Origin: an uncultured Actinomycetes bacterium
Lineage (GTDB): Bacteria; Actinomycetota; Thermoleophilia; Gaiellales; Gaiellaceae
DNA length: 64,000 bases
Assembly: GCA_963698015.1 (NCBI GenBank)
Contig: OY969109.1
Coordinates: 1,882,641 to 1,946,640 of the forward strand
Direction: 5' to 3'
Part shown: positions 1 through 64,000 of the stretch, in pieces
Numbering within the stretch: position 1 is the first letter of the stretch
Layout of the letters: each line of letters starts with the position of its first letter
Translations under genes and position numbers: made by a program
The notes under the pieces: generated by a model
What the model was told of the DNA's origin: nothing
What the model saw: the letters and a program-made list of their open reading frames with translations, nothing else
Databases searched by the model: none

Positions 1-982
1 TGTAGCGCGGAGTGAGGCCGGTCAAGAGCAGGCCCCGCAGAACCGGTGTGAAAGCGGTTGGCGTGATCTCGACTCCGGCTGCGGCTGCGATCGAATCGGC
101 GGCGGCGTCGGCCTGCTGCGCGGCCAGGCCTCCCTGCTTGATCGGGAAGTTCGTGAGGTCGCCGGCCGCGTACACGTCCTCGACGTCGCGGACGCGCCCG
201 TGCTCGTCGACCGGGACGAAGCCGTTGGAATCGTGAGGGACGCCCGGCAGGCGCGGGCCCTCGATGCGCGGCAGTGCGACGACGCGATCCGCTTCGACCT
301 CGCCTGTCCCGACGAAACGAAGGACGGTCCCCTCGACGGCGCTCGGGATCGTGTTGGTCCGCAGAGCGATCCGGTGCTGGGCGAGTAGATCGGCGATCGC
401 GTCGCTGGCCGCGTCTCCGAAGAGTTGGAGCGGCCGGGGCTCGGGGGTGACGAGCTCGAGCTGAGCCTCTACGCCTGCGTCGGCCAGGTGCACGGCCGTG
501 AGCAGTGCGAGCTCGTAGAGGGGAAGGGGCCATGAAATCCCGGCGGGCATCGTGAAGACGAGCCGGGCGAGGGCCCCTTCTCGCGCCTCTCGCAGCACGT
601 CGCCGAGCGCCGCCTCGTCTCCGGGGCCGCGAAACGTGACGGCGCCGGGAACGGCTGGCACGGAGCGGGCGCCGAGCGCCAGCAAGAGGAGGTCGTAGCT
701 CAACTCGCCGTCGCTGGTCTCGACCGAGTGCCGTTCGGGATCGACGCCCCGAACCACCGCTTCTTTCAGGCCGGCGCCGGCCGCCTCGGCCAGCCGACGG
801 ACCGGGAAGCGCCGGACCTCGCCGACGCCGAACGGCGCAGCCACCGCGAGTGGCCGATAGACGAACTCTGCCTCCGGGGAGACGAGCTCGACCGAGACCC
901 GATCCCCGGCCACCGCTCGCAGCGCGAGCGCTGCCTCGAGGCCCGCAACCCCGGCTCCCGCTATGAGCACATGCGTCGGCAT
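1..982 (-). CDS. FAD-dependent pyridine nucleotide-disulfide oxidoreductase (NDH-2 / sulfide:quinone reductase-like); 3' end runs off the window
   Basis: My own minus-strand translation from ATG 980-982 reads MPTHVLIAGAGVAGLEAALAL (GxGxxG Rossmann motif). Later it reads VYAAGDLTNFPIKQGG, the second FAD motif. The frame stays open to position 1. It is absent from the ORF track because no stop lies in the window. Confidence 0.8.
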   Translation of the reverse strand, partial: MPTHVLIAGAGVAGLEAALALRAVAGDRVSVELVSPEAEFVYRPLAVAAPFGVGEVRRFPVRRLAEAAGAGLKEAVVRGVDPERHSVETSDGELSYDLLLLALGARSVPAVPGAVTFRGPGDEAALGDVLREAREGALARLVFTMPAGISWPLPLYELALLTAVHLADAGVEAQLELVTPEPRPLQLFGDAASDAIADLLAQHRIALRTNTIPSAVEGTVLRFVGTGEVEADRVVALPRIEGPRLPGVPHDSNGFVPVDEHGRVRDVEDVYAAGDLTNFPIKQGGLAAQQADAAADSIAAAAGVEITPTAFTPVLRGLLLTGLTPRY

Positions 983-1133
983 CGCCACGAAGTGATGATC
1001 GCCGATCGAGTCTACGCCCAGATCCGCAACAGGCCTGAACCTTCGTGCGGGATTCCCGCATTGACGATCGGTCACTGCCCCGATGGCCGTCGCGCCGTTC
1101 GGCTCGATGCTTCGAGAACCAAAGGAGGATCCG

Positions 1134-1580
1134 ATGAAGGAGTTTCTTGTTGCAATTGACGGTTCCGAAGGGAGCGATGCCGCAATCGACGAGGCGCTCG
1201 AGCTCGCACGCGAGGTCGGTGCGCACGTCACGTTCGCATTCGTCCGCAAGCCACCCTCGTCGCTGCTCGGCCACCCGTACTACGAGCGCCTGTTGAGCAA
1301 CGAGCTCGCCACGGCGCGGGAGACGCTCGCTGCCGCGACGGAAAAGGCGCGGGACGCGGGGATCGATTCGGCGAGCGAGATCCTCGAGGGGGATCCGGTC
1401 GACGAGATCCTGAGCGTCGCGGACAACCACGGAGCCGACCTGATCGTGATGGGCTCTCGCGGGCGCGGTGCATTTGCCGGAGCGCTGCTCGGAAGCGTCT
1501 CGAGCGGTGTCGTGCAGCACGCGGGCATCCCGGTGCTCGTGGCGAAGGAGCGCTCGGCCCGACATCTCGCAGTCGCCTAG
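1134..1580 (+). CDS. Universal stress protein (UspA family)
   Basis: ORF 1083..1580. I moved the start to ATG 1134, behind AAAGGAGG at 1121-1128. MKEFLVAIDGSEGS and DLIVMGSRGRGAFAGALLGSVSSGVVQHAGIPVLV match the Usp ATP-binding motif. Confidence 0.85.
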   Translation: MKEFLVAIDGSEGSDAAIDEALELAREVGAHVTFAFVRKPPSSLLGHPYYERLLSNELATARETLAAATEKARDAGIDSASEILEGDPVDEILSVADNHGADLIVMGSRGRGAFAGALLGSVSSGVVQHAGIPVLVAKERSARHLAVA

Positions 1581-1598
1581 GTCGATCCGCGGCCCGGC

Positions 1599-2341
1599 AT
1601 GGACATCGTCCTGCTGTTCCTGGCCGCGAGCGCAACGGCCCTCGCCACGGGAATCGGAGCGCTGCCCGTCTTCTTCATGGGCTCGCGGGCCGAGCTCCTG
1701 CGTCCGATCCTCCTGGGCACTGCGATCGGGGCGATGACCGTTGCGTCGCTGGTCGGCTTGCTGAAGCCGGCGGTGGACGAGGGCGGGACGATCGAGGTCG
1801 CTGTCGGCTTCGTCGGCGGCGTCCTGCTTGCTGGTCGGCGCGCGCCGGCTGCTCGCTGGGCGTGAGGTTCACGTCGGAGATCTCCGCGGAACCCGTGTGC
1901 GGCTCTCGGTCCTCGTGTTCGGGGTGCTGCTCGTGCACAGCCTTCCCGAGGGCCTAGCGATCGGGACTGCCTACGCCTCGGATCTGGCCGGTCTGAGCCT
2001 GTTCGTGATCCTCGCGATCGGGCTCCAGAACGTGCCCGAGGGGACGAGCGTCGCGATCCCGATGGCCGAGGCCGGCTTCAGCCGCTCGAGCCAGTTCTGG
2101 GCGGCGGTCCTGACGAGTGCGCCTCAGCCCGTGGGGGCCGTGCTCGCGTACCTCGTCGTCGAGCACGTCCAGGCGCTCTTGCCGGCCTCGTTCGCTTTCG
2201 CGGCAGGCGCGATGCTCGCGCTCGTCGCCTTCGAGCTCGTGCCGCAGGCATTCGGGCGCGAGCCGATGGGTGCGTGCGAGTGCAGGGAGCGCTGCTGGAG
2301 CGCTCGCTATGCTCGCGCTTGCAGCAATCGCCGGCATTTAG
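1599..2341 (+). pseudogene. ZIP/ZupT-family metal transporter interrupted by two frameshifts (or two assembly indels)
   Basis: Three ORF pieces in three different frames (1599.., 1828.., 2117..2341) together spell one ZIP-like protein. The pieces read MDIVLLFLAASATALATGIGALPVFF, LLVHSLPEGLAIG, GLQNVPEGTSVAIPM and ALAMLALAAIAGI*. The frame changes fall near 1826 and 2268. Confidence 0.7.
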
Positions 2342-2465
2342 GGCGGGCCTTCCCACGGGAGGCATTGCGGGATTTCCGCATCAGCTCGACGGTCTGCCAC
2401 CGATGGCGCCGGAAAGCGGCTCGCCGAAAGTGAGCCCCATGAACAGAACCGAGAAAGGAGTCGCC

Positions 2466-3089
2466 ATGAGAGACCTCTTCAAGTACGGCGGGATCGCCGC
2501 CAGCGTGGTTCTCATTGTCTTCGGTGCCGTCTCGATCGGGCTCGGTGCCTGGGGCATCAACAACGTCCGCGACAACCTCAAGCTCGAGCAGATCTCGGGC
2601 TCGCCGGACATGACCCCTGCTGCGATCAAGGCAGAGGGCCAGAAGGCCGGACTGACCGGAGTCACGTATCCGACCTGCAGCGTTGCCAACGAGTCGGTCG
2701 ACACCGGCAGCGAGGCCCACTGCTTCGCCAGCTACATGCGCATCCATGCGCTCGAGGCAACCGGCGGACAGACATACGCCCAGATGGGGCGTTTCCTCGA
2801 TGCGAACGGCAATCCGACTTCGGACGAGACGAAGGCTGCAAAGGACCCGAAGACAGGACAGCCGGTCGAAAACGGCCTACGCAACCTCTGGGTGACCGAG
2901 ACCTCACTCGCCACGGCGCTCAACGTGTCGTACTTCGCGGAGCGCGTCGGCGTGTTCGGGATCGTCATGGGCATTGCCCTCCTGCTGACGGGGATCGGAT
3001 TCCTGATCCTCACGCTTGGTGGGGCACTGGAGCGGAAGCCGGCTGCTGCACCTGAAGCGGCGCCGAAGACCGCGACAGCCACGAACTGA
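2466..3089 (+). CDS. Hypothetical membrane protein (N- and C-terminal TM helices, extracytoplasmic middle)
   Basis: ORF 2274..3089. ATG 2466 follows GAAAGGAG. The predicted TM helices are GGIAASVVLIVFGAVSIGLGAW and VGVFGIVMGIALLLTGIGFLILTLGG. I recognise no family. Confidence 0.6.
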   Translation: MRDLFKYGGIAASVVLIVFGAVSIGLGAWGINNVRDNLKLEQISGSPDMTPAAIKAEGQKAGLTGVTYPTCSVANESVDTGSEAHCFASYMRIHALEATGGQTYAQMGRFLDANGNPTSDETKAAKDPKTGQPVENGLRNLWVTETSLATALNVSYFAERVGVFGIVMGIALLLTGIGFLILTLGGALERKPAAAPEAAPKTATATN

Positions 3090-3111
3090 GCGGCGACTCC
3101 GCTCGGAAGCA

Positions 3112-3135
3112 GAGGGCGGCCTCCGGGCCGCCCTC
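3112..3135 (+). terminator. GC-rich hairpin downstream of the membrane-protein gene
   Basis: GAGGGCGGCC-tccg-GGCCGCCCTC is a perfect 10-bp stem, 23 nt after the stop. There is no clear U-tract. Confidence 0.5.
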
Positions 3136-3275
3136 TCGCTACATGGAGACGAAGGGCGAGGACAACGTCCTGCGCCTGACCGTCACCGTCCGATAGCACT
3201 CTCCGTCACGAGCCGTCTGCACGGCGTTCAGTGCTTACTACGGAGCCGGATCGGGCAGCCCGCCGATGCGGGAGA

Positions 3276-3326
3276 GGGGTCAGCGAGCGATGGTGAAAAG
3301 GCCGCTAAGGCAAGCGGCCTGACCCC
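3276..3326 (+). promoter_or_regulatory. Two-tier stem-loop in the 5' leader of the aldehyde dehydrogenase gene
   Basis: The outer arms are GGGGTC (3276-3281) and GACCCC (3321-3326). The inner perfect 8-bp stem is AGGCCGCT (3299-3306) with AGCGGCCT (3313-3320). The structure ends 7 nt before the AAGGAG RBS. Confidence 0.3.
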
Positions 3327-3344
3327 CTCCTGAAAGGAGACACG

Positions 3345-4886
3345 ATGGCCACGATCGAGAAACACCTCACCTATGCCGCTCCGGGTGAGTCGGAGGGCCC
3401 CGTCGAGCTGAAGCCGCGCTACGACAACTTCATCGGCGGCCACTGGATGGCGCCGGTGGACGGCGAGTACGCGGAGGACCTGACGCCTGCGACGGGGAAG
3501 CCCTTCACCGAGGTTCCACGCTCGACGCCGCAGGACATCGAGCTCGCACTCGACGCGGCACACGCGGCGAAGGAGGAGTGGGGCGAAGCCTCGACGACCG
3601 AGCGCTCGAAGGTGCTGAACAAGGTCGCGGATGCGATCGAGGAGCACGCAGAGATGCTCGCGGTCGCCGAGAGCTGGGACAACGGGAAGCCGGTCCGCGA
3701 GACGCTCGCCGCCGACATCCCGCTCGCAGCCGATCACTTCCGCTACTTCGCAGGTGTGATCCGCGGCGAGGAAGGATCGATCGCCGAGATCGACAAGAAC
3801 ACGATCGCGTACCACTTCCGCGAGCCGCTGGGAGTCGTCGGACAGATCATCCCGTTCAACTTCCCGCTCCTGATGGCGGCCTGGAAGCTCGCGCCCGCGC
3901 TGGCAGCCGGCAACTGCTCGGTGATCAAGCCGGCGAGCCCGACGCCCTGGTCGATCCTCAAGCTGATGGAGATCGTCGAGGAGATCGTCCCGCCGGGCGT
4001 GATCAACGTGGTCAACGGCCCCGGGGCCGAGATCGGCAAGGCGCTGGCGACGAACAAGCGGATCGCGAAAATCGCCTTCACGGGCGAGACGGCGACCGGA
4101 CGGCTGATCATGCAGTACGCCGCGCAAAACATCATCCCCTCGACGACAGAGCTCGGCGGCAAGTCGCCGAACATCTTCTTCGCCGACGTGATGGACACCG
4201 ACGACGCGTTCTTCGACAAGGCTGTCGAGGGGCTCGTCCTCTACGCGTTCAACAAGGGCGAAGTCTGCACGTGCCCATCGCGGGCGCTGATCGAGGAGTC
4301 GATCTACGAGCCGTTCATGGAGCGGGCACTCGAGCGGATCGCAGCGATCCGCCAGGGCCATCCGCTCGATCCGGACACGCAGATCGGCGCGCAGGTCTCG
4401 ACCGCACAGCTCGAGAAGATCGAGAGCTACGTGAAGATCGGTCTCGAAGAGGGAGCCGAGCTTCTGACCGGCGGAGAGCGGTCGCACCTCGGCGGCGAGC
4501 TGGAGGACGGCTACTACTTCCAGCCGACGGTCTTCAAGGGCGACAACGGAATGCGGATCTTCCAGGAGGAGATCTTCGGCCCGGTGCTCGCTGTGACGAC
4601 CTTCCGCGGTGAGGCGCAGGCGCTCGAGATCGCGAACGACACGATGTACGGGCTCGGCGCCGGCGTTTGGACGCGGGACACGAGCAAGGCCTACCGGATG
4701 GGCCGTGCGATCAAGGCAGGACGAGTGTGGACGAACTGCTACCACCTCTATCCGGCGCACGCGGCGTTCGGCGGCTACAAGGTCTCGGGCGTGGGTCGAG
4801 AGACGCACAAGATGATGCTCGACCACTACTCGCAGACCAAGTGCCTGCTCGTGAGCTACGACCCTGAGCCCATGGGGCTCTTCTAG
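3345..4886 (+). CDS. NAD(P)-dependent aldehyde dehydrogenase
   Basis: 513 aa. [12 protein letters not shown] carries the catalytic Glu context and [12 protein letters not shown] the catalytic Cys context. FTGETATG is also present. The RBS is GAAAGGAG. Confidence 0.93.
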
Positions 4887-4896
4887 GAGCACGACG

Positions 4897-5256
4897 ATGT
4901 CGGACGAGACTGCGATCACGGCCACCGACGAGGCGCGGGCCGAGCTCGCTCGGCTGCGTGAGCGTCACGGGCCGCTGATGCTGTTCCAGTCCGGCGGCTG
5001 TTGCGACGGCAGCTCGCCCCTGTGCCTGCGGCAGGGCGAGCTGTCCGTCGGCCCGAACGACCTCCTGCTCGGCAGGGTCGACGACGTCCCCTTCTACATC
5101 GACTCCGAGCAGTACGACCGCTGGAACCGGCCGCTGTTCGTGCTCGACGTTCGTCCCGGCGGCGTCGACACCTTCTCGCTCGAGACGGCCGAAGGGTTTC
5201 ACTTCGTCACGCAGAGCGAGGTCTGCCGGACACGTTCGGGCTCGAGCTCTGCTTGA
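4897..5256 (+). CDS. DUF779 domain protein (usual partner of actinobacterial aldehyde dehydrogenases)
   Basis: 119 aa containing LMLFQSGGCCDGSSPLC. It starts 10 nt after the ALDH stop. Confidence 0.8.
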   Translation: MSDETAITATDEARAELARLRERHGPLMLFQSGGCCDGSSPLCLRQGELSVGPNDLLLGRVDDVPFYIDSEQYDRWNRPLFVLDVRPGGVDTFSLETAEGFHFVTQSEVCRTRSGSSSA

Positions 5257-5288
5257 GCCGCACTCATCGAAGGTGCAGGTCGGCGAGA

Positions 5289-5317
5289 CCGGCCGGCGGA
5301 GCTCGTCCGCCGGCCGG
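5289..5317. terminator. Bidirectional hairpin between convergent genes
   Basis: CCGGCCGGCGGA-gctcg-TCCGCCGGCCGG is a perfect 12-bp stem. It lies between the DUF779 stop (5256) and the corrected metalloprotease stop (5333). Confidence 0.55.
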
Positions 5318-5332
5318 TACCGCTTGTGAAGC

Positions 5333-8300
5333 TCAGCGTCGCCCGACTACCAAGGTTGACGCGGAAACCACGCCGCTTGATCGCGCCCGGCCGTGGCGTC
5401 TGCCGGATCACGCGGCCGCGCAGCGATCGCCTCGCACGAGCACGGCGGACGTTGCCGACCGAGCAGTGCGCTCGCCGGATCTTCGTCTTCGCCGCAGCGA
5501 GCCGTAGGCCGAGCACGCGCGGGACTCGACAACGGGTCGGGGGCGGCGGCGGTGGCGGTGGCGGAGGAGGCGGTGGCGGGGGAGGAGGCGGCGGTGGCGG
5601 GGGAGGAGGCGGCGGTGGAGGTGGAGGTGGAGGGGGTTGTCCGGCGGAGATCGAGAAGTTCACGTTCGAGACGTCGAAGAAGATGTTCCCGAGGGCCTCG
5701 ACCTTCACTCGGGCGGTCGTCGTCTCCGTGTTCGGCAGCGTCACGACCTCGGAGCCGTCGTTCGGAGTGCTCGCCGCGAGCACGGTCGGATACGTGTGCC
5801 CGCCGTCGGTCGAGAGCGAGATCTCGACGTTCGCGGTCGAGACGGGCGGGACGTCGGTGCTCGCCTTGTTCCACGTGACCGTCTGCTGTGAGCCCGGCGG
5901 GTAGGTCACGGCAGTGTCCGGCGCGGTGACGCGGAAGGGCCCCGCGCCAGGGGCGAGCGTCACCGTCACGTCGCCGAAGCTGTTCCCGCCTTCGAGGTCG
6001 CGCGCCGTCAGACGGAAGTGCAAGCGCACTCTGCGTGTAGTCCGAGGTCGGCAGGAACTCGGAGAAGCACTCCTTGACCGGGATCGGGACCGGCGGCGCG
6101 ATCGGTCCTGCGGCGCACGACCCGGTGTCCGCGTTCGTGTTGTTCGCCAGGATCTGGTCGAGGTCCGGGAACACGCGGGTGGGCTCGTCGTCACGTGGTT
6201 CTCGTGCGGCGAGTTGTAGAGCAGCGTGTCCTCCTCGCTGACCGGCGCCGAGAACGGGAACATCGCGAACAGCGGCCCGTTCGCCTTCGTATTGCTCAGG
6301 AGCGAGATACCGGCCCCGATGCCGGGGTCGTTCTGCTCCCACGAGTAGTAGATCGGGTCGCCGTCCTCGTCGGTGGCGCTCCCGGTCAGGGCGAACGGCG
6401 TCCGCAACGGGATCGTGAGCCGCCCGGCACGGTCAGGACTGGCGCGTGATTCCCGGTCGCCGTGACGGTGCCCTGGTTGTCGACGGGCCGCCCTTGTCTG
6501 TCTCGCCGGTGAAACCGGACGCCCCCGCCGTGAAGTCCTGCGCCTGGAGCAGCACAGGGACGTTCGTGTGCGCCAGCGGACCGCCGCTGTATGTGACTTG
6601 GAAGCCCGTGTTGTTGAACGTTGCGCCGCCGAAACCGGCAACCGTGACGGTGCTGCCCGAGGGGAGAAGGGCCTCGATCGCGGTTTTGAGGGCGGCGGCG
6701 GTGTAGTTCGTCCCGTTCGTGATGACGCCGGAGACGTTGCCGTCGTAGTTGAGCCTGAACGAGTCGAAGCTCCCGCCGTGGTTCGTCTCCTGGACGGAGA
6801 CCGAGCAGCCGCCGCAGCTCAGATTCACGATCTCGACATTGGACACGTCGAGGCCGGCCGAGGCGCCGCTGTAGGCGATCGTGAAACCGGGCGCCGCGGC
6901 GCCGCTCACGGCCACTGTTCCGGGGAACCCGGAGATGGCGTTGATCGCCGCGGTCAGGTTGGCGTTGTTGTACGGAAGGCCGGAACCGCCGACGACGGCC
7001 GAGTCGTTGCCGTTGATCCGGACGCGGAATGGCGAGAAGTACGTCGCGGTGCCGCCGCCCCCGTTCGGCTGTTGGGAGGCGATCGTGTACTGGAACGTCG
7101 TCGGGCTCGGCACGGCGGTGATCGCGAACGTGCCGTTGTAGCCGGACTGATTGACGCCGGCGATCGTGACCATGTCGCCGACCGCTCGGTTGTGCGGCGC
7201 GGCCGTGTGGATCGTCGCGGTCGTCCCCGACGAGCTCGCGCCGGCGATCGCCGGCGTGGCCGTTCCGCTCCCGGACACCGCAAGGCCCGTCACGGCATTC
7301 GTGTACTGGAAGGAGCGTATGGACGGGACCGCAGTCACCGTGAACGTCCCGTTGTAGCCCGCGACGGCGACCCCGGCGACCGTCACGGTGTCGCCGACCT
7401 GGAGCCTGTGAACCGAGCTGGTCGCGATCGTGACCGTGGTGCCGTTCTCCTCGGCGCCGCCGCGCGACGTCGAGCTCGGCGGCGGGTTGATGGTGACGTT
7501 GAGCGGGGTGATCGCGGCTACTTGCGAGTAGCCGGTGCCGAAGGTCACGACCTGCGTCTCGTTTCCGCCGCCGAAGTGACGCAGCGAGACGGTCTGCACC
7601 TCGTTGATCGGCTGCTGGTTCGAGGAGACGTACGCGTTGATCTCCTGCTGGCTCCGCTCCGAGAAGTAGCCGTCGCTGTGCGGCTGCTCGTCGTCGGTCA
7701 GGCAGATGCCGGCGTAGGCCATGATCGACTGGCCGCTGCCGGGCTCGACCGACGTCGATCCGTTGCGGTTACCGCCCGAGCAGTTGAGCTGGTTGCCGTT
7801 GAACGTGTGGTTGCCGCCGAACTGGTGGCCCATCTCGTGGGCGACGTAGTCGATTGCGTACAGGTCGCCGACGGGAGTCTCGATGCCCGTGCAGCCGCCT
7901 GCCTTGTTCGAGCCGCCGACGACCCCGAGGTTGGCGACCCCGCCACCGGGCTGGCCCAGCGCGAGGTGGCCGACGTCGTAGTTGCTCGCGCCGATGATCT
8001 GGCCGATGACGTACTGCGCCCGATCGGGGTCGTTGCACCCGGTGACTGTGGACTGCGTGAAGCAGGCCGCGGCGCCGCACGGGCCGTTCGGCGCGGTCGC
8101 GAGGTCCCACGTGTCGAGGTTCAGGAGGTCGTTGTTCGCGATCAGCTGGAGCCGGATGCTCATGTCGTCCTCGTAGACCTGGTCGACCCGGTTCATGAGC
8201 GCGACCTTGGCCGGCGTCACGTTGGGCGGGCCGCCGAAGTAGTCGGAGTAGCCCGGGTCGGTGATCAGCGCGAGGCGGTACGTGCGGAGCTGCTCGCCGA

Positions 8301-8979
8301 TCGTCGGGCTCGCATCAGCACGACTTGGACGCGCGTCGGACGGCACGACCTCGTGCTCGACGAACACGCCGTCGGTGTTCTTCGCGTCGCGCGCGTAGTA
8401 GCTCGCGTACGGCGTCGGCGCGCGGCCGACGAAGTAGGGGTCGATGTACCACGTGCCTCGCGCGGACCGCACGGAGGCGTGAAAGCCGAGCGGCGTCAGG
8501 TCGGCGTGGATCGTCGCCGCCCGGTCGGTGAGCCCGAGGCCGCTGTACGTCTTGATCCCGGGGTGGCGGGCGGCGAGGCCGGGCGCCATCACGGCCGACT
8601 CGCGAAGCGCGAACAGCTGGAACCGGCCGTTCGGCGCAGGCAGCGAGACGACGAGCGGGCTCGTCTCCGCGCGCAGGGTGTTCTCGCGCGGCGCGAGTGC
8701 GAGCGTCGATCTCATCGCGGCCGTGTCCAGCCCGAGCGTTCGAAATCGCGCCGCGTGGACGGCAACCGTCCGTGCGGGCGACGCGACGGGTTTCGCCGCG
8801 CTCGTCCAGAAGGCCTTCGTGCCGCGGACGTCGACGGGCCGGACCGCCTGGCGTTGCACGTTGGCGGCGGTGACCACGGTCGCCGATGCTGCGACGGCCA
8901 GAACCAGCCCGATCAGGGTGGCGAGGCGCGTAGTGGTTTTTCGCCGCGAACCGCGGCGTTGATTGCTCGAGCCGGTCAT
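5333..8979 (-). pseudogene. Secreted metzincin (reprolysin/M12B-like) zinc metalloprotease with poly-Pro linker and PASTA-like C-terminal domain; 3' third carries about five frameshifts
   Basis: The N-terminus is signal-like (RLATLIGLVLAVAASATVVTAANV). HEMGHQFGGNH matches HExxHxxGxxH. There are two tandem GYNGTF(T/A)(V/I)TAVPS domains. To continue the sequence DNQGTVTATGNHAPVLTVPG / LTIPLRTPFALTGSATDEDGDPIYYSWEQND / TRVFPDLDQILANNTNADTGSC / VRLHFRLTARDLEGG, frame switches are needed near 6482, 6422, 6182 and 6030. A fifth correction near 5352 gives ...VNLVVGRR* with stop 5333-5335. Confidence 0.75.
5538..5636 (-). repeat. Poly-proline coding tract (33 consecutive Pro codons)
   Basis: On the plus strand this is a GGN-rich run containing a tandemly duplicated 21-nt unit, ggcggtggcgggggaggaggc. 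Confidence 0.9.
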
Positions 8980-9163
8980 GTGTCCCCTCCCCCGCTAGCT
9001 CACTGTCTAGATAGACGGGACTCTATTCCGGGCTCACGGCTTTTGAGAAGGCCCGCTCGGGTCGTCGACGTCGACGCGCAGCGAGGACCGTTCACCAGGC
9101 CGGTTCACGATCGGCACCAGTTGGCCGCACGGACTGAGGCAAGGCTTGCCGAAGAGATCAGCG

Positions 9164-9862
9164 ATGGCCCGCCGACCTCTGCTCGCGGAGCTGCACGCGC
9201 ACACGACGTGGAGCGACGGCGTCCTCAACCCGGGCGAGCTCGTCGACCTCTACGGCAGCGCCGGCTTCGACGTGCTCGCGATCACGGATCACGTCGTGCA
9301 CAGCGAGGCCGGCTCCCACGTCCGGGCCGAGACCTACCCGGCCTACCTCGACGAGATCGACGCGGAAGCCGAGCGCGCGCGGAGGCGGTACGGGCTGCTC
9401 GTCCTGCCGGGACTGGAGCTGACCGTCGAGCACCCGGATCCGGGGCGGGCCGGCCATGCCGTCGCGATCGGGCTGCGCCGCTTCGTCTCGGTCGACGACG
9501 GGCTCGAGGCCGCGCTGAGCGACGCACGGGCAGCCGGGGCCGCGCTGATCGCCGCGCATCCGTATCCCCTCGCGAAGGCTGCGGCCTCGCACCGCGGGAC
9601 CGCCTGTTTCGCCGAGCATCCCGAGTGGGCCGTCGGAGCCGTCGATCGGTTCGAGCTCTTCAACCGCGACGAGCGCTTCGACTGGGTTGCCCAGCGAGGC
9701 TTGCCGTCGGTCGCGACGGGCGACTTCCACCTGCCCGAGCACCTGTTCACGTGGAAGACGCTCCTCCGCTGCGAGCGGAGCGGGCCGGCGGTCGTCGCGG
9801 AGCTGAGATCTGCGAGGCCGTGCGCCTTGATGCGCATCGGGACGGCTCGCGTCGCCGCGTAG
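9164..9862 (+). CDS. PHP-domain metal-dependent phosphoesterase
   Basis: LLAELHAHTTWSDGVLNPGELV and VLAITDHV are PHP His/Asp motifs. ATG 9164 is in frame with track ORF 9146..9862. Confidence 0.75.
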   Translation: MARRPLLAELHAHTTWSDGVLNPGELVDLYGSAGFDVLAITDHVVHSEAGSHVRAETYPAYLDEIDAEAERARRRYGLLVLPGLELTVEHPDPGRAGHAVAIGLRRFVSVDDGLEAALSDARAAGAALIAAHPYPLAKAAASHRGTACFAEHPEWAVGAVDRFELFNRDERFDWVAQRGLPSVATGDFHLPEHLFTWKTLLRCERSGPAVVAELRSARPCALMRIGTARVAA

Positions 9863-9927
9863 GCGTTCGAGCGCGCATCGAGCGACAAAGGCAAGGGGAG
9901 TCGGCCCGGAGGTTGAACTCCGAACGG

Positions 9928-10410
9928 ATGCCCGAGAGCCTCGTCCGACCCGGGAAGAAGATGTCCTTCGTCGAGCGCCGGATCCGCCGGATCGTCAATG
10001 CGCGCTCCGTGACGGTCGGCCTGGCCCTGACGTTCGTCGGCCTCTCTCTGATCGGAGGCATTCTCATTCGCTTCGTCGATCACGAGAACTTCCCGTCGGT
10101 CGGGCTAGGCATCTGGTGGGCGCTGCAAACGGTGACGACCGTGGGCTACGGCGACGTCGTGCCGACGACGCTCGCGGGCCGCACGATCGGCGGGTTGGTG
10201 ATGGCGATCGGGATCGCGTTCATCTCGTTCGTCACCGCAGGCGTGACGAGCGCGCTGATTCAGCGCGCTGCGAAGGTGGCTCACGAAGCCGATCTGGCGA
10301 ATCAAGACGAGACCGAGCAGCGGATCGTCAACGAGCTGGACAAGACGAACCGAGCGCTGACCGAGCTCGGACAGCGCCTCGACGCGATCGACTCGAAGCT
10401 GGCCGGCTAG
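9928..10410 (+). CDS. Small 2-TM potassium channel (KcsA-like) with C-terminal coiled coil
   Basis: This is the tail of track ORF 6568..10410. ATG 9928 is in frame. The selectivity filter TVGYGD sits between two TM helices. Confidence 0.85.
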   Translation: MPESLVRPGKKMSFVERRIRRIVNARSVTVGLALTFVGLSLIGGILIRFVDHENFPSVGLGIWWALQTVTTVGYGDVVPTTLAGRTIGGLVMAIGIAFISFVTAGVTSALIQRAAKVAHEADLANQDETEQRIVNELDKTNRALTELGQRLDAIDSKLAG

Positions 10411-10534
10411 TCCTCCGGCCCAAGATTGATTTTCCGCTATTCGGGTGCTAAGAACCCTCGTTCACGCATAAAAAATGGCCACTAGGCTCGTCGGCGGTCG
10501 AGATGCTGCGGGCTGGAGGGGAGAAGGGGCACAT

Positions 10535-13500
10535 ATGAAACGAAGGCAGATCGTGTCGGCCTCGCTCGTCGGGCTGGTCGCGGTTGGCGTAGCCGCGGTC
10601 GTGCTGGCGGTTCCGGGCCACCACTCGGCAAGGGCCACGGCACCGCCGTCCGCCGCCGCGTACATGCCGGTTCCCGGCAGCGGCGAGGGCGAGCAGTTTG
10701 GCGCCATGGACACGTACTGGAACGACCGGCTGACCTATCCGACCGGTGACTTCAACCCGGCCTGGCTGCGCGCCGCGAAGGTACAGGACGCGCGCATCGC
10801 CAGCCGTCGGCCAGGCATCGGCCGGCCGGGGGGAGCCTCCTGGACGGGCCTCGGCCCGAAGCCCGAGCGGATGACCGGCTGCACCGGCTGTTACGACTAC
10901 GGCTTCACCGAGGGCCGGATCAACGCGATGGTCGTCGACCCCACGACCACGAGTCAGGGCTCGATCGTCGCCTATGCGGCCACGGTCGGCGGCGGGGTCT
11001 GGAAGACGACCAACTGCTGCAGCAACTCGACCACGTGGAGCGTTACCACGGACGACCCCATCATCTCCACGCTCGCGATCGACACCCTCAACATCGACCC
11101 GAACGACCACAACACGGTCTACGCGGGGACGGGTGACCTCAACTACGGCTCGTTCTCGATGGGGAGCCAAGGCATCCTCAAGTCGACCGACGCCGGGGCG
11201 ACCTGGACGGTGCTCGGCGAAGACGTGTTCGGCCCGGCGTACGTGGAGCCGGCCGGCCAGTTCCCGCAGTACGACGCCGTCGGCAAGGTGCGCGTCGACC
11301 CGAACAACTCGGCCCGGGTCGTCGCCGGCACCAAGAAGGGCGTCTTCGTCTCGTACAACGGCGGCACCGACTGGACGGGGCCCTGCCTGACGAACGGCTT
11401 CAACGGGCAGCGGCAGGACATCACCGGCCTCGAGCTCTCGAACATGGGCGGCGGCGTCACGCGGATCATCGCCGCGGTCGGCGTCCGCGGGTTCGCGACC
11501 ACGGTTCAGTACGACCTCGGCAACAACGGCGCGAACGGGCTCTACAGCGCCAACATACCGTCGAGCGGCTGCCCGAGCTTCAACTCGATCGCGTCGAACG
11601 CGAACGGGTTCGTCTACGGCAACGCAATCACCGGTAGCCCATATACGACCGGTGCGGCGATGAACGCCGGCAGCGGCACTGCGTACTCGAACCCGACCAC
11701 CGGCGACCAGCTCGGCCGGATCGACATCGCGGTCGCGCCGAGCAACCCGAACGTCATCTACGCGCAGGTGCAGTCGATCGCTGCGAACACGGGCGGCTGC
11801 GGCGGCGCGGCCGGTTGCCAGCTCGGCATCTGGCAGACGAACAACGGCGGCACCTCCTGGACGTACATGGCGGGCTCGCAGGGCCCGGCGCTCGACAACG
11901 ACGCCTGCGGCTTCGACTACCCGCAGAACTGGTACGACCAGGGCCTCGCGGTCGATCCGAACAACGCCGACCGGCTCTTCGTCGACACGTATGACCTCTG
12001 GTTCGCGACCCGCACGGGCAGCACGTTGACCGACCTGACCTGCGGCTACAACGGCACCAGCGGCCATGTCGTCCACGTCGACCAGCACGCGCTCGCCTTC
12101 GTGCCGGGCTCGTCCAGCATCCTCCTGATCGGAAGCGACGGCGGCGCCTTCTCGACCTCGAATGCCGACATCGCGGGGACGGGGACGCCGACGTTCGTGA
12201 ACATGGACACCGACCTGAACACGATCGAGTTCTACTCGGGCGACATCAGCGGCTACTTCGCGACCTCGCCCAACCCGTCCGCGGCCGGCGGCGCCCAGGA
12301 CAACGCACCGAGTGTCGTTGGCTTCAGCGGCTACCCGACCGGGGCTGCGCAGTGGCAGATGACGGTCGGCGGCGACGGGTTCTACGCCCGTATCGACCCG
12401 GTCGGAACGGGCTCGAGCCCGCGCTACTTCGTCGGGAACAACGGCGGCGGCATGTCGCGCTGCGTTTCGAACTGCCTCGTCGGCGGGAGCGGCTACCAGA
12501 GCGTCACCGGCGGCTGGGGCAGCGACACGCGGTCGTTCACGCAGCCCTTCGACCTCTTCCACGGCGGAGTGCCGGGAGGCGATGACTGTGCTCCGGCAGG
12601 CACGCCGGGCGGGTGCGGTCACCTCGTCGACGGGACGACACGCGTCTGGGAGTCGATCAAGGGCGGCGACTCCAGCATGAGCGGTAGCTGGTACGTCACG
12701 AACAACCCGACGACCCAGAACATGACCAAGCAGTCGCTCGGCAACCGCTCGTTCATCAACCAGGTCAAGTACTCGCCGAAGTGGTCGACGCAGGGCATTG
12801 TCGGCACGAACGACGGCAACGTCTGGATCGGCTTCAACCTGGGGACGGGCATCGCGTCCCAGGCGAACTGGGTCGACGTGACCGGGAGCAACACTGTCCT
12901 GCCGAACAGGCCGGTGCTGGGGATCGCGCTCGACGCCTCGACGCCGACGCGCGACCTCGCGGTCGGCTACGCGGCGATCGGCGGCTTCGACGAGAACACG
13001 CCGTCCACCCCGGGACATGTCTTCCAGGTGACCTGCGCCGCGAGCTGCGCAACGTTCACGTGGCTCGACAAGACGGGCAACCTGCCCAACATCCCGGTCG
13101 ACTCGATCATCCCGAACCACAACATCCCGGCACAGGTCTTCGCGGGGACGGACTGGGGCGTCTACTACACGGACGACATCACCGCCGCGTCGCCGACCTG
13201 GTTCCGATTCGACAACGGCATGCCGCACACGATGATCTGGGATCTGCAGATCGACCGCGGCGCGACGACGCTCTCGGCGTGGACCCGTGGGCGTGGCGCC
13301 TGGGTGTCGCCGCTGGAGGGCGCGGGGCCTCCACCTCCACCTCCACCTCCGCCTCCGCCTCCGCCTCCGCCTCCGCCTCCGCCGCCGCCGCCCCCGAACG
13401 ACGACTTCGTCAACGCAGTCACGCTGTCGGGTAGCGGAACGATCGGCGGCACGACGGTCGCCGCAGGCGGTGAGGACGGCGAGCCCGCGCAGCCTGACCA

Positions 13501-14145
13501 GGGGCAGATCAACTCCGTCTGGTATCGCTTCACTCCGACGGCTGACGGGTCGGCTCACTTCGATACGTGTACCGACGTCCTGTACGACGGGTACATGGCT
13601 TCCTATACCGGCGACGCGGTCAACAACCTGACCAACATCGTCTTCAACGACGATGGCTGCGGCGGTTCCGCAACCGGAAGCGTCCTCGACTTCCCCGTCA
13701 CTGCCGGCACGACCTACTCGGTCGCTGTCGACGGCTGGGAGACTGAGGTCGGGGACTTCACGCTCACGTACACCATCCCTGGCGGCCCACCGCCACCACC
13801 GCCACCGCCGCCGCCTCCACCGTCCTCCGCCGCCTCCTCCTCCGCCTCCGCCACCGCCTCCGCCGCCTCCCCGCCTCCGCCGCCACCCCGCCTCCACCGC
13901 CACCGCCACCGCCTCCGCCGCCTCCGCCGCCTCCGCCTCGCTGCCCGCTGTCGCGTCCCGAGGTGCTCGGGCTGCGCCTCGGCGCTGCGAAGACGAAGAT
14001 CCGGCGAGCGCACTGCTCGGTCGGCAACGTCCGCCGCGTTCGCTCCAGGCGTTCGCTGCGCGGCCGTGTCGTCAACCAGGCACCGCGGCCCGGCACGATC
14101 AAGCGCCGGAACTTCCCGGTCAAGCTGGCGGTCGGCAGGAGCTAG
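10535..14145 (+). CDS. Secreted BNR/Asp-box beta-propeller protein (sortilin/GH74-like) with poly-Pro linker, NDDF... beta-sandwich domain, second linker and PASTA-like C-terminus; at least one frameshift in the second linker
   Basis: ATG 10535 follows GGAGGGGAG. The signal peptide is MKRRQIVSASLVGLVAVGVAAVVLAV. The Asp-box repeats are KSTDAGATW, SYNGGTDW and TNNGGTSW. The C-terminal domain VLGLRLGAAKTKIRRAHCSVGNV...VKLAVGRS* (track ORF 13963..14145) is reached only after a 1-nt correction in the C-run at 13886-13889. Confidence 0.8.
13328..13396 (+). repeat. Poly-proline coding tract (23 Pro codons)
   Basis: Units of cct cca cct / ccg cct, in frame with the BNR protein. Confidence 0.9.
13787..13950 (+). 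repeat. Degenerate poly-Pro / Ser-Ala linker tract that changes frame
   Basis: As written it reads 12 Pro, then SSAASSSASATASAAS, then 6 Pro, then RLHRHRHRLRRLRRLRL. The same nucleotides read as poly-Pro in the neighbouring frames. Confidence 0.8.
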
Positions 14146-14168
14146 GCCACCAACAGCAAGCACGAACA

Positions 14169-14203
14169 AAGGGCGCCTGCGAAAGCGGGCGCCCTTCTCT
14201 TTG
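14169..14203 (+). terminator. Intrinsic terminator after the BNR-protein gene
   Basis: AAGGGCGCC-tgcgaaagcg-GGCGCCCTT followed by the T-rich stretch CTCTTTGG. Confidence 0.6.
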
Positions 14204-14206
14204 GCC

Positions 14207-14269
14207 TTGACAAACTTACGCTGTACGTTTAACTTACGCCGTACACTTACAGTGTACGTTTACAGCGTA
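14207..14269 (+). promoter_or_regulatory. Sigma70-like promoter embedded in four TAC-N3-GTA operator-like repeats
   Basis: TTGACA (14207-14212), a 17-nt spacer, then TAACTT (14230-14235). The four 9-mers are TACGCTGTA (14217-25), TACGCCGTA (14235-43), TACAGTGTA (14248-56) and TACAGCGTA (14261-69). The first and last are exact reverse complements. This is a local AT-rich island in a genome of about 70% GC. Confidence 0.5.
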
Positions 14270-14279
14270 GGAGGTCATC

Positions 14280-14468
14280 ATGTTCGTCATCGACTCTCGC
14301 GACACCCTCAGCTTCGCCCGCGAGCACGCGGTTCGCCTCAAAGGCGACGCCGCGTCGGATCTCAGCCCCCGCGCGTCCTGGAAGCGGCGTTCGCCCGCCT
14401 CGTGGCTCCGCCGTCACGCATGTCACTGCAAGATCGACACTGCGCCGCTGGCGCACCGCCCGGTATGA
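14280..14468 (+). CDS. Small upstream ORF (62 codons), function unknown
   Basis: ATG 14280 lies 6 nt after AGGAGG. Third-position GC is high. Its stop overlaps the next start as ATGA (14465-14468). The product is Arg/Trp-rich and matches no family I know. Confidence 0.4.
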   Translation: MFVIDSRDTLSFAREHAVRLKGDAASDLSPRASWKRRSPASWLRRHACHCKIDTAPLAHRPV

Positions 14469-15431
14469 GAGCGATCCTCCACGAACGGTACGGCCGGCCC
14501 GACGTCCTCGAGCTGCGGGACGTCGACAAGCCGGACGATCGGAGACGAGCAGGTGCTGGTGCGCGTGCACGCGTCGTCCGTCAACCCGGTCGAGTGGTAC
14601 GGCGTGAGCGGGCCCTACTTCGCGCGAATCGGAAACGGCATGCGCCGGCCGAAGGATCAGACCGTCGGCGCCGACCTGGCGGGAACGGTCGAGGCCGTCG
14701 GTCGGAACGTACGCGGCCTGGAACCGGGCGACGAGGTCTTCGGCGTCTCGGGCGCGTCCTGGGCCGAGTACACGCTCGCCCGCGAGGACCGGCTCGCCAA
14801 GAAGCCGTCGAACCTCTCGTTCGAGGAAGCCGCGGCGGTGCCGGTGGCGGCGGTCACGGCACTCCAGGCCCTGCGCGACAAGGGGCAGGTGCAACCGGGC
14901 CAGAAGGTGCTCGTCAACGGCGCCTCCGGCGGCGTGGGCACGTTCGCCGTTCAGCTGGCGAAGACGTTCGGCGCCGACGTGACCGCCGTCTGCAGCACCG
15001 GCAACGTGGAGCAGGCCCGGTCGCTCGGCGCGGACCGCGTGGTCGACTACACGAAGGAGGACTTCACGAAGCTCGGCGTTGAGCACGACCTGATGCTCGA
15101 CATCGCCGGCAGCCGCTCGTTCCTGGCCTTCAGAAAGGTGCTGACCCCGGCGGCGACCGTCGTCCTGATCGGCGGCCGCATGACGTACCGCGGGCTCGGC
15201 CCGCTGCCGCATCTCGGCGGCACGATCCTGAAGTCGCGCTTCCGGAGCCAGAAGGTGACATTCTTCGTCGCCAAGGTGACCACGGAGGAGCTCACGTTCC
15301 TGGCCGAGCTGCTCGAGTCCGGGCAGATCCGGTCGGTCATCGACAGGACGTACGCGGTGAACGAGGCCCCCGCGGCGCTCGCCTATCTCGGCGAGGGGCA
15401 CGCACGAGCGAAAGTCGTGATCACGGTCTGA
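14465..15431 (+). CDS. Zinc-type alcohol dehydrogenase / NADPH:quinone oxidoreductase (MDR family), one frameshift near 14534
   Basis: MRAILHERYGRPDVLELRDVDKP is in one frame. (T)IGDEQVLVRVHASSVNPVEW...VLVNGASGGVGTFAVQLAK (track ORF 14553..15431) is in the +1 frame. A single extra G in ccgg at 14531-14534 explains the break. Confidence 0.8.
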
Positions 15432-15439
15432 GCGCTCCG

Positions 15440-15853
15440 CTACGACTCCGAGCCATGCTCGAGCTGCCGCTCGTACTCGTCTTCGTCGAAGTGACCGAGA
15501 GAGGCTGCGATCAGGCCGTCCTCGCCGATCGTCCACTCTTCGAAGCCGTTGATCCGAACTGTCTTGCCGGTCCCGCCGGGTCCCGTGTTCGTCCCGACGA
15601 GCGTCCAGTGATACTCGGCGCTGTCGTCCTGAATCCGCAGGCCGTCCATCAACACCTCCATGTCGGGGAAGGCGACCATGAAGGATCGGGCAGCCTCGGC
15701 GATCGCAGCTCGCCCGATCGACGGGGCGCCGGCGTTGATGGTCAGCGAGCCGCCCGGCGCATAGTGCGCGGCGACCCGCTCCGGATTCTGACTGCACCAC
15801 GCCTCGGTGTACCGCTCAGCGAGCTCCTGCAGACGGTCGGGGTCCTGTGCCAT
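15440..15853 (-). CDS. SnoaL-like / NTF2-fold protein (ester-cyclase family)
   Basis: 137 aa containing LAERYTEAWCSQNPERVAAHYAPGGSLTIN and a C-terminal beta-sheet region typical of SnoaL-like proteins. Confidence 0.65.
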   Translation of the reverse strand: MAQDPDRLQELAERYTEAWCSQNPERVAAHYAPGGSLTINAGAPSIGRAAIAEAARSFMVAFPDMEVLMDGLRIQDDSAEYHWTLVGTNTGPGGTGKTVRINGFEEWTIGEDGLIAASLGHFDEDEYERQLEHGSES

Positions 15854-15877
15854 GTCTCCTCCTTCGCGTACCGGTAG

Positions 15878-16861
15878 CTAGCGTCGGGAGACCGCCAGCT
15901 GGCCGCACGCCGCCCCGATGTCCCGTCCCCTCGTGAGTCGTACGGTCGCCGGGACGCGGCCTCGGTCGAGCTCGGCCTTGAACGCCGCGATGACCGGCCG
16001 GGTGGAGCCGTCGTAGCGGCCGGTCGGGTTGTAGGGAATCAGGTTGACCTTGTACGTGTCTCGGCCCAGGAGCCGGGCAAGCAGCTGAGCGTCTGCAGGT
16101 GAGTCGTTCACGCCGGCCAGGAGCACGTACTCGACGAAGACCTTTCGTCGGCGCAGCTCGAAGTACCGGCGGCACTCGGCGAGCACCTCAGCGAGGGGGT
16201 ACCGGTCGTTCACGGGCATCAGCTGCGAGCGCTTCTCCGGGTCGGCGGCATGGAGCGACAGCGCAAGCCGGATCGGCTCTTCGACTTCGTCGACGAAGCG
16301 CCGGAGGCCCGGCATCCAGCCGACCGTCGAGAAGGTCGTCCTCCGATGCGTGATTCCGAGGTCGGGCAGCCGCCGCGCCGAAGCGAGGACCGCGTCGAAG
16401 TTCAGGAACGGCTCGCCCATGCCCATGTACACCGCGTGGTTCACGGGCTCCTTGCGCCGGAAATGCAGCGCCTGGTCGAGGATCTCCGACTCCGTCAGGT
16501 TGCGCCCGAAGCGCATTGCGCCGGTTGCGCAGAAGTTGCAGGTCAAGGGGCAGCCCGACTGCGAGGACAGGCACAGCGACCGCCGTCCGTCGCGGTACCG
16601 CATGAGAACGGCCTCGACCGAGTGGCCGTCGGCCGTCCTGAACAGGGCCTTCACCGTGCCGTCCCGTGACTCCTGTTCGGCAACGACCTCCAGCGTCGAG
16701 AACGGCACGGTTTCCCTGAGCCTGGCACGGAGTGGTTTCGAAAGCGTCGTCATTGCGTCGTAGGAGCCCGCCCCGCGCACGGTCCACTCCCAGACCTGCC
16801 GTGCGCGATATGTCGGCTCCCCCAGGTCGGTCAGGGCCTGCTCGAGGAGTGCGGCGTCCAT
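15878..16861 (-). CDS. rlmN: 23S rRNA/tRNA adenine-C2 methyltransferase, radical SAM (RlmN/Cfr family)
   Basis: The N-terminus is GEPTYRARQVWEW. The radical-SAM cluster is CLSSQSGCPLTCNFCATG. GMGEPFLN is also present. Confidence 0.9.
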   Translation of the reverse strand: MDAALLEQALTDLGEPTYRARQVWEWTVRGAGSYDAMTTLSKPLRARLRETVPFSTLEVVAEQESRDGTVKALFRTADGHSVEAVLMRYRDGRRSLCLSSQSGCPLTCNFCATGAMRFGRNLTESEILDQALHFRRKEPVNHAVYMGMGEPFLNFDAVLASARRLPDLGITHRRTTFSTVGWMPGLRRFVDEVEEPIRLALSLHAADPEKRSQLMPVNDRYPLAEVLAECRRYFELRRRKVFVEYVLLAGVNDSPADAQLLARLLGRDTYKVNLIPYNPTGRYDGSTRPVIAAFKAELDRGRVPATVRLTRGRDIGAACGQLAVSRR

Positions 16862-16976
16862 GCCGCTACGTTAGCTCGGCCTTGCGCCACCCCGGTCGAG
16901 ATTCGAGCCACGCTTCGCGTGACTCTCATGTTTTCGAGCGCGCCTTTCACCCCCGGAGCTGCTCTGCCGCCGCTAC

Positions 16977-19900
16977 TCAGGACCGGCCAAGGGTCGCGGG
17001 ATCCGGGGCACGGTCGGTCTCGGAGTCGAGGGCGAGCGTCGCCGCGTCGCCGACCGTGAGCTTGCGGCCTTGCTCCCATGCCTCGGCGAAAGCGGCGTCG
17101 TCGAGCTGCGTGCGGATGGCGGCGAGTGTCGTTTCGTTCATCTCCACAACGCTTGAGCGCCTGATCCCGACCTCGTCGCCGAGCGATTCGAAGCTCGCAA
17201 GGAGGCGGGCGGCCGTAGCGGCTCTCCCCTGGCGTACAAGCACGCTGGCGAAGCGGCACAGGTCGACCGCGGTGTCGAGGACATCGCGGAGCCTCGCGTG
17301 GATACGAAGGCTCGACTTCAGCATCGAAGCGGCGTCTTCGACTCGGCCCTCGTCGAGCGCGATCGCCGCCAGGGCGCCCAGCGTGCTCGCTTCGATGCGA
17401 TCGTTGTGCGTTGCCCGTGCTCGCTCGAGGTTGTCCTCGTAGAGCGCTCGAGCGCGTTCGCCGTCGCCGAGGTAGGCGTAGATCGACGCGAGATTGCGGT
17501 TCACGAGCAGGGCGGAGTGCTCGTCGCCGAGCTCACGGAAGACCCGCACGCTCTCCTCGTAGAGCTCCTGCGCCCTCGCCGCATCGGCCTCGGCCGTACC
17601 GAGCATGAAGACGGAGTAGGCGGCTCCCCATGCGTCTCCGAGCTTGCGATGAAGCGCCAGCGCCTCTTCGGCCCGAAGCTTGGCCGCCTCGGTGTCCTCG
17701 GTGTTGACCGCCATCACGGCGGCTCCGTTGAGAGCCTTGGCTCGGGCTGCCGTCGGACGTTCGTCCGTGAGGAGGACGCTCTCCAGACGCCGGCGACCTT
17801 CCGCCAGGTGGCCCTTCAGGTACCAGAACCGCCACAGTGCGGCTGCCAACCGCAGAGCAGTCTCGCTGTCGCCTGACGCCTCGAGCCGGTCGAGAGCGGC
17901 TCGGAAGTTGTCGTGCTCGCGCTCCAGGCGTTCGAGCCAGTCCCCGGGGCTCCCGCGCAGGTTCGGCTCCGCTTCCTCTGCGAGCCCCAGGAAGTAGGCG
18001 GCATGGCGTCGCCGCAGCTCGACTGCCTCACCCGACTCCTCGAACCGCTCGACCGCGTACTCGCGGATCGGCTCCAGCATCGTGAATCTCGGTGCTTCAT
18101 CCGTTCCTTCGACCCGGATCAGCCCGCTGTCGGTCAGGGACGCGAGCCCGTCGACGACGTCGAGGTCGTCCCCGCAGACGCTCTCTGCGGCCTCGAGCGT
18201 GCAGCCGCCTGCGAACACCGCGAGCCGCATGAACAGGCGCTGGTCCTGCGGCTCGAGCAGCTCGTAGCTCCAGTCGATGGTCGCGCGGATGGTGCGTTGC
18301 CGCTCCGGCGCGTCGGGCGCGCCGCCCTTGAGCAGCTTCAAAGGCCGATTCAGCCGCTCCAGCAGAGCGGCCGGCGGCAGAACGCCGACCCGCGTGGCGG
18401 CGAGCTCGAGCGCAAGCGGTAGTCCGCCGAGGGCTTGGCAGATCTCGGCAACCGGCTGCGCGTTCTCCGTCGTCACCGCGAACTCAGCCCGGGCCGAGCG
18501 GGCGCGCGACGCGAACAGCACGACCGACTCGCAGTGGAGGAGGCGCTCGAGGTCGTAGGTGCGGTCGGGCGTTTCCAGCGGCGAGACCTTGTAGACGCGC
18601 TCGGTCGCCAGGTGGAGGGGGACGCGGCTCGTTACGAGGACTCTCACCGTTGACGTGGTCGCGGCGACCAGCGCCGGTGCGGCTTCGAGCACGTGCTCGA
18701 AGTTGTCGAGCAGAAGCAGGATTCGCTGGTCGCGCAGATGGCGGGCCAGAGCTTCGCCGACGTCAGCGCCGCTCTCGGGGACGCCAAGGGTCCGAGCAAC
18801 GGTCGGCAGGACGAGGCCGGGATTCGCGAGCGGCGCGAGGCTGACGAAGAAGACTCCGTCTGGGAAGTCGTCGAGGAGCTCGGCCGCAACCTGCGCGGCC
18901 AACCGCGTCTTGCCCGTTCCCCCGGTCCCCGTGAGGGTGACGACCCGCGTCTCGCGTCGGCGAAGGAGCTCCGCCACTTCCCGGATCTCCCGCTCGCGGC
19001 CGACGAGAGGCGTCGGTTGCAGCGGCAGGTTCGTCCGGCGGGTCTCGAGACCTTGGGGCGGTGGGAACTCGTCTTGCAAGTCCGGCACGACGAGCTGGAA
19101 CAACCGCTGAGCGGCGGTGAGGTCCGTCAGACGGTGCTCGCCGAGGTCGAGCACCTCGGTCGTGTCGAGCGGCGTCTCTCGAAGGAGGTCGCGCGTGGTC
19201 TGCGAGAGAAGGATCTGCCCAGCGTGCGCGGCGCTTCGGATGCTCTCTGCACCGCGGACGCCCAGTCCCGTGTGCCCATCGTCCGTGGCGATCGCTTCGG
19301 CCGAGCTGATGCCGATCCGGAGGCGGCCGATGCTCCTCGTCGCCCGCTGAATACCGACCGCGGCTGCAACTCCGTCCCGCGCGCGGGCAAAGGCGACGAG
19401 CAGGGAATCGCCGTCCGTGTCCAGCTCGAACCCACCGTGTTGGCCGACGACCGTTCGCGCGAGCTCGCGGGCCGGGCCTTCGGCTTCGGTCAAGAGGAAG
19501 GTGACGATGCCGGACGGCTTGGCCGCCGCCGCGGGATGCCGCGAGGGTGCGAACGCATCGGGGGCCGCGAGCTCGGGGTCCTGGTTCAGGATCTGCTGCT
19601 CGAGCCGCTGCAGCGCGGGGCTCGGGTCGAGCCCGAGCTCGTCGCGGAGCACGCTCCGCGCTTCCTGGAAAGCCTGGAGGGCGTCCGCCTGCCTTCCCGC
19701 TCGGTACAGCGCGAGCATCAGCTGTGCTCGCAGGCCCTCACGCAGCGGGTGTTCGACGATGAGCCGCTCGAGCTCGAGAACGGCCTCCTCGTGGCGGCCG
19801 AGCTCGAGCTCCGTCTGAATCTGCTCTTCGAGGACCACCAGGCGGAGCTCTTCGAGCCTGGCCGCCTCCTGGCTCGCGAACCCTTCGTAGCGGAAGTCGG

Positions 19901-20295
19901 CAAGCGGCTCGCCACGGAAGAGAGCGAGCGCCTTCGTGAGCTGTTCCAACCGGGCGACGCGACCGTCTGCCGGGGGCTCTGCTGCGAGACGCTCGAACCG
20001 ACGGATGTCCACCGTCGTCCTCGTCTTGCAGCCGCAGGAGGTAGCCGGGCGCTTGAGTCTCGATCCGCTCGGCGCCGAGCCGCTTCCTCAGGGCAGACAC
20101 GTGACCGTGAAGCGCCGTCTGTGCGGTTTCCGGCGGTCGCTCACCCCACAGCGCCTCGACGCAATCGTCGGTGGCGACGACCTCGTCGGCGTGAAGCAAC
20201 AAGAGCGCGAGCAGGGCGCGGTGCTGCCGCCGAGGCGGGGTCAGATCGACGCCGTCGGCCTCCACCTCGAACCTGCCCAGCAGCCGGAACTCCAC
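16977..20295 (-). CDS. SARP/AfsR-like regulator: OmpR-type wHTH, BTAD, cyclase-homology domain, NB-ARC ATPase, TPR; one frameshift near 20012
   Basis: The N-terminal piece (track ORF 19738..20295) reads MEFRLLGRFEVEADGVDLTPPRRQHRALLALLLLH. The main piece (16977..20012) carries BTAD (LALYRAGRQADALQAFQEARSVLRDELGLDPSP), the cyclase-like GIVTFLLTEAEG...DGDSLLVAF, the Walker A VTLTGTGGTGKTRLA, and TPR repeats. The two pieces abut in different frames. Confidence 0.8.
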
Positions 20296-20392
20296 TTCGT
20301 GCCAATTGTCTCACGCCGGCGCTGAGCCCCACATAAGCCTCGCGTTAGCGGCCACGGACACGCTCACCCGGTAATCGACAGAAGGGAGGGTT

Positions 20393-20584
20393 GTGCCGGT
20401 TCCCGAGCTTTCGCTCACCGAAGAGCGGATCGTCCTGCTCGTCGCGGAAGGCCGGAGCAAGAGGGAGATTGCCGAGGCGGTCGGCCTGGACGAACGCACC
20501 GTCGGCTGGCACCTCGAGCGGGCGGGCCGAAAGCTCGAACGGGCATCGGCCCTCCACAAGCGGGTCCGAGGACAGAAGCAGTGA
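20393..20584 (+). CDS. LuxR-family HTH protein (stand-alone C-terminal DNA-binding domain)
   Basis: 63 aa reading LTEERIVLLVAEGRSKREIAEAVGLDERTVGWHLERAGRKL. Confidence 0.8.
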   Translation: MPVPELSLTEERIVLLVAEGRSKREIAEAVGLDERTVGWHLERAGRKLERASALHKRVRGQKQ

Positions 20585-20619
20585 AACCTCGGATCGCGAC
20601 AGAAGGAAGGAGCACACAG

Positions 20620-21081
20620 ATGCGCAAAACCCCGACACGTGTTCTCGTGGCTGCCACCGCACTCCTCGTGGTAGCGGCCTCGGTGCTCGCGGTCACCGCT
20701 TCCGCTCAGTCGGGAGCGGCCAACCATCGAGCCCGACCGTTCCATTTGACGAAGACGTGCCCCCCCTCGCAGTACCAGGGCCAGATCGGGGGCTACTGCA
20801 CGGTCACATCCTCGAACGTCGCGGCGATCGCGGTCGGCACCAAGATCTTTTATGCCCAGGCCGCTGGTCCGACCTCGCTGGACAGCGACGTCATCCTCTA
20901 CGTCGGGCCCGGCAATACCGCGACCGGTCATTGCGCACTCGATTTTGCGACCGGCCTCGGGCGGTGCACGCTGTCGGGCGGAACCAGGAGGCTCGACGGC
21001 ATCCATGCTCGTGTCGACGTCTCGTACCTCGGCGGGTACGACTGGGCCTGGGACGGGACGTACCGGTTCAGCGACGACTAG
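20620..21081 (+). CDS. Secreted hypothetical protein
   Basis: ATG 20620 follows GAAGGAAGGAG. The signal peptide is MRKTPTRVLVAATALLVVAASVLAVTASAQS. The mature part is Cys-containing and matches no family I recognise. Confidence 0.6.
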   Translation: MRKTPTRVLVAATALLVVAASVLAVTASAQSGAANHRARPFHLTKTCPPSQYQGQIGGYCTVTSSNVAAIAVGTKIFYAQAAGPTSLDSDVILYVGPGNTATGHCALDFATGLGRCTLSGGTRRLDGIHARVDVSYLGGYDWAWDGTYRFSDD

Positions 21082-21323
21082 GACGCGCTCCCGCCTCCCT
21101 GGCTCGCCGGCCGGCCGGGGAGGCGGGCTCGCTCAGTGGAAGAGCGCGATCCAAGGCGAAATTCGAGCGACGCTTCGGATGGCTCATAACCTCGGTTTCC
21201 TGACGCGTCGCTGAGCGCCTGTATGCGAGCGGAACAGTGCTTCGGCGCACGGGCCGCTCGCAAGAGAGGGTCCGCGGGCGGGGCAGCCGTGCTGTTTGGG
21301 CGTGGCTACACTGAGCCCTTCGC

Positions 21324-21396
<73 letters not shown>

Positions 21397-21610
21397 TCAC
21401 CTCGTTGGTCGGCTGCTGCCATCACGTCCGGCGAACCAGACCACACCGGGACCATAGGGAGCGCGTTAGGGCTTTTTCCACAGATTGCCCTGGGGTGGTT
21501 GGTACACCCGTGCGTTCCTCAGCAGAGCGGAGAGGCCGTAAACGGGTTGTGCTTTTCGTAGCGAAGTCGTACGCTGGATCACATAATCGGTCTGCGGCAG
21601 GAGGTTCGGC

Positions 21611-22630
21611 ATGACCGAAGTCTCTGCGCCGCGTACCGCCTCCGCTGCGAAGCCGTCGCTCTCATTCGAGGAGCTGGTGGTGGCACACTGGCATTGGCAG
21701 CGATCCGACGATCTCGCCGACGAACCCGCGTATCGGGCGAAGCTCGCAGCCTTCGAGGACGAGTTCGGCGAGATCATCGATTCCTACTGGTGCGCGAGCG
21801 TCCCTTCGGCGGTCGCGCTGACGGAGAAACCGCACCGCCCGATCTCCCAGGATGCCTTCGGCTTTCACCGGGTTAGTGACTGGGCGACGAAGGACGAACC
21901 AGCGATCGCGGAGCTTCTGCACAAGTGCGACGCACTCACGATCAAGATCGCTCGCATCCTGCGCGGGCCAACTCGCGAGATTGCCATGCGGCTCGTCGTG
22001 TCGTCGTCCACTCACGTGCTCGCGCTGGTCGATCGCCCAGCGGAACACCGCAGTACCCAAGACAAGCAGCGTGCTCTCGAATACGAGGGCAAGCGGCTTG
22101 AGCAGGCGGAGAGCTACTACGAGGAAGTCGGACAGCGCCAGGCGCAGTTGACCTACGTGATCGGCATGTTCGCAGTCACGCTCGTGTTTGCTGTGGGCGC
22201 CATCGCAGTCTGGGCGACGAACGGCAGCAGCTTCACTCATGATCGGAACGTGCTCGCGCTCGCGATGGGCGCAGCTGGCGCGCTGCTCAGCGTGATGAAC
22301 CGAATGAGCAATCCGAAGCAGGGTTTCGTACTCGACTACGAGCTTGGAAAAGTCCCGCTCCTCGTCCTCGGCGCGTTCCGGCCGATACTCGGTGCCGCTT
22401 TCGGTTTGACGGTGTATGCGGCGATCGCGAGCGGGCTCGTGAACCTGGTTCTCACGGGCAGTCCCAAGGGGGACACGTACTTCTACGCACTCCTGTCATT
22501 CGCAGCCGGTTGGAGCGAGCGGCTGGCCAAGGACATCCTCGACAGCGCCGAGCTGACTGTGGGTGACGCCATCAAAGCGAAGGAAACAACGGCACAGGAG
22601 CGCGCCTCCGGCCAAGGCGCGCCAGTGTGA
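21611..22630 (+). CDS. Hypothetical 4-TM membrane protein with cytoplasmic N-domain; paralogue of 41942-43090
   Basis: 339 aa. Motifs shared with the paralogue are YWC..SAVA(L/I)TEK, DWAT(K/R)D, IAM, ESYY, AMGAxGAxxSVMxRM, GFxxDYExG, FRPIxGAxFGxxVYxAxxSGxV and YFYAxxxFxAGxSER. Confidence 0.7.
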   Translation: MTEVSAPRTASAAKPSLSFEELVVAHWHWQRSDDLADEPAYRAKLAAFEDEFGEIIDSYWCASVPSAVALTEKPHRPISQDAFGFHRVSDWATKDEPAIAELLHKCDALTIKIARILRGPTREIAMRLVVSSSTHVLALVDRPAEHRSTQDKQRALEYEGKRLEQAESYYEEVGQRQAQLTYVIGMFAVTLVFAVGAIAVWATNGSSFTHDRNVLALAMGAAGALLSVMNRMSNPKQGFVLDYELGKVPLLVLGAFRPILGAAFGLTVYAAIASGLVNLVLTGSPKGDTYFYALLSFAAGWSERLAKDILDSAELTVGDAIKAKETTAQERASGQGAPV

Positions 22631-22704
22631 CGACCGCGGTCCGCGGACGCGCCTCGCGGCACGAGGGCAACCGGTGTTCAGGGACGAAGCCTTCCAGGAG
22701 GACG

Positions 22705-23229
22705 TCACGCCAGGGCGCGCGCGACGATCTCTTCGACCACTTCGGTCTTGGCGTCCGCGTAGTCCTGGACGTAGGCCCACTCACGGGCGGCCAGCTCGCG
22801 CTTCGTGCGCTCGTACAGCTCGCGGTCGGCCGCGTCCGCGCGCAGGTGGTCCCGGAACGCGAGCATCCGGTCGATCTCCGGGCAGCCCTCCGTGAAGACG
22901 TGGAGGTTGACGTTCGGGTCGGCCTTCTTGAGCACGCGATGCTCGTACCAGTCGGGCTCGCGGATGCGCAGGGCGTAGCCCACCGCCTCGAGGGCCGGCA
23001 CGTACGCGTCCTCGTCCGACGAGTCGGGCACGGCCAGCACGATGTCGATGATCGGCTTCGCGACGAGGCCGGGCACGGACGTCGAGCCCGCGTGCTCGAC
23101 CAGCAGCGCCCGCACGCCGAGCGCCGTACGAATCCGCCGCGCCTCGCGCTCGAACCGCACGGGCCAGGCGTCGTCGTAGTCCACGAGCACGATCGGGCCG
23201 TCGTGGCGCGGCCGCTCGCCGATCGTCAC
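22705..23229 (-). CDS. GrpB-family (UPF0157) nucleotidyltransferase-fold protein
   Basis: VLVDYDDAWPVRFEREARRI, VEHAGSTSVPGLVAKPIIDI and NLHVF match the GrpB pattern. Confidence 0.8.
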   Translation of the reverse strand: MTIGERPRHDGPIVLVDYDDAWPVRFEREARRIRTALGVRALLVEHAGSTSVPGLVAKPIIDIVLAVPDSSDEDAYVPALEAVGYALRIREPDWYEHRVLKKADPNVNLHVFTEGCPEIDRMLAFRDHLRADAADRELYERTKRELAAREWAYVQDYADAKTEVVEEIVARALA

Positions 23230-23750
23230 AGCGGCCAGGTCGCTCTCACCGGCTCGTATTCACCCGCCCAGTCGCTGTACGCCACGCGCGGCGTGTCCGT
23301 CTCCTGCGGCGTGGAGGCGCCGAAGCGCCCGGCGACCTCGCTGACCGGATAGTGGAGCTCCTTGCCCTCACCGCGCAGTCCGGCCATCAGGATCGCGCAC
23401 GGCCCGTCGCCGGCGCCGACGATGATGTGGTGCGTCCCCGGCGCGCAGTGGAAGAAGTCCCACGCCTGCAGGCGCCTCTCCTCGTCCTCGACGATCAGGA
23501 TGCACTCGCCGGAGAGGACGAGGAAGTCCTCCTGGAGGCTCTCGGAGTGGTACTTGCCGTTCGGTTGGCCGGGTTGCAGCACGTGGACGCCGATCCCGTA
23601 TCCGTCGAAGCCTTCCGGCGGCTCGAAGTCGGACCACTGGCCGCCTTCGCTCCGCATCCAGCGGGCGTCCGCGAGGTTGAGCACGAACCAGCCGGGTGTA
23701 CCGGCGAATGCGCCCTGCTCGGCCTGCTCGATCCTCGCCTCTTCGGTCAC
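23226..23750 (-). CDS. Cupin-domain protein
   Basis: GVHVLQPGQPNGKYHSESLQEDFLVLSGECILIVEDEE...HCAPGTHHIIVG matches the two cupin motifs. A 4-nt stop/start overlap joins it to the GrpB gene. Confidence 0.7.
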   Translation of the reverse strand: MTEEARIEQAEQGAFAGTPGWFVLNLADARWMRSEGGQWSDFEPPEGFDGYGIGVHVLQPGQPNGKYHSESLQEDFLVLSGECILIVEDEERRLQAWDFFHCAPGTHHIIVGAGDGPCAILMAGLRGEGKELHYPVSEVAGRFGASTPQETDTPRVAYSDWAGEYEPVRATWPL

Positions 23751-23821
23751 CCCGAGACCTTAATCCGTTGACGCCGGAGCGCAGGCCGGAGTACCCTCGC
23801 GCGGTCGAGGGAGGAGCACCG

Positions 23822-25084
23822 GTGGCGATCACAGACGACGTCACTGCGGCGAACGAGCGCGCGGACCGCGGCCCGGGCTACGGGTTGCCGCCGCCGGACA
23901 CGGGGAGCGCTGTCCTCGATGCGATCGCACGCCTTTTTCTCTTCGCGATCCATGCCGAGCGTCGGGTCGACCCCTTCTTCCGGCCGGCGCTCGACGCGGT
24001 CCTGCGCGAGCCGCTGTCGAGGCTGACGACCGCGCTCATCAACCTGCGGCGAAAGGACGATGGCCTCGGTCTCGCGGAGGAGAGGCTCCAGCCGAGCGAG
24101 GAGGCTCATGTCGACGAGATCATCGCGGCCTTCACCGCGCAGATGAACCGGCTCTGGCGGCCGGGCTACTTCGAGCGCGGAGGGAACACGAAGACTCACG
24201 GCATCGTGCGCGCCGAGTTCGTCGTCCGGGACGACGTCCCCGAGCACATGCGGCGCGGGATCTTCGCGGAGCCCCGGACGTATCCCGCCTGGGTGCGGTT
24301 CTCCGGGCCGGGGCCGTACGTATCGGCAGACATCGACGACGTCGGCTTCATGAGCATGACGATCAAGGTGATGGGCGTCCCAGGCCCGAAGCTGCTCGAC
24401 GACGAGCAACATACGCAGGACTTCCTGGGCGTCTCGACGCCGACGTTCGTGACGCCGAATACCCGGGCGAACGTGCGGCTCCAGTACTGGAGCTACCGGA
24501 ATGCTCCGATGTTCTACTTCGTCGACCCTCGGGACTCGCACTTCCTCGACTCGATCATGCAGCTGCTCTGGACGAAGACGCAGACGAGCCCGCTCGAGGG
24601 CGACTACTTCGGGTGTGTCCCGTACCTGCTCGGCGAGGGCCAGGCGATGCAGTACGCGTTCCTGACCAGGCGCAAGAAGCGGAGCCGCGTGCCACGGCTA
24701 CCTCGGCGTCCTCCCGACAACTATCTCCGCGAGGCCATGGCGGCGACCCTCTCCGAGGAGGACGTCGAGTTCGACATCGTGCTCCAGATGCAGACCGACC
24801 CGCACAAGATGCCGATCGAGAACAACGCCGTGCTGTGGCCGACGAACCTATCGCCGCGCGTGCCGGCCGCCGTCGTGCGCATCCCGACGCAGACCTTCGA
24901 CTCGCCCGGGCAGCTCGAGTTCGCGCGGGTGCTGACGTACAACCCCTGGCACTGCATCGCCGAGCATCGGCCGCTCGGCAACCAGAGCCGCGCCCGGAAG
25001 CGGATGTACTACGAGCTCGCGCGCCTGCGTCAGCGGATGAACCAGGTCGAGCACTACGAGCCGACCGGCGACGAGACCTTCTAG
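23822..25084 (+). CDS. Catalase-related haem protein (mini-catalase / allene-oxide-synthase-like family)
   Basis: GTG 23822 follows GGAGGAG. GGNTKTHGIVRAEFVV gives the distal His context. YPAWVRFSGPGPY..ADIDDVGFMSMTIKV matches the catalase core. RKRMYYELARLRQ gives the proximal Tyr/Arg context. Confidence 0.6.
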   Translation: MAITDDVTAANERADRGPGYGLPPPDTGSAVLDAIARLFLFAIHAERRVDPFFRPALDAVLREPLSRLTTALINLRRKDDGLGLAEERLQPSEEAHVDEIIAAFTAQMNRLWRPGYFERGGNTKTHGIVRAEFVVRDDVPEHMRRGIFAEPRTYPAWVRFSGPGPYVSADIDDVGFMSMTIKVMGVPGPKLLDDEQHTQDFLGVSTPTFVTPNTRANVRLQYWSYRNAPMFYFVDPRDSHFLDSIMQLLWTKTQTSPLEGDYFGCVPYLLGEGQAMQYAFLTRRKKRSRVPRLPRRPPDNYLREAMAATLSEEDVEFDIVLQMQTDPHKMPIENNAVLWPTNLSPRVPAAVVRIPTQTFDSPGQLEFARVLTYNPWHCIAEHRPLGNQSRARKRMYYELARLRQRMNQVEHYEPTGDETF

Positions 25085-25202
25085 GGGTCGGACCCCTTTA
25101 CAAGGTGTTCGCCTCGGCGGGCGGATTTTGCGGAGGTCCTGTTCTGGTTGCGCGCCTTCGGTCGCAGTGTCGGCACACTTTTGGAGCGGGGTCTGACCCC
25201 GT

Positions 25203-26537
25203 TCAGGGGGACGCGAGGCGGCGAAGGGCTTTCAGGCCCGGCAGGAAGAAGTAGGCGCCGCCTTTGACCGAGATGAACCGCGGGACGCCCGAGACGCGCG
25301 TCCTCAGGCTCTCGGACTGCACGGTGAACGTTCCGCCGAACGGCTTCGACTGGCCCACGAGCGGGTCGGAGTCGTCGTAGAGCCCGGCGAACTTCGGGTT
25401 GTTCAGCCACGTGCTCTGGACGAACTCGAACTGCCGCGTGATGTTCGCGTTCAGGCAGATGAAGTGGAGGCCCCGCTCCTCCTCGTCGCCCCCGCCGATG
25501 AGCGCCTTCTCGGCCGGCAGCGCCTGGCCGTACTCGCGCCCGCGACGCAGGAGGCGGTGGCGCCGGTTGATCGCGAGCGACTTGTCCGAGCCGGGCCGCG
25601 GGTCGAGCGAGTCACGCGGGTTCGTTCGCCGAACGTGAGCGCCGATCGGACAACGCGCGCCCTCGCGATCCTCGTCGAAGTAGCCGAAGTCGTTCGCCTC
25701 GGCCAGGGCGGGATCGTCGACGGCCGGCGAGAGCGCCAGCGGCGCGCCTCCGGGCCAGCGGCCGACCATCTTCGCCGCCAGACGCACGCGCGCCTCCTCT
25801 CCGGACGCGACCCCGTCGAGGAACTGCCAGAACCCGTGCACGTCCTGCCGGAGCTGGCGCAGGACGAGATATGTCCCGTTGAGGCCGATCGGCTCTGCGC
25901 CCTCGAGGAGCGGCTGGTCGGTGTAGTGCCCGTGCTCGTTCACGTACCCGAGGACGAACTCGCCCGTGCGCACCGTCTGTCCTGCCGGGCCTGTCTTCGA
26001 GAGCCCTTCGACGAACGGCTGCGAGATGCCGTCGCGGAACCCGAACGGCTCGAAGCCGTCCAGGTCGGACGTCTCGAGCCGATGCTCGATCCGCACGCCC
26101 GATCCGTCGAGCAGCCGGGTCTGCTCCTCGACCAAGCGTGCCAGCCCCGCGTCGTCCTGCGCGTAGAGGAGGAGCACTGCGTCGATCGGCGCAGTGGCCG
26201 GCCCGCCCCAGTCCCAGCGCTCCGGGGCGTCGTCGCCGACGTCGCCGAGGACTCGCCGGCGGTGCTCGGTCGTCATCCCGTGAACGAACGCGTTCGAGAA
26301 CTGCAGCAACACGTCCGGCGCGAGCCCGAGGCGCTCAAGCCCGCGGGCGGTGAATGCGATGTTGACCGCCCGCTCCTCCGGCCGCTCGTCCCCGGCCGTG
26401 ACGGTCTCCAGGACCGATGCGAGCCAGCGCCCGCCGGGGGCTCCGTCCTCAAGGCCGAGAAGCAGGAACGACGCGGCCTTCAGCGACCCGTAACCCCGGG
26501 CGACGAGCCCCTGGACGTCCGCCAGCTCGAGCGTCAC
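25203..26537 (-). CDS. DyP-type haem peroxidase
   Basis: The GTG start overlaps the upstream stop (GTGA at 26534-26537). FGFRDGISQP is the GxxDG motif and CPIGAHVRRTNPRD carries the proximal His. 444 aa. Confidence 0.88.
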   Translation of the reverse strand: MTLELADVQGLVARGYGSLKAASFLLLGLEDGAPGGRWLASVLETVTAGDERPEERAVNIAFTARGLERLGLAPDVLLQFSNAFVHGMTTEHRRRVLGDVGDDAPERWDWGGPATAPIDAVLLLYAQDDAGLARLVEEQTRLLDGSGVRIEHRLETSDLDGFEPFGFRDGISQPFVEGLSKTGPAGQTVRTGEFVLGYVNEHGHYTDQPLLEGAEPIGLNGTYLVLRQLRQDVHGFWQFLDGVASGEEARVRLAAKMVGRWPGGAPLALSPAVDDPALAEANDFGYFDEDREGARCPIGAHVRRTNPRDSLDPRPGSDKSLAINRRHRLLRRGREYGQALPAEKALIGGGDEEERGLHFICLNANITRQFEFVQSTWLNNPKFAGLYDDSDPLVGQSKPFGGTFTVQSESLRTRVSGVPRFISVKGGAYFFLPGLKALRRLASP

Positions 26538-27787
26538 AGCAGCTGCAGCCAGCGCCCGGCCTCCTCTCCGCTCAACTCGCCATGGAGACCCGCTCGGAGC
26601 CGCTCGTTCCCGGCGACGTTCGCCGCGCTGAGCCGGCCGTACGCCGAATACCAGACATGCGTCGGCACCTGGTGCCGGCGCAGGTAGTCCTTGAACGCGA
26701 GCTCGTCGCGTGAGCCGTCGAGGACGAGCCAGCGCGTCGTCGGGTAGCCGAAGCCGTTGCTGAAGACGATGTTCAACCCCCACGAGATCTGGTCGATGAA
26801 GTCGTCCATGTAGCTCTCGAGGCTGCCGTCGTAGTTGCTGGCGAAGAAGACGCGCCGCCCCTCGTCGAGGAAGACCCAACGCGCGAAGTGAATCGTCTTG
26901 ACCCCGGCCAGGCTGCCGCGGTTGAAGACGTGGCGGGCCGCGAACGCGATGCCGTTCAGGACGCTGATGATCGTGAGCCGCCTGAAGAGGCCCGGCTTGA
27001 CGAACCCGATCGCGGTGAACGGGTTCTGGACGACGTGGTCCTCGAGCGCCGCCAGTCGCTGGACGGTCTCTTCGTCCGGCTTCAGGCGCTCCATCCGGTC
27101 GGCCCGTTCGTGGCGCCGGAGCAGGAAGGCGTACACGGGCGCGCCCACGAGGAAGAGCGGCGTCAGCAGGAGCAGCCCGAGCGGGATCAGCACGAACTGA
27201 GCCTTCTCCCGAACACGCCATCCGAGCGGTGGGGCCGGTTCCGCTTCGCGCGCCCACCTGAGCGACGGCTCGCTCTCGACGAAGCGCACGATCTCGGCGC
27301 GGATCGCTGCGGGGTCGACCCCCTCGAGGTATGCGCCCCGCTCGTCCAGGAAGCGCTCGAGCGCATCGCGCAACTCGGCTTCGCGACGAATCTGCCGGAC
27401 GCCACGCCCGGGCCTGTTCACGTACCGCGCCTGCTCCTTGGCCACGTGCCTGCGCAGGAAGCCGACCCGGTCGTCCTCGGAATAGCCCTCGCACGAGCCG
27501 AAGACCGCGTCGAGCCCGTCCGCGGCCGAGAGCTCCGCAAGGTGCCGCTCCGGCTCGACGTCGAAGTCGCTCAGGTAGACGAGCGTCGCGGGCAAGGGCC
27601 GGCCGTCCAGGTCGACGGTCTCCTCGAGCAGGAAGAGCCGCGCGAAGTGCACGTCCGTGAGCGCGCCGAGATCGAGCACGGAACCGTTCGCGACCCCGTC
27701 GCCCATCGACGCGAGCAGGTCTCGCAGGCCCGCCGTCTCGCCCGGTCGAACGTGTGCGGCGATCGTCAGTGCCGACTGGCGGGTCAA
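26534..27787 (-). CDS. Conserved hypothetical protein with duplicated HFAR(L/W) motif and a central hydrophobic segment
   Basis: 417 aa. The motifs are DVHFARLFLLEE and TIHFARWVFLDEGRRVFFASNYDGSLESYMDDFI. The hydrophobic stretch is FVLIPLGLLLLTPLFLVGAPVYAFLL. Both ends overlap their neighbours by 4 nt. Confidence 0.6.
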   Translation of the reverse strand: MTRQSALTIAAHVRPGETAGLRDLLASMGDGVANGSVLDLGALTDVHFARLFLLEETVDLDGRPLPATLVYLSDFDVEPERHLAELSAADGLDAVFGSCEGYSEDDRVGFLRRHVAKEQARYVNRPGRGVRQIRREAELRDALERFLDERGAYLEGVDPAAIRAEIVRFVESEPSLRWAREAEPAPPLGWRVREKAQFVLIPLGLLLLTPLFLVGAPVYAFLLRRHERADRMERLKPDEETVQRLAALEDHVVQNPFTAIGFVKPGLFRRLTIISVLNGIAFAARHVFNRGSLAGVKTIHFARWVFLDEGRRVFFASNYDGSLESYMDDFIDQISWGLNIVFSNGFGYPTTRWLVLDGSRDELAFKDYLRRHQVPTHVWYSAYGRLSAANVAGNERLRAGLHGELSGEEAGRWLQLL

Positions 27788-28224
27788 TCCGCCGGGAACT
27801 CGAGTGCGAAGTTCAGGATCCTCGCCCGCTCCCAGTAGACGATCCCGAGATAGGTCGCCGGCGCCACGAGGCGGATCTCGTCTCTGATCCAGTGCGCGAC
27901 GAGCGACGTCTTCGAGTAGTCGAGGACGATCGACTCCCTGTCGTCGAACCAGCTCGTCTGCTTGTAGACCTTCGCCCGCACCGCCTTGATCCCGAAGGGC
28001 AGGATCTCGTTGAGGAGCTCGCCCTTGGCCGGATCGAAGACCTTGCCCTTCCAGGCGAACAGGTGCAGGAGCTTGGCGGCCGGCCCTGCGAGCTCGGTCC
28101 CAGGCGCGACGAGCACGGTTCCTTCCGCCTCGCCGTTCGGAATCGGTCCGGCGTCGCTGGCCCGGAAGAGGTCGTCGAGCTCCTCCTGGGGCATCCGCAG
28201 CAGGTCGGGCACGGTTGGCGGCAT
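27784..28224 (-). CDS. Small soluble protein, possibly GXWXG/DUF4334-like
   Basis: 146 aa taken from ATG 28224 (the tail of track ORF 27784..30033). Contains HLFAWKGKVF and SIVLDYSKTSLVAHWIRDEIRLVAPATYLGIVYW. The family call is tentative. Confidence 0.45.
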   Translation of the reverse strand: MPPTVPDLLRMPQEELDDLFRASDAGPIPNGEAEGTVLVAPGTELAGPAAKLLHLFAWKGKVFDPAKGELLNEILPFGIKAVRAKVYKQTSWFDDRESIVLDYSKTSLVAHWIRDEIRLVAPATYLGIVYWERARILNFALEFPAD

Positions 28225-28261
28225 CTGCACCCCGGCGTTGCTTGGCGGCGAACCTAGCACG

Positions 28262-28291
28262 TTGACTCCGCCCGGAGAAGAGTGCTTACAT
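28262..28291 (+). promoter_or_regulatory. Candidate promoter of the haem-peroxidase gene in the divergent intergenic region
   Basis: TTGACT (28262-28267), an 18-nt spacer, then TTACAT (28286-28291), about 40 nt upstream of ATG 28333. Confidence 0.35.
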
Positions 28292-28332
28292 CGGGCCGAC
28301 GTCTGCGGCAACGGGCTCGAAAGGACTCTCGC

Positions 28333-30114
28333 ATGTCGTTTTCGTCGCTGCTCCGAGGCGCGGCCGACTCGCTCGACCGGCGGTTCGGCTGGGATCATCT
28401 GCCTTTGCCGGCCGGCGTCCTCACCCTCGTCGGGCTGCGCGACCGCTTGCGTGAGGAGAACCTCTACGACACCGGGCGTGGCGCTCTCGACGTGCCCCCG
28501 GTCTCCGACCACGACGGCTATCTGACGTCGCGGACGCTCGACGGCACCTACAACGACCTCAACGACCCGCTGATGGGAAGCCTGGGCAGTCGCTTCGGCC
28601 GCAACGTGCCGCTCTCGTTTACGTACCGCGAGCCTCCGGACGCCATGCTCGACCCGAGCCCGAGGCTCGTCAGCCGGCAGCTGCTGACGCGCGAGGAGTT
28701 CCAGCCGGCGACGACGCTGAACCTGCTCGCCGGTGCCTGGATCCAGTTCGAGGTGCACGACTGGTTCAGCCACGGCAAGCCGGCGCCCGAGGAGCCGTGG
28801 GAGATCCCGGTGGACGACGACGACCCGTGGCCCGAGCATCCGATGAAGATTCCCCGCACGCACGCAGACCCGAGCACCGACCCGAACCAGCCGCACACGT
28901 TCGTCACCGACGACACGCACTGGTGGGACGGCTCGCAGATCTACGGCCGCGACCCCGCGTTCGCCGACGCGCTTCGTTCGGGCGAGAACGGGAAGCTGCG
29001 CATCGACGAGCAGGGCCTGCCGCCTCAGGAGCTCGAGGCGCACATCGACCTCAGCGGCGTCGCAGGCAACTTCTGGGTCGGCCTCGCGCTCCTGCATTCG
29101 CTCTTCATGCGCGAGCACAACGCGATTTGCGACGAGCTGCACGCGCGCCACCCCGAGCTCACGGAGCAGCAGCTCTACGACAAGGCGCGGCTGATCAACG
29201 CTGCGCTGATGGCCAAGATCCACACCGTCGACTGGACGCCCGCGATCATCGCCCACCCGACGACGGTCCTTGCTCTGCGCGCCAACTGGTGGGGCCTCGA
29301 GGGCGAGTCGCTGGATAAGCGCTTCGGCCGCAAGACCTCGAACGAGGTGATCCGCGGAATCCCCGGCTCGCCGACCAACCACCACGGCGTCCGCTACTCC
29401 CTGACCGAGGAGTTCGTCGCCGTCTACCGCATGCACCCGCTGATCCCGGACGACTACAGCTTCCGCTCGCTCGGGACGGATGCGCTGCTCCACGAGCACA
29501 CGCTCGAGGACCTGGGCGCATTGCACGTCCGCGAGCGGCTCGACGAGACGTCGATGCCCGACCTCTTCTACTCGTTCGGGACGTCCCATCCGGGCGCGAT
29601 CACGTTGCACAACTTCCCGCGGTTCCTCCAGACGTTCCACCGGCCAGACGGGACGACGATCGACCTCGCGGCGACCGACGTCCTCCGCACGCGCGAGCGC
29701 GGGGTGCCCAGGTACAACCAGTTCCGGCGCCTCTTCCACCTCAAGCCGGTCGACTCGTTCGAGGAGCTGACGGGCGACCCGGAGGTCGCGGAGGAGCTGC
29801 GCGCGGTGTACAACGACGTCGAGCGCGTCGACCACATGATCGGGATGTACGCAGAGCCGAAGCCGAAAGGGTTTGGGTTCAGCGACACGGCCTTCCGCGT
29901 CTTCATCCTTATGGCCTCGCGCCGGCTCAAGAGCGACCGGTTCTTCACGCGCGACTACCGGCCGGAGGTCTACACGCAGACGGGTCTCGACTGGATCGAG
30001 GACAACTCGATGCGCTCGCTGCTGCTGCGCCACATGCCCGAGCTCGAGCCCGCCCTGCGCGGGGTCGAGAATCCGTTCGCTCCCTGGCGGCGGGCCGGGT
30101 CGTCCGCAGCGTGA
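28333..30114 (+). CDS. Animal-haem-peroxidase superfamily protein, fatty-acid alpha-dioxygenase / cyclooxygenase-like
   Basis: LLAGAWIQFEVHDWFSH, THWWDGSQIYG, LHSLFMREHNAICD and GVRYSLTEEFVAVYRMHPLIPD are present. The Y-R-M-H element is equivalent to the Tyr/His pair YHWH of cyclooxygenases and YRMH of plant alpha-DOX. Confidence 0.85.
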   Translation: MSFSSLLRGAADSLDRRFGWDHLPLPAGVLTLVGLRDRLREENLYDTGRGALDVPPVSDHDGYLTSRTLDGTYNDLNDPLMGSLGSRFGRNVPLSFTYREPPDAMLDPSPRLVSRQLLTREEFQPATTLNLLAGAWIQFEVHDWFSHGKPAPEEPWEIPVDDDDPWPEHPMKIPRTHADPSTDPNQPHTFVTDDTHWWDGSQIYGRDPAFADALRSGENGKLRIDEQGLPPQELEAHIDLSGVAGNFWVGLALLHSLFMREHNAICDELHARHPELTEQQLYDKARLINAALMAKIHTVDWTPAIIAHPTTVLALRANWWGLEGESLDKRFGRKTSNEVIRGIPGSPTNHHGVRYSLTEEFVAVYRMHPLIPDDYSFRSLGTDALLHEHTLEDLGALHVRERLDETSMPDLFYSFGTSHPGAITLHNFPRFLQTFHRPDGTTIDLAATDVLRTRERGVPRYNQFRRLFHLKPVDSFEELTGDPEVAEELRAVYNDVERVDHMIGMYAEPKPKGFGFSDTAFRVFILMASRRLKSDRFFTRDYRPEVYTQTGLDWIEDNSMRSLLLRHMPELEPALRGVENPFAPWRRAGSSAA

Positions 30115-30479
30115 AGAGCGGCGACGTCGCGCGCGTCGCGCTCGCCGCGATCCGGATCTTCAACGGTGGCACCGCGCTGGTCGCACCGGAGCGGCTCAAC
30201 CGGAGGCTCGGCCTCGACGAGACCGCGGTCTATCCCTGGCGGATGTTCGGGATCCGGACCGTGCTGATCGGCGTCGATCTCCTCTCGAGCGACCGCGATG
30301 TGAGGCGCCATGCGCAGCGCCTGGCCTTGCTCGTCCACGTCTCGGACACTGTCTCGGCGGCCAGGGCCGGCTACACGAAGGCGCTCTCGCCACGTGCCGC
30401 CGCGACGGCGACCGCGATCTCGGCGGTCAACGTCGGCCTCGCGCTCGTCGCAAGCCGGGACGCCTGGCGCAGACCCTAG
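30111..30479 (+). CDS. Small hydrophobic hypothetical protein
   Basis: GTG 30111 overlaps the peroxidase stop (GTGA). 122 aa with 3-4 hydrophobic segments. Confidence 0.5.
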   Translation: MKSGDVARVALAAIRIFNGGTALVAPERLNRRLGLDETAVYPWRMFGIRTVLIGVDLLSSDRDVRRHAQRLALLVHVSDTVSAARAGYTKALSPRAAATATAISAVNVGLALVASRDAWRRP

Positions 30480-32362
30480 CCTGTCGGCCCCACGCGTCCC
30501 AGCCGGTTGAAGATCGGCGTCGTGACGTAAACGGCACCGAGCGAGTAGACGAAGAGCAGCGGCGCCATGACGATGGGCACGAGGTAGGAGACGATCAGCA
30601 TCCCCGGCCACCGGACGAAGGCCGGACCGCGCTCCTTCACGTAGAGCACGATCAGCAGTGGCGTCACGACGAGTGGCAGCAGGAGCCACCAGACCGGCCA
30701 GTCCGAGCCGAGCGCGTCCGCGATGTCGTCCCACCGGACGACGAGGAGCGCGAGCAGAGCGACGATCGCGAGCCCGGCTGCGACCTTCAGCGCCTTGAGC
30801 GCGCGGGGGAACAGCGAGATCGGCTTGAAGAACCGCTGGCGCGCGACGGCCAGCCGGCGCCCGAAGCCGGCGGGCAGCGGCGAGGCACCGCTCTGGTCGA
30901 CCACAACGCGAAAGTCCCAGCGCTCGGGAACGGGCGACACGTCCGGGGGGCCGGTCGCGATGAAGTCGGCGAACCGAGGATCGCGGCCCAGCACGAAGTC
31001 GGTCATCAGGTACCCGTCGAGCATGAGCGAGAAGCACTCCGTGTCGCTGAACGAGTCGAGGTCGGTGCGGACGCGCGACAGCAGTCGCTGGGCCTCGATG
31101 GAGATGCCGAAGTCCGAGGAGAGCGGCTTGACCTGGAGCATCTCCTTCGGCCCGGCCTCGACCGGCTGCCCGTCGTCCGCGAGCGGCAGCTCGACGGCGC
31201 CGACGAGCCCCTTGCGCAGGTGCATGAGGGCGATCGGCTCGGGCCGCGCGAAGGCGTGCGCGAGCTGCTCGTCGCGAACGCGGTCTCCGAAGATCGAGTT
31301 GGCTCGGCCCGCTACGCCGGGGATGCGCGTGAGCGGCAGGCTCTCATCGGCCAGCTGGCCGGACGCGTCGCTGACGATGAGGTGGGTGCAGTCGGTGTCG
31401 AACAACCCCTGCAGTCCCTGGTTGTCGTGCACGCCTCCGTCGACGAGCTCGACGCGGATCCCGTCGTAGAGGTCGCTGATCGCGAGTGGGTGGAAGAGCG
31501 CCGGCACGCAGGCGGAGGCGGCCACCGCCACGGCGAGCGGAAAGTCGCGCTGCCGGCTCGTGATCGCGCGGTGGCGCGTGGCCGACGACGTGTCGGGCTC
31601 GAAATAGCCCGGCTCGAGCCGCATGTTCTTGTCGACGTTCGCGTAGACCTCTCGCGCGACCTCGTCGTTGGGCAGGGGCTCGCCCATCCGCACGGCCTCG
31701 AAGCGCCAGTTGTGGCCGGTGTTGAGCGTCGTCGCGTTGATCAGGAGCACGGGCACCTTCGCGTGCTTCCGCCCCGGATTGTGCTCGTCGGGCCGGAACG
31801 AGTCGGCTTCGTCGGGGGGCATGATCTTGAGCTCGCTGAGCGCGATCTGCTGGTCGACGAGGCCGAACCAGCGCTTCGGTCGCGGCGTGCCCCAGGCCGG
31901 CTTGTAGAAGAGCCGGTCGTAGAGGTCGCCGATCCGGTCGCTCCGCGAGTACGTTGCCTTCGCCATCCAGACGTTCTTGGGCAGATTGAGGAACGCGCGC
32001 GCCCGGATGTTCTTCTGGATCGCGTGCCGGAAGTCGCGTTGGATCGCCTCGACGATGGCGACGTACTCCGAGTTGTCGTCTCCGATCTCGGAGTCGCCTT
32101 TGCGTTCGAGGAGGTTCTTGACATGCAGGTAGTAGAGGGCCCCGATGATCGAGCCGCCCGAGACCATCGAGATCACCTCGACCCTGCGCAGGATCCCGAG
32201 CTCCGCGAGCCGCGCGAGGACACCGACGTGGAAGAGGGCCGCGCGGAAACCGCCGCCGGACAGGGCGAGGCCGATCTTGACCGGAGCGGCTGAGTCGGCG
32301 TTTGGCACTTGGACGGCGCCTCCACGATCCCACCAAGCCAGCGGGGTTGTCAATCGGCCCAC
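30476..32362 (-). CDS. Patatin-like phospholipase with C-terminal multi-TM anchor
   Basis: GLALSGGGFRAA is the oxyanion G-G-G-x-R motif, MVSGGSIIG the nucleophile elbow and LVDGGVHDNQG the catalytic Asp. Three C-terminal TM helices are present (for example WPVWWLLLPLVVTPLLIVLYV). The start is uncertain; an alternative GTG lies at 32308. Confidence 0.85.
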   Translation of the reverse strand: MGRLTTPLAWWDRGGAVQVPNADSAAPVKIGLALSGGGFRAALFHVGVLARLAELGILRRVEVISMVSGGSIIGALYYLHVKNLLERKGDSEIGDDNSEYVAIVEAIQRDFRHAIQKNIRARAFLNLPKNVWMAKATYSRSDRIGDLYDRLFYKPAWGTPRPKRWFGLVDQQIALSELKIMPPDEADSFRPDEHNPGRKHAKVPVLLINATTLNTGHNWRFEAVRMGEPLPNDEVAREVYANVDKNMRLEPGYFEPDTSSATRHRAITSRQRDFPLAVAVAASACVPALFHPLAISDLYDGIRVELVDGGVHDNQGLQGLFDTDCTHLIVSDASGQLADESLPLTRIPGVAGRANSIFGDRVRDEQLAHAFARPEPIALMHLRKGLVGAVELPLADDGQPVEAGPKEMLQVKPLSSDFGISIEAQRLLSRVRTDLDSFSDTECFSLMLDGYLMTDFVLGRDPRFADFIATGPPDVSPVPERWDFRVVVDQSGASPLPAGFGRRLAVARQRFFKPISLFPRALKALKVAAGLAIVALLALLVVRWDDIADALGSDWPVWWLLLPLVVTPLLIVLYVKERGPAFVRWPGMLIVSYLVPIVMAPLLFVYSLGAVYVTTPIFNRLGRVGPTG

Positions 32363-32398
32363 CGCCGAGACACTTTCAGTGAACCTTAAGATCGCCCG

Positions 32399-33268
32399 GT
32401 GAGCAGGCGATCATTACTCGTCGCAGGGCTCCAGAGCTCAGGAGTCCCGAATGATCCCGTCGCGACGCTCGAGGAGTTCGAGCGGCACGTTCGGACGATC
32501 AGCTCGACATTCGACGGCGTGCAGCTCGTCGTCGCACCGGAGCTTCATCTGACGGCCCTGCCGCCGCTGCTCGAAGAGGAGGGGCCGCCCGAGGAGCGAG
32601 CCGTGCGCGTCCCCGGGCCGCTCACCGAGCGGCTCGGCGCCGTCGCGCGGGACACGGGTCTCTGGCTCGTCCCGGGGAGCGTGTACGAGCAGGCGGAGGA
32701 GGGGATCTACAACACCGCGCTCGTCTTCTCGCCGGCGGGAGACCTCGTCACGAGCTACCGGAAGTGCTTTCCGTGGCAGCCGTACGAGACCGTGCTGCCC
32801 GGACGCGAGGCCGTCGGTTTCGAGATCGACGGGATCGGCCGTGTAGGCCTCGCGATCTGCCACGACGGCGTCTTTCCCGAGGTGTTCCGCCAGCTGGCCT
32901 GGGACGGCGCGGAGGCAATCGTCCAGGTGAGCCTCACGCCCACGAGCGACCGCGCGATCGAGATCGTCGTCGCGCGCGCGAACGCGTACGTGAATCAGGT
33001 CTTCCTCGTCAACGTCAACGCTGCCGCACCGGTCGGGAACGGCCGGAGCGTGGTTGTCGATCCCGAGGGCACGGTCCTGTACGAGGCCGGGGCGGGCGAG
33101 GAGGTCGTGACCGCCCTGGTCGACTTCGACAGGGTCGCGCTCGTCCGCGAGCGAGGCAGCTTCGGGCTCAACCGCCTGCTCGAGCAGCTCGACCGGCACG
33201 GATCCGAGCTCGAGCTCCCGATGTACGGCGGCCGCTACCGGCCCCGCCCGGGCAGCCGGCCCGCCTGA
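32399..33268 (+). CDS. Carbon-nitrogen hydrolase (nitrilase superfamily amidase)
   Basis: The Glu/Lys/Cys triad contexts are VVAPELHL, YRKCFPW and GLAICHDGVFPE. Confidence 0.85.
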   Translation: MSRRSLLVAGLQSSGVPNDPVATLEEFERHVRTISSTFDGVQLVVAPELHLTALPPLLEEEGPPEERAVRVPGPLTERLGAVARDTGLWLVPGSVYEQAEEGIYNTALVFSPAGDLVTSYRKCFPWQPYETVLPGREAVGFEIDGIGRVGLAICHDGVFPEVFRQLAWDGAEAIVQVSLTPTSDRAIEIVVARANAYVNQVFLVNVNAAAPVGNGRSVVVDPEGTVLYEAGAGEEVVTALVDFDRVALVRERGSFGLNRLLEQLDRHGSELELPMYGGRYRPRPGSRPA

Positions 33269-34266
33269 GCGAGCAGCTCGATTGTCTCGTCGTGCGGGAG
33301 CGCCTCGACGAGGTGCCCGTCGCGGCCGGCGACGTCTTGCGCGGCCCAGAGCGAGTTGACGACGGCCTCCTCGGTCGCGTCCACGGTCGCCTCGAAAAGG
33401 TGGTCGAGGTCGTCGTCGCGGACCGAGCGCTCGTCGCCGGTGGCGAATGCGAGAAAGATCTCGCCGCTTCCGTGGGACGCAATCGATCCGGTGCGCGCGA
33501 GCCCGAGCCCGGCCCGTCGCGCGATTCGCTCCAGCTGGTGAGGCGACAGCTGCGCGTCCGTCGAGACCACGACGATGCAGCTTCCGGCGTCGGCCGGCGG
33601 GGGCGCCGATTCGAGCAGCCGCCTCACCGGGACGCCGTCGATCCGCAGGTTCCCGCCGAAATTCGTGAGCGCGAGGACTCCGATCGTCGCGTCGAGTTCG
33701 AGGACGACGCGGCTCGACGACCCGATTCCACCTTTGTAGCCGAGGCACGACATGCCCGTCCCGGCGCCGACCGCGCCCTGGTCGAAGCTCTCGCTCGCCG
33801 TCGCGACCGCATGCTTCACGTCGTCGGCGGTGACGTGCACGAGCCGCGCATCACTGAGCCAGCTGTCGTCGCACTCGCCGACGACCGGGATCACGACGTC
33901 GTGCGTGCCGACCGAGACGTCCGCCTCGACGGCGACCTCCACTGCAGCGTCCATCACCCGGCCGACGGCGTGCGTCGACGTCAGATAGACCGGCGTCTCA
34001 AGGATTCCCCACTCGCGGACTTGGAGCGAGCCGGTCAGCTCCCCGGCGCCGTTCAGGACCGCCGTCCCCGCCGGGACCGGGTGCTCGAGCAGGTCCTTGA
34101 CCGGTTTGGGCAGGATCACGGTGACGCCCGTGCGGGCGACGGCAGGATCGTCACGCCGGACCGTGACCTGGCCGACGACCACTCCGGGCACGTCCGTGAT
34201 CGCGTTGCCCGAGCCGGCGTCGAGGTCCCCGATGCGAAGGCCGTGATCTCGGAGCGTCTCGCTCAC
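33235..34266 (-). CDS. P1/S58 (DmpA-type) aminopeptidase
   Basis: GTG 34266 is in frame with the track ORF ending at 33235. NAITDVPGVVVGQVT, VLNGAGELTG and GAVGAGTGMSCLGYKGGIGSSS are present. Confidence 0.8.
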   Translation of the reverse strand: MSETLRDHGLRIGDLDAGSGNAITDVPGVVVGQVTVRRDDPAVARTGVTVILPKPVKDLLEHPVPAGTAVLNGAGELTGSLQVREWGILETPVYLTSTHAVGRVMDAAVEVAVEADVSVGTHDVVIPVVGECDDSWLSDARLVHVTADDVKHAVATASESFDQGAVGAGTGMSCLGYKGGIGSSSRVVLELDATIGVLALTNFGGNLRIDGVPVRRLLESAPPPADAGSCIVVVSTDAQLSPHQLERIARRAGLGLARTGSIASHGSGEIFLAFATGDERSVRDDDLDHLFEATVDATEEAVVNSLWAAQDVAGRDGHLVEALPHDETIELLAQAGRLPGRGR

Positions 34267-34290
34267 CGGGCGACCATATAGTCGGCCGCG

Positions 34291-35310
34291 ATGGTCGCGA
34301 TGCCGATCGTGTGGGACGAGCGCTGCCGGCTCCACGAGCCCGGCGCGGAGATCTGGGTCGGCCTGGCGACGCCCGGGACGGAAGTGCCCGCCCGCGCGGA
34401 CGCGCTGCTCGCGGCGCTCGGCGACACCGTGCCGGCCGAGCCGCACGACGACGAGGTGCTGCTGCAGGTCCACGACCGGGAGCTCGTCGCCTTCCTCGAG
34501 TCGGCGTGGGAGTCGTGGCGGGCCGCGGGCCTCCCGGAGGATCCCGGACAGGGGCGCGTCGTTCCGTATGTGTTCGCACACGAAGGGATCCGTGCGCGGA
34601 GGGCGCCGGCCGCGGTGTGGGCGCGCCCCGGCTACTTCGCCTACGACACGATGACGCTGATCGGCCCCGGCACGTGGGAGGCCGCGCGCGGAGCCGTCGA
34701 TGCCGCGCTCACGGCCGCTGATCTCGTCACCGCGGGCGCGCCCCACGCGTACGCGCTCTGCCGTCCGCCCGGACACCACGTCTGCCGTGCCGCCTTCGGA
34801 GGCTCGTGCTACCTGAACAACGCCGCGGTCGCAGCCGAGGCGCTTCGCCGCACCGCGGACCGGGTCGCCGTCCTCGACGTCGACGCGCACCACGGCAACG
34901 GGACGCAGGAGATCTTCTGGGACCGCGACGATGTCCAGGTCGCTTCCGTCCACGTCGATCCTGCCGCCGGCTGGTTCCCGCACTTCGTGGGCTTCGTGGA
35001 CGAGACGACCGGCTCGAACCTCAACCTGCCGCTCGCGCCCGGAACCGGCGACGACGGCTGGCTGAGCGCGGTCGGCCAGGCAGGCGAGTGGATCGAGGCC
35101 GAGGCGCTCATCGTCTCGCTTGGCGTCGATGCGTCCGCGGGCGATCCCGAGAGCCCGCTGCGGGTGAGTGCCGCCGGATTCCGCGAGGCGGGCCGCATCG
35201 TCGGCGTGCTCGGGCTGCCGACGGTGCTCGTCCAGGAGGGCGGCTACGACCTCGAGACGCTCGGACCGCTCGTGCTCGAGTTCCTGCGCGGTGTAGAAAG
35301 CGCAGCATGA
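34291..35310 (+). CDS. Histone-deacetylase-family amidohydrolase (acetylpolyamine/acetoin-utilisation type)
   Basis: CRPPGHH, DVDAHHGNGTQEIF and LVQEGGY are present. Confidence 0.88.
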   Translation: MVAMPIVWDERCRLHEPGAEIWVGLATPGTEVPARADALLAALGDTVPAEPHDDEVLLQVHDRELVAFLESAWESWRAAGLPEDPGQGRVVPYVFAHEGIRARRAPAAVWARPGYFAYDTMTLIGPGTWEAARGAVDAALTAADLVTAGAPHAYALCRPPGHHVCRAAFGGSCYLNNAAVAAEALRRTADRVAVLDVDAHHGNGTQEIFWDRDDVQVASVHVDPAAGWFPHFVGFVDETTGSNLNLPLAPGTGDDGWLSAVGQAGEWIEAEALIVSLGVDASAGDPESPLRVSAAGFREAGRIVGVLGLPTVLVQEGGYDLETLGPLVLEFLRGVESAA

Positions 35311-36272
35311 TCGAGGCGACGATCTTCGGGAAACCCCTCCCAGACGGCGGCACGATCGGCGTCGCCGCCGCCGCAAGCCCGCACGAAGGCAAGTCGGAGG
35401 TGTACCGCGGCGTCGAGTGGTGGGAGTCCCACGGCTACAACGTGAAGCTCGGCGACGGCGTTTTCGCGATCGACGACTACGTCGCCGGCGACCCGGAGCA
35501 GCGCGCTGCTGACCTGAATGCTCTCTTCGCCGACCCCGAGGTCGACGTCGTCCAGGTGCTACAGGGCGGCTACGGCTCGGCGCAGCTGATCCCGTACATC
35601 GACTTCGACGTGATCGCGGCCAACCCGAAGCCGTTCATCGGCTACTCGGACATCACGGCACTCCACGTCGCGATCCGGCAGCGGACCGGCCTCGCGACGC
35701 TCTACGGCTACGGCCTCGCAGGAGTGGGGGACAGCGAGTCGACTCCGTTCTCGCTCGACCGCCTGCTCGACGTGCTGCGGGCCGGCGGCGCCGGCGACGT
35801 CCCTCGCGATCCCGACGATCCGTACGTGCGCGCGATCAGCCCGGGCAAGGTGACCGCGCCTCTCGTCGGCGGCTGCTTCTGGCTCCTGATCCAGACCATG
35901 GGCACGCCGTGGGAGATCGAGCTCGAGGGCGCGATCCTCTTCTTCGAGGACGTGAAGCTCCCGCCGTACTTCCTCGACGGCTTCCTCAATCAGCTGAAAG
36001 ACGCGGGCAAGCTTCAGCAGGTGGCAGGCTTCGTCGTCGGCGAGATGAAGGACTGCGACTACGCGGATATGCGCGAGTCCTCCGAGTGGCCCCGGTCACG
36101 GACGCTCGAGGACGTGCTCGAGCAGTACCTGGAGCCGCTCGGGGTGCCCGTCCTCTACAAGCTTCCGCTCGGCCACGGGAAGCACCTCGCTTCCATCCCG
36201 CTGGGGGTTCGTTGTACGCTCGACGCCGACATGCGGAGCCTGAACGTGGACGAGCCCGCGTTCAGGGAGTGA
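35307..36272 (+). CDS. LD-carboxypeptidase (peptidase S66, MccF/LdcA-like)
   Basis: ATGA overlap with the upstream stop. FIGYSDITALHVAI carries the Ser nucleophile. The C-terminal region reads LPLGHGKH. Confidence 0.8.
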   Translation: MIEATIFGKPLPDGGTIGVAAAASPHEGKSEVYRGVEWWESHGYNVKLGDGVFAIDDYVAGDPEQRAADLNALFADPEVDVVQVLQGGYGSAQLIPYIDFDVIAANPKPFIGYSDITALHVAIRQRTGLATLYGYGLAGVGDSESTPFSLDRLLDVLRAGGAGDVPRDPDDPYVRAISPGKVTAPLVGGCFWLLIQTMGTPWEIELEGAILFFEDVKLPPYFLDGFLNQLKDAGKLQQVAGFVVGEMKDCDYADMRESSEWPRSRTLEDVLEQYLEPLGVPVLYKLPLGHGKHLASIPLGVRCTLDADMRSLNVDEPAFRE

Positions 36273-36292
36273 ATCCCGGGGAGGGCGGACTG

Positions 36293-37921
36293 GTGAGGAA
36301 GACTTCGGCGGCGCTGTTCCTGTTGGCGATCCTGGCCGCGGGGTGCGGCGGATCCAGCTCGAGCAGCCAGGAAGGCGGGACGTTCAAGATCGGCACGAGC
36401 TCGCGGATCGACTCGCTCAACCCGTACGTCGCCTTCAACCAGGACGCGTACTCGACCTTCGAGTACATCTATCCGACCCTCATCCAGTACGACAAAGAGA
36501 ACAAGAAGTTCGTCCCCGACTTCGCGAAGTCGTGGACGACCTCCGCGGACGGCAAGACCTGGACTTTCAAGACGGTCCACGGGGCGAAGTGGTCGGACGG
36601 CCAGCCGCTGACCGCCGAGGACGCGGCCTGGAGGATCAACACCGACATCAAGTACAAGAGCACCGGCGCGGCGAACGACGCCGGGCTGATCGCCCACATC
36701 ACGCGCGCCGAGGCCCCGGACCCGGACACGCTCGTCATCCACTACGCCGCGCCGGCCGGGAACGTGCTCGGGCAGTTCCAGCAGTACCCGATCATCCCAA
36801 AGCACATCTGGGAAGCCCACACGGGGAACAAGGGCACCGACCTCAAGACCTTCGCGAACAACGCGCCCATCGTCGGCGCGGGCCCATTCACCTTGAAGGA
36901 GTTCAAGAAGGACCAGATCGCGCTCTTCCAGCGCTACGACGGTTTCTACGGCCCGAAGCCGAAGATCGACGCGTTCGGCCTGAGGATGTTCTCGAACGAC
37001 GACGCGCTGGTGGCCGCGCTCAAGGCGCACGAGATCGACGCGATCGAAGAGGTGCCGCCGACCGCGATCGACACGCTGAAGAAAGCGGGCTTCGACGTCA
37101 ACGACGTGCCCGGCACGGATCAGACGGACTTCATCATCAACTCGAGCCCCAACAAGAAGAGCCACCCGGAGCTGCAGAACCTGCAGGTGCGCGAGGCCTT
37201 CGACAACGCCATCGACCGGAAACGGATCGTCGACGTCGTCTTCCTGGGGACCGCCAAGCCGGCGGGATCGATCATCCCGAGCGCGACCGGAGAGTGGGCC
37301 AATCCGAGCGTCCAGCCGACCGCGTTCAACATCGACAAGGCGAACTCGATCCTCGACGGCCTCGGCTACAAGCGAGGCGGGGACGGCATCCGGGTCGCCA
37401 ACGGGTCGAAGATGGCGTACGAAGTGATTACGCCGACCGACCTCTCGAGCGCCAACCGGACCTTCGAGATCCTGCAGCCCGACTTCAGGAAGATCGGCGT
37501 GCAGCTGACCCAGAAGTCGCTCGACTCGTCGGCCGCATTCGACGCGATGACCGCTCCGGATGGCAAGTACGCGAACTTCGACCTGGCGCTCTGGGACTGG
37601 ACCGGGCTCATCGATCCCGACTTCATGCTCTCGGTCGTCACCTGCGACCAGTGGAGCGGGTGGAGCGACTCGGGCTTCTGCGACAAGAAGTACGACGCGA
37701 TGTACTCGAAACAGCAGCTGACTCCCGACCAGGCCAAGCGCCGCGATGTCGTCTGGCAGGCGCAGACGTACTTGGCCCAGAAGAAGCCCTACCTGTGGCT
37801 GGCCGCGCTCGACCATGTCGGGGCCGTGTCGACGAAGTGGACGGATCTCGTCGACTCGCCGCAGGGGCCGTTCAACTCGCTGTCGAAGCTGAGCTTGACG
37901 AGCGTCCACCAAGCCGGCTGA
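36293..37921 (+). CDS. ABC transporter substrate-binding lipoprotein, family 5 (peptide/nickel)
   Basis: GTG 36293 is in frame. The lipobox is LAILAAGCGG. IDSLNPYVAFNQDAYSTFEYIYPTLIQYD is typical of DppA/OppA-like SBPs. Confidence 0.88.
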   Translation: MRKTSAALFLLAILAAGCGGSSSSSQEGGTFKIGTSSRIDSLNPYVAFNQDAYSTFEYIYPTLIQYDKENKKFVPDFAKSWTTSADGKTWTFKTVHGAKWSDGQPLTAEDAAWRINTDIKYKSTGAANDAGLIAHITRAEAPDPDTLVIHYAAPAGNVLGQFQQYPIIPKHIWEAHTGNKGTDLKTFANNAPIVGAGPFTLKEFKKDQIALFQRYDGFYGPKPKIDAFGLRMFSNDDALVAALKAHEIDAIEEVPPTAIDTLKKAGFDVNDVPGTDQTDFIINSSPNKKSHPELQNLQVREAFDNAIDRKRIVDVVFLGTAKPAGSIIPSATGEWANPSVQPTAFNIDKANSILDGLGYKRGGDGIRVANGSKMAYEVITPTDLSSANRTFEILQPDFRKIGVQLTQKSLDSSAAFDAMTAPDGKYANFDLALWDWTGLIDPDFMLSVVTCDQWSGWSDSGFCDKKYDAMYSKQQLTPDQAKRRDVVWQAQTYLAQKKPYLWLAALDHVGAVSTKWTDLVDSPQGPFNSLSKLSLTSVHQAG

Positions 37922-37942
37922 GGCTGCTCCCCGGGGGGTCCG

Positions 37943-38905
37943 GTGAGAGGCGCCGACTACTTCATCAAGCGCTTCGTCTTCGCGGTCGTCACGGTCTTCG
38001 TCGCGATCACGATCAACTTCGCGCTCTTCCGGCTCGCGCCCGGGAGCGCCGTCTCGAACCTCTCGCGCGTGCCGCACGCGACGCCCGAGACGCGTGAGGC
38101 GCTCAAGAAGGAGTTCGGCCTCGACAAGTCGCGCGGTGAGCAGTACGTCCTCTATCTGAAGCAGCTCGCGCACGGCAACCTCGGGATCTCGTTCGCGAAC
38201 CAGCAGCCGGTCTCGTCCAATCTGACGACGGCGCTGAAAAACACGATCCCGATGGTCCTGTTGGGGACGTTGTTCGCGATCATCCTCGGCACGCTCACGG
38301 GGGTCATTTCCGCTTGGCGCCGCGGGACCGCGACCGAAGGGATGACCCTCGGCACGGCGCTGACCCTGTACGCCATGCCGACCCACTGGCTGGGGCTGAT
38401 GCTCGTGATCCTGTTCGCGGGGACGCTGCCCACGGGCGGGATGTCCGACGAGTTCCTGATCAACCCGTCGTTCGCCGAGCACGTTCAGGATCTGGCCCGT
38501 CACATCCTGCTGCCCTCATTGACGCTGGGGCTCGTCCTCTTCGGCGAGTACACGCTGATCGTCCGCTCGGCGATGCTCGAGACGCTCGGCGAGGACTACA
38601 TCCTCACGGCCCGCGCCAAGGGGCTGAGGCCCTGGACGATCATGCGCAAGCACGCGCTTCGGAACGCGCTGCTACCGGTGACGACGCTGATCGCGCTCTC
38701 GCTCGGCTACATCGTGGCCGGGGCGATCCTCGTGGAGACGGTCTTCTCCTGGCCGGGCATCGGCCGCGCGGTGTACGACGCCGTGCTACAGCGGGACTAT
38801 CCGATGCTGCAGGGCGCGTTCCTCGTCCTGACTGTGTCGGTCGTCTTCTTCAACCTCGTCGCCGACCTCCTCTACTTCAAGCTCGACCCGAGGATCACCG
38901 AGTGA
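37943..38905 (+). CDS. ABC transporter permease (DppB/OppB-like)
   Basis: 320 aa with 6 TM helices. The EAA-like loop reads YILTARAKGLRPWTIMRKHALRNA. Confidence 0.9.
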   Translation: MRGADYFIKRFVFAVVTVFVAITINFALFRLAPGSAVSNLSRVPHATPETREALKKEFGLDKSRGEQYVLYLKQLAHGNLGISFANQQPVSSNLTTALKNTIPMVLLGTLFAIILGTLTGVISAWRRGTATEGMTLGTALTLYAMPTHWLGLMLVILFAGTLPTGGMSDEFLINPSFAEHVQDLARHILLPSLTLGLVLFGEYTLIVRSAMLETLGEDYILTARAKGLRPWTIMRKHALRNALLPVTTLIALSLGYIVAGAILVETVFSWPGIGRAVYDAVLQRDYPMLQGAFLVLTVSVVFFNLVADLLYFKLDPRITE

Positions 38906-39858
38906 GCGTCGTCCTCCACGAGCCCGGCGCGGTCGAGGAGACGGAGGTCCGGCAGGTACGTCGCGGCGTCGTCTGGCGGACGCTCCGTCGGCGGCCCTCG
39001 GCGATCGTCGGGATCGTCCTACTCACTGTGATCGTGCTGACGGCCCTGCTCGCGCCGTGGATCGCACCCTACGGCCTGCACGAGCAGGTCGGCCCGCCCT
39101 TCGGGCCGCCCTCGCCTGCCCACCCGCTCGGGCTCGACGACGGGGGCATCGACATGGTCACGCTGCTGATGTGGGGGACGCGGATCTCGCTCGTCGTGGG
39201 CTTCGCGGCGACGGCTGTCTCGATCCTGATCGGCGGCACCGTCGGCCTGGCCGCGGGCTACTTCGGCGGAAAGGTCGACACCGTCCTGATGCGGATCACC
39301 GACTACTTCATCGTGATCCCGGACGTCCCGTTGATGATCGTCGTCGCCGCGATCTGGGGGCCGAGCATCGGCCACATCATCATCGTGATCGGAATCCTGC
39401 TCTGGACCGGCACGGCGCGGGTGCTCCGCGCGCAGGTCAAGAGCGTGCGCGAACGCGTGTACGTTCAACGCTCCCGCGCGCTCGGGGCGAGCCACTGGCG
39501 GATCGTCGGCCGTCACGTGCTGCCGCAGGTGGCGCCGCTCCTGATCGCGAACACCGTGCTGACCGTGGCGGTCGCGATCTTCGACGAGACGGCGCTCTCG
39601 TTCCTGGGCCTGGGCGACCCGAGCCGGATCTCGCTGGGCAAGGTGATCGAGAACGCGTTCGAGCGGGCCGCGATCTCGTCGGGCGCGTGGTGGGCGATCG
39701 TCCCGCCGGGCATCCTCGTCGCGCTGATCATCCTCAGCTGCAGCCTGATCGGCGGCGCGCTCGAGGACTCCCTCAACCCGCGCCTGCGAGTCGCGCACCT
39801 CGGAGCGCGCACGTTCCGGCTCCGGCCGCTCGTGGGCCGCTCCCCGGAGGCGCTGTGA
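38902..39858 (+). CDS. ABC transporter permease (DppC/OppC-like)
   Basis: GTGA overlap with the upstream stop. Contains LGLDDGGIDMVTLLMWG and YVQRSRALGASHWRIVGRHVLP. Confidence 0.88.
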   Translation: MSVVLHEPGAVEETEVRQVRRGVVWRTLRRRPSAIVGIVLLTVIVLTALLAPWIAPYGLHEQVGPPFGPPSPAHPLGLDDGGIDMVTLLMWGTRISLVVGFAATAVSILIGGTVGLAAGYFGGKVDTVLMRITDYFIVIPDVPLMIVVAAIWGPSIGHIIIVIGILLWTGTARVLRAQVKSVRERVYVQRSRALGASHWRIVGRHVLPQVAPLLIANTVLTVAVAIFDETALSFLGLGDPSRISLGKVIENAFERAAISSGAWWAIVPPGILVALIILSCSLIGGALEDSLNPRLRVAHLGARTFRLRPLVGRSPEAL

Positions 39859-40829
39859 CCCCGCTCCTCGAGATCCAGGACCTCCACGTCTGGTTCGACA
39901 TCGAGGACAGTCCGGAGCTCCACGCGGTGCAGGGCGTCAGCATGTCCCTCGCGGCCGGCGAGAGGCTCGGCCTCGTAGGCGAGTCGGGCTGCGGGAAGAC
40001 GACCACCGCGCTGGCGGTCCTCGGGCTGCTCCCGCCGACGGCGAGCGTGTCCGGCAGGGTGCTCCTGGAGGGAAAGGATCTCCTGGCGCAAGGCGAGGAC
40101 AGCGTCCGCGCACACCGCTGGGTGGACATCGCGATCGTCTTCCAGGGCGCGATGAACGCGCTCAACCCGGTGCGCACGATCGGCTCACAGATCGTCGAGG
40201 CGCTCGAGCTCCACGGCCGCGCGACTGGTGCGGCCGCCCGCGCGCAGAGCGCCGAACTGCTCGAGTCGGTCGGGATCCCGGGGAGCCGGGCGGAGCGCTT
40301 TCCGCACGAGCTGTCCGGCGGCATGCGCCAACGGGCGGCGATCGCGATGGCGCTCTCCTGCAACCCGAAGATCCTGATCGCGGATGAGCCGACGACCGCC
40401 CTGGACGTGATGGTGCAAGCTCAGATCCTCGAGCTCCTCGACGGCCTGTGCCGTGACTTCGGGTTGGCGCTCGTCCTTGTCACGCACGATCTGCCCGTAG
40501 TCGCGCAGCTCTGCAGCCGGGCGGCCGTCATGTACGCGGGCGAGATCGTCGAGAGCGGGCCGGTCGACGACCTGTACCACGCTCCGCGGCACCCGTACAC
40601 GCGGCTCCTGTTCGCCGCGACGCCGGATCTCACGACGCGAAACGGCGGGATCGCCTCCATTCCCGGCGCTCCTCCGCGCCTCGACCGGCCGCTCACCGGT
40701 TGTCCCTTCCGGCCGCGCTGCGACAGCGCGTTCGAGCCGTGCGCGACGGAGAGGCCGGTCCTTCGGGACGTCGCTCCGGGCCAGGCGGCCGCGTGCCACC
40801 TCAACGATAGGGCTCCGGCGCCGGCATGA
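39855..40829 (+). CDS. ABC transporter ATP-binding protein (DppD/OppD-like)
   Basis: GTGA overlap. The Walker A is GESGCGKTT, the signature LSGGMRQR and the Walker [13 protein letters not shown]. Confidence 0.92.
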
Positions 40830-41827
40830 GCGCGCTGCTCGAGATCGAGGACCTCGTCGTCCGCTACCCGCTGCCACGCGGGCTCTTCGGCTCGCTCGCC
40901 CGCCGCGAGGCGCTCTCGGTGCGCGCCGTCGACGGGGTCACGTTCTCGCTCCAGGAGGGAGAGCTCGTGGCGCTGGTCGGCGAGTCGGGCTGCGGCAAGA
41001 CGACGACCGCCCAGGCTGTTCTGAGGCTCGTCGATCCGGTCTCCGGGGCGATTCGCTACGAGGGCCGCGACATCACCGCGCTCGGGCCGCGGGCGCTCCG
41101 TCCGCTCAGGCGCGAGATGCAGATCGTCTACCAGGATCCCTACGAGTCGCTCGACCCGCGGCTGCGGGTCCGCGCGGCGGTCGAGGAGCCGCTCCTCATC
41201 CACGGGCTCGGAGACTCGAAGGAGGATCGCCTGGGTCGGGTCCGGGAGGCGCTGGAGCGCGTCGAGCTGTCGCCGCCGAATCTCTTCCTCGACCGGTATC
41301 CGCACGAGCTCTCGGGTGGACAGCGCCAGCGCGTGGCGATCGCGGCGGCACTCGTCCTCGGGCCGCGCCTGCTCGTCGCTGACGAGCCCGTGTCGATGCT
41401 CGACGTCTCCGTTCGCGCCGGGGTCCTGAAGCTCCTCGACGGGCTGCGGCAGAGCGGGCTCGCGGTGCTCATGATCACGCATGACCTCTCCACGGCCGCC
41501 CTCTTCGCCGACCGGATCGCGGTCATGTATCTCGGCAGGATCGTCGAGCACGGACCGGCCGGCGACGTTGTCGAGAGGCCGCAGCACCCGTACACAAAAG
41601 CGCTGCTCTCGGTCGTTCCGGGCGCGGACCCGCGCCAGAGGAAGCGTCTGCAGATCCTCAGCGGCGAGACACCGGACGCGATCCGGATCCCTGCGGGCTG
41701 CCGCTTCCATCCGCGTTGCCCGCTCGCGGTCGACGAGTGCAGCGTGACCGACCCGGCACTCGAGCGACACGCAGGAGCCTCGCCCGGACACGAGGCGGCC
41801 TGCATCCTCCTTCCCTCGCTCGACTAG
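40826..41827 (+). CDS. ABC transporter ATP-binding protein (DppF/OppF-like)
   Basis: The Walker A is GESGCGKTT, the signature LSGGQRQR and the Walker [13 protein letters not shown]. Confidence 0.92.
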
Positions 41828-41941
41828 CCTCATGTGAGGGGGCTTGCTTTCCTCGCCCGGCTGGCGCAAGCTGTCCCCAGACAGCGAAGGCAGGCTGTTC
41901 CGTTGTCTGCGGCCCGCGGTTGCCCGCCAGAAAGGGAGTCC

Positions 41942-43090
41942 ATGTCGAGCTCAGGCGCGACTCCTGCGGCACCGTCAATCGCTTTTCAGCGGCCGGCGAC
42001 CCGTGGGCGCGACCAGGTCGCGGCTTCGGAGTCGGTCTCGTTTCCAGAGGTCGTGTGGGCGCATTACCTCCGTCTGCGCGAGCTGCACGACGAGCACAAG
42101 CTGCACGGGCCTGCGGAGGACGAGTACCGGGCCCAGCTCGACGGCTTCGTCGAGCAGCAGGGCACGATCATCAACGCCTACTGGTGCACGAACGAGGCGT
42201 CGGCTGTCGCGATCACGGAGAAGCAGGGCGACAAAGTCTTCGGGCTCAGGTTCATGTGGCGCCGCCGGCCGAACATCCGCTTCCATGCGGCGACAGACTG
42301 GGCGACGCGCGACGCGTCGGAGATCAGCCATGCACTGCACACCACCGAGACCCTGGCGATCCGCGTCAGCGAGGTTCTCTCGGGCACGGCCGAGCGGATC
42401 GCGATGCAATGGCTGCTCTCGATCGGCGGCTACCTGCTGAGCGTCGTCGACGGCCACGAGAAGAAGGCCAATCGCCAGGAGCTGACCAGGGCGGCGAACC
42501 GCGCACGCGCCGAGCTGGCCCAGGTCGAGTCCTACTACGACCGCGCGGGCGAGAAGACGGGGCGGCTCGTCTACTTCTGGGGGATGCTGATCGGGATCCT
42601 GATGCTGGCGCTGCTCGCTGTCCCGGCCGCCATCGCGTACGAGATCTTCGGGAACCACGCCCTCTCGAGCGAGGCGCCGAAAACCTTCTTCGTCTGCTAC
42701 GCGATGGGCGCGGTCGGCGCGATCGTCAGCGTGATGATGAGGATGGCTGTGAAGAGCGGAACGGGGTTCATCGACTACGAGGTCGGGCGGCCCTCGCTCC
42801 GCCGGGTCGGGAGCTTCCGGCCGATCATCGGCGCGGTCTTCGGGGTCGTCGTCTACTTCGCCTTGAAGAGCGGCATCGTCCAGCTGACGACCGGAACGAA
42901 GTCGCCCTCGATCTACTTCTACGCGACGTTCGCCTTCATCGCCGGGTTCAGCGAGCGCAAGGCGATGGTCATCCTGGGCGGTGCCGAGAGGATGCTCGGG
43001 GGCACGGACCCGCCGGCTGCGGAGGAGGATCCGAAGCCGAGCAGCCGCCGGAAGGGCGACAACGGCCAGGCGGCAGGAGGTCCCACTTGA
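41942..43090 (+). CDS. Hypothetical 4-TM membrane protein with about 190-aa cytoplasmic N-domain; paralogue of 21611-22630; first gene of the coupled module
   Basis: ATG 41942 follows AAAGGGAG. 382 aa. It shares motifs with the paralogue (see 21611). The tail is Pro/Lys/Gly-rich. Confidence 0.7.
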   Translation: MSSSGATPAAPSIAFQRPATRGRDQVAASESVSFPEVVWAHYLRLRELHDEHKLHGPAEDEYRAQLDGFVEQQGTIINAYWCTNEASAVAITEKQGDKVFGLRFMWRRRPNIRFHAATDWATRDASEISHALHTTETLAIRVSEVLSGTAERIAMQWLLSIGGYLLSVVDGHEKKANRQELTRAANRARAELAQVESYYDRAGEKTGRLVYFWGMLIGILMLALLAVPAAIAYEIFGNHALSSEAPKTFFVCYAMGAVGAIVSVMMRMAVKSGTGFIDYEVGRPSLRRVGSFRPIIGAVFGVVVYFALKSGIVQLTTGTKSPSIYFYATFAFIAGFSERKAMVILGGAERMLGGTDPPAAEEDPKPSSRRKGDNGQAAGGPT

Positions 43091-43092
43091 GC

Positions 43093-43470
43093 GTGGCGGG
43101 CGAAACCGCCGCGCCCGAGAGCGTCGTGCCAGATCAGCCAGTCCTTCCGGACGAGATCTCGCTCCAGCCGGGCGGCGAGCAGACGCTGCTCCTGCCCAGC
43201 CGCGCCGGTGCGGGCTACGTGTGGGAGGCGGCGGTCGACGACGAGAAAGTGGTCGAGGTCTCCACGAAGTTCGAGGGCGCGGACAGCGGGAGGCCGAAGT
43301 TCGGCGAGAACGAGCTGCTGACCGTGCGTGGTCGTGCAGAGGGGAGAACAGCCGTCCGCCTCGTTCAGCGGCGGACGTGGGAGGAGGGCGTCGCGCCGAT
43401 CGCGGCTCACGCCCTCACGGTCAACGTCGCCGCGTCTGCGGAGGCGACTCAATCAGGAGGTACCAAGTGA
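43093..43470 (+). CDS. Chagasin-family (I42) cysteine-peptidase inhibitor, no signal peptide
   Basis: The start is TTG 43087 (TTGA overlap) or GTG 43093. LLLPSRAGAGYVWEA resembles the NPTTGYxW loop. LTVRGRAEGRTAVRLVQRRTWEEG resembles the RPWE loop. The size (about 125 aa) fits the family. Confidence 0.65.
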   Translation: MAGETAAPESVVPDQPVLPDEISLQPGGEQTLLLPSRAGAGYVWEAAVDDEKVVEVSTKFEGADSGRPKFGENELLTVRGRAEGRTAVRLVQRRTWEEGVAPIAAHALTVNVAASAEATQSGGTK

Positions 43471-44339
43471 GCAACTCTGTCAACGGAGGCCTTCGCACCC
43501 GGCCCGTGGAGCGATTCGGGTGGGTTCCCGACCTGCCCGATGCCCGGGACTTCATGTTCTCGGCGCCGCAGTCGGTGCTGACGACGCTGCCGACGAAGGC
43601 CAACCTCACGCCGAAGATGCCGTCGATCTACGACCAGGGCCAGCTCGGCAGCTGCACGGCCAACGCGATCGGCGCAGCCTTCGAGTTCGACCAGGTCAAG
43701 GAGGGCTACAAGGACTTCATACCCTCGCGCCTGTTCATCTACTACAACGAGCGCGCGATGGAGGGGACGATCGACACCGACAGCGGCGCGATGATCCGCG
43801 ACGGGATGAAGAGCGTCGCCAAGGTCGGCGTCTGCGCCGAGAACACCTGGGCATACGACATCTCGAAGTTCACGCAGAAGCCGCCCACCAAGGCCTACAC
43901 CGAGGCCAAGAGGCATCAGGCGCTGCTCTACAAGCGGGTGATCCCGACGCTGCACCAGCTGCAGGGCTGCATCGCGGCCGGCTACCCGTTCGTGTTCGGC
44001 TTCTCGGTCTACGACAGCTTCATGAGCCCACAGGTCGCGAAGACGGGCGAGGTGCCGCTTCCGGCGCGGAGCGAGCAGCTGATCGGGGGCCACGCCGTGG
44101 TCGGCGTCGGCTACGACGACAAGATCCAGCGCTTCATCGTCCGCAACTCATGGGGAACGGCCTGGGGCAAGAAGGGCTACTTCACGATGCCCTACGGCTA
44201 CCTGACCGATCCTCAGCTCGCGCGTGACTTCTGGGCGATCTACACGGTCGAGCCGGACGCCGCGGGCGCGAAGACGAGGCGGCGGACGACGGCCAGGAAG
44301 AAGACGACGACGCGGAAGCGGACAGCCGCCAAGCGCTGA
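43467..44339 (+). CDS. Papain-like cysteine peptidase (C1 family), leaderless, with Lys/Arg/Thr-rich C-terminal tail
   Basis: GTGA overlap, with RBS CAGGAGG. VPDLPDARDF, DQGQLGSCTANA (Gln/Cys), GGHAVVGVGYDD (His) and RNSWGTAWG (Asn/Trp) are present. The tail reads KTRRRTTARKKTTTRKRTAAKR. Confidence 0.85.
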   Translation: MSNSVNGGLRTRPVERFGWVPDLPDARDFMFSAPQSVLTTLPTKANLTPKMPSIYDQGQLGSCTANAIGAAFEFDQVKEGYKDFIPSRLFIYYNERAMEGTIDTDSGAMIRDGMKSVAKVGVCAENTWAYDISKFTQKPPTKAYTEAKRHQALLYKRVIPTLHQLQGCIAAGYPFVFGFSVYDSFMSPQVAKTGEVPLPARSEQLIGGHAVVGVGYDDKIQRFIVRNSWGTAWGKKGYFTMPYGYLTDPQLARDFWAIYTVEPDAAGAKTRRRTTARKKTTTRKRTAAKR

Positions 44340-44340
44340 C

Positions 44341-45114
44341 GTGGCCGCGGAATACGACCGGGGGCCCTCGCAGGCGATCGCCTCGATCTGCCTGCGCTGC
44401 CCCCGGCCCGGCAAGCCGAAGGCGTTCTGGACGGCATGGGGGCCGATCTTCTATCGCGGCCGCCTCGACGGGTCGGCGCGGCTCCTGTGCATCGCGTCCG
44501 ACCCGGGGCCGACCGAGCGGATCGCCCACCGGACGCTCGTCGGCGACGCGGGGCAGCGGGTGCAGGGCTTCCTCGCGAAGCTCGGGCTGACCAAGTCGTA
44601 CCTGTGCGTGAACGCGTTCCCGTATGCGCTCCACCCGAGCTGGGGCATGTCCGCAGACGAGCTGCTCGCGGACCCGGCGCAGAAGGAGTGGCGCAACCAG
44701 TTCTATGACGCGGTCAAGCCGGAGGGCGTGCAGGCGATCGTCGCGTTCGGGACGAATGCGCAGCAGGCGCTCGACCTCTGGGCAGGGAAGCCCAACGTCC
44801 CGGTCGAGCGCGTTCCGCACCCGAGCAGCCGGGACGCCGGAGCACTTCTTCAGGCCTGGCACGCGGCGATCGAGCGGCTTCGCCAAAAGGTGACGCCTGA
44901 TCCCAACGGGCACGCGGACGGGCCCAACTACGGCTCGTCGTTCCAGGAGGCCGACTACGCGGCGATCCCGAGGCGCGACCTCCCGTTCGGCGTGCCCGAC
45001 TTCCTCGGCGACGACGCCGCGGGCAGGCAGGGCCATCCTCGCCACAACAACTCGGTGGCCCGCCCGACTCCGGATGACGGCCATACGCTGATCTGGACCG
45101 CGGCGGACGATTGA
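44341..45114 (+). CDS. Uracil-DNA-glycosylase-superfamily protein (divergent)
   Basis: GTG 44341 lies 1 nt after the C1 stop. LLCIASDPGPTERIAHRTLVGDAGQRVQGFLAKLGL resembles UDG motif A (Gx(D/A)PGxxE...G.AG..L). VNAFPY is present, and VERVPHPSS resembles motif B (HPS). Confidence 0.6.
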   Translation: MAAEYDRGPSQAIASICLRCPRPGKPKAFWTAWGPIFYRGRLDGSARLLCIASDPGPTERIAHRTLVGDAGQRVQGFLAKLGLTKSYLCVNAFPYALHPSWGMSADELLADPAQKEWRNQFYDAVKPEGVQAIVAFGTNAQQALDLWAGKPNVPVERVPHPSSRDAGALLQAWHAAIERLRQKVTPDPNGHADGPNYGSSFQEADYAAIPRRDLPFGVPDFLGDDAAGRQGHPRHNNSVARPTPDDGHTLIWTAADD

Positions 45115-46733
45115 GCGAGTTCCTCGGCACCCCGGTCGACCCGCAAGACGGCCCGACGTTCGCGCTCGGCGGCCGCGTCGTGACGATGGACGACCACGAC
45201 TCGGTCGTCGCTGACGGCGTCGTCTACGTCCGTGGAGGCTCGATCGCCGCCGTGAAGAAGGCGAACGTCGACCCGCCGCCCGAGTTCGAAGGCGTGAAGG
45301 TCCTCCAGAGCAAGGGCACGATCTACCCGGGCCTGATCGACCTCCACGACCACCTGAGCTACAACGCGCTCCAGCTCTGGGACGTGCCCAAGCTGTACAC
45401 GAACCGCGACCAGTGGGCCCAGGGGGACACGTACCGGAAGCTCGTCACGGGCCCGATGAAGGTGCTCGCGCACACGCCCGAGTACGTGCCGGCGATCGTC
45501 CGCTACGTCGAGGCCAAGTGCCTCGTCGCGGGGACGACGACCTCCCAGGGGATCGCGCTCTCCAGCTACTCCGGCATCCAGCGCTTCTACAAGGGGATCG
45601 TCAGGAACGTCGAGCAGACCGACGAGGACGAGTTGCCCGAGGCGGGCACGCACATCGCCGACGTCGCGGCGAAGGACTGGGCCAAGTTCCTCAAGCGCCT
45701 CGAGAGCTTCGACTGCCTGCTCCTCCATCTGAGCGAAGGCACCGACGAGGCCGCCCGCAAGCACTTTCTCGCATTGCAGGCGCCCTCGGGAGAGTGGGCC
45801 GTCACGAGCTCGCTGGCCGGGATCCACTGCGTCGCGCTCGAGAAGAAGGACTTCGAGGTGCTCGCGAAGGCCGGGGCGTCGATGGTGTGGTCTCCGCTCA
45901 GCAACCTGCTCCTGTACGGGAAGACGGCCGACACGAGCCTGGCGCATAAGGCCGGCGTTCTCACGGCCCTCGGGCCGGACTGGTCCCCCAGCGGGAGCAA
46001 GAACCTGCTCGGCGAGCTGAAGGTGGCCAGGCTCGTCGACAGCGTGAATGGCGGCGGCCTGTCGGACGTCGACCTGATCGCGCTCGCGACCCGGAACCCC
46101 GCCAAGATCCTGCGCTGGGACGAGCACCTCGGCTCGATCGAGGCCGGAAAGCGCGCAGACCTGCTCGTCGTCTCAGGGGCCGGCGGCGACGCGCACGCCC
46201 ATCTCTTCACCCGCAGCGAGCACGACGTGGAGCTCGTCGTCGTCAACGGCGTCCCCCGCTACGGCGCGAGCACGGTCATGCGAAAGTTGCTGGGGGAAGC
46301 TGCGGCTCAGGCGGAGGCGGGCTCGGCCGGGGGCAGAGCCCGCCTCCTCTTCCTCGCCCAGGCGACCGGCGACCCGGTCGTCGGGAAGGTGACCTTGAAA
46401 GAGGCGACCGACCTGCTCGCGGACGGCCTCCATCGGCTCCCCGAGCTCGCGAAGGAAATGGACAAACAGAAGGTCAGCCCCGACGACACGTTCCTCGTGC
46501 TCGACCACGAGGAGGAGGACGGCGAGGACCTCCGTCCACATCTCCCAGGCCCGGACGGCGAGCTCACGGCGATGCTCGACGGCCTCGCCGCGGCCACACC
46601 GCTGTCCGACCTGCTCGTGCCGCTGACCCTCGACCCGCTCACCGTGTTCGACGACGCGCAGTTCGTGGAAACCCTTGCTGCAGAGAAGAACCTTCCGAAG
46701 GAGGTAGCCGACCATGTGCCCGACCTCTTCTGA
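45111..46733 (+). CDS. Amidohydrolase-superfamily enzyme, TRZ/ATZ / guanine- or cytosine-deaminase-like
   Basis: TTGA overlap. PGLIDLHDHLSYN is the HxH motif. LLHLSEGTDE, GIHCVAL and GPDWSPSGS give the metal-ligand contexts. There is an extra C-terminal extension of about 150 aa. Confidence 0.8.
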   Translation: MSEFLGTPVDPQDGPTFALGGRVVTMDDHDSVVADGVVYVRGGSIAAVKKANVDPPPEFEGVKVLQSKGTIYPGLIDLHDHLSYNALQLWDVPKLYTNRDQWAQGDTYRKLVTGPMKVLAHTPEYVPAIVRYVEAKCLVAGTTTSQGIALSSYSGIQRFYKGIVRNVEQTDEDELPEAGTHIADVAAKDWAKFLKRLESFDCLLLHLSEGTDEAARKHFLALQAPSGEWAVTSSLAGIHCVALEKKDFEVLAKAGASMVWSPLSNLLLYGKTADTSLAHKAGVLTALGPDWSPSGSKNLLGELKVARLVDSVNGGGLSDVDLIALATRNPAKILRWDEHLGSIEAGKRADLLVVSGAGGDAHAHLFTRSEHDVELVVVNGVPRYGASTVMRKLLGEAAAQAEAGSAGGRARLLFLAQATGDPVVGKVTLKEATDLLADGLHRLPELAKEMDKQKVSPDDTFLVLDHEEEDGEDLRPHLPGPDGELTAMLDGLAAATPLSDLLVPLTLDPLTVFDDAQFVETLAAEKNLPKEVADHVPDLF

Positions 46734-46735
46734 TC

Positions 46736-48103
46736 ATGGCTAGGGCGCGACGCGCACCGGCGGCGGCCGCGGCCGACCCGACTCTCGCCAACCTTCGCAA
46801 GATCGACCACATCGTCGTGCTCATGCTCGAGAACCGCTCGTTCGACCACATGCTCGGGTACCTGACGCTGGAAGCGGGGCGGACCGACGTCGACGGGCTG
46901 AAGGCGAGCATGTCGAACGCGTACCGGGGCAAGAACTACAGGGTCCGGCATCTCCAGCGGACCGCGCTCACGAAAGACGAGGATCCCTGCCACGGCGGCG
47001 CGTGCATCGCCGAGCAGGTCAGCAACGACATGGGTGGCTTCGTCGCCAACTTCGCGAAGCAGCGCAAGAAGGCGAAGCTCGTGGACGTGGTCATGGGCTA
47101 CTACAACGGAAGCGACCTGCCCGTCTACGACCACCTCGCGCGTGAGTTCGCCGTCTGCGACCGCTGGTACTGCTCGGTGCCGGGCGCGACGTGGCCGAAC
47201 CGGCTCTACGCGCTCTGCGGACAGGCCGCCGGGAGCAAGGACCCCAAGAAGGTGCCGATCTACGACGTCCCCTCGTTCGTGCGCCACCTCGAGAAGAGCA
47301 AGGTCTCGTGGCGCTGGTACACGCACGACGTCGGGACGCTCCGCTTCACCGACAGCAAGTTCCGGATCGGCTACCTGGACAAGTTCGCCTACTTCGACCG
47401 CCGCAGCCTGCTCGCCCCGCGCAACTTCATGGACGACGCGAAGGACGGGAAGCTGCCGGCCGTCTCGTGGATCGACCCGAACTTCGTCGACGTCTCGTTC
47501 ATCGGGCCGGCCGGGTCGAACGACGACCATCCGCCCTCGGACATCAAGGCGGGCCAGGAGCTCGTCCTGAAGACGTACACGGCGCTCGTCAACAGTCCCA
47601 ACTGGCGCAAGACGATGCTCGTCGTCACGTACGACGAGCACGGCGGGTTCTTCGACCACGTGTTTCCGCCCGCAGCGCACGACGACCGGCCTGCGTTCCG
47701 GACGTACGGCGTTCGAGTGCCGGCGTTCGTGATCTCCCCGTTCACGCCGCGGGCGAGCGTCTCGAACACGGTCTACGACCACACGTCGATCATCAAGACG
47801 ATCCTGCTCCGCTTCTGCCAGAAGAACGGCCAGATCCCGAACATGGGCGCGCGGGTCGAGAACGCAAACCACCTCGGTGACCTGTTGGCGCTCACGCAGC
47901 CGAGGCCGCCGACGCCGGACCAGGCGTTCCGCGACGCCGTCGATCGCATCACAGCCTGGCGCTCCGATGTGTTTCGGAGCCGCATCATGGGGAGGCCGAT
48001 CAGCGCTCCCGCCGATCCGGCGGACCTGAACGACCTCCAGCAGCAGGTGCTCGCCGCCAACGCAAAGATCCGCGCAGAAGGCCTCCCGGTCGGCCAGCCC
48101 TAG
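46736..48103 (+). CDS. Phosphoesterase-family protein (PF04185-type: non-haemolytic phospholipase C / AcpA acid phosphatase)
   Basis: KIDHIVVLMLENRSFDHMLGYL, DDHPPSD and VTYDEHGGFFDHV are present. There is no convincing signal peptide. Confidence 0.85.
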   Translation: MARARRAPAAAAADPTLANLRKIDHIVVLMLENRSFDHMLGYLTLEAGRTDVDGLKASMSNAYRGKNYRVRHLQRTALTKDEDPCHGGACIAEQVSNDMGGFVANFAKQRKKAKLVDVVMGYYNGSDLPVYDHLAREFAVCDRWYCSVPGATWPNRLYALCGQAAGSKDPKKVPIYDVPSFVRHLEKSKVSWRWYTHDVGTLRFTDSKFRIGYLDKFAYFDRRSLLAPRNFMDDAKDGKLPAVSWIDPNFVDVSFIGPAGSNDDHPPSDIKAGQELVLKTYTALVNSPNWRKTMLVVTYDEHGGFFDHVFPPAAHDDRPAFRTYGVRVPAFVISPFTPRASVSNTVYDHTSIIKTILLRFCQKNGQIPNMGARVENANHLGDLLALTQPRPPTPDQAFRDAVDRITAWRSDVFRSRIMGRPISAPADPADLNDLQQQVLAANAKIRAEGLPVGQP

Positions 48104-48117
48104 CTAGAGTCGGGCGG

Positions 48118-49398
48118 GTGGCGGCCGCGACAGGGCTACGCGAGTCGGTCGAGAAGGAGGCGCGCGAGGCACGCCGTGCCGCACCGAGTCTGACCGACGA
48201 GGCGGTCTCCTCCGCCCTGAGGGGCGCAGCCGTACTCGTGCGGGAGCGAAGGACAGAGATCCTCGCCGCGAACGCAGCCGACTGCGAGGCGGCTGTGGAC
48301 CGCATCGACGAGGGGATGCTCGACCGGCTGCGCCTGGACGAGGCCCGCCTCGAGAGCCTCGCCGAGCAGGTGGAGGCCGTCGCCGAGATAGAGCCGCTCG
48401 AGCGCGAGATCGGCTCGTGGACGCTCGAGAACGGCCTCCGGGTCAGCGAGCGGCGGATCCCGATCGGCACCGTGGGCGCGAACTTCGAGGCCCGGCCGAA
48501 CGTCGCGCTCGACGTCGCCGGCCAGCTGCTGAAGAGCCTCAACACCGCGGTCCTGCGGACGGGCGGCGCCGCGCTCGGGACGGTCACGCTGCTCGTCGAC
48601 GAGATTCTGCGGCCCGCGCTCGAGCAGGCGGGGCTACCGGCGGGTGCCGTCGGCCTCGTCCGCTCGCCCGACCGGGAGGGCGCGCGCGTGCTCGTGACGA
48701 TGCCCGAGCTTGTCCCGCTCGTCATCCTGCGCGGCAGCGGCGCGACGACGGCGGAGCTCGCCCGCCTTGCCGCGGAGCACGGCGTGCGGACACTCGCGCA
48801 CGCGGAAGGCGGCGGCGTTCTCTACATCCACTCGGAGGCCGACCGTGAGCGCGCGCTCGCGATGGCCGAAGCCGCGCTCGACCGGCTCGGGGTTTGCAAC
48901 CGGCTCAACCTCGCCCTCGTCGACCGCGGCGCCGCGGAGCTGCTACCCGACCTGTTGGCGGTCTTTCGCGAGAAAGGCCTCGAGGTGCGCGGCACTCCCC
49001 GTGCAGTCGAGGCGGCCGGCGACGGGGTCCTGCCCCACGACCGCGAGCGCCTCGGGTACGAGTGGGCGAACGAGCCCGACCGTGTCGCGACCGTGACACT
49101 CGACCTGGTCGACGATCTCGCCGACGCGGTGCGGATCGCGAACGAGGAGACGTCCGGGCTTGCGGCGGGGGTCGTCACCGAGGACGCCGAGGCCGCGAAC
49201 CGCTTCCTCGAGGGCTATCGCGGAACGGCCGCTTTCTGGCACGCGACTACGCGTTTCACGGACGGCTTCGAGCTGACCGGAGCGCCCGAGACGGGGATCA
49301 ACGTCGATGCCGTTCCCGGGCCGCGCGGCCCGGTGACGTACCGCGACCTCTGGCTACGCCAGTACCGGGTGGTCGGCGACGGCACGCAGACGCGTTGA
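48118..49398 (+). CDS. proA: Gamma-glutamyl phosphate reductase
   Basis: 426 aa. Contains ILAANAADCEAA, LVILRGSG and GVCNRLNLALVD (catalytic Cys context). It starts 14 nt after the phosphoesterase stop. Confidence 0.88.
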   Translation: MAAATGLRESVEKEAREARRAAPSLTDEAVSSALRGAAVLVRERRTEILAANAADCEAAVDRIDEGMLDRLRLDEARLESLAEQVEAVAEIEPLEREIGSWTLENGLRVSERRIPIGTVGANFEARPNVALDVAGQLLKSLNTAVLRTGGAALGTVTLLVDEILRPALEQAGLPAGAVGLVRSPDREGARVLVTMPELVPLVILRGSGATTAELARLAAEHGVRTLAHAEGGGVLYIHSEADRERALAMAEAALDRLGVCNRLNLALVDRGAAELLPDLLAVFREKGLEVRGTPRAVEAAGDGVLPHDRERLGYEWANEPDRVATVTLDLVDDLADAVRIANEETSGLAAGVVTEDAEAANRFLEGYRGTAAFWHATTRFTDGFELTGAPETGINVDAVPGPRGPVTYRDLWLRQYRVVGDGTQTR

Positions 49399-50441
49399 CA
49401 CCGCCCGTCGTCGTCAAGCTCGGAACCGGGCTCGTCGTCGGGGAGGACGGCGAGGTGAGGACCGAGCTGTTGAACGCGCGCGCGAGCGAGATCGCGACGA
49501 TCGTCGCCAGGAGCGAGCCCGTGTGCGTCGTCTCCTCCGGTGCGATCGCGCTGGGTCTGCCGAAGCTCGGGCTCAAGCGCCGCCCGTCCTCGCTGGCGCG
49601 GCTCCAGGCGGCCTCGGCCCTGGGCCAGGCGAGGCTTCACGCCGCGTGGGAGGAGGCGCTCGGCGCGCACGGGATGCCGGCAGCGCAGATCCTGCTCGCC
49701 GCCGGAGACGTCGCCGACCGCCTCGCTTACGTCAACGCCCGCCAGGCGTTCGCGGAGCTGTTCCGGCTCGGCGCCGTGCCGGTCGTGAACGAGAACGACG
49801 CAACTGCCACGGACGAGATCACCTTCGGCGACAACGACGCGCTGGCCGCCCAGGTCGCGGTTCTGGTCAAAGCGCGGCTGCTCGTGCTGCTCACCGAGGT
49901 CGAGGGGCTCTATTCGCGTGCTCCCGGGACCCCCGGCGCAGAGCTGATCGCGGAGGGTGAGCTTGCCGGCCAAGCCGAACTGGGTGCGGGAACCGAGCTG
50001 GGCCGGGGTGGAATGGCCAGCAAGGTGATCGCCGCTCAGATGGCGTCGGGCGCCGGGATCCCGACCGTGATCGCGAGCGGGGCCGGCGACGACGTGCTCG
50101 GCCCCGTGCTCGCGGGCGAGAAGCGCGGGACTCGTTTCAGGCCAGAGGAGCAGGGCGCTTCGGCATTCAGGATGTGGCTTCTGTTCGCGAAGCCTGCGAC
50201 TGGCCGCCTTCGTGTCGACGAAGGGGCACGTCGAGCGCTCGTCGACAACGGGGCGAGCTTGCTCGGAGTCGGGGTCGTCGGCTGTGAGGGCCGCTTCGAG
50301 CCGGGGGCCGCGGTCGAGCTCGTGGGGCCGGACGGCATTGCGTTCGCCAAGGGCATCGCCGCTGTTGACTCGGAGCGGCTCACGAACCGCCCGCGTGGCG
50401 TCCTGGCCGTGCACCGCGACAGAATGGTGCTGTACACGTGA
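49395..50441 (+). CDS. proB: Glutamate 5-kinase with PUA domain
   Basis: TTGA overlap with proA. Contains VVVKLGTGLV, VVSSGAIALG, NENDATATDEITFGDNDALAA and the PUA-like tail LLGVGVVGCEGRFEPGAAVELV. Confidence 0.9.
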   Translation: MTPPVVVKLGTGLVVGEDGEVRTELLNARASEIATIVARSEPVCVVSSGAIALGLPKLGLKRRPSSLARLQAASALGQARLHAAWEEALGAHGMPAAQILLAAGDVADRLAYVNARQAFAELFRLGAVPVVNENDATATDEITFGDNDALAAQVAVLVKARLLVLLTEVEGLYSRAPGTPGAELIAEGELAGQAELGAGTELGRGGMASKVIAAQMASGAGIPTVIASGAGDDVLGPVLAGEKRGTRFRPEEQGASAFRMWLLFAKPATGRLRVDEGARRALVDNGASLLGVGVVGCEGRFEPGAAVELVGPDGIAFAKGIAAVDSERLTNRPRGVLAVHRDRMVLYT

Positions 50442-51154
50442 AGAAGGTTGCGGTCATTGCCGACGTCCACGGGAACGCGCCCGCACTAGCCGCCGTGCTC
50501 GAGGAGGTCGAGCGCGAGCAGGTTGCCCTGATCGTCTCCTGCGGCGACCTGACCTGGGGGCCGCTGCCCGAGGAGACGTACGAGCTGGCGCGCGGGCTGA
50601 ATGCACGGTTCGTGCGCGGAAACGCGGACCGAGCCGTTCTCGAGGGCGTCTCCGAGACCGAGCGCGAGCAATGGATGCAGGCGCACCACACGGACGCGAT
50701 GCGGGAGTTCCTCGGCACCTTCGAAGAGAACGTCGCCGTCGAGGTCGACGGGCTCGGGCCGGTGCGCTTCTGCCACGGCTCGCCCCGCAGCGACGAGGAG
50801 TGCGTCACGCCGGAGACGCCCGAGGAGCGGGTCCGCGAGTTCAGCGCCGGGGTCGACGAGCGCGTGATCGTGAGCGCGCACGTGCACATCCAGTTCGACC
50901 GCGAGGCGGCCGGGATCCGCAGCGTGAACGCGGGCAGCGTCGGCCTCCCGTACGAAGGCAGGCCCGGCGCGTACTGGGCGCTGCTCGGGCCGGACGTGGA
51001 GCTGCGCCGGACCGAGTACGACGTCGACGGAACCGTCGAGCGCTTCCGGGCGAGCGGGCAGCCGACCGTCGAGCAGATCGTCGAGATGATGGTGACGCCG
51101 CCCGAGCCCCGTGAGGTGATCGACCACGCCGAGAAGCACGTCTTCGCCGGGTAG
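50438..51154 (+). CDS. Metallophosphoesterase (YfcE/MJ0936-like)
   Basis: GTGA overlap with proB. KVAVIADVHGN, SCGDL, RGNAD and SAHVH are the calcineurin-fold metal motifs. Confidence 0.85.
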   Translation: MKKVAVIADVHGNAPALAAVLEEVEREQVALIVSCGDLTWGPLPEETYELARGLNARFVRGNADRAVLEGVSETEREQWMQAHHTDAMREFLGTFEENVAVEVDGLGPVRFCHGSPRSDEECVTPETPEERVREFSAGVDERVIVSAHVHIQFDREAAGIRSVNAGSVGLPYEGRPGAYWALLGPDVELRRTEYDVDGTVERFRASGQPTVEQIVEMMVTPPEPREVIDHAEKHVFAG

Positions 51155-51236
51155 GCGGCGCATAGCTTCGATCCGCGGCGCGGCCGCCTGGGTCGACAAG
51201 GTCGGGCTGGCCGCGCTCTTTCCGACCGACGACCTC

Positions 51237-51893
51237 GTGCTGCCGTCGCTCTGGGAGGCGGCCACGGGGCGACCGGTCGTCGATCGCGACTTCGCCCCCG
51301 ACGTCGCGCTCGTCTGGGGCTGGAAGGACGAGCTCCCGGGAAGGAGGCTCGTCTGCGCGGGGAAGCATCTCGGAGGCCGCGCCTCGCTCGTCTCGCTCGA
51401 GCTCTTGCCGGTCCTCTACGCGCTCACGGGTCGTGATGGGCGGGCCGAGGACTTCCGCGACGAGGAGCTGTCACCGGTGGAGCGGGACGTCGCCGAAGCC
51501 TTGCTCGAGTCGGGGCCGATCAGCAGCGCGGAGCTGCCGAGCCTTGCCGGGCACGAGCGAAAGCGGGTGAGCTCGGCGGCCTTTCGGCTGCAGCGGCGCC
51601 TCGTCCTCACGGCCGCGGGACGACAGGAACACGAGCAGGGCTGGCCCTCGGTCGTGTTCGACATCCTGCCGAGGCGCTACGCCGATCGGCTCGGCGTGCT
51701 GCCGGACGCGGACGAGGCGAGGGCGACTCTGGCGGAGACGATCCTGCGCTCCGCAGGCGAGGTGTCCGCCGCAGATGTGGCCGCGGTGATCGGAGGGACG
51801 CGCAAACAGGCGGGTGCGGCTCTCGACAGGCTCGCCTCCGAGGGCCGGGCGCGATCCCGTGATGCGGGCGAGTACCTGCTCTGGACTATCTAG
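51237..51893 (+). CDS. Hypothetical protein, possibly 5'-truncated (winged-helix-like C-terminus)
   Basis: 218 aa from GTG 51237. The frame stays open and protein-like (IRGAAAWVDKVGLAALFPTDD) back to the stop at 51117-51119, with no canonical start in between. Confidence 0.45.
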   Translation: MLPSLWEAATGRPVVDRDFAPDVALVWGWKDELPGRRLVCAGKHLGGRASLVSLELLPVLYALTGRDGRAEDFRDEELSPVERDVAEALLESGPISSAELPSLAGHERKRVSSAAFRLQRRLVLTAAGRQEHEQGWPSVVFDILPRRYADRLGVLPDADEARATLAETILRSAGEVSAADVAAVIGGTRKQAGAALDRLASEGRARSRDAGEYLLWTI

Positions 51894-51946
51894 CTCCCGC
51901 TTCCAGCTGCCGACACTACGTAACAAGCAAGCGGCCTGCTATCACC

Positions 51947-53518
51947 ATGGGCGACGAGACGACATTCCAGCCCTTCGACCGGAACGGTCTGCTCCGCCGA
52001 GCAGCGCCGTTTGTCGGTGCCATGTGGCTCGCGCTCGCCATCTACCCCTTGCCGCCGCACGGGGGCGACTCGAGAGCGCTGCTGCCCACCGTCGTCCTGA
52101 ACAGCCTGATTCTCGTCGCGGTCCTGATCACGCCCTGGCGCCGGCTGTCGCCAATGGCCACGGTCCTGCCGCCGCTCGCGTACCTGTTCGTCATCGCCCT
52201 GCTGCGCGAGGCCGACGGGGGAGGGTCGTCGGCCTACGGCGCGCTCCTCATGCTGCCCATCTTCTGGCTCGCCCTCTACGGCAGCCCGCAGCAGCTCGCG
52301 ATCGGCTTCGCGGGCCTCGCGGCGGTGTTCGTCGTGCCGGTCCTGCTCATCGGCGCGCCGGACTACCCGTCGAGCGAATGGACCCGCGCGATGGTCTGGC
52401 TGTGCGTCGCGCCGATCATCGGGTTCACGGTGCAGTCGCTCGTGCGCGGGCAACGGAAGCGCGCCGAGGAGAACCTGCGCCGCGCGGATGAGCTGCAGGT
52501 CAGCCAGGAGGAGACCCGCAAGCTCGTCGTCAGCATGGCCGCCGTGACGGAGGCGACCCGCGAGCTGGCGCGGACGGCCGACGCCCAGGTCGCGCGCGAG
52601 ATCATCTGCGCGGCAGCCTGCACGGTCACCGGCGCTCGCTTCGCCAAGCTCATGGAGCTGGGCCCGGACGGAGAGCTCATGATGAACGCGAACCACGGGC
52701 TCCAGAGTGGCCCGCCCCTGACCGTCTCGGTCGGCGAACAGGCCTCCGGCGCCGGCTCGGTCTTCCTCTCGAAGAAGCCGCTCTTCGTCCAGGACGCACG
52801 GGGCGACGACCGGATCTCGCAGCGCGTCGTGATGGCGACTGGCGCCGTGTCGATGCACTTCGAGCCCGTTCTGCGCAACGAAGAGGCCGTCGCGGTGCTC
52901 GTCGTCGGCTGGGCGTACGAGGTCGACGGGACGAACCGGATCGCGGCGTCGATGCGGATGCTCGCTGCCGAGACCGCGATGGCGCTCGAGCGCTCCGACC
53001 TGCTCGCGCGGCTCGAGGAGGTGGCGCGCACGGATGACCTGACGGGCCTGCTCAACCGGCGCGGGTGGGAGGAGGAGCTGCCGCGCGAGCTCGCGCGCTC
53101 GGGGCGGAACGGCGATCCACTTTGCGTCGCGATGCTCGACCTCGACTTCTTCAAGAACTACAACGACCAGCGGGGCCACCAGGCGGGCGACCGGCTGCTC
53201 AAGCAGAGCGCGTCGGCCTGGGTCCGGGAGCTCCGCGTGAGCGACAGGCTGGCCCGCTACGGCGGCGAGGAGTTCAGCGTCGCGCTGCCCGGCTGCCGGC
53301 TCGAGAACGCGAAGGACATCGTCGAGCGCCTGCGGGCGGCGATGCCCGGCGACCAGACCGTGTCGGCCGGGGTCGTCTGCTGGAACGGGCGCGAGACCGC
53401 CGAGGAGCTCGTCGGCCGCGCCGATGCGGCGCTCTACGAGGCGAAGCGGATGGGCCGCGACCGCCTCGTCGCGGCCGGTGACACGCCGCCGGGCGACCTG
53501 CGCTCCGTCAGCCTGTAG
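51947..53518 (+). CDS. Membrane-bound diguanylate cyclase (multi-TM N-domain, GAF-like domain, GGDEF)
   Basis: There are five to six N-terminal TM helices. DDLTGLLNRRGW is present and the active site reads RYGGEEFSVAL. Confidence 0.9.
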   Translation: MGDETTFQPFDRNGLLRRAAPFVGAMWLALAIYPLPPHGGDSRALLPTVVLNSLILVAVLITPWRRLSPMATVLPPLAYLFVIALLREADGGGSSAYGALLMLPIFWLALYGSPQQLAIGFAGLAAVFVVPVLLIGAPDYPSSEWTRAMVWLCVAPIIGFTVQSLVRGQRKRAEENLRRADELQVSQEETRKLVVSMAAVTEATRELARTADAQVAREIICAAACTVTGARFAKLMELGPDGELMMNANHGLQSGPPLTVSVGEQASGAGSVFLSKKPLFVQDARGDDRISQRVVMATGAVSMHFEPVLRNEEAVAVLVVGWAYEVDGTNRIAASMRMLAAETAMALERSDLLARLEEVARTDDLTGLLNRRGWEEELPRELARSGRNGDPLCVAMLDLDFFKNYNDQRGHQAGDRLLKQSASAWVRELRVSDRLARYGGEEFSVALPGCRLENAKDIVERLRAAMPGDQTVSAGVVCWNGRETAEELVGRADAALYEAKRMGRDRLVAAGDTPPGDLRSVSL

Positions 53519-53614
53519 CCGCGATCGCCGCCGCAGCCCTTCACATTCGCCTCCAGGACTGGTAAAAGGCCCCAAGCAACGAGCGCCACAAACGCTTTTC
53601 GGGAGGGGAGTTAC

Positions 53615-56600
53615 ATGACCAAGGGAGCCTTGAGAGGGGCTTGCATCGCGCTCCTCGTCGGCATCGGGCTTGCGCTGCCGGGCGTCGCGAAAGCCGCGCC
53701 CCCGTGCGGGCCGAAGAACATCCTCATCGTGTATTCGGATGACGGGACGCCCGCCCAGTTGGTGAGCGACCTGGAAGCCCAGCCTGGCGTGGCGGGCGTC
53801 GACCTCTTCGACGCCCAGGGGGCGACGCCGACGCTGCAGCAGCTGAGTCCGTACAACATCGTCCTGACCTGGACGAACTTCGCCTACGCGGACGCGAACG
53901 CGATGGGGGACGTCCTCGCGGACTACCAGGATTCGGGCGCCGGGATCGTCATTCCCTTGGCGTTCGGCTTCTACGACGCGGGGGGCTTCTACCTGGGCGG
54001 ACGGTGGCTGACCGACGGCTACTCGCCGTTCACGAACTCGGGCAGCCTCTGGTTCCAGGACCGAACGTTGGGCACGTACGACGCGGGCCATCCGCTCATG
54101 CAGGGCGTTACGGCTCTCGCGACCAACTTCGGCGTCGAGGTCGGGCTCGCGTCGGGAGCGATACAGGTCGCGGCGTGGAACACCGGCACTCCGCTGATCG
54201 CGTTCAAGGACGATGTCGTCGCGATCAACGCGTACATCGGCTTCGACGCGACCTGGAACGGTCAGTTCGCGAAGGTCGTGACCAACGCCTTCGACTGGCT
54301 CTGCGGAGGCGCGCCGGCCGCCTGGCAGACGGTCGCTCCGCTCCCGAATGACCTGTTCGGCCCGGCAACGGCTTCTGACGGTTCGTACGCCTACGTGTTC
54401 GGGGGTTACTCGTTCACGAGCATCGCGACGCTGGACACGGTCTATCGCTACGACCTGGCGACCGACACGTGGGACACGATGGCGCCGTTGCCGACGCCGG
54501 AGCTGGTTGGTTCCGCCGTCTACTACCCGCCGACGAACAAGATCTACGTGTTCGGTGGGTCGCAGCGTGACCAGGCGATCACGCTGGACACGACGCAGAT
54601 CTACGACATTGCGTCGAACACGTGGTCGTCGGGGGCGACGATGCCTGGAACGAGGAGCCAGCAGGCTGCTGGCTACGACCCGGCGAACGGGAAGATCTAT
54701 CTGAACGGCGGGTATCAGACGTCGACGATCGACTCGGTGCAAAACACGACCTGGGAGTACGACCCGGTCGCGGACACGTTCACGGACAAGGCTCCGTCGC
54801 CGCAGATGCAGGGCGGGACGGCGTCGGGGATCGTCGATGGCCATCTGTTGATGACAGGTGGGCGGACGAACCCGGACATGACGCTCGATCTGACCTGGGA
54901 CTACGACATCGCCACGGATTCGTGGTCGCAGCGGCAGAGTTTGGCCACGCCGAAGAACGTGGCGGGCGGTGCCGTTGCTCAGGGCCGGCTGTTCTCGATC
55001 GGCGGCGGCAACGGTGCGCCGCCGTTCACCGGGATGACCGATGTCGAGAGCTTCGACTCGGCGGCGAACACGTGGTCGCCGGAGGCGACATTGAACGCCG
55101 GTCGTTCGTTCCCGGGCACGGCCGCGGTCGGCGAAACGCTGGTCGCAGCGGGCGGCCGTGATGGGGCGTCGACCTCGCTCTCCAGTGTGGAGACACTCGT
55201 CGTTGGCGGACCGCCACCGCCTCCGCCACCACCCCCGCCACCGCCACCGCCTCCGCCACCGCCTCCGCCGCCGCCACCGCCACCGCCTCCGCCACCGCCA
55301 CCGCCTCCGCCGCCGCCACCGGGTTGGCAGATCCGCGCTCCGATGCCTGTCGACCAGTACGGCGGAGCGGCCGATTCCGACGGGACGGTCGCGTTCGTCG
55401 CGGGCGGCTACTCGTTCTTGATCGACGACCTGGACACGCTCTACAAGTTCAACCCGTCGACCAACACGTGGGCGCAGCTGACGTCGATGCCGGACGCGAA
55501 CATCATGGCCTCGGCCGTGTACTACCCGCCGTCGAACAAGCTGTACGTCTTCGGCGGCGAGGATCCCGAGTCCGGGACGAACTTCAACAACACCCGGATC
55601 TACGACATCGCCTCCGACACGTGGTCGGCGGGGGCGCCGATGCCCGATGTGCGTAGCTTTGCCGCTTCGGGCTACAACCCGGGCAACGGCAAGATCTATG
55701 TCGTCGCCGGGTACAACACGGGCACGGTCGACTCCGCGCAGGACACGACCTGGGAGTACGACCCGGTCGCGAACTCGTGGACGGTCAAGGCCCCGATCCC
55801 GCACGCAGTGGGTGGGCCCGGTTTCGGAATCGTCAACGGCCACATGTACGTCGCCGGCGGGCGTGACGCCACGAACACGGTGATCAACCTCTGCTACGAC
55901 TACAACATCGCCGCCAACTCGTGGACGACGTGCGCGAACCTGCCGTCCGCGAACAACGTGCCGGGCAGCGGCGTCGCCAACGGGAAGGTGTACCTGTTCG
56001 GCGGCGGCAATCCGTTCCTTGTGGGTGGACGCCTGAAGAGCGCGTTCTTGAGCCCGCAGACGACCGGAGCCACGGTCGGCTACGACCCGGCCACGAACTC
56101 GTGGAGCAACGAGCTAACGCTCAACCTGGCGCGCTCGTTCCCGTCAGGCACCGCGGTGGGCGGGACGCTCGTCGCCGCGGGCGGCTATGACGGATCGTCG
56201 TCGACGGCCTCGACCGAGACGATGAGCGTCGGCGGCCCCCCGCCGCCTCCGCCGCCACCACCGCCACCACCCACCTGCCCGACCGGATCGACCGAGATCT
56301 CGATCGGGGACAACTTCTTCAACCCGGCCGACGTGACGGTTCCGGTCGGAACGACTGTCTGCTGGACGAACAACGGCCAGATCACGCACTCGGCCACCTC
56401 GGACACCGGCGTCTTCGACTCCGGCTTCCTGGCGCCCGGTGAGCTGTACTCGTTCACGTTCAACAGCTCCGGCTCGTACCCGTACCACTGCATGGTCCAT
56501 CCGGTGCAGATGACCGGGACGATCACGGTCGGCAATCCGCCGCCACCTCCGCCTCCACCACCTCCGCCTCCGCCACCACCTCCGCCTCCGCCACCGCCGC

Positions 56601-56917
56601 CTCCGCCTCCGCCACCACCGCCACCTCCGCCTCCGCCACCTCCGCCGCCACCTCCGCCGCCACCACCACCGCCGCCTCCGCCTCCGCCACCACCGCCTCC
56701 GCCTCCGCCTCCGCAGCGCTGTCGTGTCCCGAGAGTGCTCGGGCTGCGTCTGAACGCTGCGAAGCGCAGGATCCGGGCTGCTCACTGCTCGGTCGGCAGG
56801 GTGCGACGCGTTCGTGCGCGCCGCTCGCTGCGCGGCCGCGTCGTCAACCAGGCACCGAGGCCCGGCACGATCAAGCGCCGGAACTTCCCGGTCAAGCTGG
56901 CGGTCGGCAGGCTCTAG
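53615..56917 (+). CDS. Secreted multidomain protein: N-terminal alpha/beta domain, Kelch propeller, poly-Pro, second Kelch propeller, poly-Pro, cupredoxin domain, poly-Pro, PASTA-like C-terminal domain
   Basis: The signal peptide is MTKGALRGACIALLVGIGLALPGVAKA. Kelch repeats recur (YVFGG, IYVFGGS, GKIYLNGGY, GHLLMTGGR and so on). The cupredoxin domain reads CWTNNGQITHSATSD...YPYHCMVHPVQMTGTITV (His/Cys/His/Met copper ligands). The C-terminus reads CRVPRVLGLRLNAAKRRIRAAHCSVGRV...VKLAVGRL*. Confidence 0.85.
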   Translation: MTKGALRGACIALLVGIGLALPGVAKAAPPCGPKNILIVYSDDGTPAQLVSDLEAQPGVAGVDLFDAQGATPTLQQLSPYNIVLTWTNFAYADANAMGDVLADYQDSGAGIVIPLAFGFYDAGGFYLGGRWLTDGYSPFTNSGSLWFQDRTLGTYDAGHPLMQGVTALATNFGVEVGLASGAIQVAAWNTGTPLIAFKDDVVAINAYIGFDATWNGQFAKVVTNAFDWLCGGAPAAWQTVAPLPNDLFGPATASDGSYAYVFGGYSFTSIATLDTVYRYDLATDTWDTMAPLPTPELVGSAVYYPPTNKIYVFGGSQRDQAITLDTTQIYDIASNTWSSGATMPGTRSQQAAGYDPANGKIYLNGGYQTSTIDSVQNTTWEYDPVADTFTDKAPSPQMQGGTASGIVDGHLLMTGGRTNPDMTLDLTWDYDIATDSWSQRQSLATPKNVAGGAVAQGRLFSIGGGNGAPPFTGMTDVESFDSAANTWSPEATLNAGRSFPGTAAVGETLVAAGGRDGASTSLSSVETLVVGGPPPPPPPPPPPPPPPPPPPPPPPPPPPPPPPPPPPPPGWQIRAPMPVDQYGGAADSDGTVAFVAGGYSFLIDDLDTLYKFNPSTNTWAQLTSMPDANIMASAVYYPPSNKLYVFGGEDPESGTNFNNTRIYDIASDTWSAGAPMPDVRSFAASGYNPGNGKIYVVAGYNTGTVDSAQDTTWEYDPVANSWTVKAPIPHAVGGPGFGIVNGHMYVAGGRDATNTVINLCYDYNIAANSWTTCANLPSANNVPGSGVANGKVYLFGGGNPFLVGGRLKSAFLSPQTTGATVGYDPATNSWSNELTLNLARSFPSGTAVGGTLVAAGGYDGSSSTASTETMSVGGPPPPPPPPPPPPTCPTGSTEISIGDNFFNPADVTVPVGTTVCWTNNGQITHSATSDTGVFDSGFLAPGELYSFTFNSSGSYPYHCMVHPVQMTGTITVGNPPPPPPPPPPPPPPPPPPPPPPPPPPPPPPPPPPPPPPPPPPPPPPPPPPPPPPPPPPPQRCRVPRVLGLRLNAAKRRIRAAHCSVGRVRRVRARRSLRGRVVNQAPRPGTIKRRNFPVKLAVGRL
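55211..55321 (+). repeat. Poly-proline coding tract (37 Pro codons)
   Basis: Uninterrupted CCN codons, in frame. Confidence 0.9.
56537..56713 (+). repeat. Poly-proline coding tract (59 Pro codons)
   Basis: Uninterrupted CCN codons built from ccg/cct/cca/ccc units, in frame. A shorter 12-Pro tract lies at 56237-56272. Confidence 0.9.
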
Positions 56918-56939
56918 CCACAGAGACAGACGACTGATC

Positions 56940-56967
56940 GAGCGGGGCGCCGAGAGGCGCCCCGCTC
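56940..56967. terminator. Bidirectional hairpin between the convergent Kelch-protein and nrtR genes
   Basis: GAGCGGGGCGCC-gaga-GGCGCCCCGCTC is a perfect 12-bp stem. Its 3' arm overlaps the nrtR stop codon. Confidence 0.6.
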
Positions 56968-57673
56968 AGCGTTCCGGCGGCCGGAGCACTGCGAACTGGT
57001 CCGTGACCTCGAGCTCCGGCGTGCTGAAGCGGAAGAGCGCGGCCGGCCGTCCGCCGGCCCGCCCAGGCTCGCGCCGCTCGCCTGTCGCCTCGAGCACGCC
57101 GCGCCTGACCAGGACCCGCTGGAGATTCGTCGCCGAGACGTCGTGCCCGAGCGCCGCTGCATAGAGGTCGCGCAGCTCGCTGAGCGTGAACGTCTCCGGT
57201 GCGAGCGCGAAGCCGATGTTCGTGTACGAGAGCTTGGCGCGCAGGCGCTCGCGGCCGGCGAGCGTGATCTCCCGGTGATCGAACGCGAGCTCCGGCAGCC
57301 GATCGACCGAGTGCCAGTTCGTGTCCTGGGGGAGGGCAGGGTCGACACCGAGTGGGACGACGCCGAGGTACCCCGTCGCGAGCTGCCGCTCCCGCGGATG
57401 CCGCCCGGGCTCGCTCAGCGTCTCCAGCTGCTCGAGATGCGAGAGCTTGCGGACGTCCACCTTGGCCGCGAGGTGGCGGCGGATCGACTCCTCGAGCGTC
57501 TCGTCGGGGTCGAGGTAGCCGCCCGGGAGGGACCACGCGCCGGCATCCGGTTCCTTCGCACGCTGCCACAGGAGCACCTGGAGCTGGCCCGCGCGCACCT
57601 GGAAAACGACCGCCAACGTGACGTGGGCGGACGTTTTCGACCCGGAAGCGGAAACTTTGTTAAACTGAGCCAC
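56966..57673 (-). CDS. nrtR: Nudix-related transcriptional regulator of NAD synthesis (NrtR-like: degenerate Nudix domain plus winged helix)
   Basis: GTG 57673 is in frame. The Nudix box LPGGYLDPDETLEESIRRHLAAKV lacks the RE..EE residues. The C-terminal wHTH reads FTLSELRDLYAAALGHDVSATNLQRVLVRRGVLE. The gene is divergent from nadBCA. Confidence 0.75.
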   Translation of the reverse strand: MAQFNKVSASGSKTSAHVTLAVVFQVRAGQLQVLLWQRAKEPDAGAWSLPGGYLDPDETLEESIRRHLAAKVDVRKLSHLEQLETLSEPGRHPRERQLATGYLGVVPLGVDPALPQDTNWHSVDRLPELAFDHREITLAGRERLRAKLSYTNIGFALAPETFTLSELRDLYAAALGHDVSATNLQRVLVRRGVLEATGERREPGRAGGRPAALFRFSTPELEVTDQFAVLRPPER

Positions 57674-57677
57674 AGTT
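57663..57677. promoter_or_regulatory. Candidate operator palindrome in the nrtR-nadB control region
   Basis: AACTG-agcca-CAGTT sits in a locally AT-rich stretch (ggaaactttgttaaactgagccacagttatcgac). It spans the nrtR start codon, 33 nt upstream of the nadB ATG. Confidence 0.3.
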
Positions 57678-57709
57678 ATCGACTCTGAGGCGAAAACTAG
57701 CAGAGGCAG

Positions 57710-59122
57710 ATGCGAAACGTGAGACGGCGACCACAAGAGGCGGAGTGCGATCTGCTCGTCGTGGGGGGCGGGGTGGCCGGTTTCTACGCCGCTCTCTGCG
57801 CCGCGAACGAGGCCGACGTGGTCGTGCTCACGAAAGGGCCGATCAAGACGACGGCGAGCTACCTCGCGCAGGGCGGAGTCGCAGCGGCGGTGGGCCCGGA
57901 CGACGATCCCGCCCTGCACGCCGAGGACACGATCGCCGCGGGGCGCGGTCTCAGCCGCGCGAGCGCCGTCTCCGTGTTGACGAGCGAAGCTCCGGCGCGC
58001 GTCGCCGACCTCGTCGATCTGGGAGTCGAGTTCGACCCGGGCCTCGGTCTCGAGGGCGGACACTCGCGGGCCCGTGTCGTGCACGCCGGGGGCGCAGCGA
58101 CCGGACGCCAGATCGCGCACGCGCTCGCCGAGCGCGTCGTCGCCCATCCGCGGATCTCGGTCCGTGAAGGCGAGCAGGCGCTCGCCCTCTGGTCGACTGG
58201 CTCGCGCTGCGTCGGCGTCACGACGGACAGCGGCGCGATCACGGCGCGCGCGACACTGCTCGCGACCGGCGGCGCGGCGGCGCTCTGGGAACGGACGACC
58301 AACCCGGCCGGCGCGGTCGGCGACGGGATCGCGATCGCCTACCGCGCGGGAGCCGGAGTCGCCGATCTCGAGTTCGTCCAGTTTCATCCGACTGCTCTGC
58401 GTGGCTCGGGCGTTCTCCTCAGCGAAGCCCTGCGCGGCGCGGGTGCGCTCCTGCTCGACGACAGCGGACGCCGCTTCACCGACGAGCTCGCGCCACGGGA
58501 CGTGGTCGCCCGCGAGATCGGAGCGCGCGGCACGGCGCTCCTCGACCTCCGCCCGGTCGATCGGGACCGCTTCCCGTCGGTGATCGGGTCGATCGAGGAT
58601 GCGGGCTTCGACCCCGCCGTCGAGCCGATCCCGGTCGCGCCCGCGGCCCACTACACGATGGGCGGCGTCGTCACCGATCTCGACGGCCGGACCGAGCTGC
58701 CGGGGCTGTACGCGGCCGGCGAGTGTGCCTGCACGGGCGTCCACGGAGCGAATCGGCTCGCGTCGAACTCGCTCCTCGAATGTCTCGTCTTCGGCCGCAG
58801 GGCCGCGCTCGCCTCGCTCGAGGAGCCCGACCTTCCGGCGCGTCTCGGTAGCCCGCCGGCCCCGCCACCGCTCGACACCGTGACGCCTGACATCCGCCAC
58901 GCGCTGTGGCAGGACGCCGGCCTCGTCCGCGACGCCGCCGGGCTCGAGCACCTACGCGGAGCCCCGCACCTCCTGACGAGGCTGATCGCGGCCGGAGCGC
59001 TCGCCCGCACCGAGAGCAGAGGAGCGCACTTCCGCGCCGACCGCCCGAACGAGGATCCGGAACTGGCCGGCCACGTCGTCCACCGACCGGGACAGGAGCC
59101 CGTGCTCGAACGATGGTCGTAG
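57710..59122 (+). CDS. nadB: L-aspartate oxidase
   Basis: DLLVVGGGVAGFYAAL binds FAD. AQGGVAA, HYTMGGV and RLASNSLLE are also present. Confidence 0.92.
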   Translation: MRNVRRRPQEAECDLLVVGGGVAGFYAALCAANEADVVVLTKGPIKTTASYLAQGGVAAAVGPDDDPALHAEDTIAAGRGLSRASAVSVLTSEAPARVADLVDLGVEFDPGLGLEGGHSRARVVHAGGAATGRQIAHALAERVVAHPRISVREGEQALALWSTGSRCVGVTTDSGAITARATLLATGGAAALWERTTNPAGAVGDGIAIAYRAGAGVADLEFVQFHPTALRGSGVLLSEALRGAGALLLDDSGRRFTDELAPRDVVAREIGARGTALLDLRPVDRDRFPSVIGSIEDAGFDPAVEPIPVAPAAHYTMGGVVTDLDGRTELPGLYAAGECACTGVHGANRLASNSLLECLVFGRRAALASLEEPDLPARLGSPPAPPPLDTVTPDIRHALWQDAGLVRDAAGLEHLRGAPHLLTRLIAAGALARTESRGAHFRADRPNEDPELAGHVVHRPGQEPVLERWS

Positions 59123-59949
59123 CCCAGGAGCTCGATCTCGAGCGCATCGCGCTCGCGGCGCTCGCGGAGGACGTCGGCGGCGGAGACCTGACGACGCAGG
59201 CCACGGTCGCGGAGGACGCGACCTGCACCGCCCGCCTGCTGTTCAAGGAGCCGGGCGTCGTCTGCGGACTCCCCGCGGCCGAAGCCGTCTTCCGCGCGCT
59301 CGATCCGAACCTCGCCTTCGAGCCGTCCGCGGCAGACGGCGACCGTCTCCAGCAGCCCGCCGATCTCGCCCGCATCACCGGCCGCACGCGCGCCGTGCTG
59401 ACCGCAGAGCGAACGGCGCTCAACCTCCTCGGGCGCCTCTCCGGCGTCGCGACGCTCACGCGCCGCTTCGTCGACGCGATCGACGGCACAGGCGCGGAGA
59501 TCCTCGACACACGCAAGACGACGCCGGGGTTGCGGGCGCTCGAGAAGTACGCCGTGCGCTGCGGCGGCGGGCGCAATCATCGCTTCGGCCTCGACGACGG
59601 GATCCTCGTCAAGGACAACCACTTGCGCGCTGCGGGCGGGGTCCGGCCCGCGGTCGAGCTCATTCGCCGAGCCGGAACGGGTTTGCCGATCGAGGTCGAG
59701 GCCGAGACGCTGGACGACGTGCGCGAGGCGCTCGCCGCCGGCGCGGAGCAGATCCTGCTCGACAACATGCCGCCGGCTCTCATGCGCGAGGCCGTCCAGC
59801 TCGTCGACGGCCAGGCGTCACTCGAGGCCTCGGGCGGGGTCTCGCTCGAGACCGTGCGCGAGATCGCCGAGACCGGAGTCGACTTCGTCTCCGTCGGCGC
59901 GCTGACCCATTCGGCCCGCTCCCTCGACGTGTCGCTGGAGCTCGAATGA
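59113..59949 (+). CDS. nadC: Nicotinate-nucleotide (quinolinate) pyrophosphorylase
   Basis: ATG 59113 overlaps the nadB end by 10 nt. Contains ALAEDVGGGDLTT, DTRKTTPGLRALEKYAVRCGGGRNHR and LLDNM. Confidence 0.92.
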   Translation: MVVAQELDLERIALAALAEDVGGGDLTTQATVAEDATCTARLLFKEPGVVCGLPAAEAVFRALDPNLAFEPSAADGDRLQQPADLARITGRTRAVLTAERTALNLLGRLSGVATLTRRFVDAIDGTGAEILDTRKTTPGLRALEKYAVRCGGGRNHRFGLDDGILVKDNHLRAAGGVRPAVELIRRAGTGLPIEVEAETLDDVREALAAGAEQILLDNMPPALMREAVQLVDGQASLEASGGVSLETVREIAETGVDFVSVGALTHSARSLDVSLELE

Positions 59950-60881
59950 GCACAGCGGAGATCTCGACGCTCCAGGAGGAGGTTCGCGCCCTCGCAGCCG
60001 AGCGCGAGGCCGTGATCCTCGCGCACAACTACCAGGTGCCGGAGGTCCAGGACGTGGCCGATTTCGTCGGCGACTCCCTGGGCCTGTCCAGAGAGGCCGC
60101 GGCCACCGACGCGGAGGCGATCGTCTTCTGCGGCGTCCACTTCATGGCCGAGACGGCCTCGATCCTCGCGCCCGACAAGACGGTGCTGATCCCCGACCTC
60201 GACGCCGGCTGCTCGCTCGCGGCGTCGATCACCGCCGATCAGCTGCGCACCTGGAAGGCGGAGCATCCGGGCGGCGTCGTCGTCTCGTACGTGAACACGA
60301 CCGCCGAGGTCAAGGCCGAGAGCGACTACTGCTGCACGTCGGGCAACGCGAAGGCCGTGATCGAGGCGATTCCCGAGGACAAGGAAATCCTCTTCCTCCC
60401 GGATCTCTTCCTCGGCGTCTGGCTCGAGCGCACGACGGGCCGCAAGCTGAAGATCTGGATGGGCGAGTGCCACGTGCACGCGGGCATCCGGCCGGCTGAC
60501 ATCGAGCGCTGGCAGGACGAGGCGCCCGACGCCGAGCTGCTCGTGCACCCCGAGTGCGGCTGCGCGAGCCAGTGCATGGCCTTCGGGAACGAGCGCACGC
60601 ACATCCTCTCGACCGAGGGGATGATCAACTTCGCGAAGTCATCGCCGAAGAAGCGGTTCCTCGTCGCGACCGAGACCGGGATCCTGCACCGCCTGAACAA
60701 GGAGGCGCCCGAGAAGCGGTTCGAGGCCATCTCCGAGAAGGCGATCTGCAAGTACATGAAGATGATCACGCTCGAGAAGCTGCGCGATTCGCTTCGCGAC
60801 TGGAAGCACGTGGTCACGGTCGAGCCGGAGATCGCCGAGCGCGCCCGCGGCGCGATCGACCGGATGGTCGCGATCGCCTAG
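59946..60881 (+). CDS. nadA: Quinolinate synthase
   Basis: ATGA overlap. Contains ILAHNYQVPEVQDVADFVGDSL, VSYVNT and LVHPEC. Confidence 0.92.
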   Translation: MSTAEISTLQEEVRALAAEREAVILAHNYQVPEVQDVADFVGDSLGLSREAAATDAEAIVFCGVHFMAETASILAPDKTVLIPDLDAGCSLAASITADQLRTWKAEHPGGVVVSYVNTTAEVKAESDYCCTSGNAKAVIEAIPEDKEILFLPDLFLGVWLERTTGRKLKIWMGECHVHAGIRPADIERWQDEAPDAELLVHPECGCASQCMAFGNERTHILSTEGMINFAKSSPKKRFLVATETGILHRLNKEAPEKRFEAISEKAICKYMKMITLEKLRDSLRDWKHVVTVEPEIAERARGAIDRMVAIA

Positions 60882-60940
60882 CTTCGCCTGGCTCTCACGG
60901 TTCAGTAGGCGCTACCGACCCAAGACCCGTGGCGGCGCGG

Positions 60941-61219
60941 ATGATGAGCGCCCCGGCAGGCGCGAGGATCCCAGCGATGGCCGCGATCATGGAGACGAAC
61001 GGCTTCGTCGTGAGCGATGCCGCGGGGAAGCGGATCGGACGCGTCGAGTCCGCGCTGTACGGAAACAGTCACGAAGTGCCCGATGCGCTGGCCGTACGCT
61101 CCGACGGCCTCGTTCATCGCCACTTCCTGGTGCCCGCGACTGCGGTGCGCTCGGTGGACGAGTTGGCCGGCGAGATCGAGCTTAGCCTCGACCGCGCGAG
61201 GCTTCTCCGATTCCTTTAG
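60941..61219 (+). CDS. Small PRC-barrel-like protein
   Basis: This is the tail of track ORF 60554..61219. Contains GFVVSDAAGKRIGRVESALY...HFLVPATAVRSVD. The start is uncertain. Confidence 0.45.
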   Translation: MMSAPAGARIPAMAAIMETNGFVVSDAAGKRIGRVESALYGNSHEVPDALAVRSDGLVHRHFLVPATAVRSVDELAGEIELSLDRARLLRFL

Positions 61220-61476
61220 CCGCCCGCGACTGCTGCGACGACCCTGATCGCCTGGCCGTCACTGAGCTTGGTGTCGACGCCGTTTCTGACGCGGATGTCT
61301 TCGCCGTCCACGTAGACGTTGACGAGCGGGCGCAGCTCGTTTCGCTCATTGAACAGCAGGTCGCGCACGGGCAGGGCCCGGAGCGCGGCACCGACCGTCG
61401 GCGCCTCCAGCTGGAATTCCTTCCGCCCACCCGCCTGGTTGGCGAGCAGGCCAGGCAAAAGAACCGTTACGGCCAC
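61216..61476 (-). CDS. MoaD/ThiS-family ubiquitin-like sulfur carrier
   Basis: 86 aa of beta-grasp size, ending ...VVAAVAGG* with the C-terminal Gly-Gly. Confidence 0.75.
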   Translation of the reverse strand: MAVTVLLPGLLANQAGGRKEFQLEAPTVGAALRALPVRDLLFNERNELRPLVNVYVDGEDIRVRNGVDTKLSDGQAIRVVAAVAGG

Positions 61477-61565
61477 AGCGCTCTATCCGGGTTGTGTCGA
61501 CCGTTCATTTCCGACGGACGCTCGGGGAACCCGAGCGTCCTGAAGTCGGCACCGCAAGCGGCGCC

Positions 61566-62654
61566 TTACCACTCCGCGAATTCGACCGACAGCACGGCCG
61601 GTAGGTGCCGCGCCGCCTCGATCCACTCGTCGCCCTCGTTCGGGGAGACGAAGACCGAGCCGCTTTTCGTGCCGAAATAGATCCCGACCGGGTCGAGCCG
61701 GTCAGACGACATCCCCTCGCGTAGAACCTCGACCCATGCATGCTCGGGGAGCCCGTTCGAGACCAGCTCCCAGCTGCTGCCGCCGTCCTGGGTCCGGTAG
61801 ACGCCGAGGCGGCCGTCCGACGTGACCCGGTCCCCGCCCCCGACCTCGCCCGCCGAGCCGCGGGCGGAGTCCTCAGGGATCACGAACGCCATGTCCGGGT
61901 CGCGGTGATGGATCGCGATCGGAAAGCCGAAGCTGCTCGGAAGGCCGTTGTCCTCCAGTCGTTCCCAGCTCTCGCCGCGGTCGTCGGTGCGGTAGACGCC
62001 GCAATGGTTCTGCTGCCAGAGGCGCTCGGGCTTCGCGGGGTGGACGAGAACCTTGTGGACGCACTGGCCGAGCTCGGGGAACGGGTCGTCGGGCATGAAG
62101 TCGGCGGCCGTCCCCTTGTTCGCGGGCGTCCACGAGTCGCCGCCGTCGTCGCTGCGGAAAACACCCGCCGCGGAGATGCCGACGTACATCGTCTGGTCGT
62201 TCTCGGGATCGAACTGGATCGAGTGCGTGCACATTCCGCCCGCCCCGGGATTCCAGCGCTCACGCGTCGGATGGTCGATCAGGCTCGTGACGGGCTCCCA
62301 GTTCTCGCCGCGGTCCGCCGAGCGGAAGAGGACGCCCGGCGCGCCGCCGAGCCACAGCGTCCCGTTCGGGCCTGGTTCGACATGCCACGTCTTCTCGAGC
62401 GTCAGCTCGTGATCTTCAGGCAGGCCGAGTCCCTCGCTGCGCTCCCACGTCTTGCCTCCGTCGTCGGAGCGCTGGACGGTCGCGCCGTAGACGCCGTGGT
62501 TGGCGGCGACGTACATCGACCCGTCGTGCTTCATCGCGTGGAAAACGTCCCAGCCGTTCAGGTGCGGACCCTCGAGCTCCCATTTGCGTCGGGTCTCGTC
62601 GCCTCTCAGGACGAAAAGCCCCTTTCGAGTGCCGACCAGAATTGCCGGAGCCAT
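61566..62654 (-). CDS. Cytoplasmic BNR/Asp-box beta-propeller protein (sialidase-fold, function unknown)
   Basis: Six Asp-boxes are present: SDDGGKTWE, SADRGENWE, SDDGGDSWT, TDDRGESWE, TQDGGSSWE and SPNEGDEWI. Confidence 0.8.
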   Translation of the reverse strand: MAPAILVGTRKGLFVLRGDETRRKWELEGPHLNGWDVFHAMKHDGSMYVAANHGVYGATVQRSDDGGKTWERSEGLGLPEDHELTLEKTWHVEPGPNGTLWLGGAPGVLFRSADRGENWEPVTSLIDHPTRERWNPGAGGMCTHSIQFDPENDQTMYVGISAAGVFRSDDGGDSWTPANKGTAADFMPDDPFPELGQCVHKVLVHPAKPERLWQQNHCGVYRTDDRGESWERLEDNGLPSSFGFPIAIHHRDPDMAFVIPEDSARGSAGEVGGGDRVTSDGRLGVYRTQDGGSSWELVSNGLPEHAWVEVLREGMSSDRLDPVGIYFGTKSGSVFVSPNEGDEWIEAARHLPAVLSVEFAEW

Positions 62655-62677
62655 CGCTCGCTAGCCTACGTGACGTC

Positions 62678-63064
62678 GTGGCCAGGCTGACCGAAAAGCA
62701 GGCAGACCTCTTCCTGGGCAAGAACTTCGGCGCCGTGGCGACGATCCGCGCGGACGGGACGCCGCACGTGACGCCCGTCTGGGTCGACTACGACGGCGAG
62801 CGCGTGGTGTTCAACACCGCGACCGGCCGCGCGAAGTGGCAGCACATGCGGCGCGACCCGCGGGTCACGATCGAGGTCTACTCGCAGGACGACCCGTACG
62901 ACTACGTGACCGTCACCGGGACGGTCGAGCTCGAAGAGGGCGAGGCGGCCGACCGGCACATCGACAAGCTGTCCGAGAAGTACACCGGCAACCCGAAGTT
63001 TCAGAGCCACCGCCCCGGCGAGCGCAGGGTGATCGTCCGGGTCACGCCCGAGCGGATCGCTTGA
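62678..63064 (+). CDS. PPOX-class (pyridoxamine-5'-phosphate-oxidase-fold) probable F420-dependent enzyme
   Basis: Contains ATIRADGTPHVTPVWVDYDGERVVFNT and RDPRVTIEV. GTG 62678 is preferred over TTG 62642, which would overlap the divergent gene. Confidence 0.75.
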   Translation: MARLTEKQADLFLGKNFGAVATIRADGTPHVTPVWVDYDGERVVFNTATGRAKWQHMRRDPRVTIEVYSQDDPYDYVTVTGTVELEEGEAADRHIDKLSEKYTGNPKFQSHRPGERRVIVRVTPERIA

Positions 63065-63927
63065 TCACGATCTGCGAGGTCGGGCCGCGGGACGGCCTGC
63101 AGAACGAGCGGGACGTCCTGCCACCTGAGACGCGGGCCGAGCTCGTCAACCGGCTCGCCGCCGCCGGCCTGCCCGTCGTCGAGGCGGTCAGCTTCGTCAG
63201 CGCCGAGCGCGTGCCGCAGATGGCCGGCGCAGAAGAGGTCGTCGCCGGGATCAAGCGGCGTGACGGAATCCTGTACGCGGGGCTCGCGCTGAACGAGAAG
63301 GGCTACGACCGGCTGCGGGAGGCCGGCCTCGACGAGGTCCGCTTCGCGCTCGCGGCGACCGAGAGCTTCAGCATGCGGAACGCCAACGCGTCGGTCGACG
63401 AGGCTGCGGGCGCAGCGGAGAAGGTTCTCGCGCGCGCGCGCGAGGACGGCGTTCGCTCGACGGTCACGATCAGCGTCGCCTTCGGCTGTCCGTTCGAGGG
63501 CCGGGTCGACCCGGTCACGGTCGTCGAGTTGGCCAAGCGCTTGTCTGCGGCAGACGACGTCGTGCTCGCGGACACGATCGGCGTCGCGACTCCCGGCCAG
63601 GTGCGGCGGCTGATCGAGGACAGCGGCGCGTCCGGCTTCCACGGGCACAACACCCGCAACACCGGGTTCGCGAACGCGTACGCGGCGCTCGAGGGCGGCG
63701 CGACGACCCTCGACTCGTCGATCGGCGGCCTCGGCGGCTGTCCCTTCGCGCCGCGGGCGACGGGCAACGTCGCGACCGAGGATCTCGTCTACATGCTCGA
63801 AGGCGACGGAGTCGAGACCGGTGCCGACCTCGATGCGCTGATCGCGATCTCGGCCTGGCTCGAAGCTGTGCTCGGTAGGCCCCTCGAGGGCCAGCTCTAC
63901 CGCGCGGGGCGTTTCCCGAAGGAATAG
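63061..63927 (+). CDS. Hydroxymethylglutaryl-CoA lyase
   Basis: TTGA overlap. ICEVGPRDGLQNE, FHGHNTRNTGFANAYAAL and GGLGGCPFAPRATGNVATEDL are present. Confidence 0.9.
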   Translation: MITICEVGPRDGLQNERDVLPPETRAELVNRLAAAGLPVVEAVSFVSAERVPQMAGAEEVVAGIKRRDGILYAGLALNEKGYDRLREAGLDEVRFALAATESFSMRNANASVDEAAGAAEKVLARAREDGVRSTVTISVAFGCPFEGRVDPVTVVELAKRLSAADDVVLADTIGVATPGQVRRLIEDSGASGFHGHNTRNTGFANAYAALEGGATTLDSSIGGLGGCPFAPRATGNVATEDLVYMLEGDGVETGADLDALIAISAWLEAVLGRPLEGQLYRAGRFPKE

Positions 63928-64000
63928 AGGTCGACGGTGGCGCTGAAGGCCTCGCCGCCGACATCCCGTTGCTCGAGCGACTCCCCGATCTTCTCCGCCA

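Follow-up and report, generated by a model that had tools for sequence, protein, structure and literature searches.

A conserved six-gene module with three haem enzymes, probably acting on fatty acids, around an alpha-dioxygenase homologue of a soil actinobacterium

In Nostoc punctiforme, the gene for a linoleate 10S-dioxygenase adjoins a separate gene for a catalase-related 10S-hydroperoxide lyase (Brash et al. 2014, J Biol Chem 289:13101). As this pair is described in PMC9579011 and PMC13049297, a small catalase-related haem protein consumes the hydroperoxide formed by a fatty-acid dioxygenase of the peroxidase-cyclooxygenase family encoded next door. Judged by these descriptions, it appears to be the closest known system to the locus studied here. 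The alpha-dioxygenases (alpha-DOXs) of plants and cyanobacteria have been described as stand-alone enzymes, and the words catalase, gene cluster and neighbour are absent from the paper on the cyanobacterial ones (PMC8720084), whereas the alpha-DOX gene of this locus forms part of a conserved module with several haem proteins. In the tree published in the same paper, actinobacterial sequences cluster with the cyanobacterial alpha-DOXs.

The locus belongs to a soil actinobacterium. Throughout, the window is the whole stretch of DNA that was analysed (64,000 nucleotides). GC3-based gene calling and translation yielded intact genes at 23822–25084, 25203–28224, 28333–30114 and 30476–32362, where a sequence-only reading of the window had placed four enzymes acting in sequence on fatty acids: a catalase-related haem protein, a DyP peroxidase operon, an alpha-DOX-like peroxidase and a patatin-like lipase. 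The layout is that of two divergent operons and a separate catalase-like gene:

23822–25084, plus strand: catalase-related haem protein (catL), 420 aa
25203–26537, minus strand: DyP-type haem peroxidase (DyP), 444 aa
26534–27787, minus strand: U417, from a family without assigned function
27784–28224, minus strand: U146, small soluble protein from a family without assigned function
28225–28332: divergent intergenic region between the DyP operon and the alpha-DOX operon
28333–30114, plus strand: alpha-dioxygenase-family haem protein (alpha-DOX), 593 aa
30111–30479, plus strand: U122, small hydrophobic DUF4267-like protein, 122 aa
30476–32362, minus strand: membrane-anchored patatin-like lipase, 628 aa

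The alpha-DOX product matches PF03098 (Pfam, E=5.3e-112) and, over its full length, rice alpha-DOX 4kvj (E=1.8e-118, residues 13–585). The match to the Arabidopsis enzyme 4hhr has E=2.2e-106, and matches to COX are far weaker (about 1e-18). Identity to the rice enzyme is 40%, the level given for experimentally verified cyanobacterial alpha-DOXs (PMC9305512). All four alpha-DOX/COX motifs named in the sequence-only reading, WIQFEVHDW, THWWDGSQIYG, EHNAICD and YSLTEEFVAVYRMH, are present in the translation, and the catalytic Tyr/His pair expected there is kept together with the carboxylate-binding residues. The protein has distal His142, catalytic Tyr365 and proximal His368, as well as His297 and Arg531, with Thr302, for carboxylate binding; with roles assigned from PMC8720084, the equivalents of Tyr379, His157, His382, His311, Thr316 and Arg559 were all found. 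The catalytic, haem and carboxylate-binding residues are invariant across 12 homologues. The enzymes of rice (4KVJ/4KVK) and Arabidopsis (4HHR) and the cyanobacterial CalDOX and LepDOX share with this protein the YRMH Tyr/His pair, the distal His, and the His and Arg that bind the carboxylate. By these matches, the product of 28333–30114 is a full-length alpha-dioxygenase homologue. To our knowledge, the family has no characterised member from actinobacteria.

The region upstream of alpha-DOX contains a conserved sigma-70-like element, TTGACT (28262–28267) and TTACAT (28286–28291) separated by an 18-nt spacer, and a conserved AACCTA box at 28252–28257 (TAGGTT on the minus strand). In the alignment of ten orthologous intergenic regions the columns TTGAC, TG.TT and AT are invariant. 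A generic promoter scan found no promoter here; we consider TTGACT/TTACAT the putative promoter of the alpha-DOX operon. U122, which the sequence-only reading had missed, is translationally coupled to alpha-DOX, its start overlapping the alpha-DOX stop codon, and follows it in 22 loci. DUF4267 was matched by 6 of 15 members of the U122 family (best E=1.1e-6), the window copy reaching only E=0.039.

The length and start of catL are the same as in its 120 closest homologues, and its relatives are named 'catalase family protein' by NCBI. Ordinary searches did not bear out the label of a catalase-related protein: catL had no match in Pfam or NCBIfam, nor in PDB when searched as a single sequence, and scored below the Pfam Catalase threshold. 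Comparison of profiles and folds did confirm it. Profile A2 matched catalase 4b7f (E=0.0028), MAP-2744c of Mycobacterium avium subsp. paratuberculosis (3e4w, 0.0035) and the coral allene oxide synthase cAOS (1u5u, 0.077). The AF2 model has moderate overall confidence (pLDDT 72, pTM 0.77), with the N-terminal 90 residues predicted poorly. Its best Foldseek matches were 3e4y (8.4e-12) and 1u5u (1.3e-11), catalases being next, with target-length normalised TM-scores of 0.64 for MAP-2744c and 0.60 for coral AOS. On this profile search and predicted fold, catL groups with the mini-catalase MAP-2744c and coral AOS and not with ordinary catalases, as its earlier assignment to the family of allene oxide synthases and hydroperoxide-converting mini-catalases implied.

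The putative haem-binding residues Arg119, Arg159, Tyr396 and Arg403 of catL, mapped to cAOS R64, R102, Y353 and R360 using PMC5617202, are invariant, and Tyr396 is the putative proximal haem ligand. While the Tyr ligand and haem-propionate Arg are thus conserved relative to MAP-2744c (3E4W/3E4Y) and coral AOS (1U5U), identity to them is only 16–17%, and catL, with its 420 aa, has a 90-residue N-terminal extension. Catalases and coral AOS use a distal His; catL has Asn122 at this position, and Asn is typical of its subfamily. The motif RGGNTKT occurs in 119 of 120 close homologues, and RDAHAK in all 120 homologues of the mycobacterial type. Since the distal His is absent, catalase activity of catL is unlikely. 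Its absence had been overlooked in the sequence-only reading.

At 25203–28224, read earlier as a DyP peroxidase operon, neighbouring genes (U146/U417 and U417/DyP) overlap by 4 nt each, the GTG start of DyP overlapping the stop of U417. Hence this is a three-gene operon in which DyP is the last gene only, and the other two genes do not encode DyPs. The DyP product matches TIGR01413 (NCBIfam, 99.3 bits). Profile A4 matched 8re3 (3e-78), the ancestral D-type DyP 7anv (5e-60) and, further, fungal DyPs, DyP2 4g2c and Anabaena 5c2i; G166-F-R-D169-G170 and His301 are invariant in A4, and no signal peptide was found in DyP. To class V enzymes (8RE3, fungal DyPs, Amycolatopsis DyP2 4G2C, Anabaena AnaPX 5C2I) the profile match is strong and full-length, and DyP retains their GXXDG Asp and proximal His as well as the distal Arg region. 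Judging by this comparison, the product of 25203–26537 is a genuine class V (C/D-type) DyP. It differs from these enzymes in belonging to an obligate trio with U417 and U146, which elsewhere are fused to DyP or to each other.

U417 has one strongly hydrophobic central segment (residues 198–222) and a highly conserved C-terminal domain (TIHFARW...SNYDGSLESYMDDFID). Searches of Pfam, NCBIfam and PDB gave no match for it, and an hhalign comparison with DyP gave none either; its family comprises 2525 clusters at 50% identity. In the loci examined it always adjoins DyP and U146. Natural fusions join U417 to DyP (P0387, P0460, P0479, P0485, P0495, P0389) and U146 to U417 (P0362, 57% identity; P0373, 50%). 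By these associations U417 is a dedicated DyP partner. U146, with no match in Pfam or PDB, is co-conserved with both. The four-enzyme arrangement had been thought undescribed. No account of DyP partners like U417 and U146 turned up in the literature searched; the pairing of a dioxygenase with a catalase-related protein is known from Nostoc, at least as summarised in the above sources, and is thus not wholly unprecedented.

Synteny was analysed with alpha-DOX as the anchor and, separately, with U417. The conserved module consists of six genes, U146, U417, DyP, U122, alpha-DOX and catL. They are found together in 15–16 genome loci despite rearrangement and in nearly all U417-anchored metagenome loci with enough flanking sequence; in eight divergent loci all six are co-directional on one strand, and the linkage spans phylum-level diversity. 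The supposed synteny of alpha-DOX, catL and the DyP operon thus holds in many genomes and metagenomes, even where the genes have been rearranged. The sequence-only reading had not recognised a conserved unit of six genes, of which three belong to families with no assigned function.

Of 83 alpha-DOX loci, 36 have a catalase-like gene no more than 10 kb from alpha-DOX (15 of the window type and 21 of the mycobacterial type). Mycobacterium and Nocardia have a simpler pair of alpha-DOX and a His-type catalase-like gene; the mycobacterial gene is usually directly downstream of alpha-DOX, and in L077 the pair overlaps in the sequence ATGA. It is in these pairs that the two-gene logic common to alpha-DOX with catL and to the Nostoc pair, as the latter is described, appears clearest. 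The Nostoc dioxygenase is, by the same descriptions, of the 10S-DOX type, whereas that of the window is of the alpha-DOX type with YRMH and C-2 carboxylate-binding residues; the window also differs in the Asn of catL and in four further co-conserved genes (the DyP trio and U122). About half of alpha-DOX loci contain neither a catalase-like gene nor DyP, the neighbours being instead a metallo-beta-lactamase-fold protein, GMC oxidoreductases, or DUF480 with an AAA ATPase. Hence alpha-DOX can do without these partners.

The patatin-like lipase matches PF01734 (Pfam, E=4.4e-19) and has the membrane anchor ascribed to it earlier, in the form of three hydrophobic C-terminal segments (524–542, 557–575 and 587–605). 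It shares with PF01734 phospholipases the domain, the GGGxR oxyanion motif, the catalytic Ser and the DGG Asp, and differs in this three-helix anchor and in the nucleophile elbow, M-V-S-G-G in place of the usual G-x-S-x-G.

From sequence and genomic context, the module is probably a pathway oxidising fatty acids. Our main reading, to which we give a probability of roughly 55%, is that its three haem enzymes process free fatty acids on the cytoplasmic side of the membrane; we infer the substrates, products, order of steps, physical complex and membrane topology as follows. Using a tyrosyl radical, alpha-DOX would add O2 to the fatty acid at C-2 and so form the 2-hydroperoxy acid. CatL, with its Tyr-ligated haem and Asn at the distal-His position, would convert the hydroperoxide into one defined product (a chain-shortened aldehyde, a 2-hydroxy acid or a 2-oxo acid are candidates) in place of uncontrolled decay. 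DyP would form a complex with U417 and U146 that keeps it at the membrane, and would use that hydroperoxide or a related peroxide, reducing it or drawing on it to power further oxidation. U122 would act as a small membrane protein coupled to alpha-DOX, and in this lineage only, the patatin may supply free fatty acids. Since 2-hydroperoxy acids decay spontaneously, their conversion does not call for an enzyme of its own. We also count against this reading that about half of the alpha-DOX loci have neither a catalase-like gene nor DyP, that in a few loci a GMC oxidoreductase stands in for alpha-DOX, that catL has no distal His, that U417 has a single hydrophobic segment and that the predicted catL structure has a pLDDT of only 72.

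The patatin was earlier taken as the first of four enzymes, and one could make it the obligatory start of a pathway leading from lipase to dioxygenase to catL and DyP. In the window, as in L001, L004, L090 and L092, it directly adjoins the alpha-DOX operon, its catalytic residues and anchor are in place, and other lipases recur close to the module. We nevertheless find such a pathway unlikely, given that patatin orthologues adjoin the module only in these four loci, the window's closest relatives, where alpha-DOX is 86–93% identical and unrelated flanking genes (GrpB, cupin) are shared too, which explains the adjacency by recent common ancestry; in about 35 further loci with the module, no lipase is in reach. 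Absent from most module loci, the patatin is not a fixed first step and, judging by its distribution, is a lineage-specific neighbour outside the conserved core. A chance neighbourhood of unrelated genes could be argued from the two divergent operons, the separate catL and the lack of an identified shared regulator or operator. It is scarcely credible overall and effectively refuted for the six-gene core, whose linkage persists across rearrangements and phylum-level diversity and extends to fusions; it could still hold for no more than the patatin and the flanking genes further out.

Fungal aryl-alcohol oxidases and peroxidases form relays in which an oxidase fuels a peroxidase. If the module worked likewise, alpha-DOX would mainly make peroxide, and the DyP trio with catL would be the business end, attacking another compound, e.g. 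an aromatic, a pigment or an antibiotic. In L133, L135 and L143 a GMC oxidoreductase indeed replaces alpha-DOX beside the DyP trio, adjoining catL as well in L133 and L135, so the trio and catL may answer peroxide generally and not 2-hydroperoxy acids specifically. The DyP trio accompanies the Asn-type catalase-like gene in every locus examined and the His-type in none, the DyP class includes enzymes oxidising dyes and lignin models, and in P0471 U417 is fused to a cytochrome P450. We hold such a relay possible but doubtful: alpha-DOX keeps all residues for fatty-acid binding and C-2 hydrogen abstraction, none of which a plain peroxide source needs, and export signals are absent from all the proteins, which makes extracellular polymers unlikely targets. 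A general defence against peroxides, with three haem proteins scavenging H2O2 and organic peroxides and forming no product of their own, would suit the membership of alpha-DOX, DyP and catL in peroxidase or catalase superfamilies. It would also suit MAP-2744c, the structural neighbour of catL, for which the depositors reportedly described organic-peroxide-dependent peroxidase activity in 2009. Defence is nonetheless improbable, as catL lacks the distal His, tight linkage of six genes including three non-enzyme-like partners is atypical of scavenging genes, and alpha-DOX enzymes produce hydroperoxides and do not remove them (PMC9305512). For the fatty-acid pathway, the recurring neighbours carry some weight as well: they are lipase and not aromatic-catabolism genes, and 12 loci have patatin or class-3 lipase genes, of several unrelated forms, next to alpha-DOX or the module, a minority that mildly supports lipid substrates.

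The G+C content of the window is about 69%, and third-position GC was used to pick out the real reading frames. The genes of the region are listed below (U417, U146 and U122 denote proteins named by their length).

22705-23229, minus strand, GrpB
23226-23750, minus strand, cupin
23822-25084, plus strand, catL, catalase-related haem protein, 420 aa
25203-26537, minus strand, DyP peroxidase, 444 aa
26534-27787, minus strand, U417
27784-28224, minus strand, U146
28333-30114, plus strand, alpha-DOX, haem peroxidase, 593 aa
30111-30479, plus strand, U122
30476-32362, minus strand, patatin-like lipase, 628 aa
32399-33268, plus strand, carbon-nitrogen hydrolase

U146 overlaps U417, and U417 overlaps DyP, by 4 nt; these three hence form one operon, and U122 overlaps the stop codon of alpha-DOX. 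The sequence-only reading described a possible four-enzyme oxylipin or lipid-peroxide cluster (patatin lipase, alpha-DOX-like peroxidase, mini-catalase and DyP), and its coordinates and quoted motifs agree with the translated gene calls. The DyP gene is indeed present in what was termed a DyP operon, but two-thirds of this operon, U417 and U146, are not DyP; the U122 gene was absent from the list. The GrpB and cupin genes, which overlap by 4 nt and lie on the opposite strand just upstream of catL, are common only to the closest relatives (loci L001 and L004) and do not belong to the module considered here, that is, U146, U417, DyP, U122, alpha-DOX and catL.

The alpha-DOX protein matches the animal haem peroxidase domain PF03098 (E=5.3e-112, residues 67-572). 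The search against all PDB sequences yielded the rice fatty-acid alpha-oxidase 4kvj as the best match (E=1.8e-118, residues 13-585) and the Arabidopsis alpha-DOX 4hhr at E=2.2e-106, whereas a lactoperoxidase (3e-30) and cyclooxygenases (COX-2, about 5e-18) scored far weaker. Among PDB sequences, the peroxidase is thus closer to solved alpha-DOX than to COX or other peroxidases, in line with the proposed alpha-DOX-like identity. The window protein is 40% identical to the rice enzyme over 564 aligned positions; a comparable identity level has been reported for cyanobacterial alpha-DOXs shown to make fatty aldehydes (PMC9305512).

Residues of the rice enzyme and their counterparts in the window alpha-DOX, counted along the printed alignment (chain index = native number + 3). 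PMC8720084 is the source of the roles given for His311, Arg559 and Thr316.
His157, distal His: window His142
Tyr379, catalytic Tyr: window Tyr365
His382, proximal His: window His368
His311, fatty-acid carboxylate binding: window His297
Arg559, fatty-acid carboxylate binding: window Arg531
Thr316, C-2 positioning: window Thr302

The numbering offset is confirmed by the PDB entry of the Y379F mutant (4kvl), which differs exactly at the Tyr365 column. The catalytic Tyr/His pair is retained after alignment, as part of a conserved Y-R-M-H motif, and all six residues are invariant in 12 homologues with 75-87% identity (alignment A1). Judging from these alignments, the peroxidase is an alpha-dioxygenase homologue, which would be predicted to form 2(R)-hydroperoxides. 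Alpha-DOX makes 2(R)-hydroperoxy fatty acids that decay to Cn-1 aldehydes (PMC9305512). Alpha-DOX-family sequences from Actinobacteria are already present in a published tree, where they cluster with cyanobacterial ones and are given without characterisation or gene context (PMC8720084).

Single-sequence searches of Pfam, NCBIfam and PDB gave no match for the window catL or its relative from M. senegalense, and PF00199 (Catalase) did not match the window catL at E<=0.01. A PF00199 match is precomputed for a few relatives of the mycobacterial type, and NCBI names the relatives "catalase family protein". A profile was built from 6 window-type and 10 distant mycobacterial-type sequences (25-31% identical); only this profile, spanning both subfamilies, gave matches. 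Its PDB matches include catalases from E=0.0028, the 33-kDa catalase-related protein MAP-2744c, aligned over nearly the whole length (E=0.0035), and the coral allene oxide synthase (cAOS, E=0.077); the catalase superfamily accounts for 10 of the 12 matches listed. The AlphaFold model based on a shallow alignment (all sequences at least 74% identical) had pLDDT 48 and was unusable. The AF2 model based on an alignment of both subfamilies had pLDDT 72 and pTM 0.77, with values above 90 in the beta-barrel core. Foldseek against PDB ranked MAP-2744c first (3e4y, E=8.4e-12, target-normalised TM-score 0.64) and cAOS second (1u5u, E=1.3e-11, target-normalised TM-score 0.60), followed by the second crystal form of MAP-2744c (3e4w), the AOS-lipoxygenase fusion (3dy5) and then true catalases, and all top 50 matches belong to the catalase superfamily. 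As MAP-2744c and cAOS lead this ranking, the catalase-related family suggested for catL is right, and catL is a catalase-fold protein of the mini-catalase / cAOS kind.

Five residues of catL (Arg119, Arg159, Arg390, Tyr396 and Arg403) do not vary in either subfamily, and the R-x5-Y-x6-R motif is present in 240/240 homologues. Judging by motif spacing, Arg119, Arg159, Tyr396 and Arg403 probably correspond to the haem residues R64, R102, Y353 and R360 of cAOS (PMC5617202). The distal His (R-x-x-H-A-K) is absent from the window catL, which reads R-G-G-N-T-K with Asn122 at this position. Asn occupies the distal position (RGGNTKT) in 119 of the 120 closest homologues, referred to as Asn-type, and the distal His of RDAHAK is kept in all 120 mycobacterial-type homologues, referred to as His-type. 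An ordinary monofunctional catalase fragment, the alternative identity for catL, is ruled out by these motif counts together with the Foldseek ranking. The position of catalase Asn148 and cAOS Asn137 is apparently taken by Ser205 (G-V-S-T-P vs G-N-N-T-P in a motif alignment made by eye). The single exception among the 120 window-type homologues (P0121-P0240) has a distal His, in the sequence RGGHTKT. The window-type proteins also have an N-terminal extension of about 90 residues (window 23822-24090, residues 1-90), predicted with low confidence to form long helices; mycobacterial-type relatives lack it.

The DyP profile matched 8re3 at 3e-78, the ancestral D-type DyP 7anv at 5e-60, and Amycolatopsis DyP2 (4g2c), Anabaena AnaPX (5c2i) and fungal DyPs at 1e-37 to 1e-48 in PDB, and the single-sequence Pfam and TIGRFAM scores were just under the cut-offs. 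The Asp of the GXXDG motif (G166-F-R-D169-G170), the proximal His301 (GAHVRR) and R331-R332-G are invariant in the alignment of DyP homologues (A4), and Arg331 is, by analogy, probably the distal Arg. The profile matches to solved DyPs agree with the earlier assignment and show that this is a genuine DyP of class V (C/D type). An EfeB-type (class A) enzyme, with the operon serving EfeUOB iron uptake, is rejected: TIGR01412 scored 20.5 bits vs the cut-off of 428, the protein has no N-terminal signal sequence, and its neighbours are U417 and U146.

Synteny was analyzed from two anchors. The alpha-DOX-anchored set included 80 species-representative genomes and 3 metagenome contigs; the nearest genome is a Gaiellaceae MAG with alpha-DOX 93% identical to that of the window. 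Window-type catL, DyP, U417, U146 and U122 accompany alpha-DOX in 15-16 of these loci, which come mostly from Actinomycetota MAGs; several of these bear the label Gaiellaceae, and one is labelled Acidimicrobiia. In these loci catL occurs on either side, and the gene order differs in L038 and L062. For the U417 anchor, 80 metagenome loci were compared, of which 29 have a length of 6 kb or more. U146, U417 and DyP, further called the DyP trio, are found together in 27 of these 29 loci; one of the two exceptions is a contig ending before DyP, the other has no U146. Alpha-DOX is present in 23, U122 in 21 and catL in 21 of the 29, and the loci lacking these genes are mostly variants with a GMC-family flavoprotein oxidoreductase or contigs that break off shortly beyond the trio. 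Eight divergent loci (U417 47-49% identical) carry all genes on one strand in the order U146-U417-DyP-U122-alpha-DOX-catL. The DyP trio is present wherever Asn-type catL is seen and never with His-type catL. Given the synteny from both anchors, the six-gene core is a real, selectable unit.

The GMC oxidoreductase stands at the alpha-DOX position in three loci, and in two of them, L133 and L135, it has the DyP trio on one side and catL on the other. Roughly half of all alpha-DOX genes have neighbours other than the module or the catalase-like gene, in the metallo-beta-lactamase, GMC/CMD and DUF480 contexts given below.

Recurrent contexts in the compared loci.
Alpha-DOX followed by a His-type catalase-family gene (363-375 aa), about 10000-15600: L041, L044-L047, L053, L055, L058, L063, L064, L067, L075-L081, L083
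Metallo-beta-lactamase-fold protein, 350-380-aa protein and papain-like peptidase downstream of alpha-DOX: L015, L016, L019, L020, L024
U122, two GMC oxidoreductases and a CMD-family protein: L021, L029-L031, L034-L036
DUF480 and AAA ATPase upstream of alpha-DOX: L040, L042, L048-L051, L061
GMC variant: L133 and L135 (10669-12318 and 13525-14634), L143 (8998-10386)

Some genes that are intact in the window were called as two shorter ORFs in close relatives, namely catL in L001 (5447-6711) and U417 in L002 (8056-9802) and L003 (6676-7964). The cause is either a frameshift or an error in long-read assembly.

Alpha-DOX, catL and DyP are thus kept together in relatives, as the four-enzyme proposal implied, whereas the patatin is not. 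The patatin itself matches PF01734 (E=4.4e-19), and its translation contains the oxyanion motif SGGGFRA, the catalytic Ser in MVSGGS and the Asp in VDGGV, with Met replacing the first Gly of G-x-S-x-G in the nucleophile elbow M-V-S-G-G and three C-terminal membrane segments. Its orthologues adjoin the module only in L001, L004, L090 and L092; L001 and L004 have the unrelated GrpB and cupin genes in common with the window too, as expected under recent common ancestry. The patatin is therefore an accessory gene and not a core member. Unrelated patatins lie beside alpha-DOX or the module in L010, L027, L052, L038, L106 and, weakly, L036, and a class-3 lipase directly follows catL in L133 and L135.

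A catalase-related gene lies within 10 kb of alpha-DOX in 36 of the 83 alpha-DOX loci. Mycobacterial-type catL was found in 21 loci, in 19 of which it immediately follows alpha-DOX; nearly all 21 come from Mycobacterium, Mycolicibacterium, Mycolicibacter, Mycobacteroides and Nocardia, with a few MAGs bearing other labels. The two genes overlap by 4 nt in L077 and by ATGA in M. senegalense. In L068 and L070 the catalase-like gene is located divergently upstream of alpha-DOX. In Mycobacterium, Mycolicibacterium and Nocardia the next gene after the pair usually encodes a LuxR-family regulator (about 900 aa, including an ATPase domain), and in many mycobacterial-type loci genes for a subtilisin-like protease and a protein of 423 aa are located close by. 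According to later papers, the hydroperoxide made by a related haem dioxygenase of Nostoc is passed on to a catalase-related lyase that has its own gene (Brash 2014, cited in PMC9579011 and PMC13049297). The gene adjacency is the same here, but the residue pattern of the window dioxygenase is alpha-DOX-like.

U417 consists of a strongly conserved C-terminal domain and one very hydrophobic central segment. The hydrophobic stretch (residues 198-222) contains a conserved Pro (LLLLTPLFLVGAP) and might anchor the protein as a monotopic hairpin instead of spanning the membrane as a helix; it has weak, chance-level matches to oleosin/promethin Pfam models in some family members. An exhaustive HMMER search (E<=0.001) yielded a family of 2525 clusters at 50% identity, for which there is no Pfam model. 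No significant match to U417 was found in PDB (10- and 53-sequence profiles), NCBIfam or Pfam (member by member), nor in an hhalign comparison with the DyP profile, so that the profile and hhalign searches do not support a DyP-like barrel. U146 had no match in Pfam or PDB. U122 is small and hydrophobic, and DUF4267 is matched by 6 of 15 family members (best E=1.1e-6).

Proteins that are encoded apart in one organism and fused in another are classically taken to act together. U146 is fused to U417 in two proteins: the N-terminus of P0362 shares 57% identity with U146, and that of P0373 shares 50%. Fusions of U417 with DyP are P0387, with the C-terminal half 51% identical to the window DyP, and P0460, P0479, P0485, P0495 and P0389. 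From these natural fusions we infer a U146-U417-DyP complex that would be tethered to the membrane by U417. Further fusions join U417 with a cytochrome P450 (P0471) and with an EEP domain (Endonuclease/Exonuclease/phosphatase family, PF03372; P0366), and U417 thus may serve haem or lipid enzymes besides DyP. In L060 a U146 homologue (9554-9982, 63% identity) lies directly upstream of alpha-DOX in the same direction, in a locus without U417 and DyP; hence U146 may also work with the dioxygenase.

The family identities, intact catalytic residues, co-conservation and fusions are observed here, and the mechanism is inferred. In the most likely one, alpha-DOX would oxygenate free fatty acids, fed in this lineage by the patatin; catL would channel the hydroperoxide to a defined product, and the membrane-tethered DyP complex would use or remove the same peroxide. 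The repeated recruitment of different lipases gives mild support for lipid substrates. As the main rival, an oxidase-peroxidase relay could act on some other substrate; this view is kept alive by the swap of alpha-DOX for a GMC oxidoreductase. A more far-reaching reading, to which we assign a probability of roughly 0.3, is a previously undescribed peroxide relay of abundant soil Actinomycetota, in which the DyP complex, the Asn-type catalase-fold haemoprotein and a peroxide-forming oxygenase would convert membrane fatty acids to a specific product class. In this reading most loci would use an alpha-dioxygenase as the oxygenase, and some a GMC oxidase; the U146-U417-DyP complex would be membrane-anchored, tripartite and modular enough for fusions, including that of U417 with P450; and the products could be, e.g., cross-linked lipids, aldehydes of shortened chain length, or 2-oxo or 2-hydroxy acids. 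If this relay is true, U417 and U146 would represent accessory proteins of a new type that serve haem enzymes as a module.

Our literature search found no paper linking DyP with alpha-DOX or a catalase-related gene, and we know of no earlier study of any of the six module proteins. The two-gene logic was already known from Nostoc, as were actinobacterial alpha-DOX sequences in a tree; the six-gene module, the Asn-type catalase-fold partner, the DyP trio with its fusions, and the widespread pair of alpha-DOX and a catalase-like gene in Mycobacterium and Nocardia are new. To our knowledge, bacterial alpha-dioxygenases have so far been known only as stand-alone biocatalysts from cyanobacteria. 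Fixed partner genes in very common soil bacteria, along with the simpler pair in Mycobacterium and Nocardia, provide a concrete route to the natural function and products of these enzymes. The module also suggests natural substrates for the bacterial catalase-related mini-haemoproteins, whose role, as far as we know, has been open since the structure of MAP-2744c. Further, it provides two defined protein partners, U417 and U146, for class-V DyP peroxidases, for which we know of no established physiological function in bacteria. Each proposed step is testable with recombinant proteins and fatty acids.

No gene of the module encodes a regulator, and a generic promoter and terminator scan found nothing. 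Ten orthologous U146/alpha-DOX intergenic regions share the promoter-like element TTGACT-N18-TTACAT upstream of alpha-DOX (window 28262-28291), which is probably a promoter. A second box conserved in the same ten regions is TAGGTT when read on the other strand.
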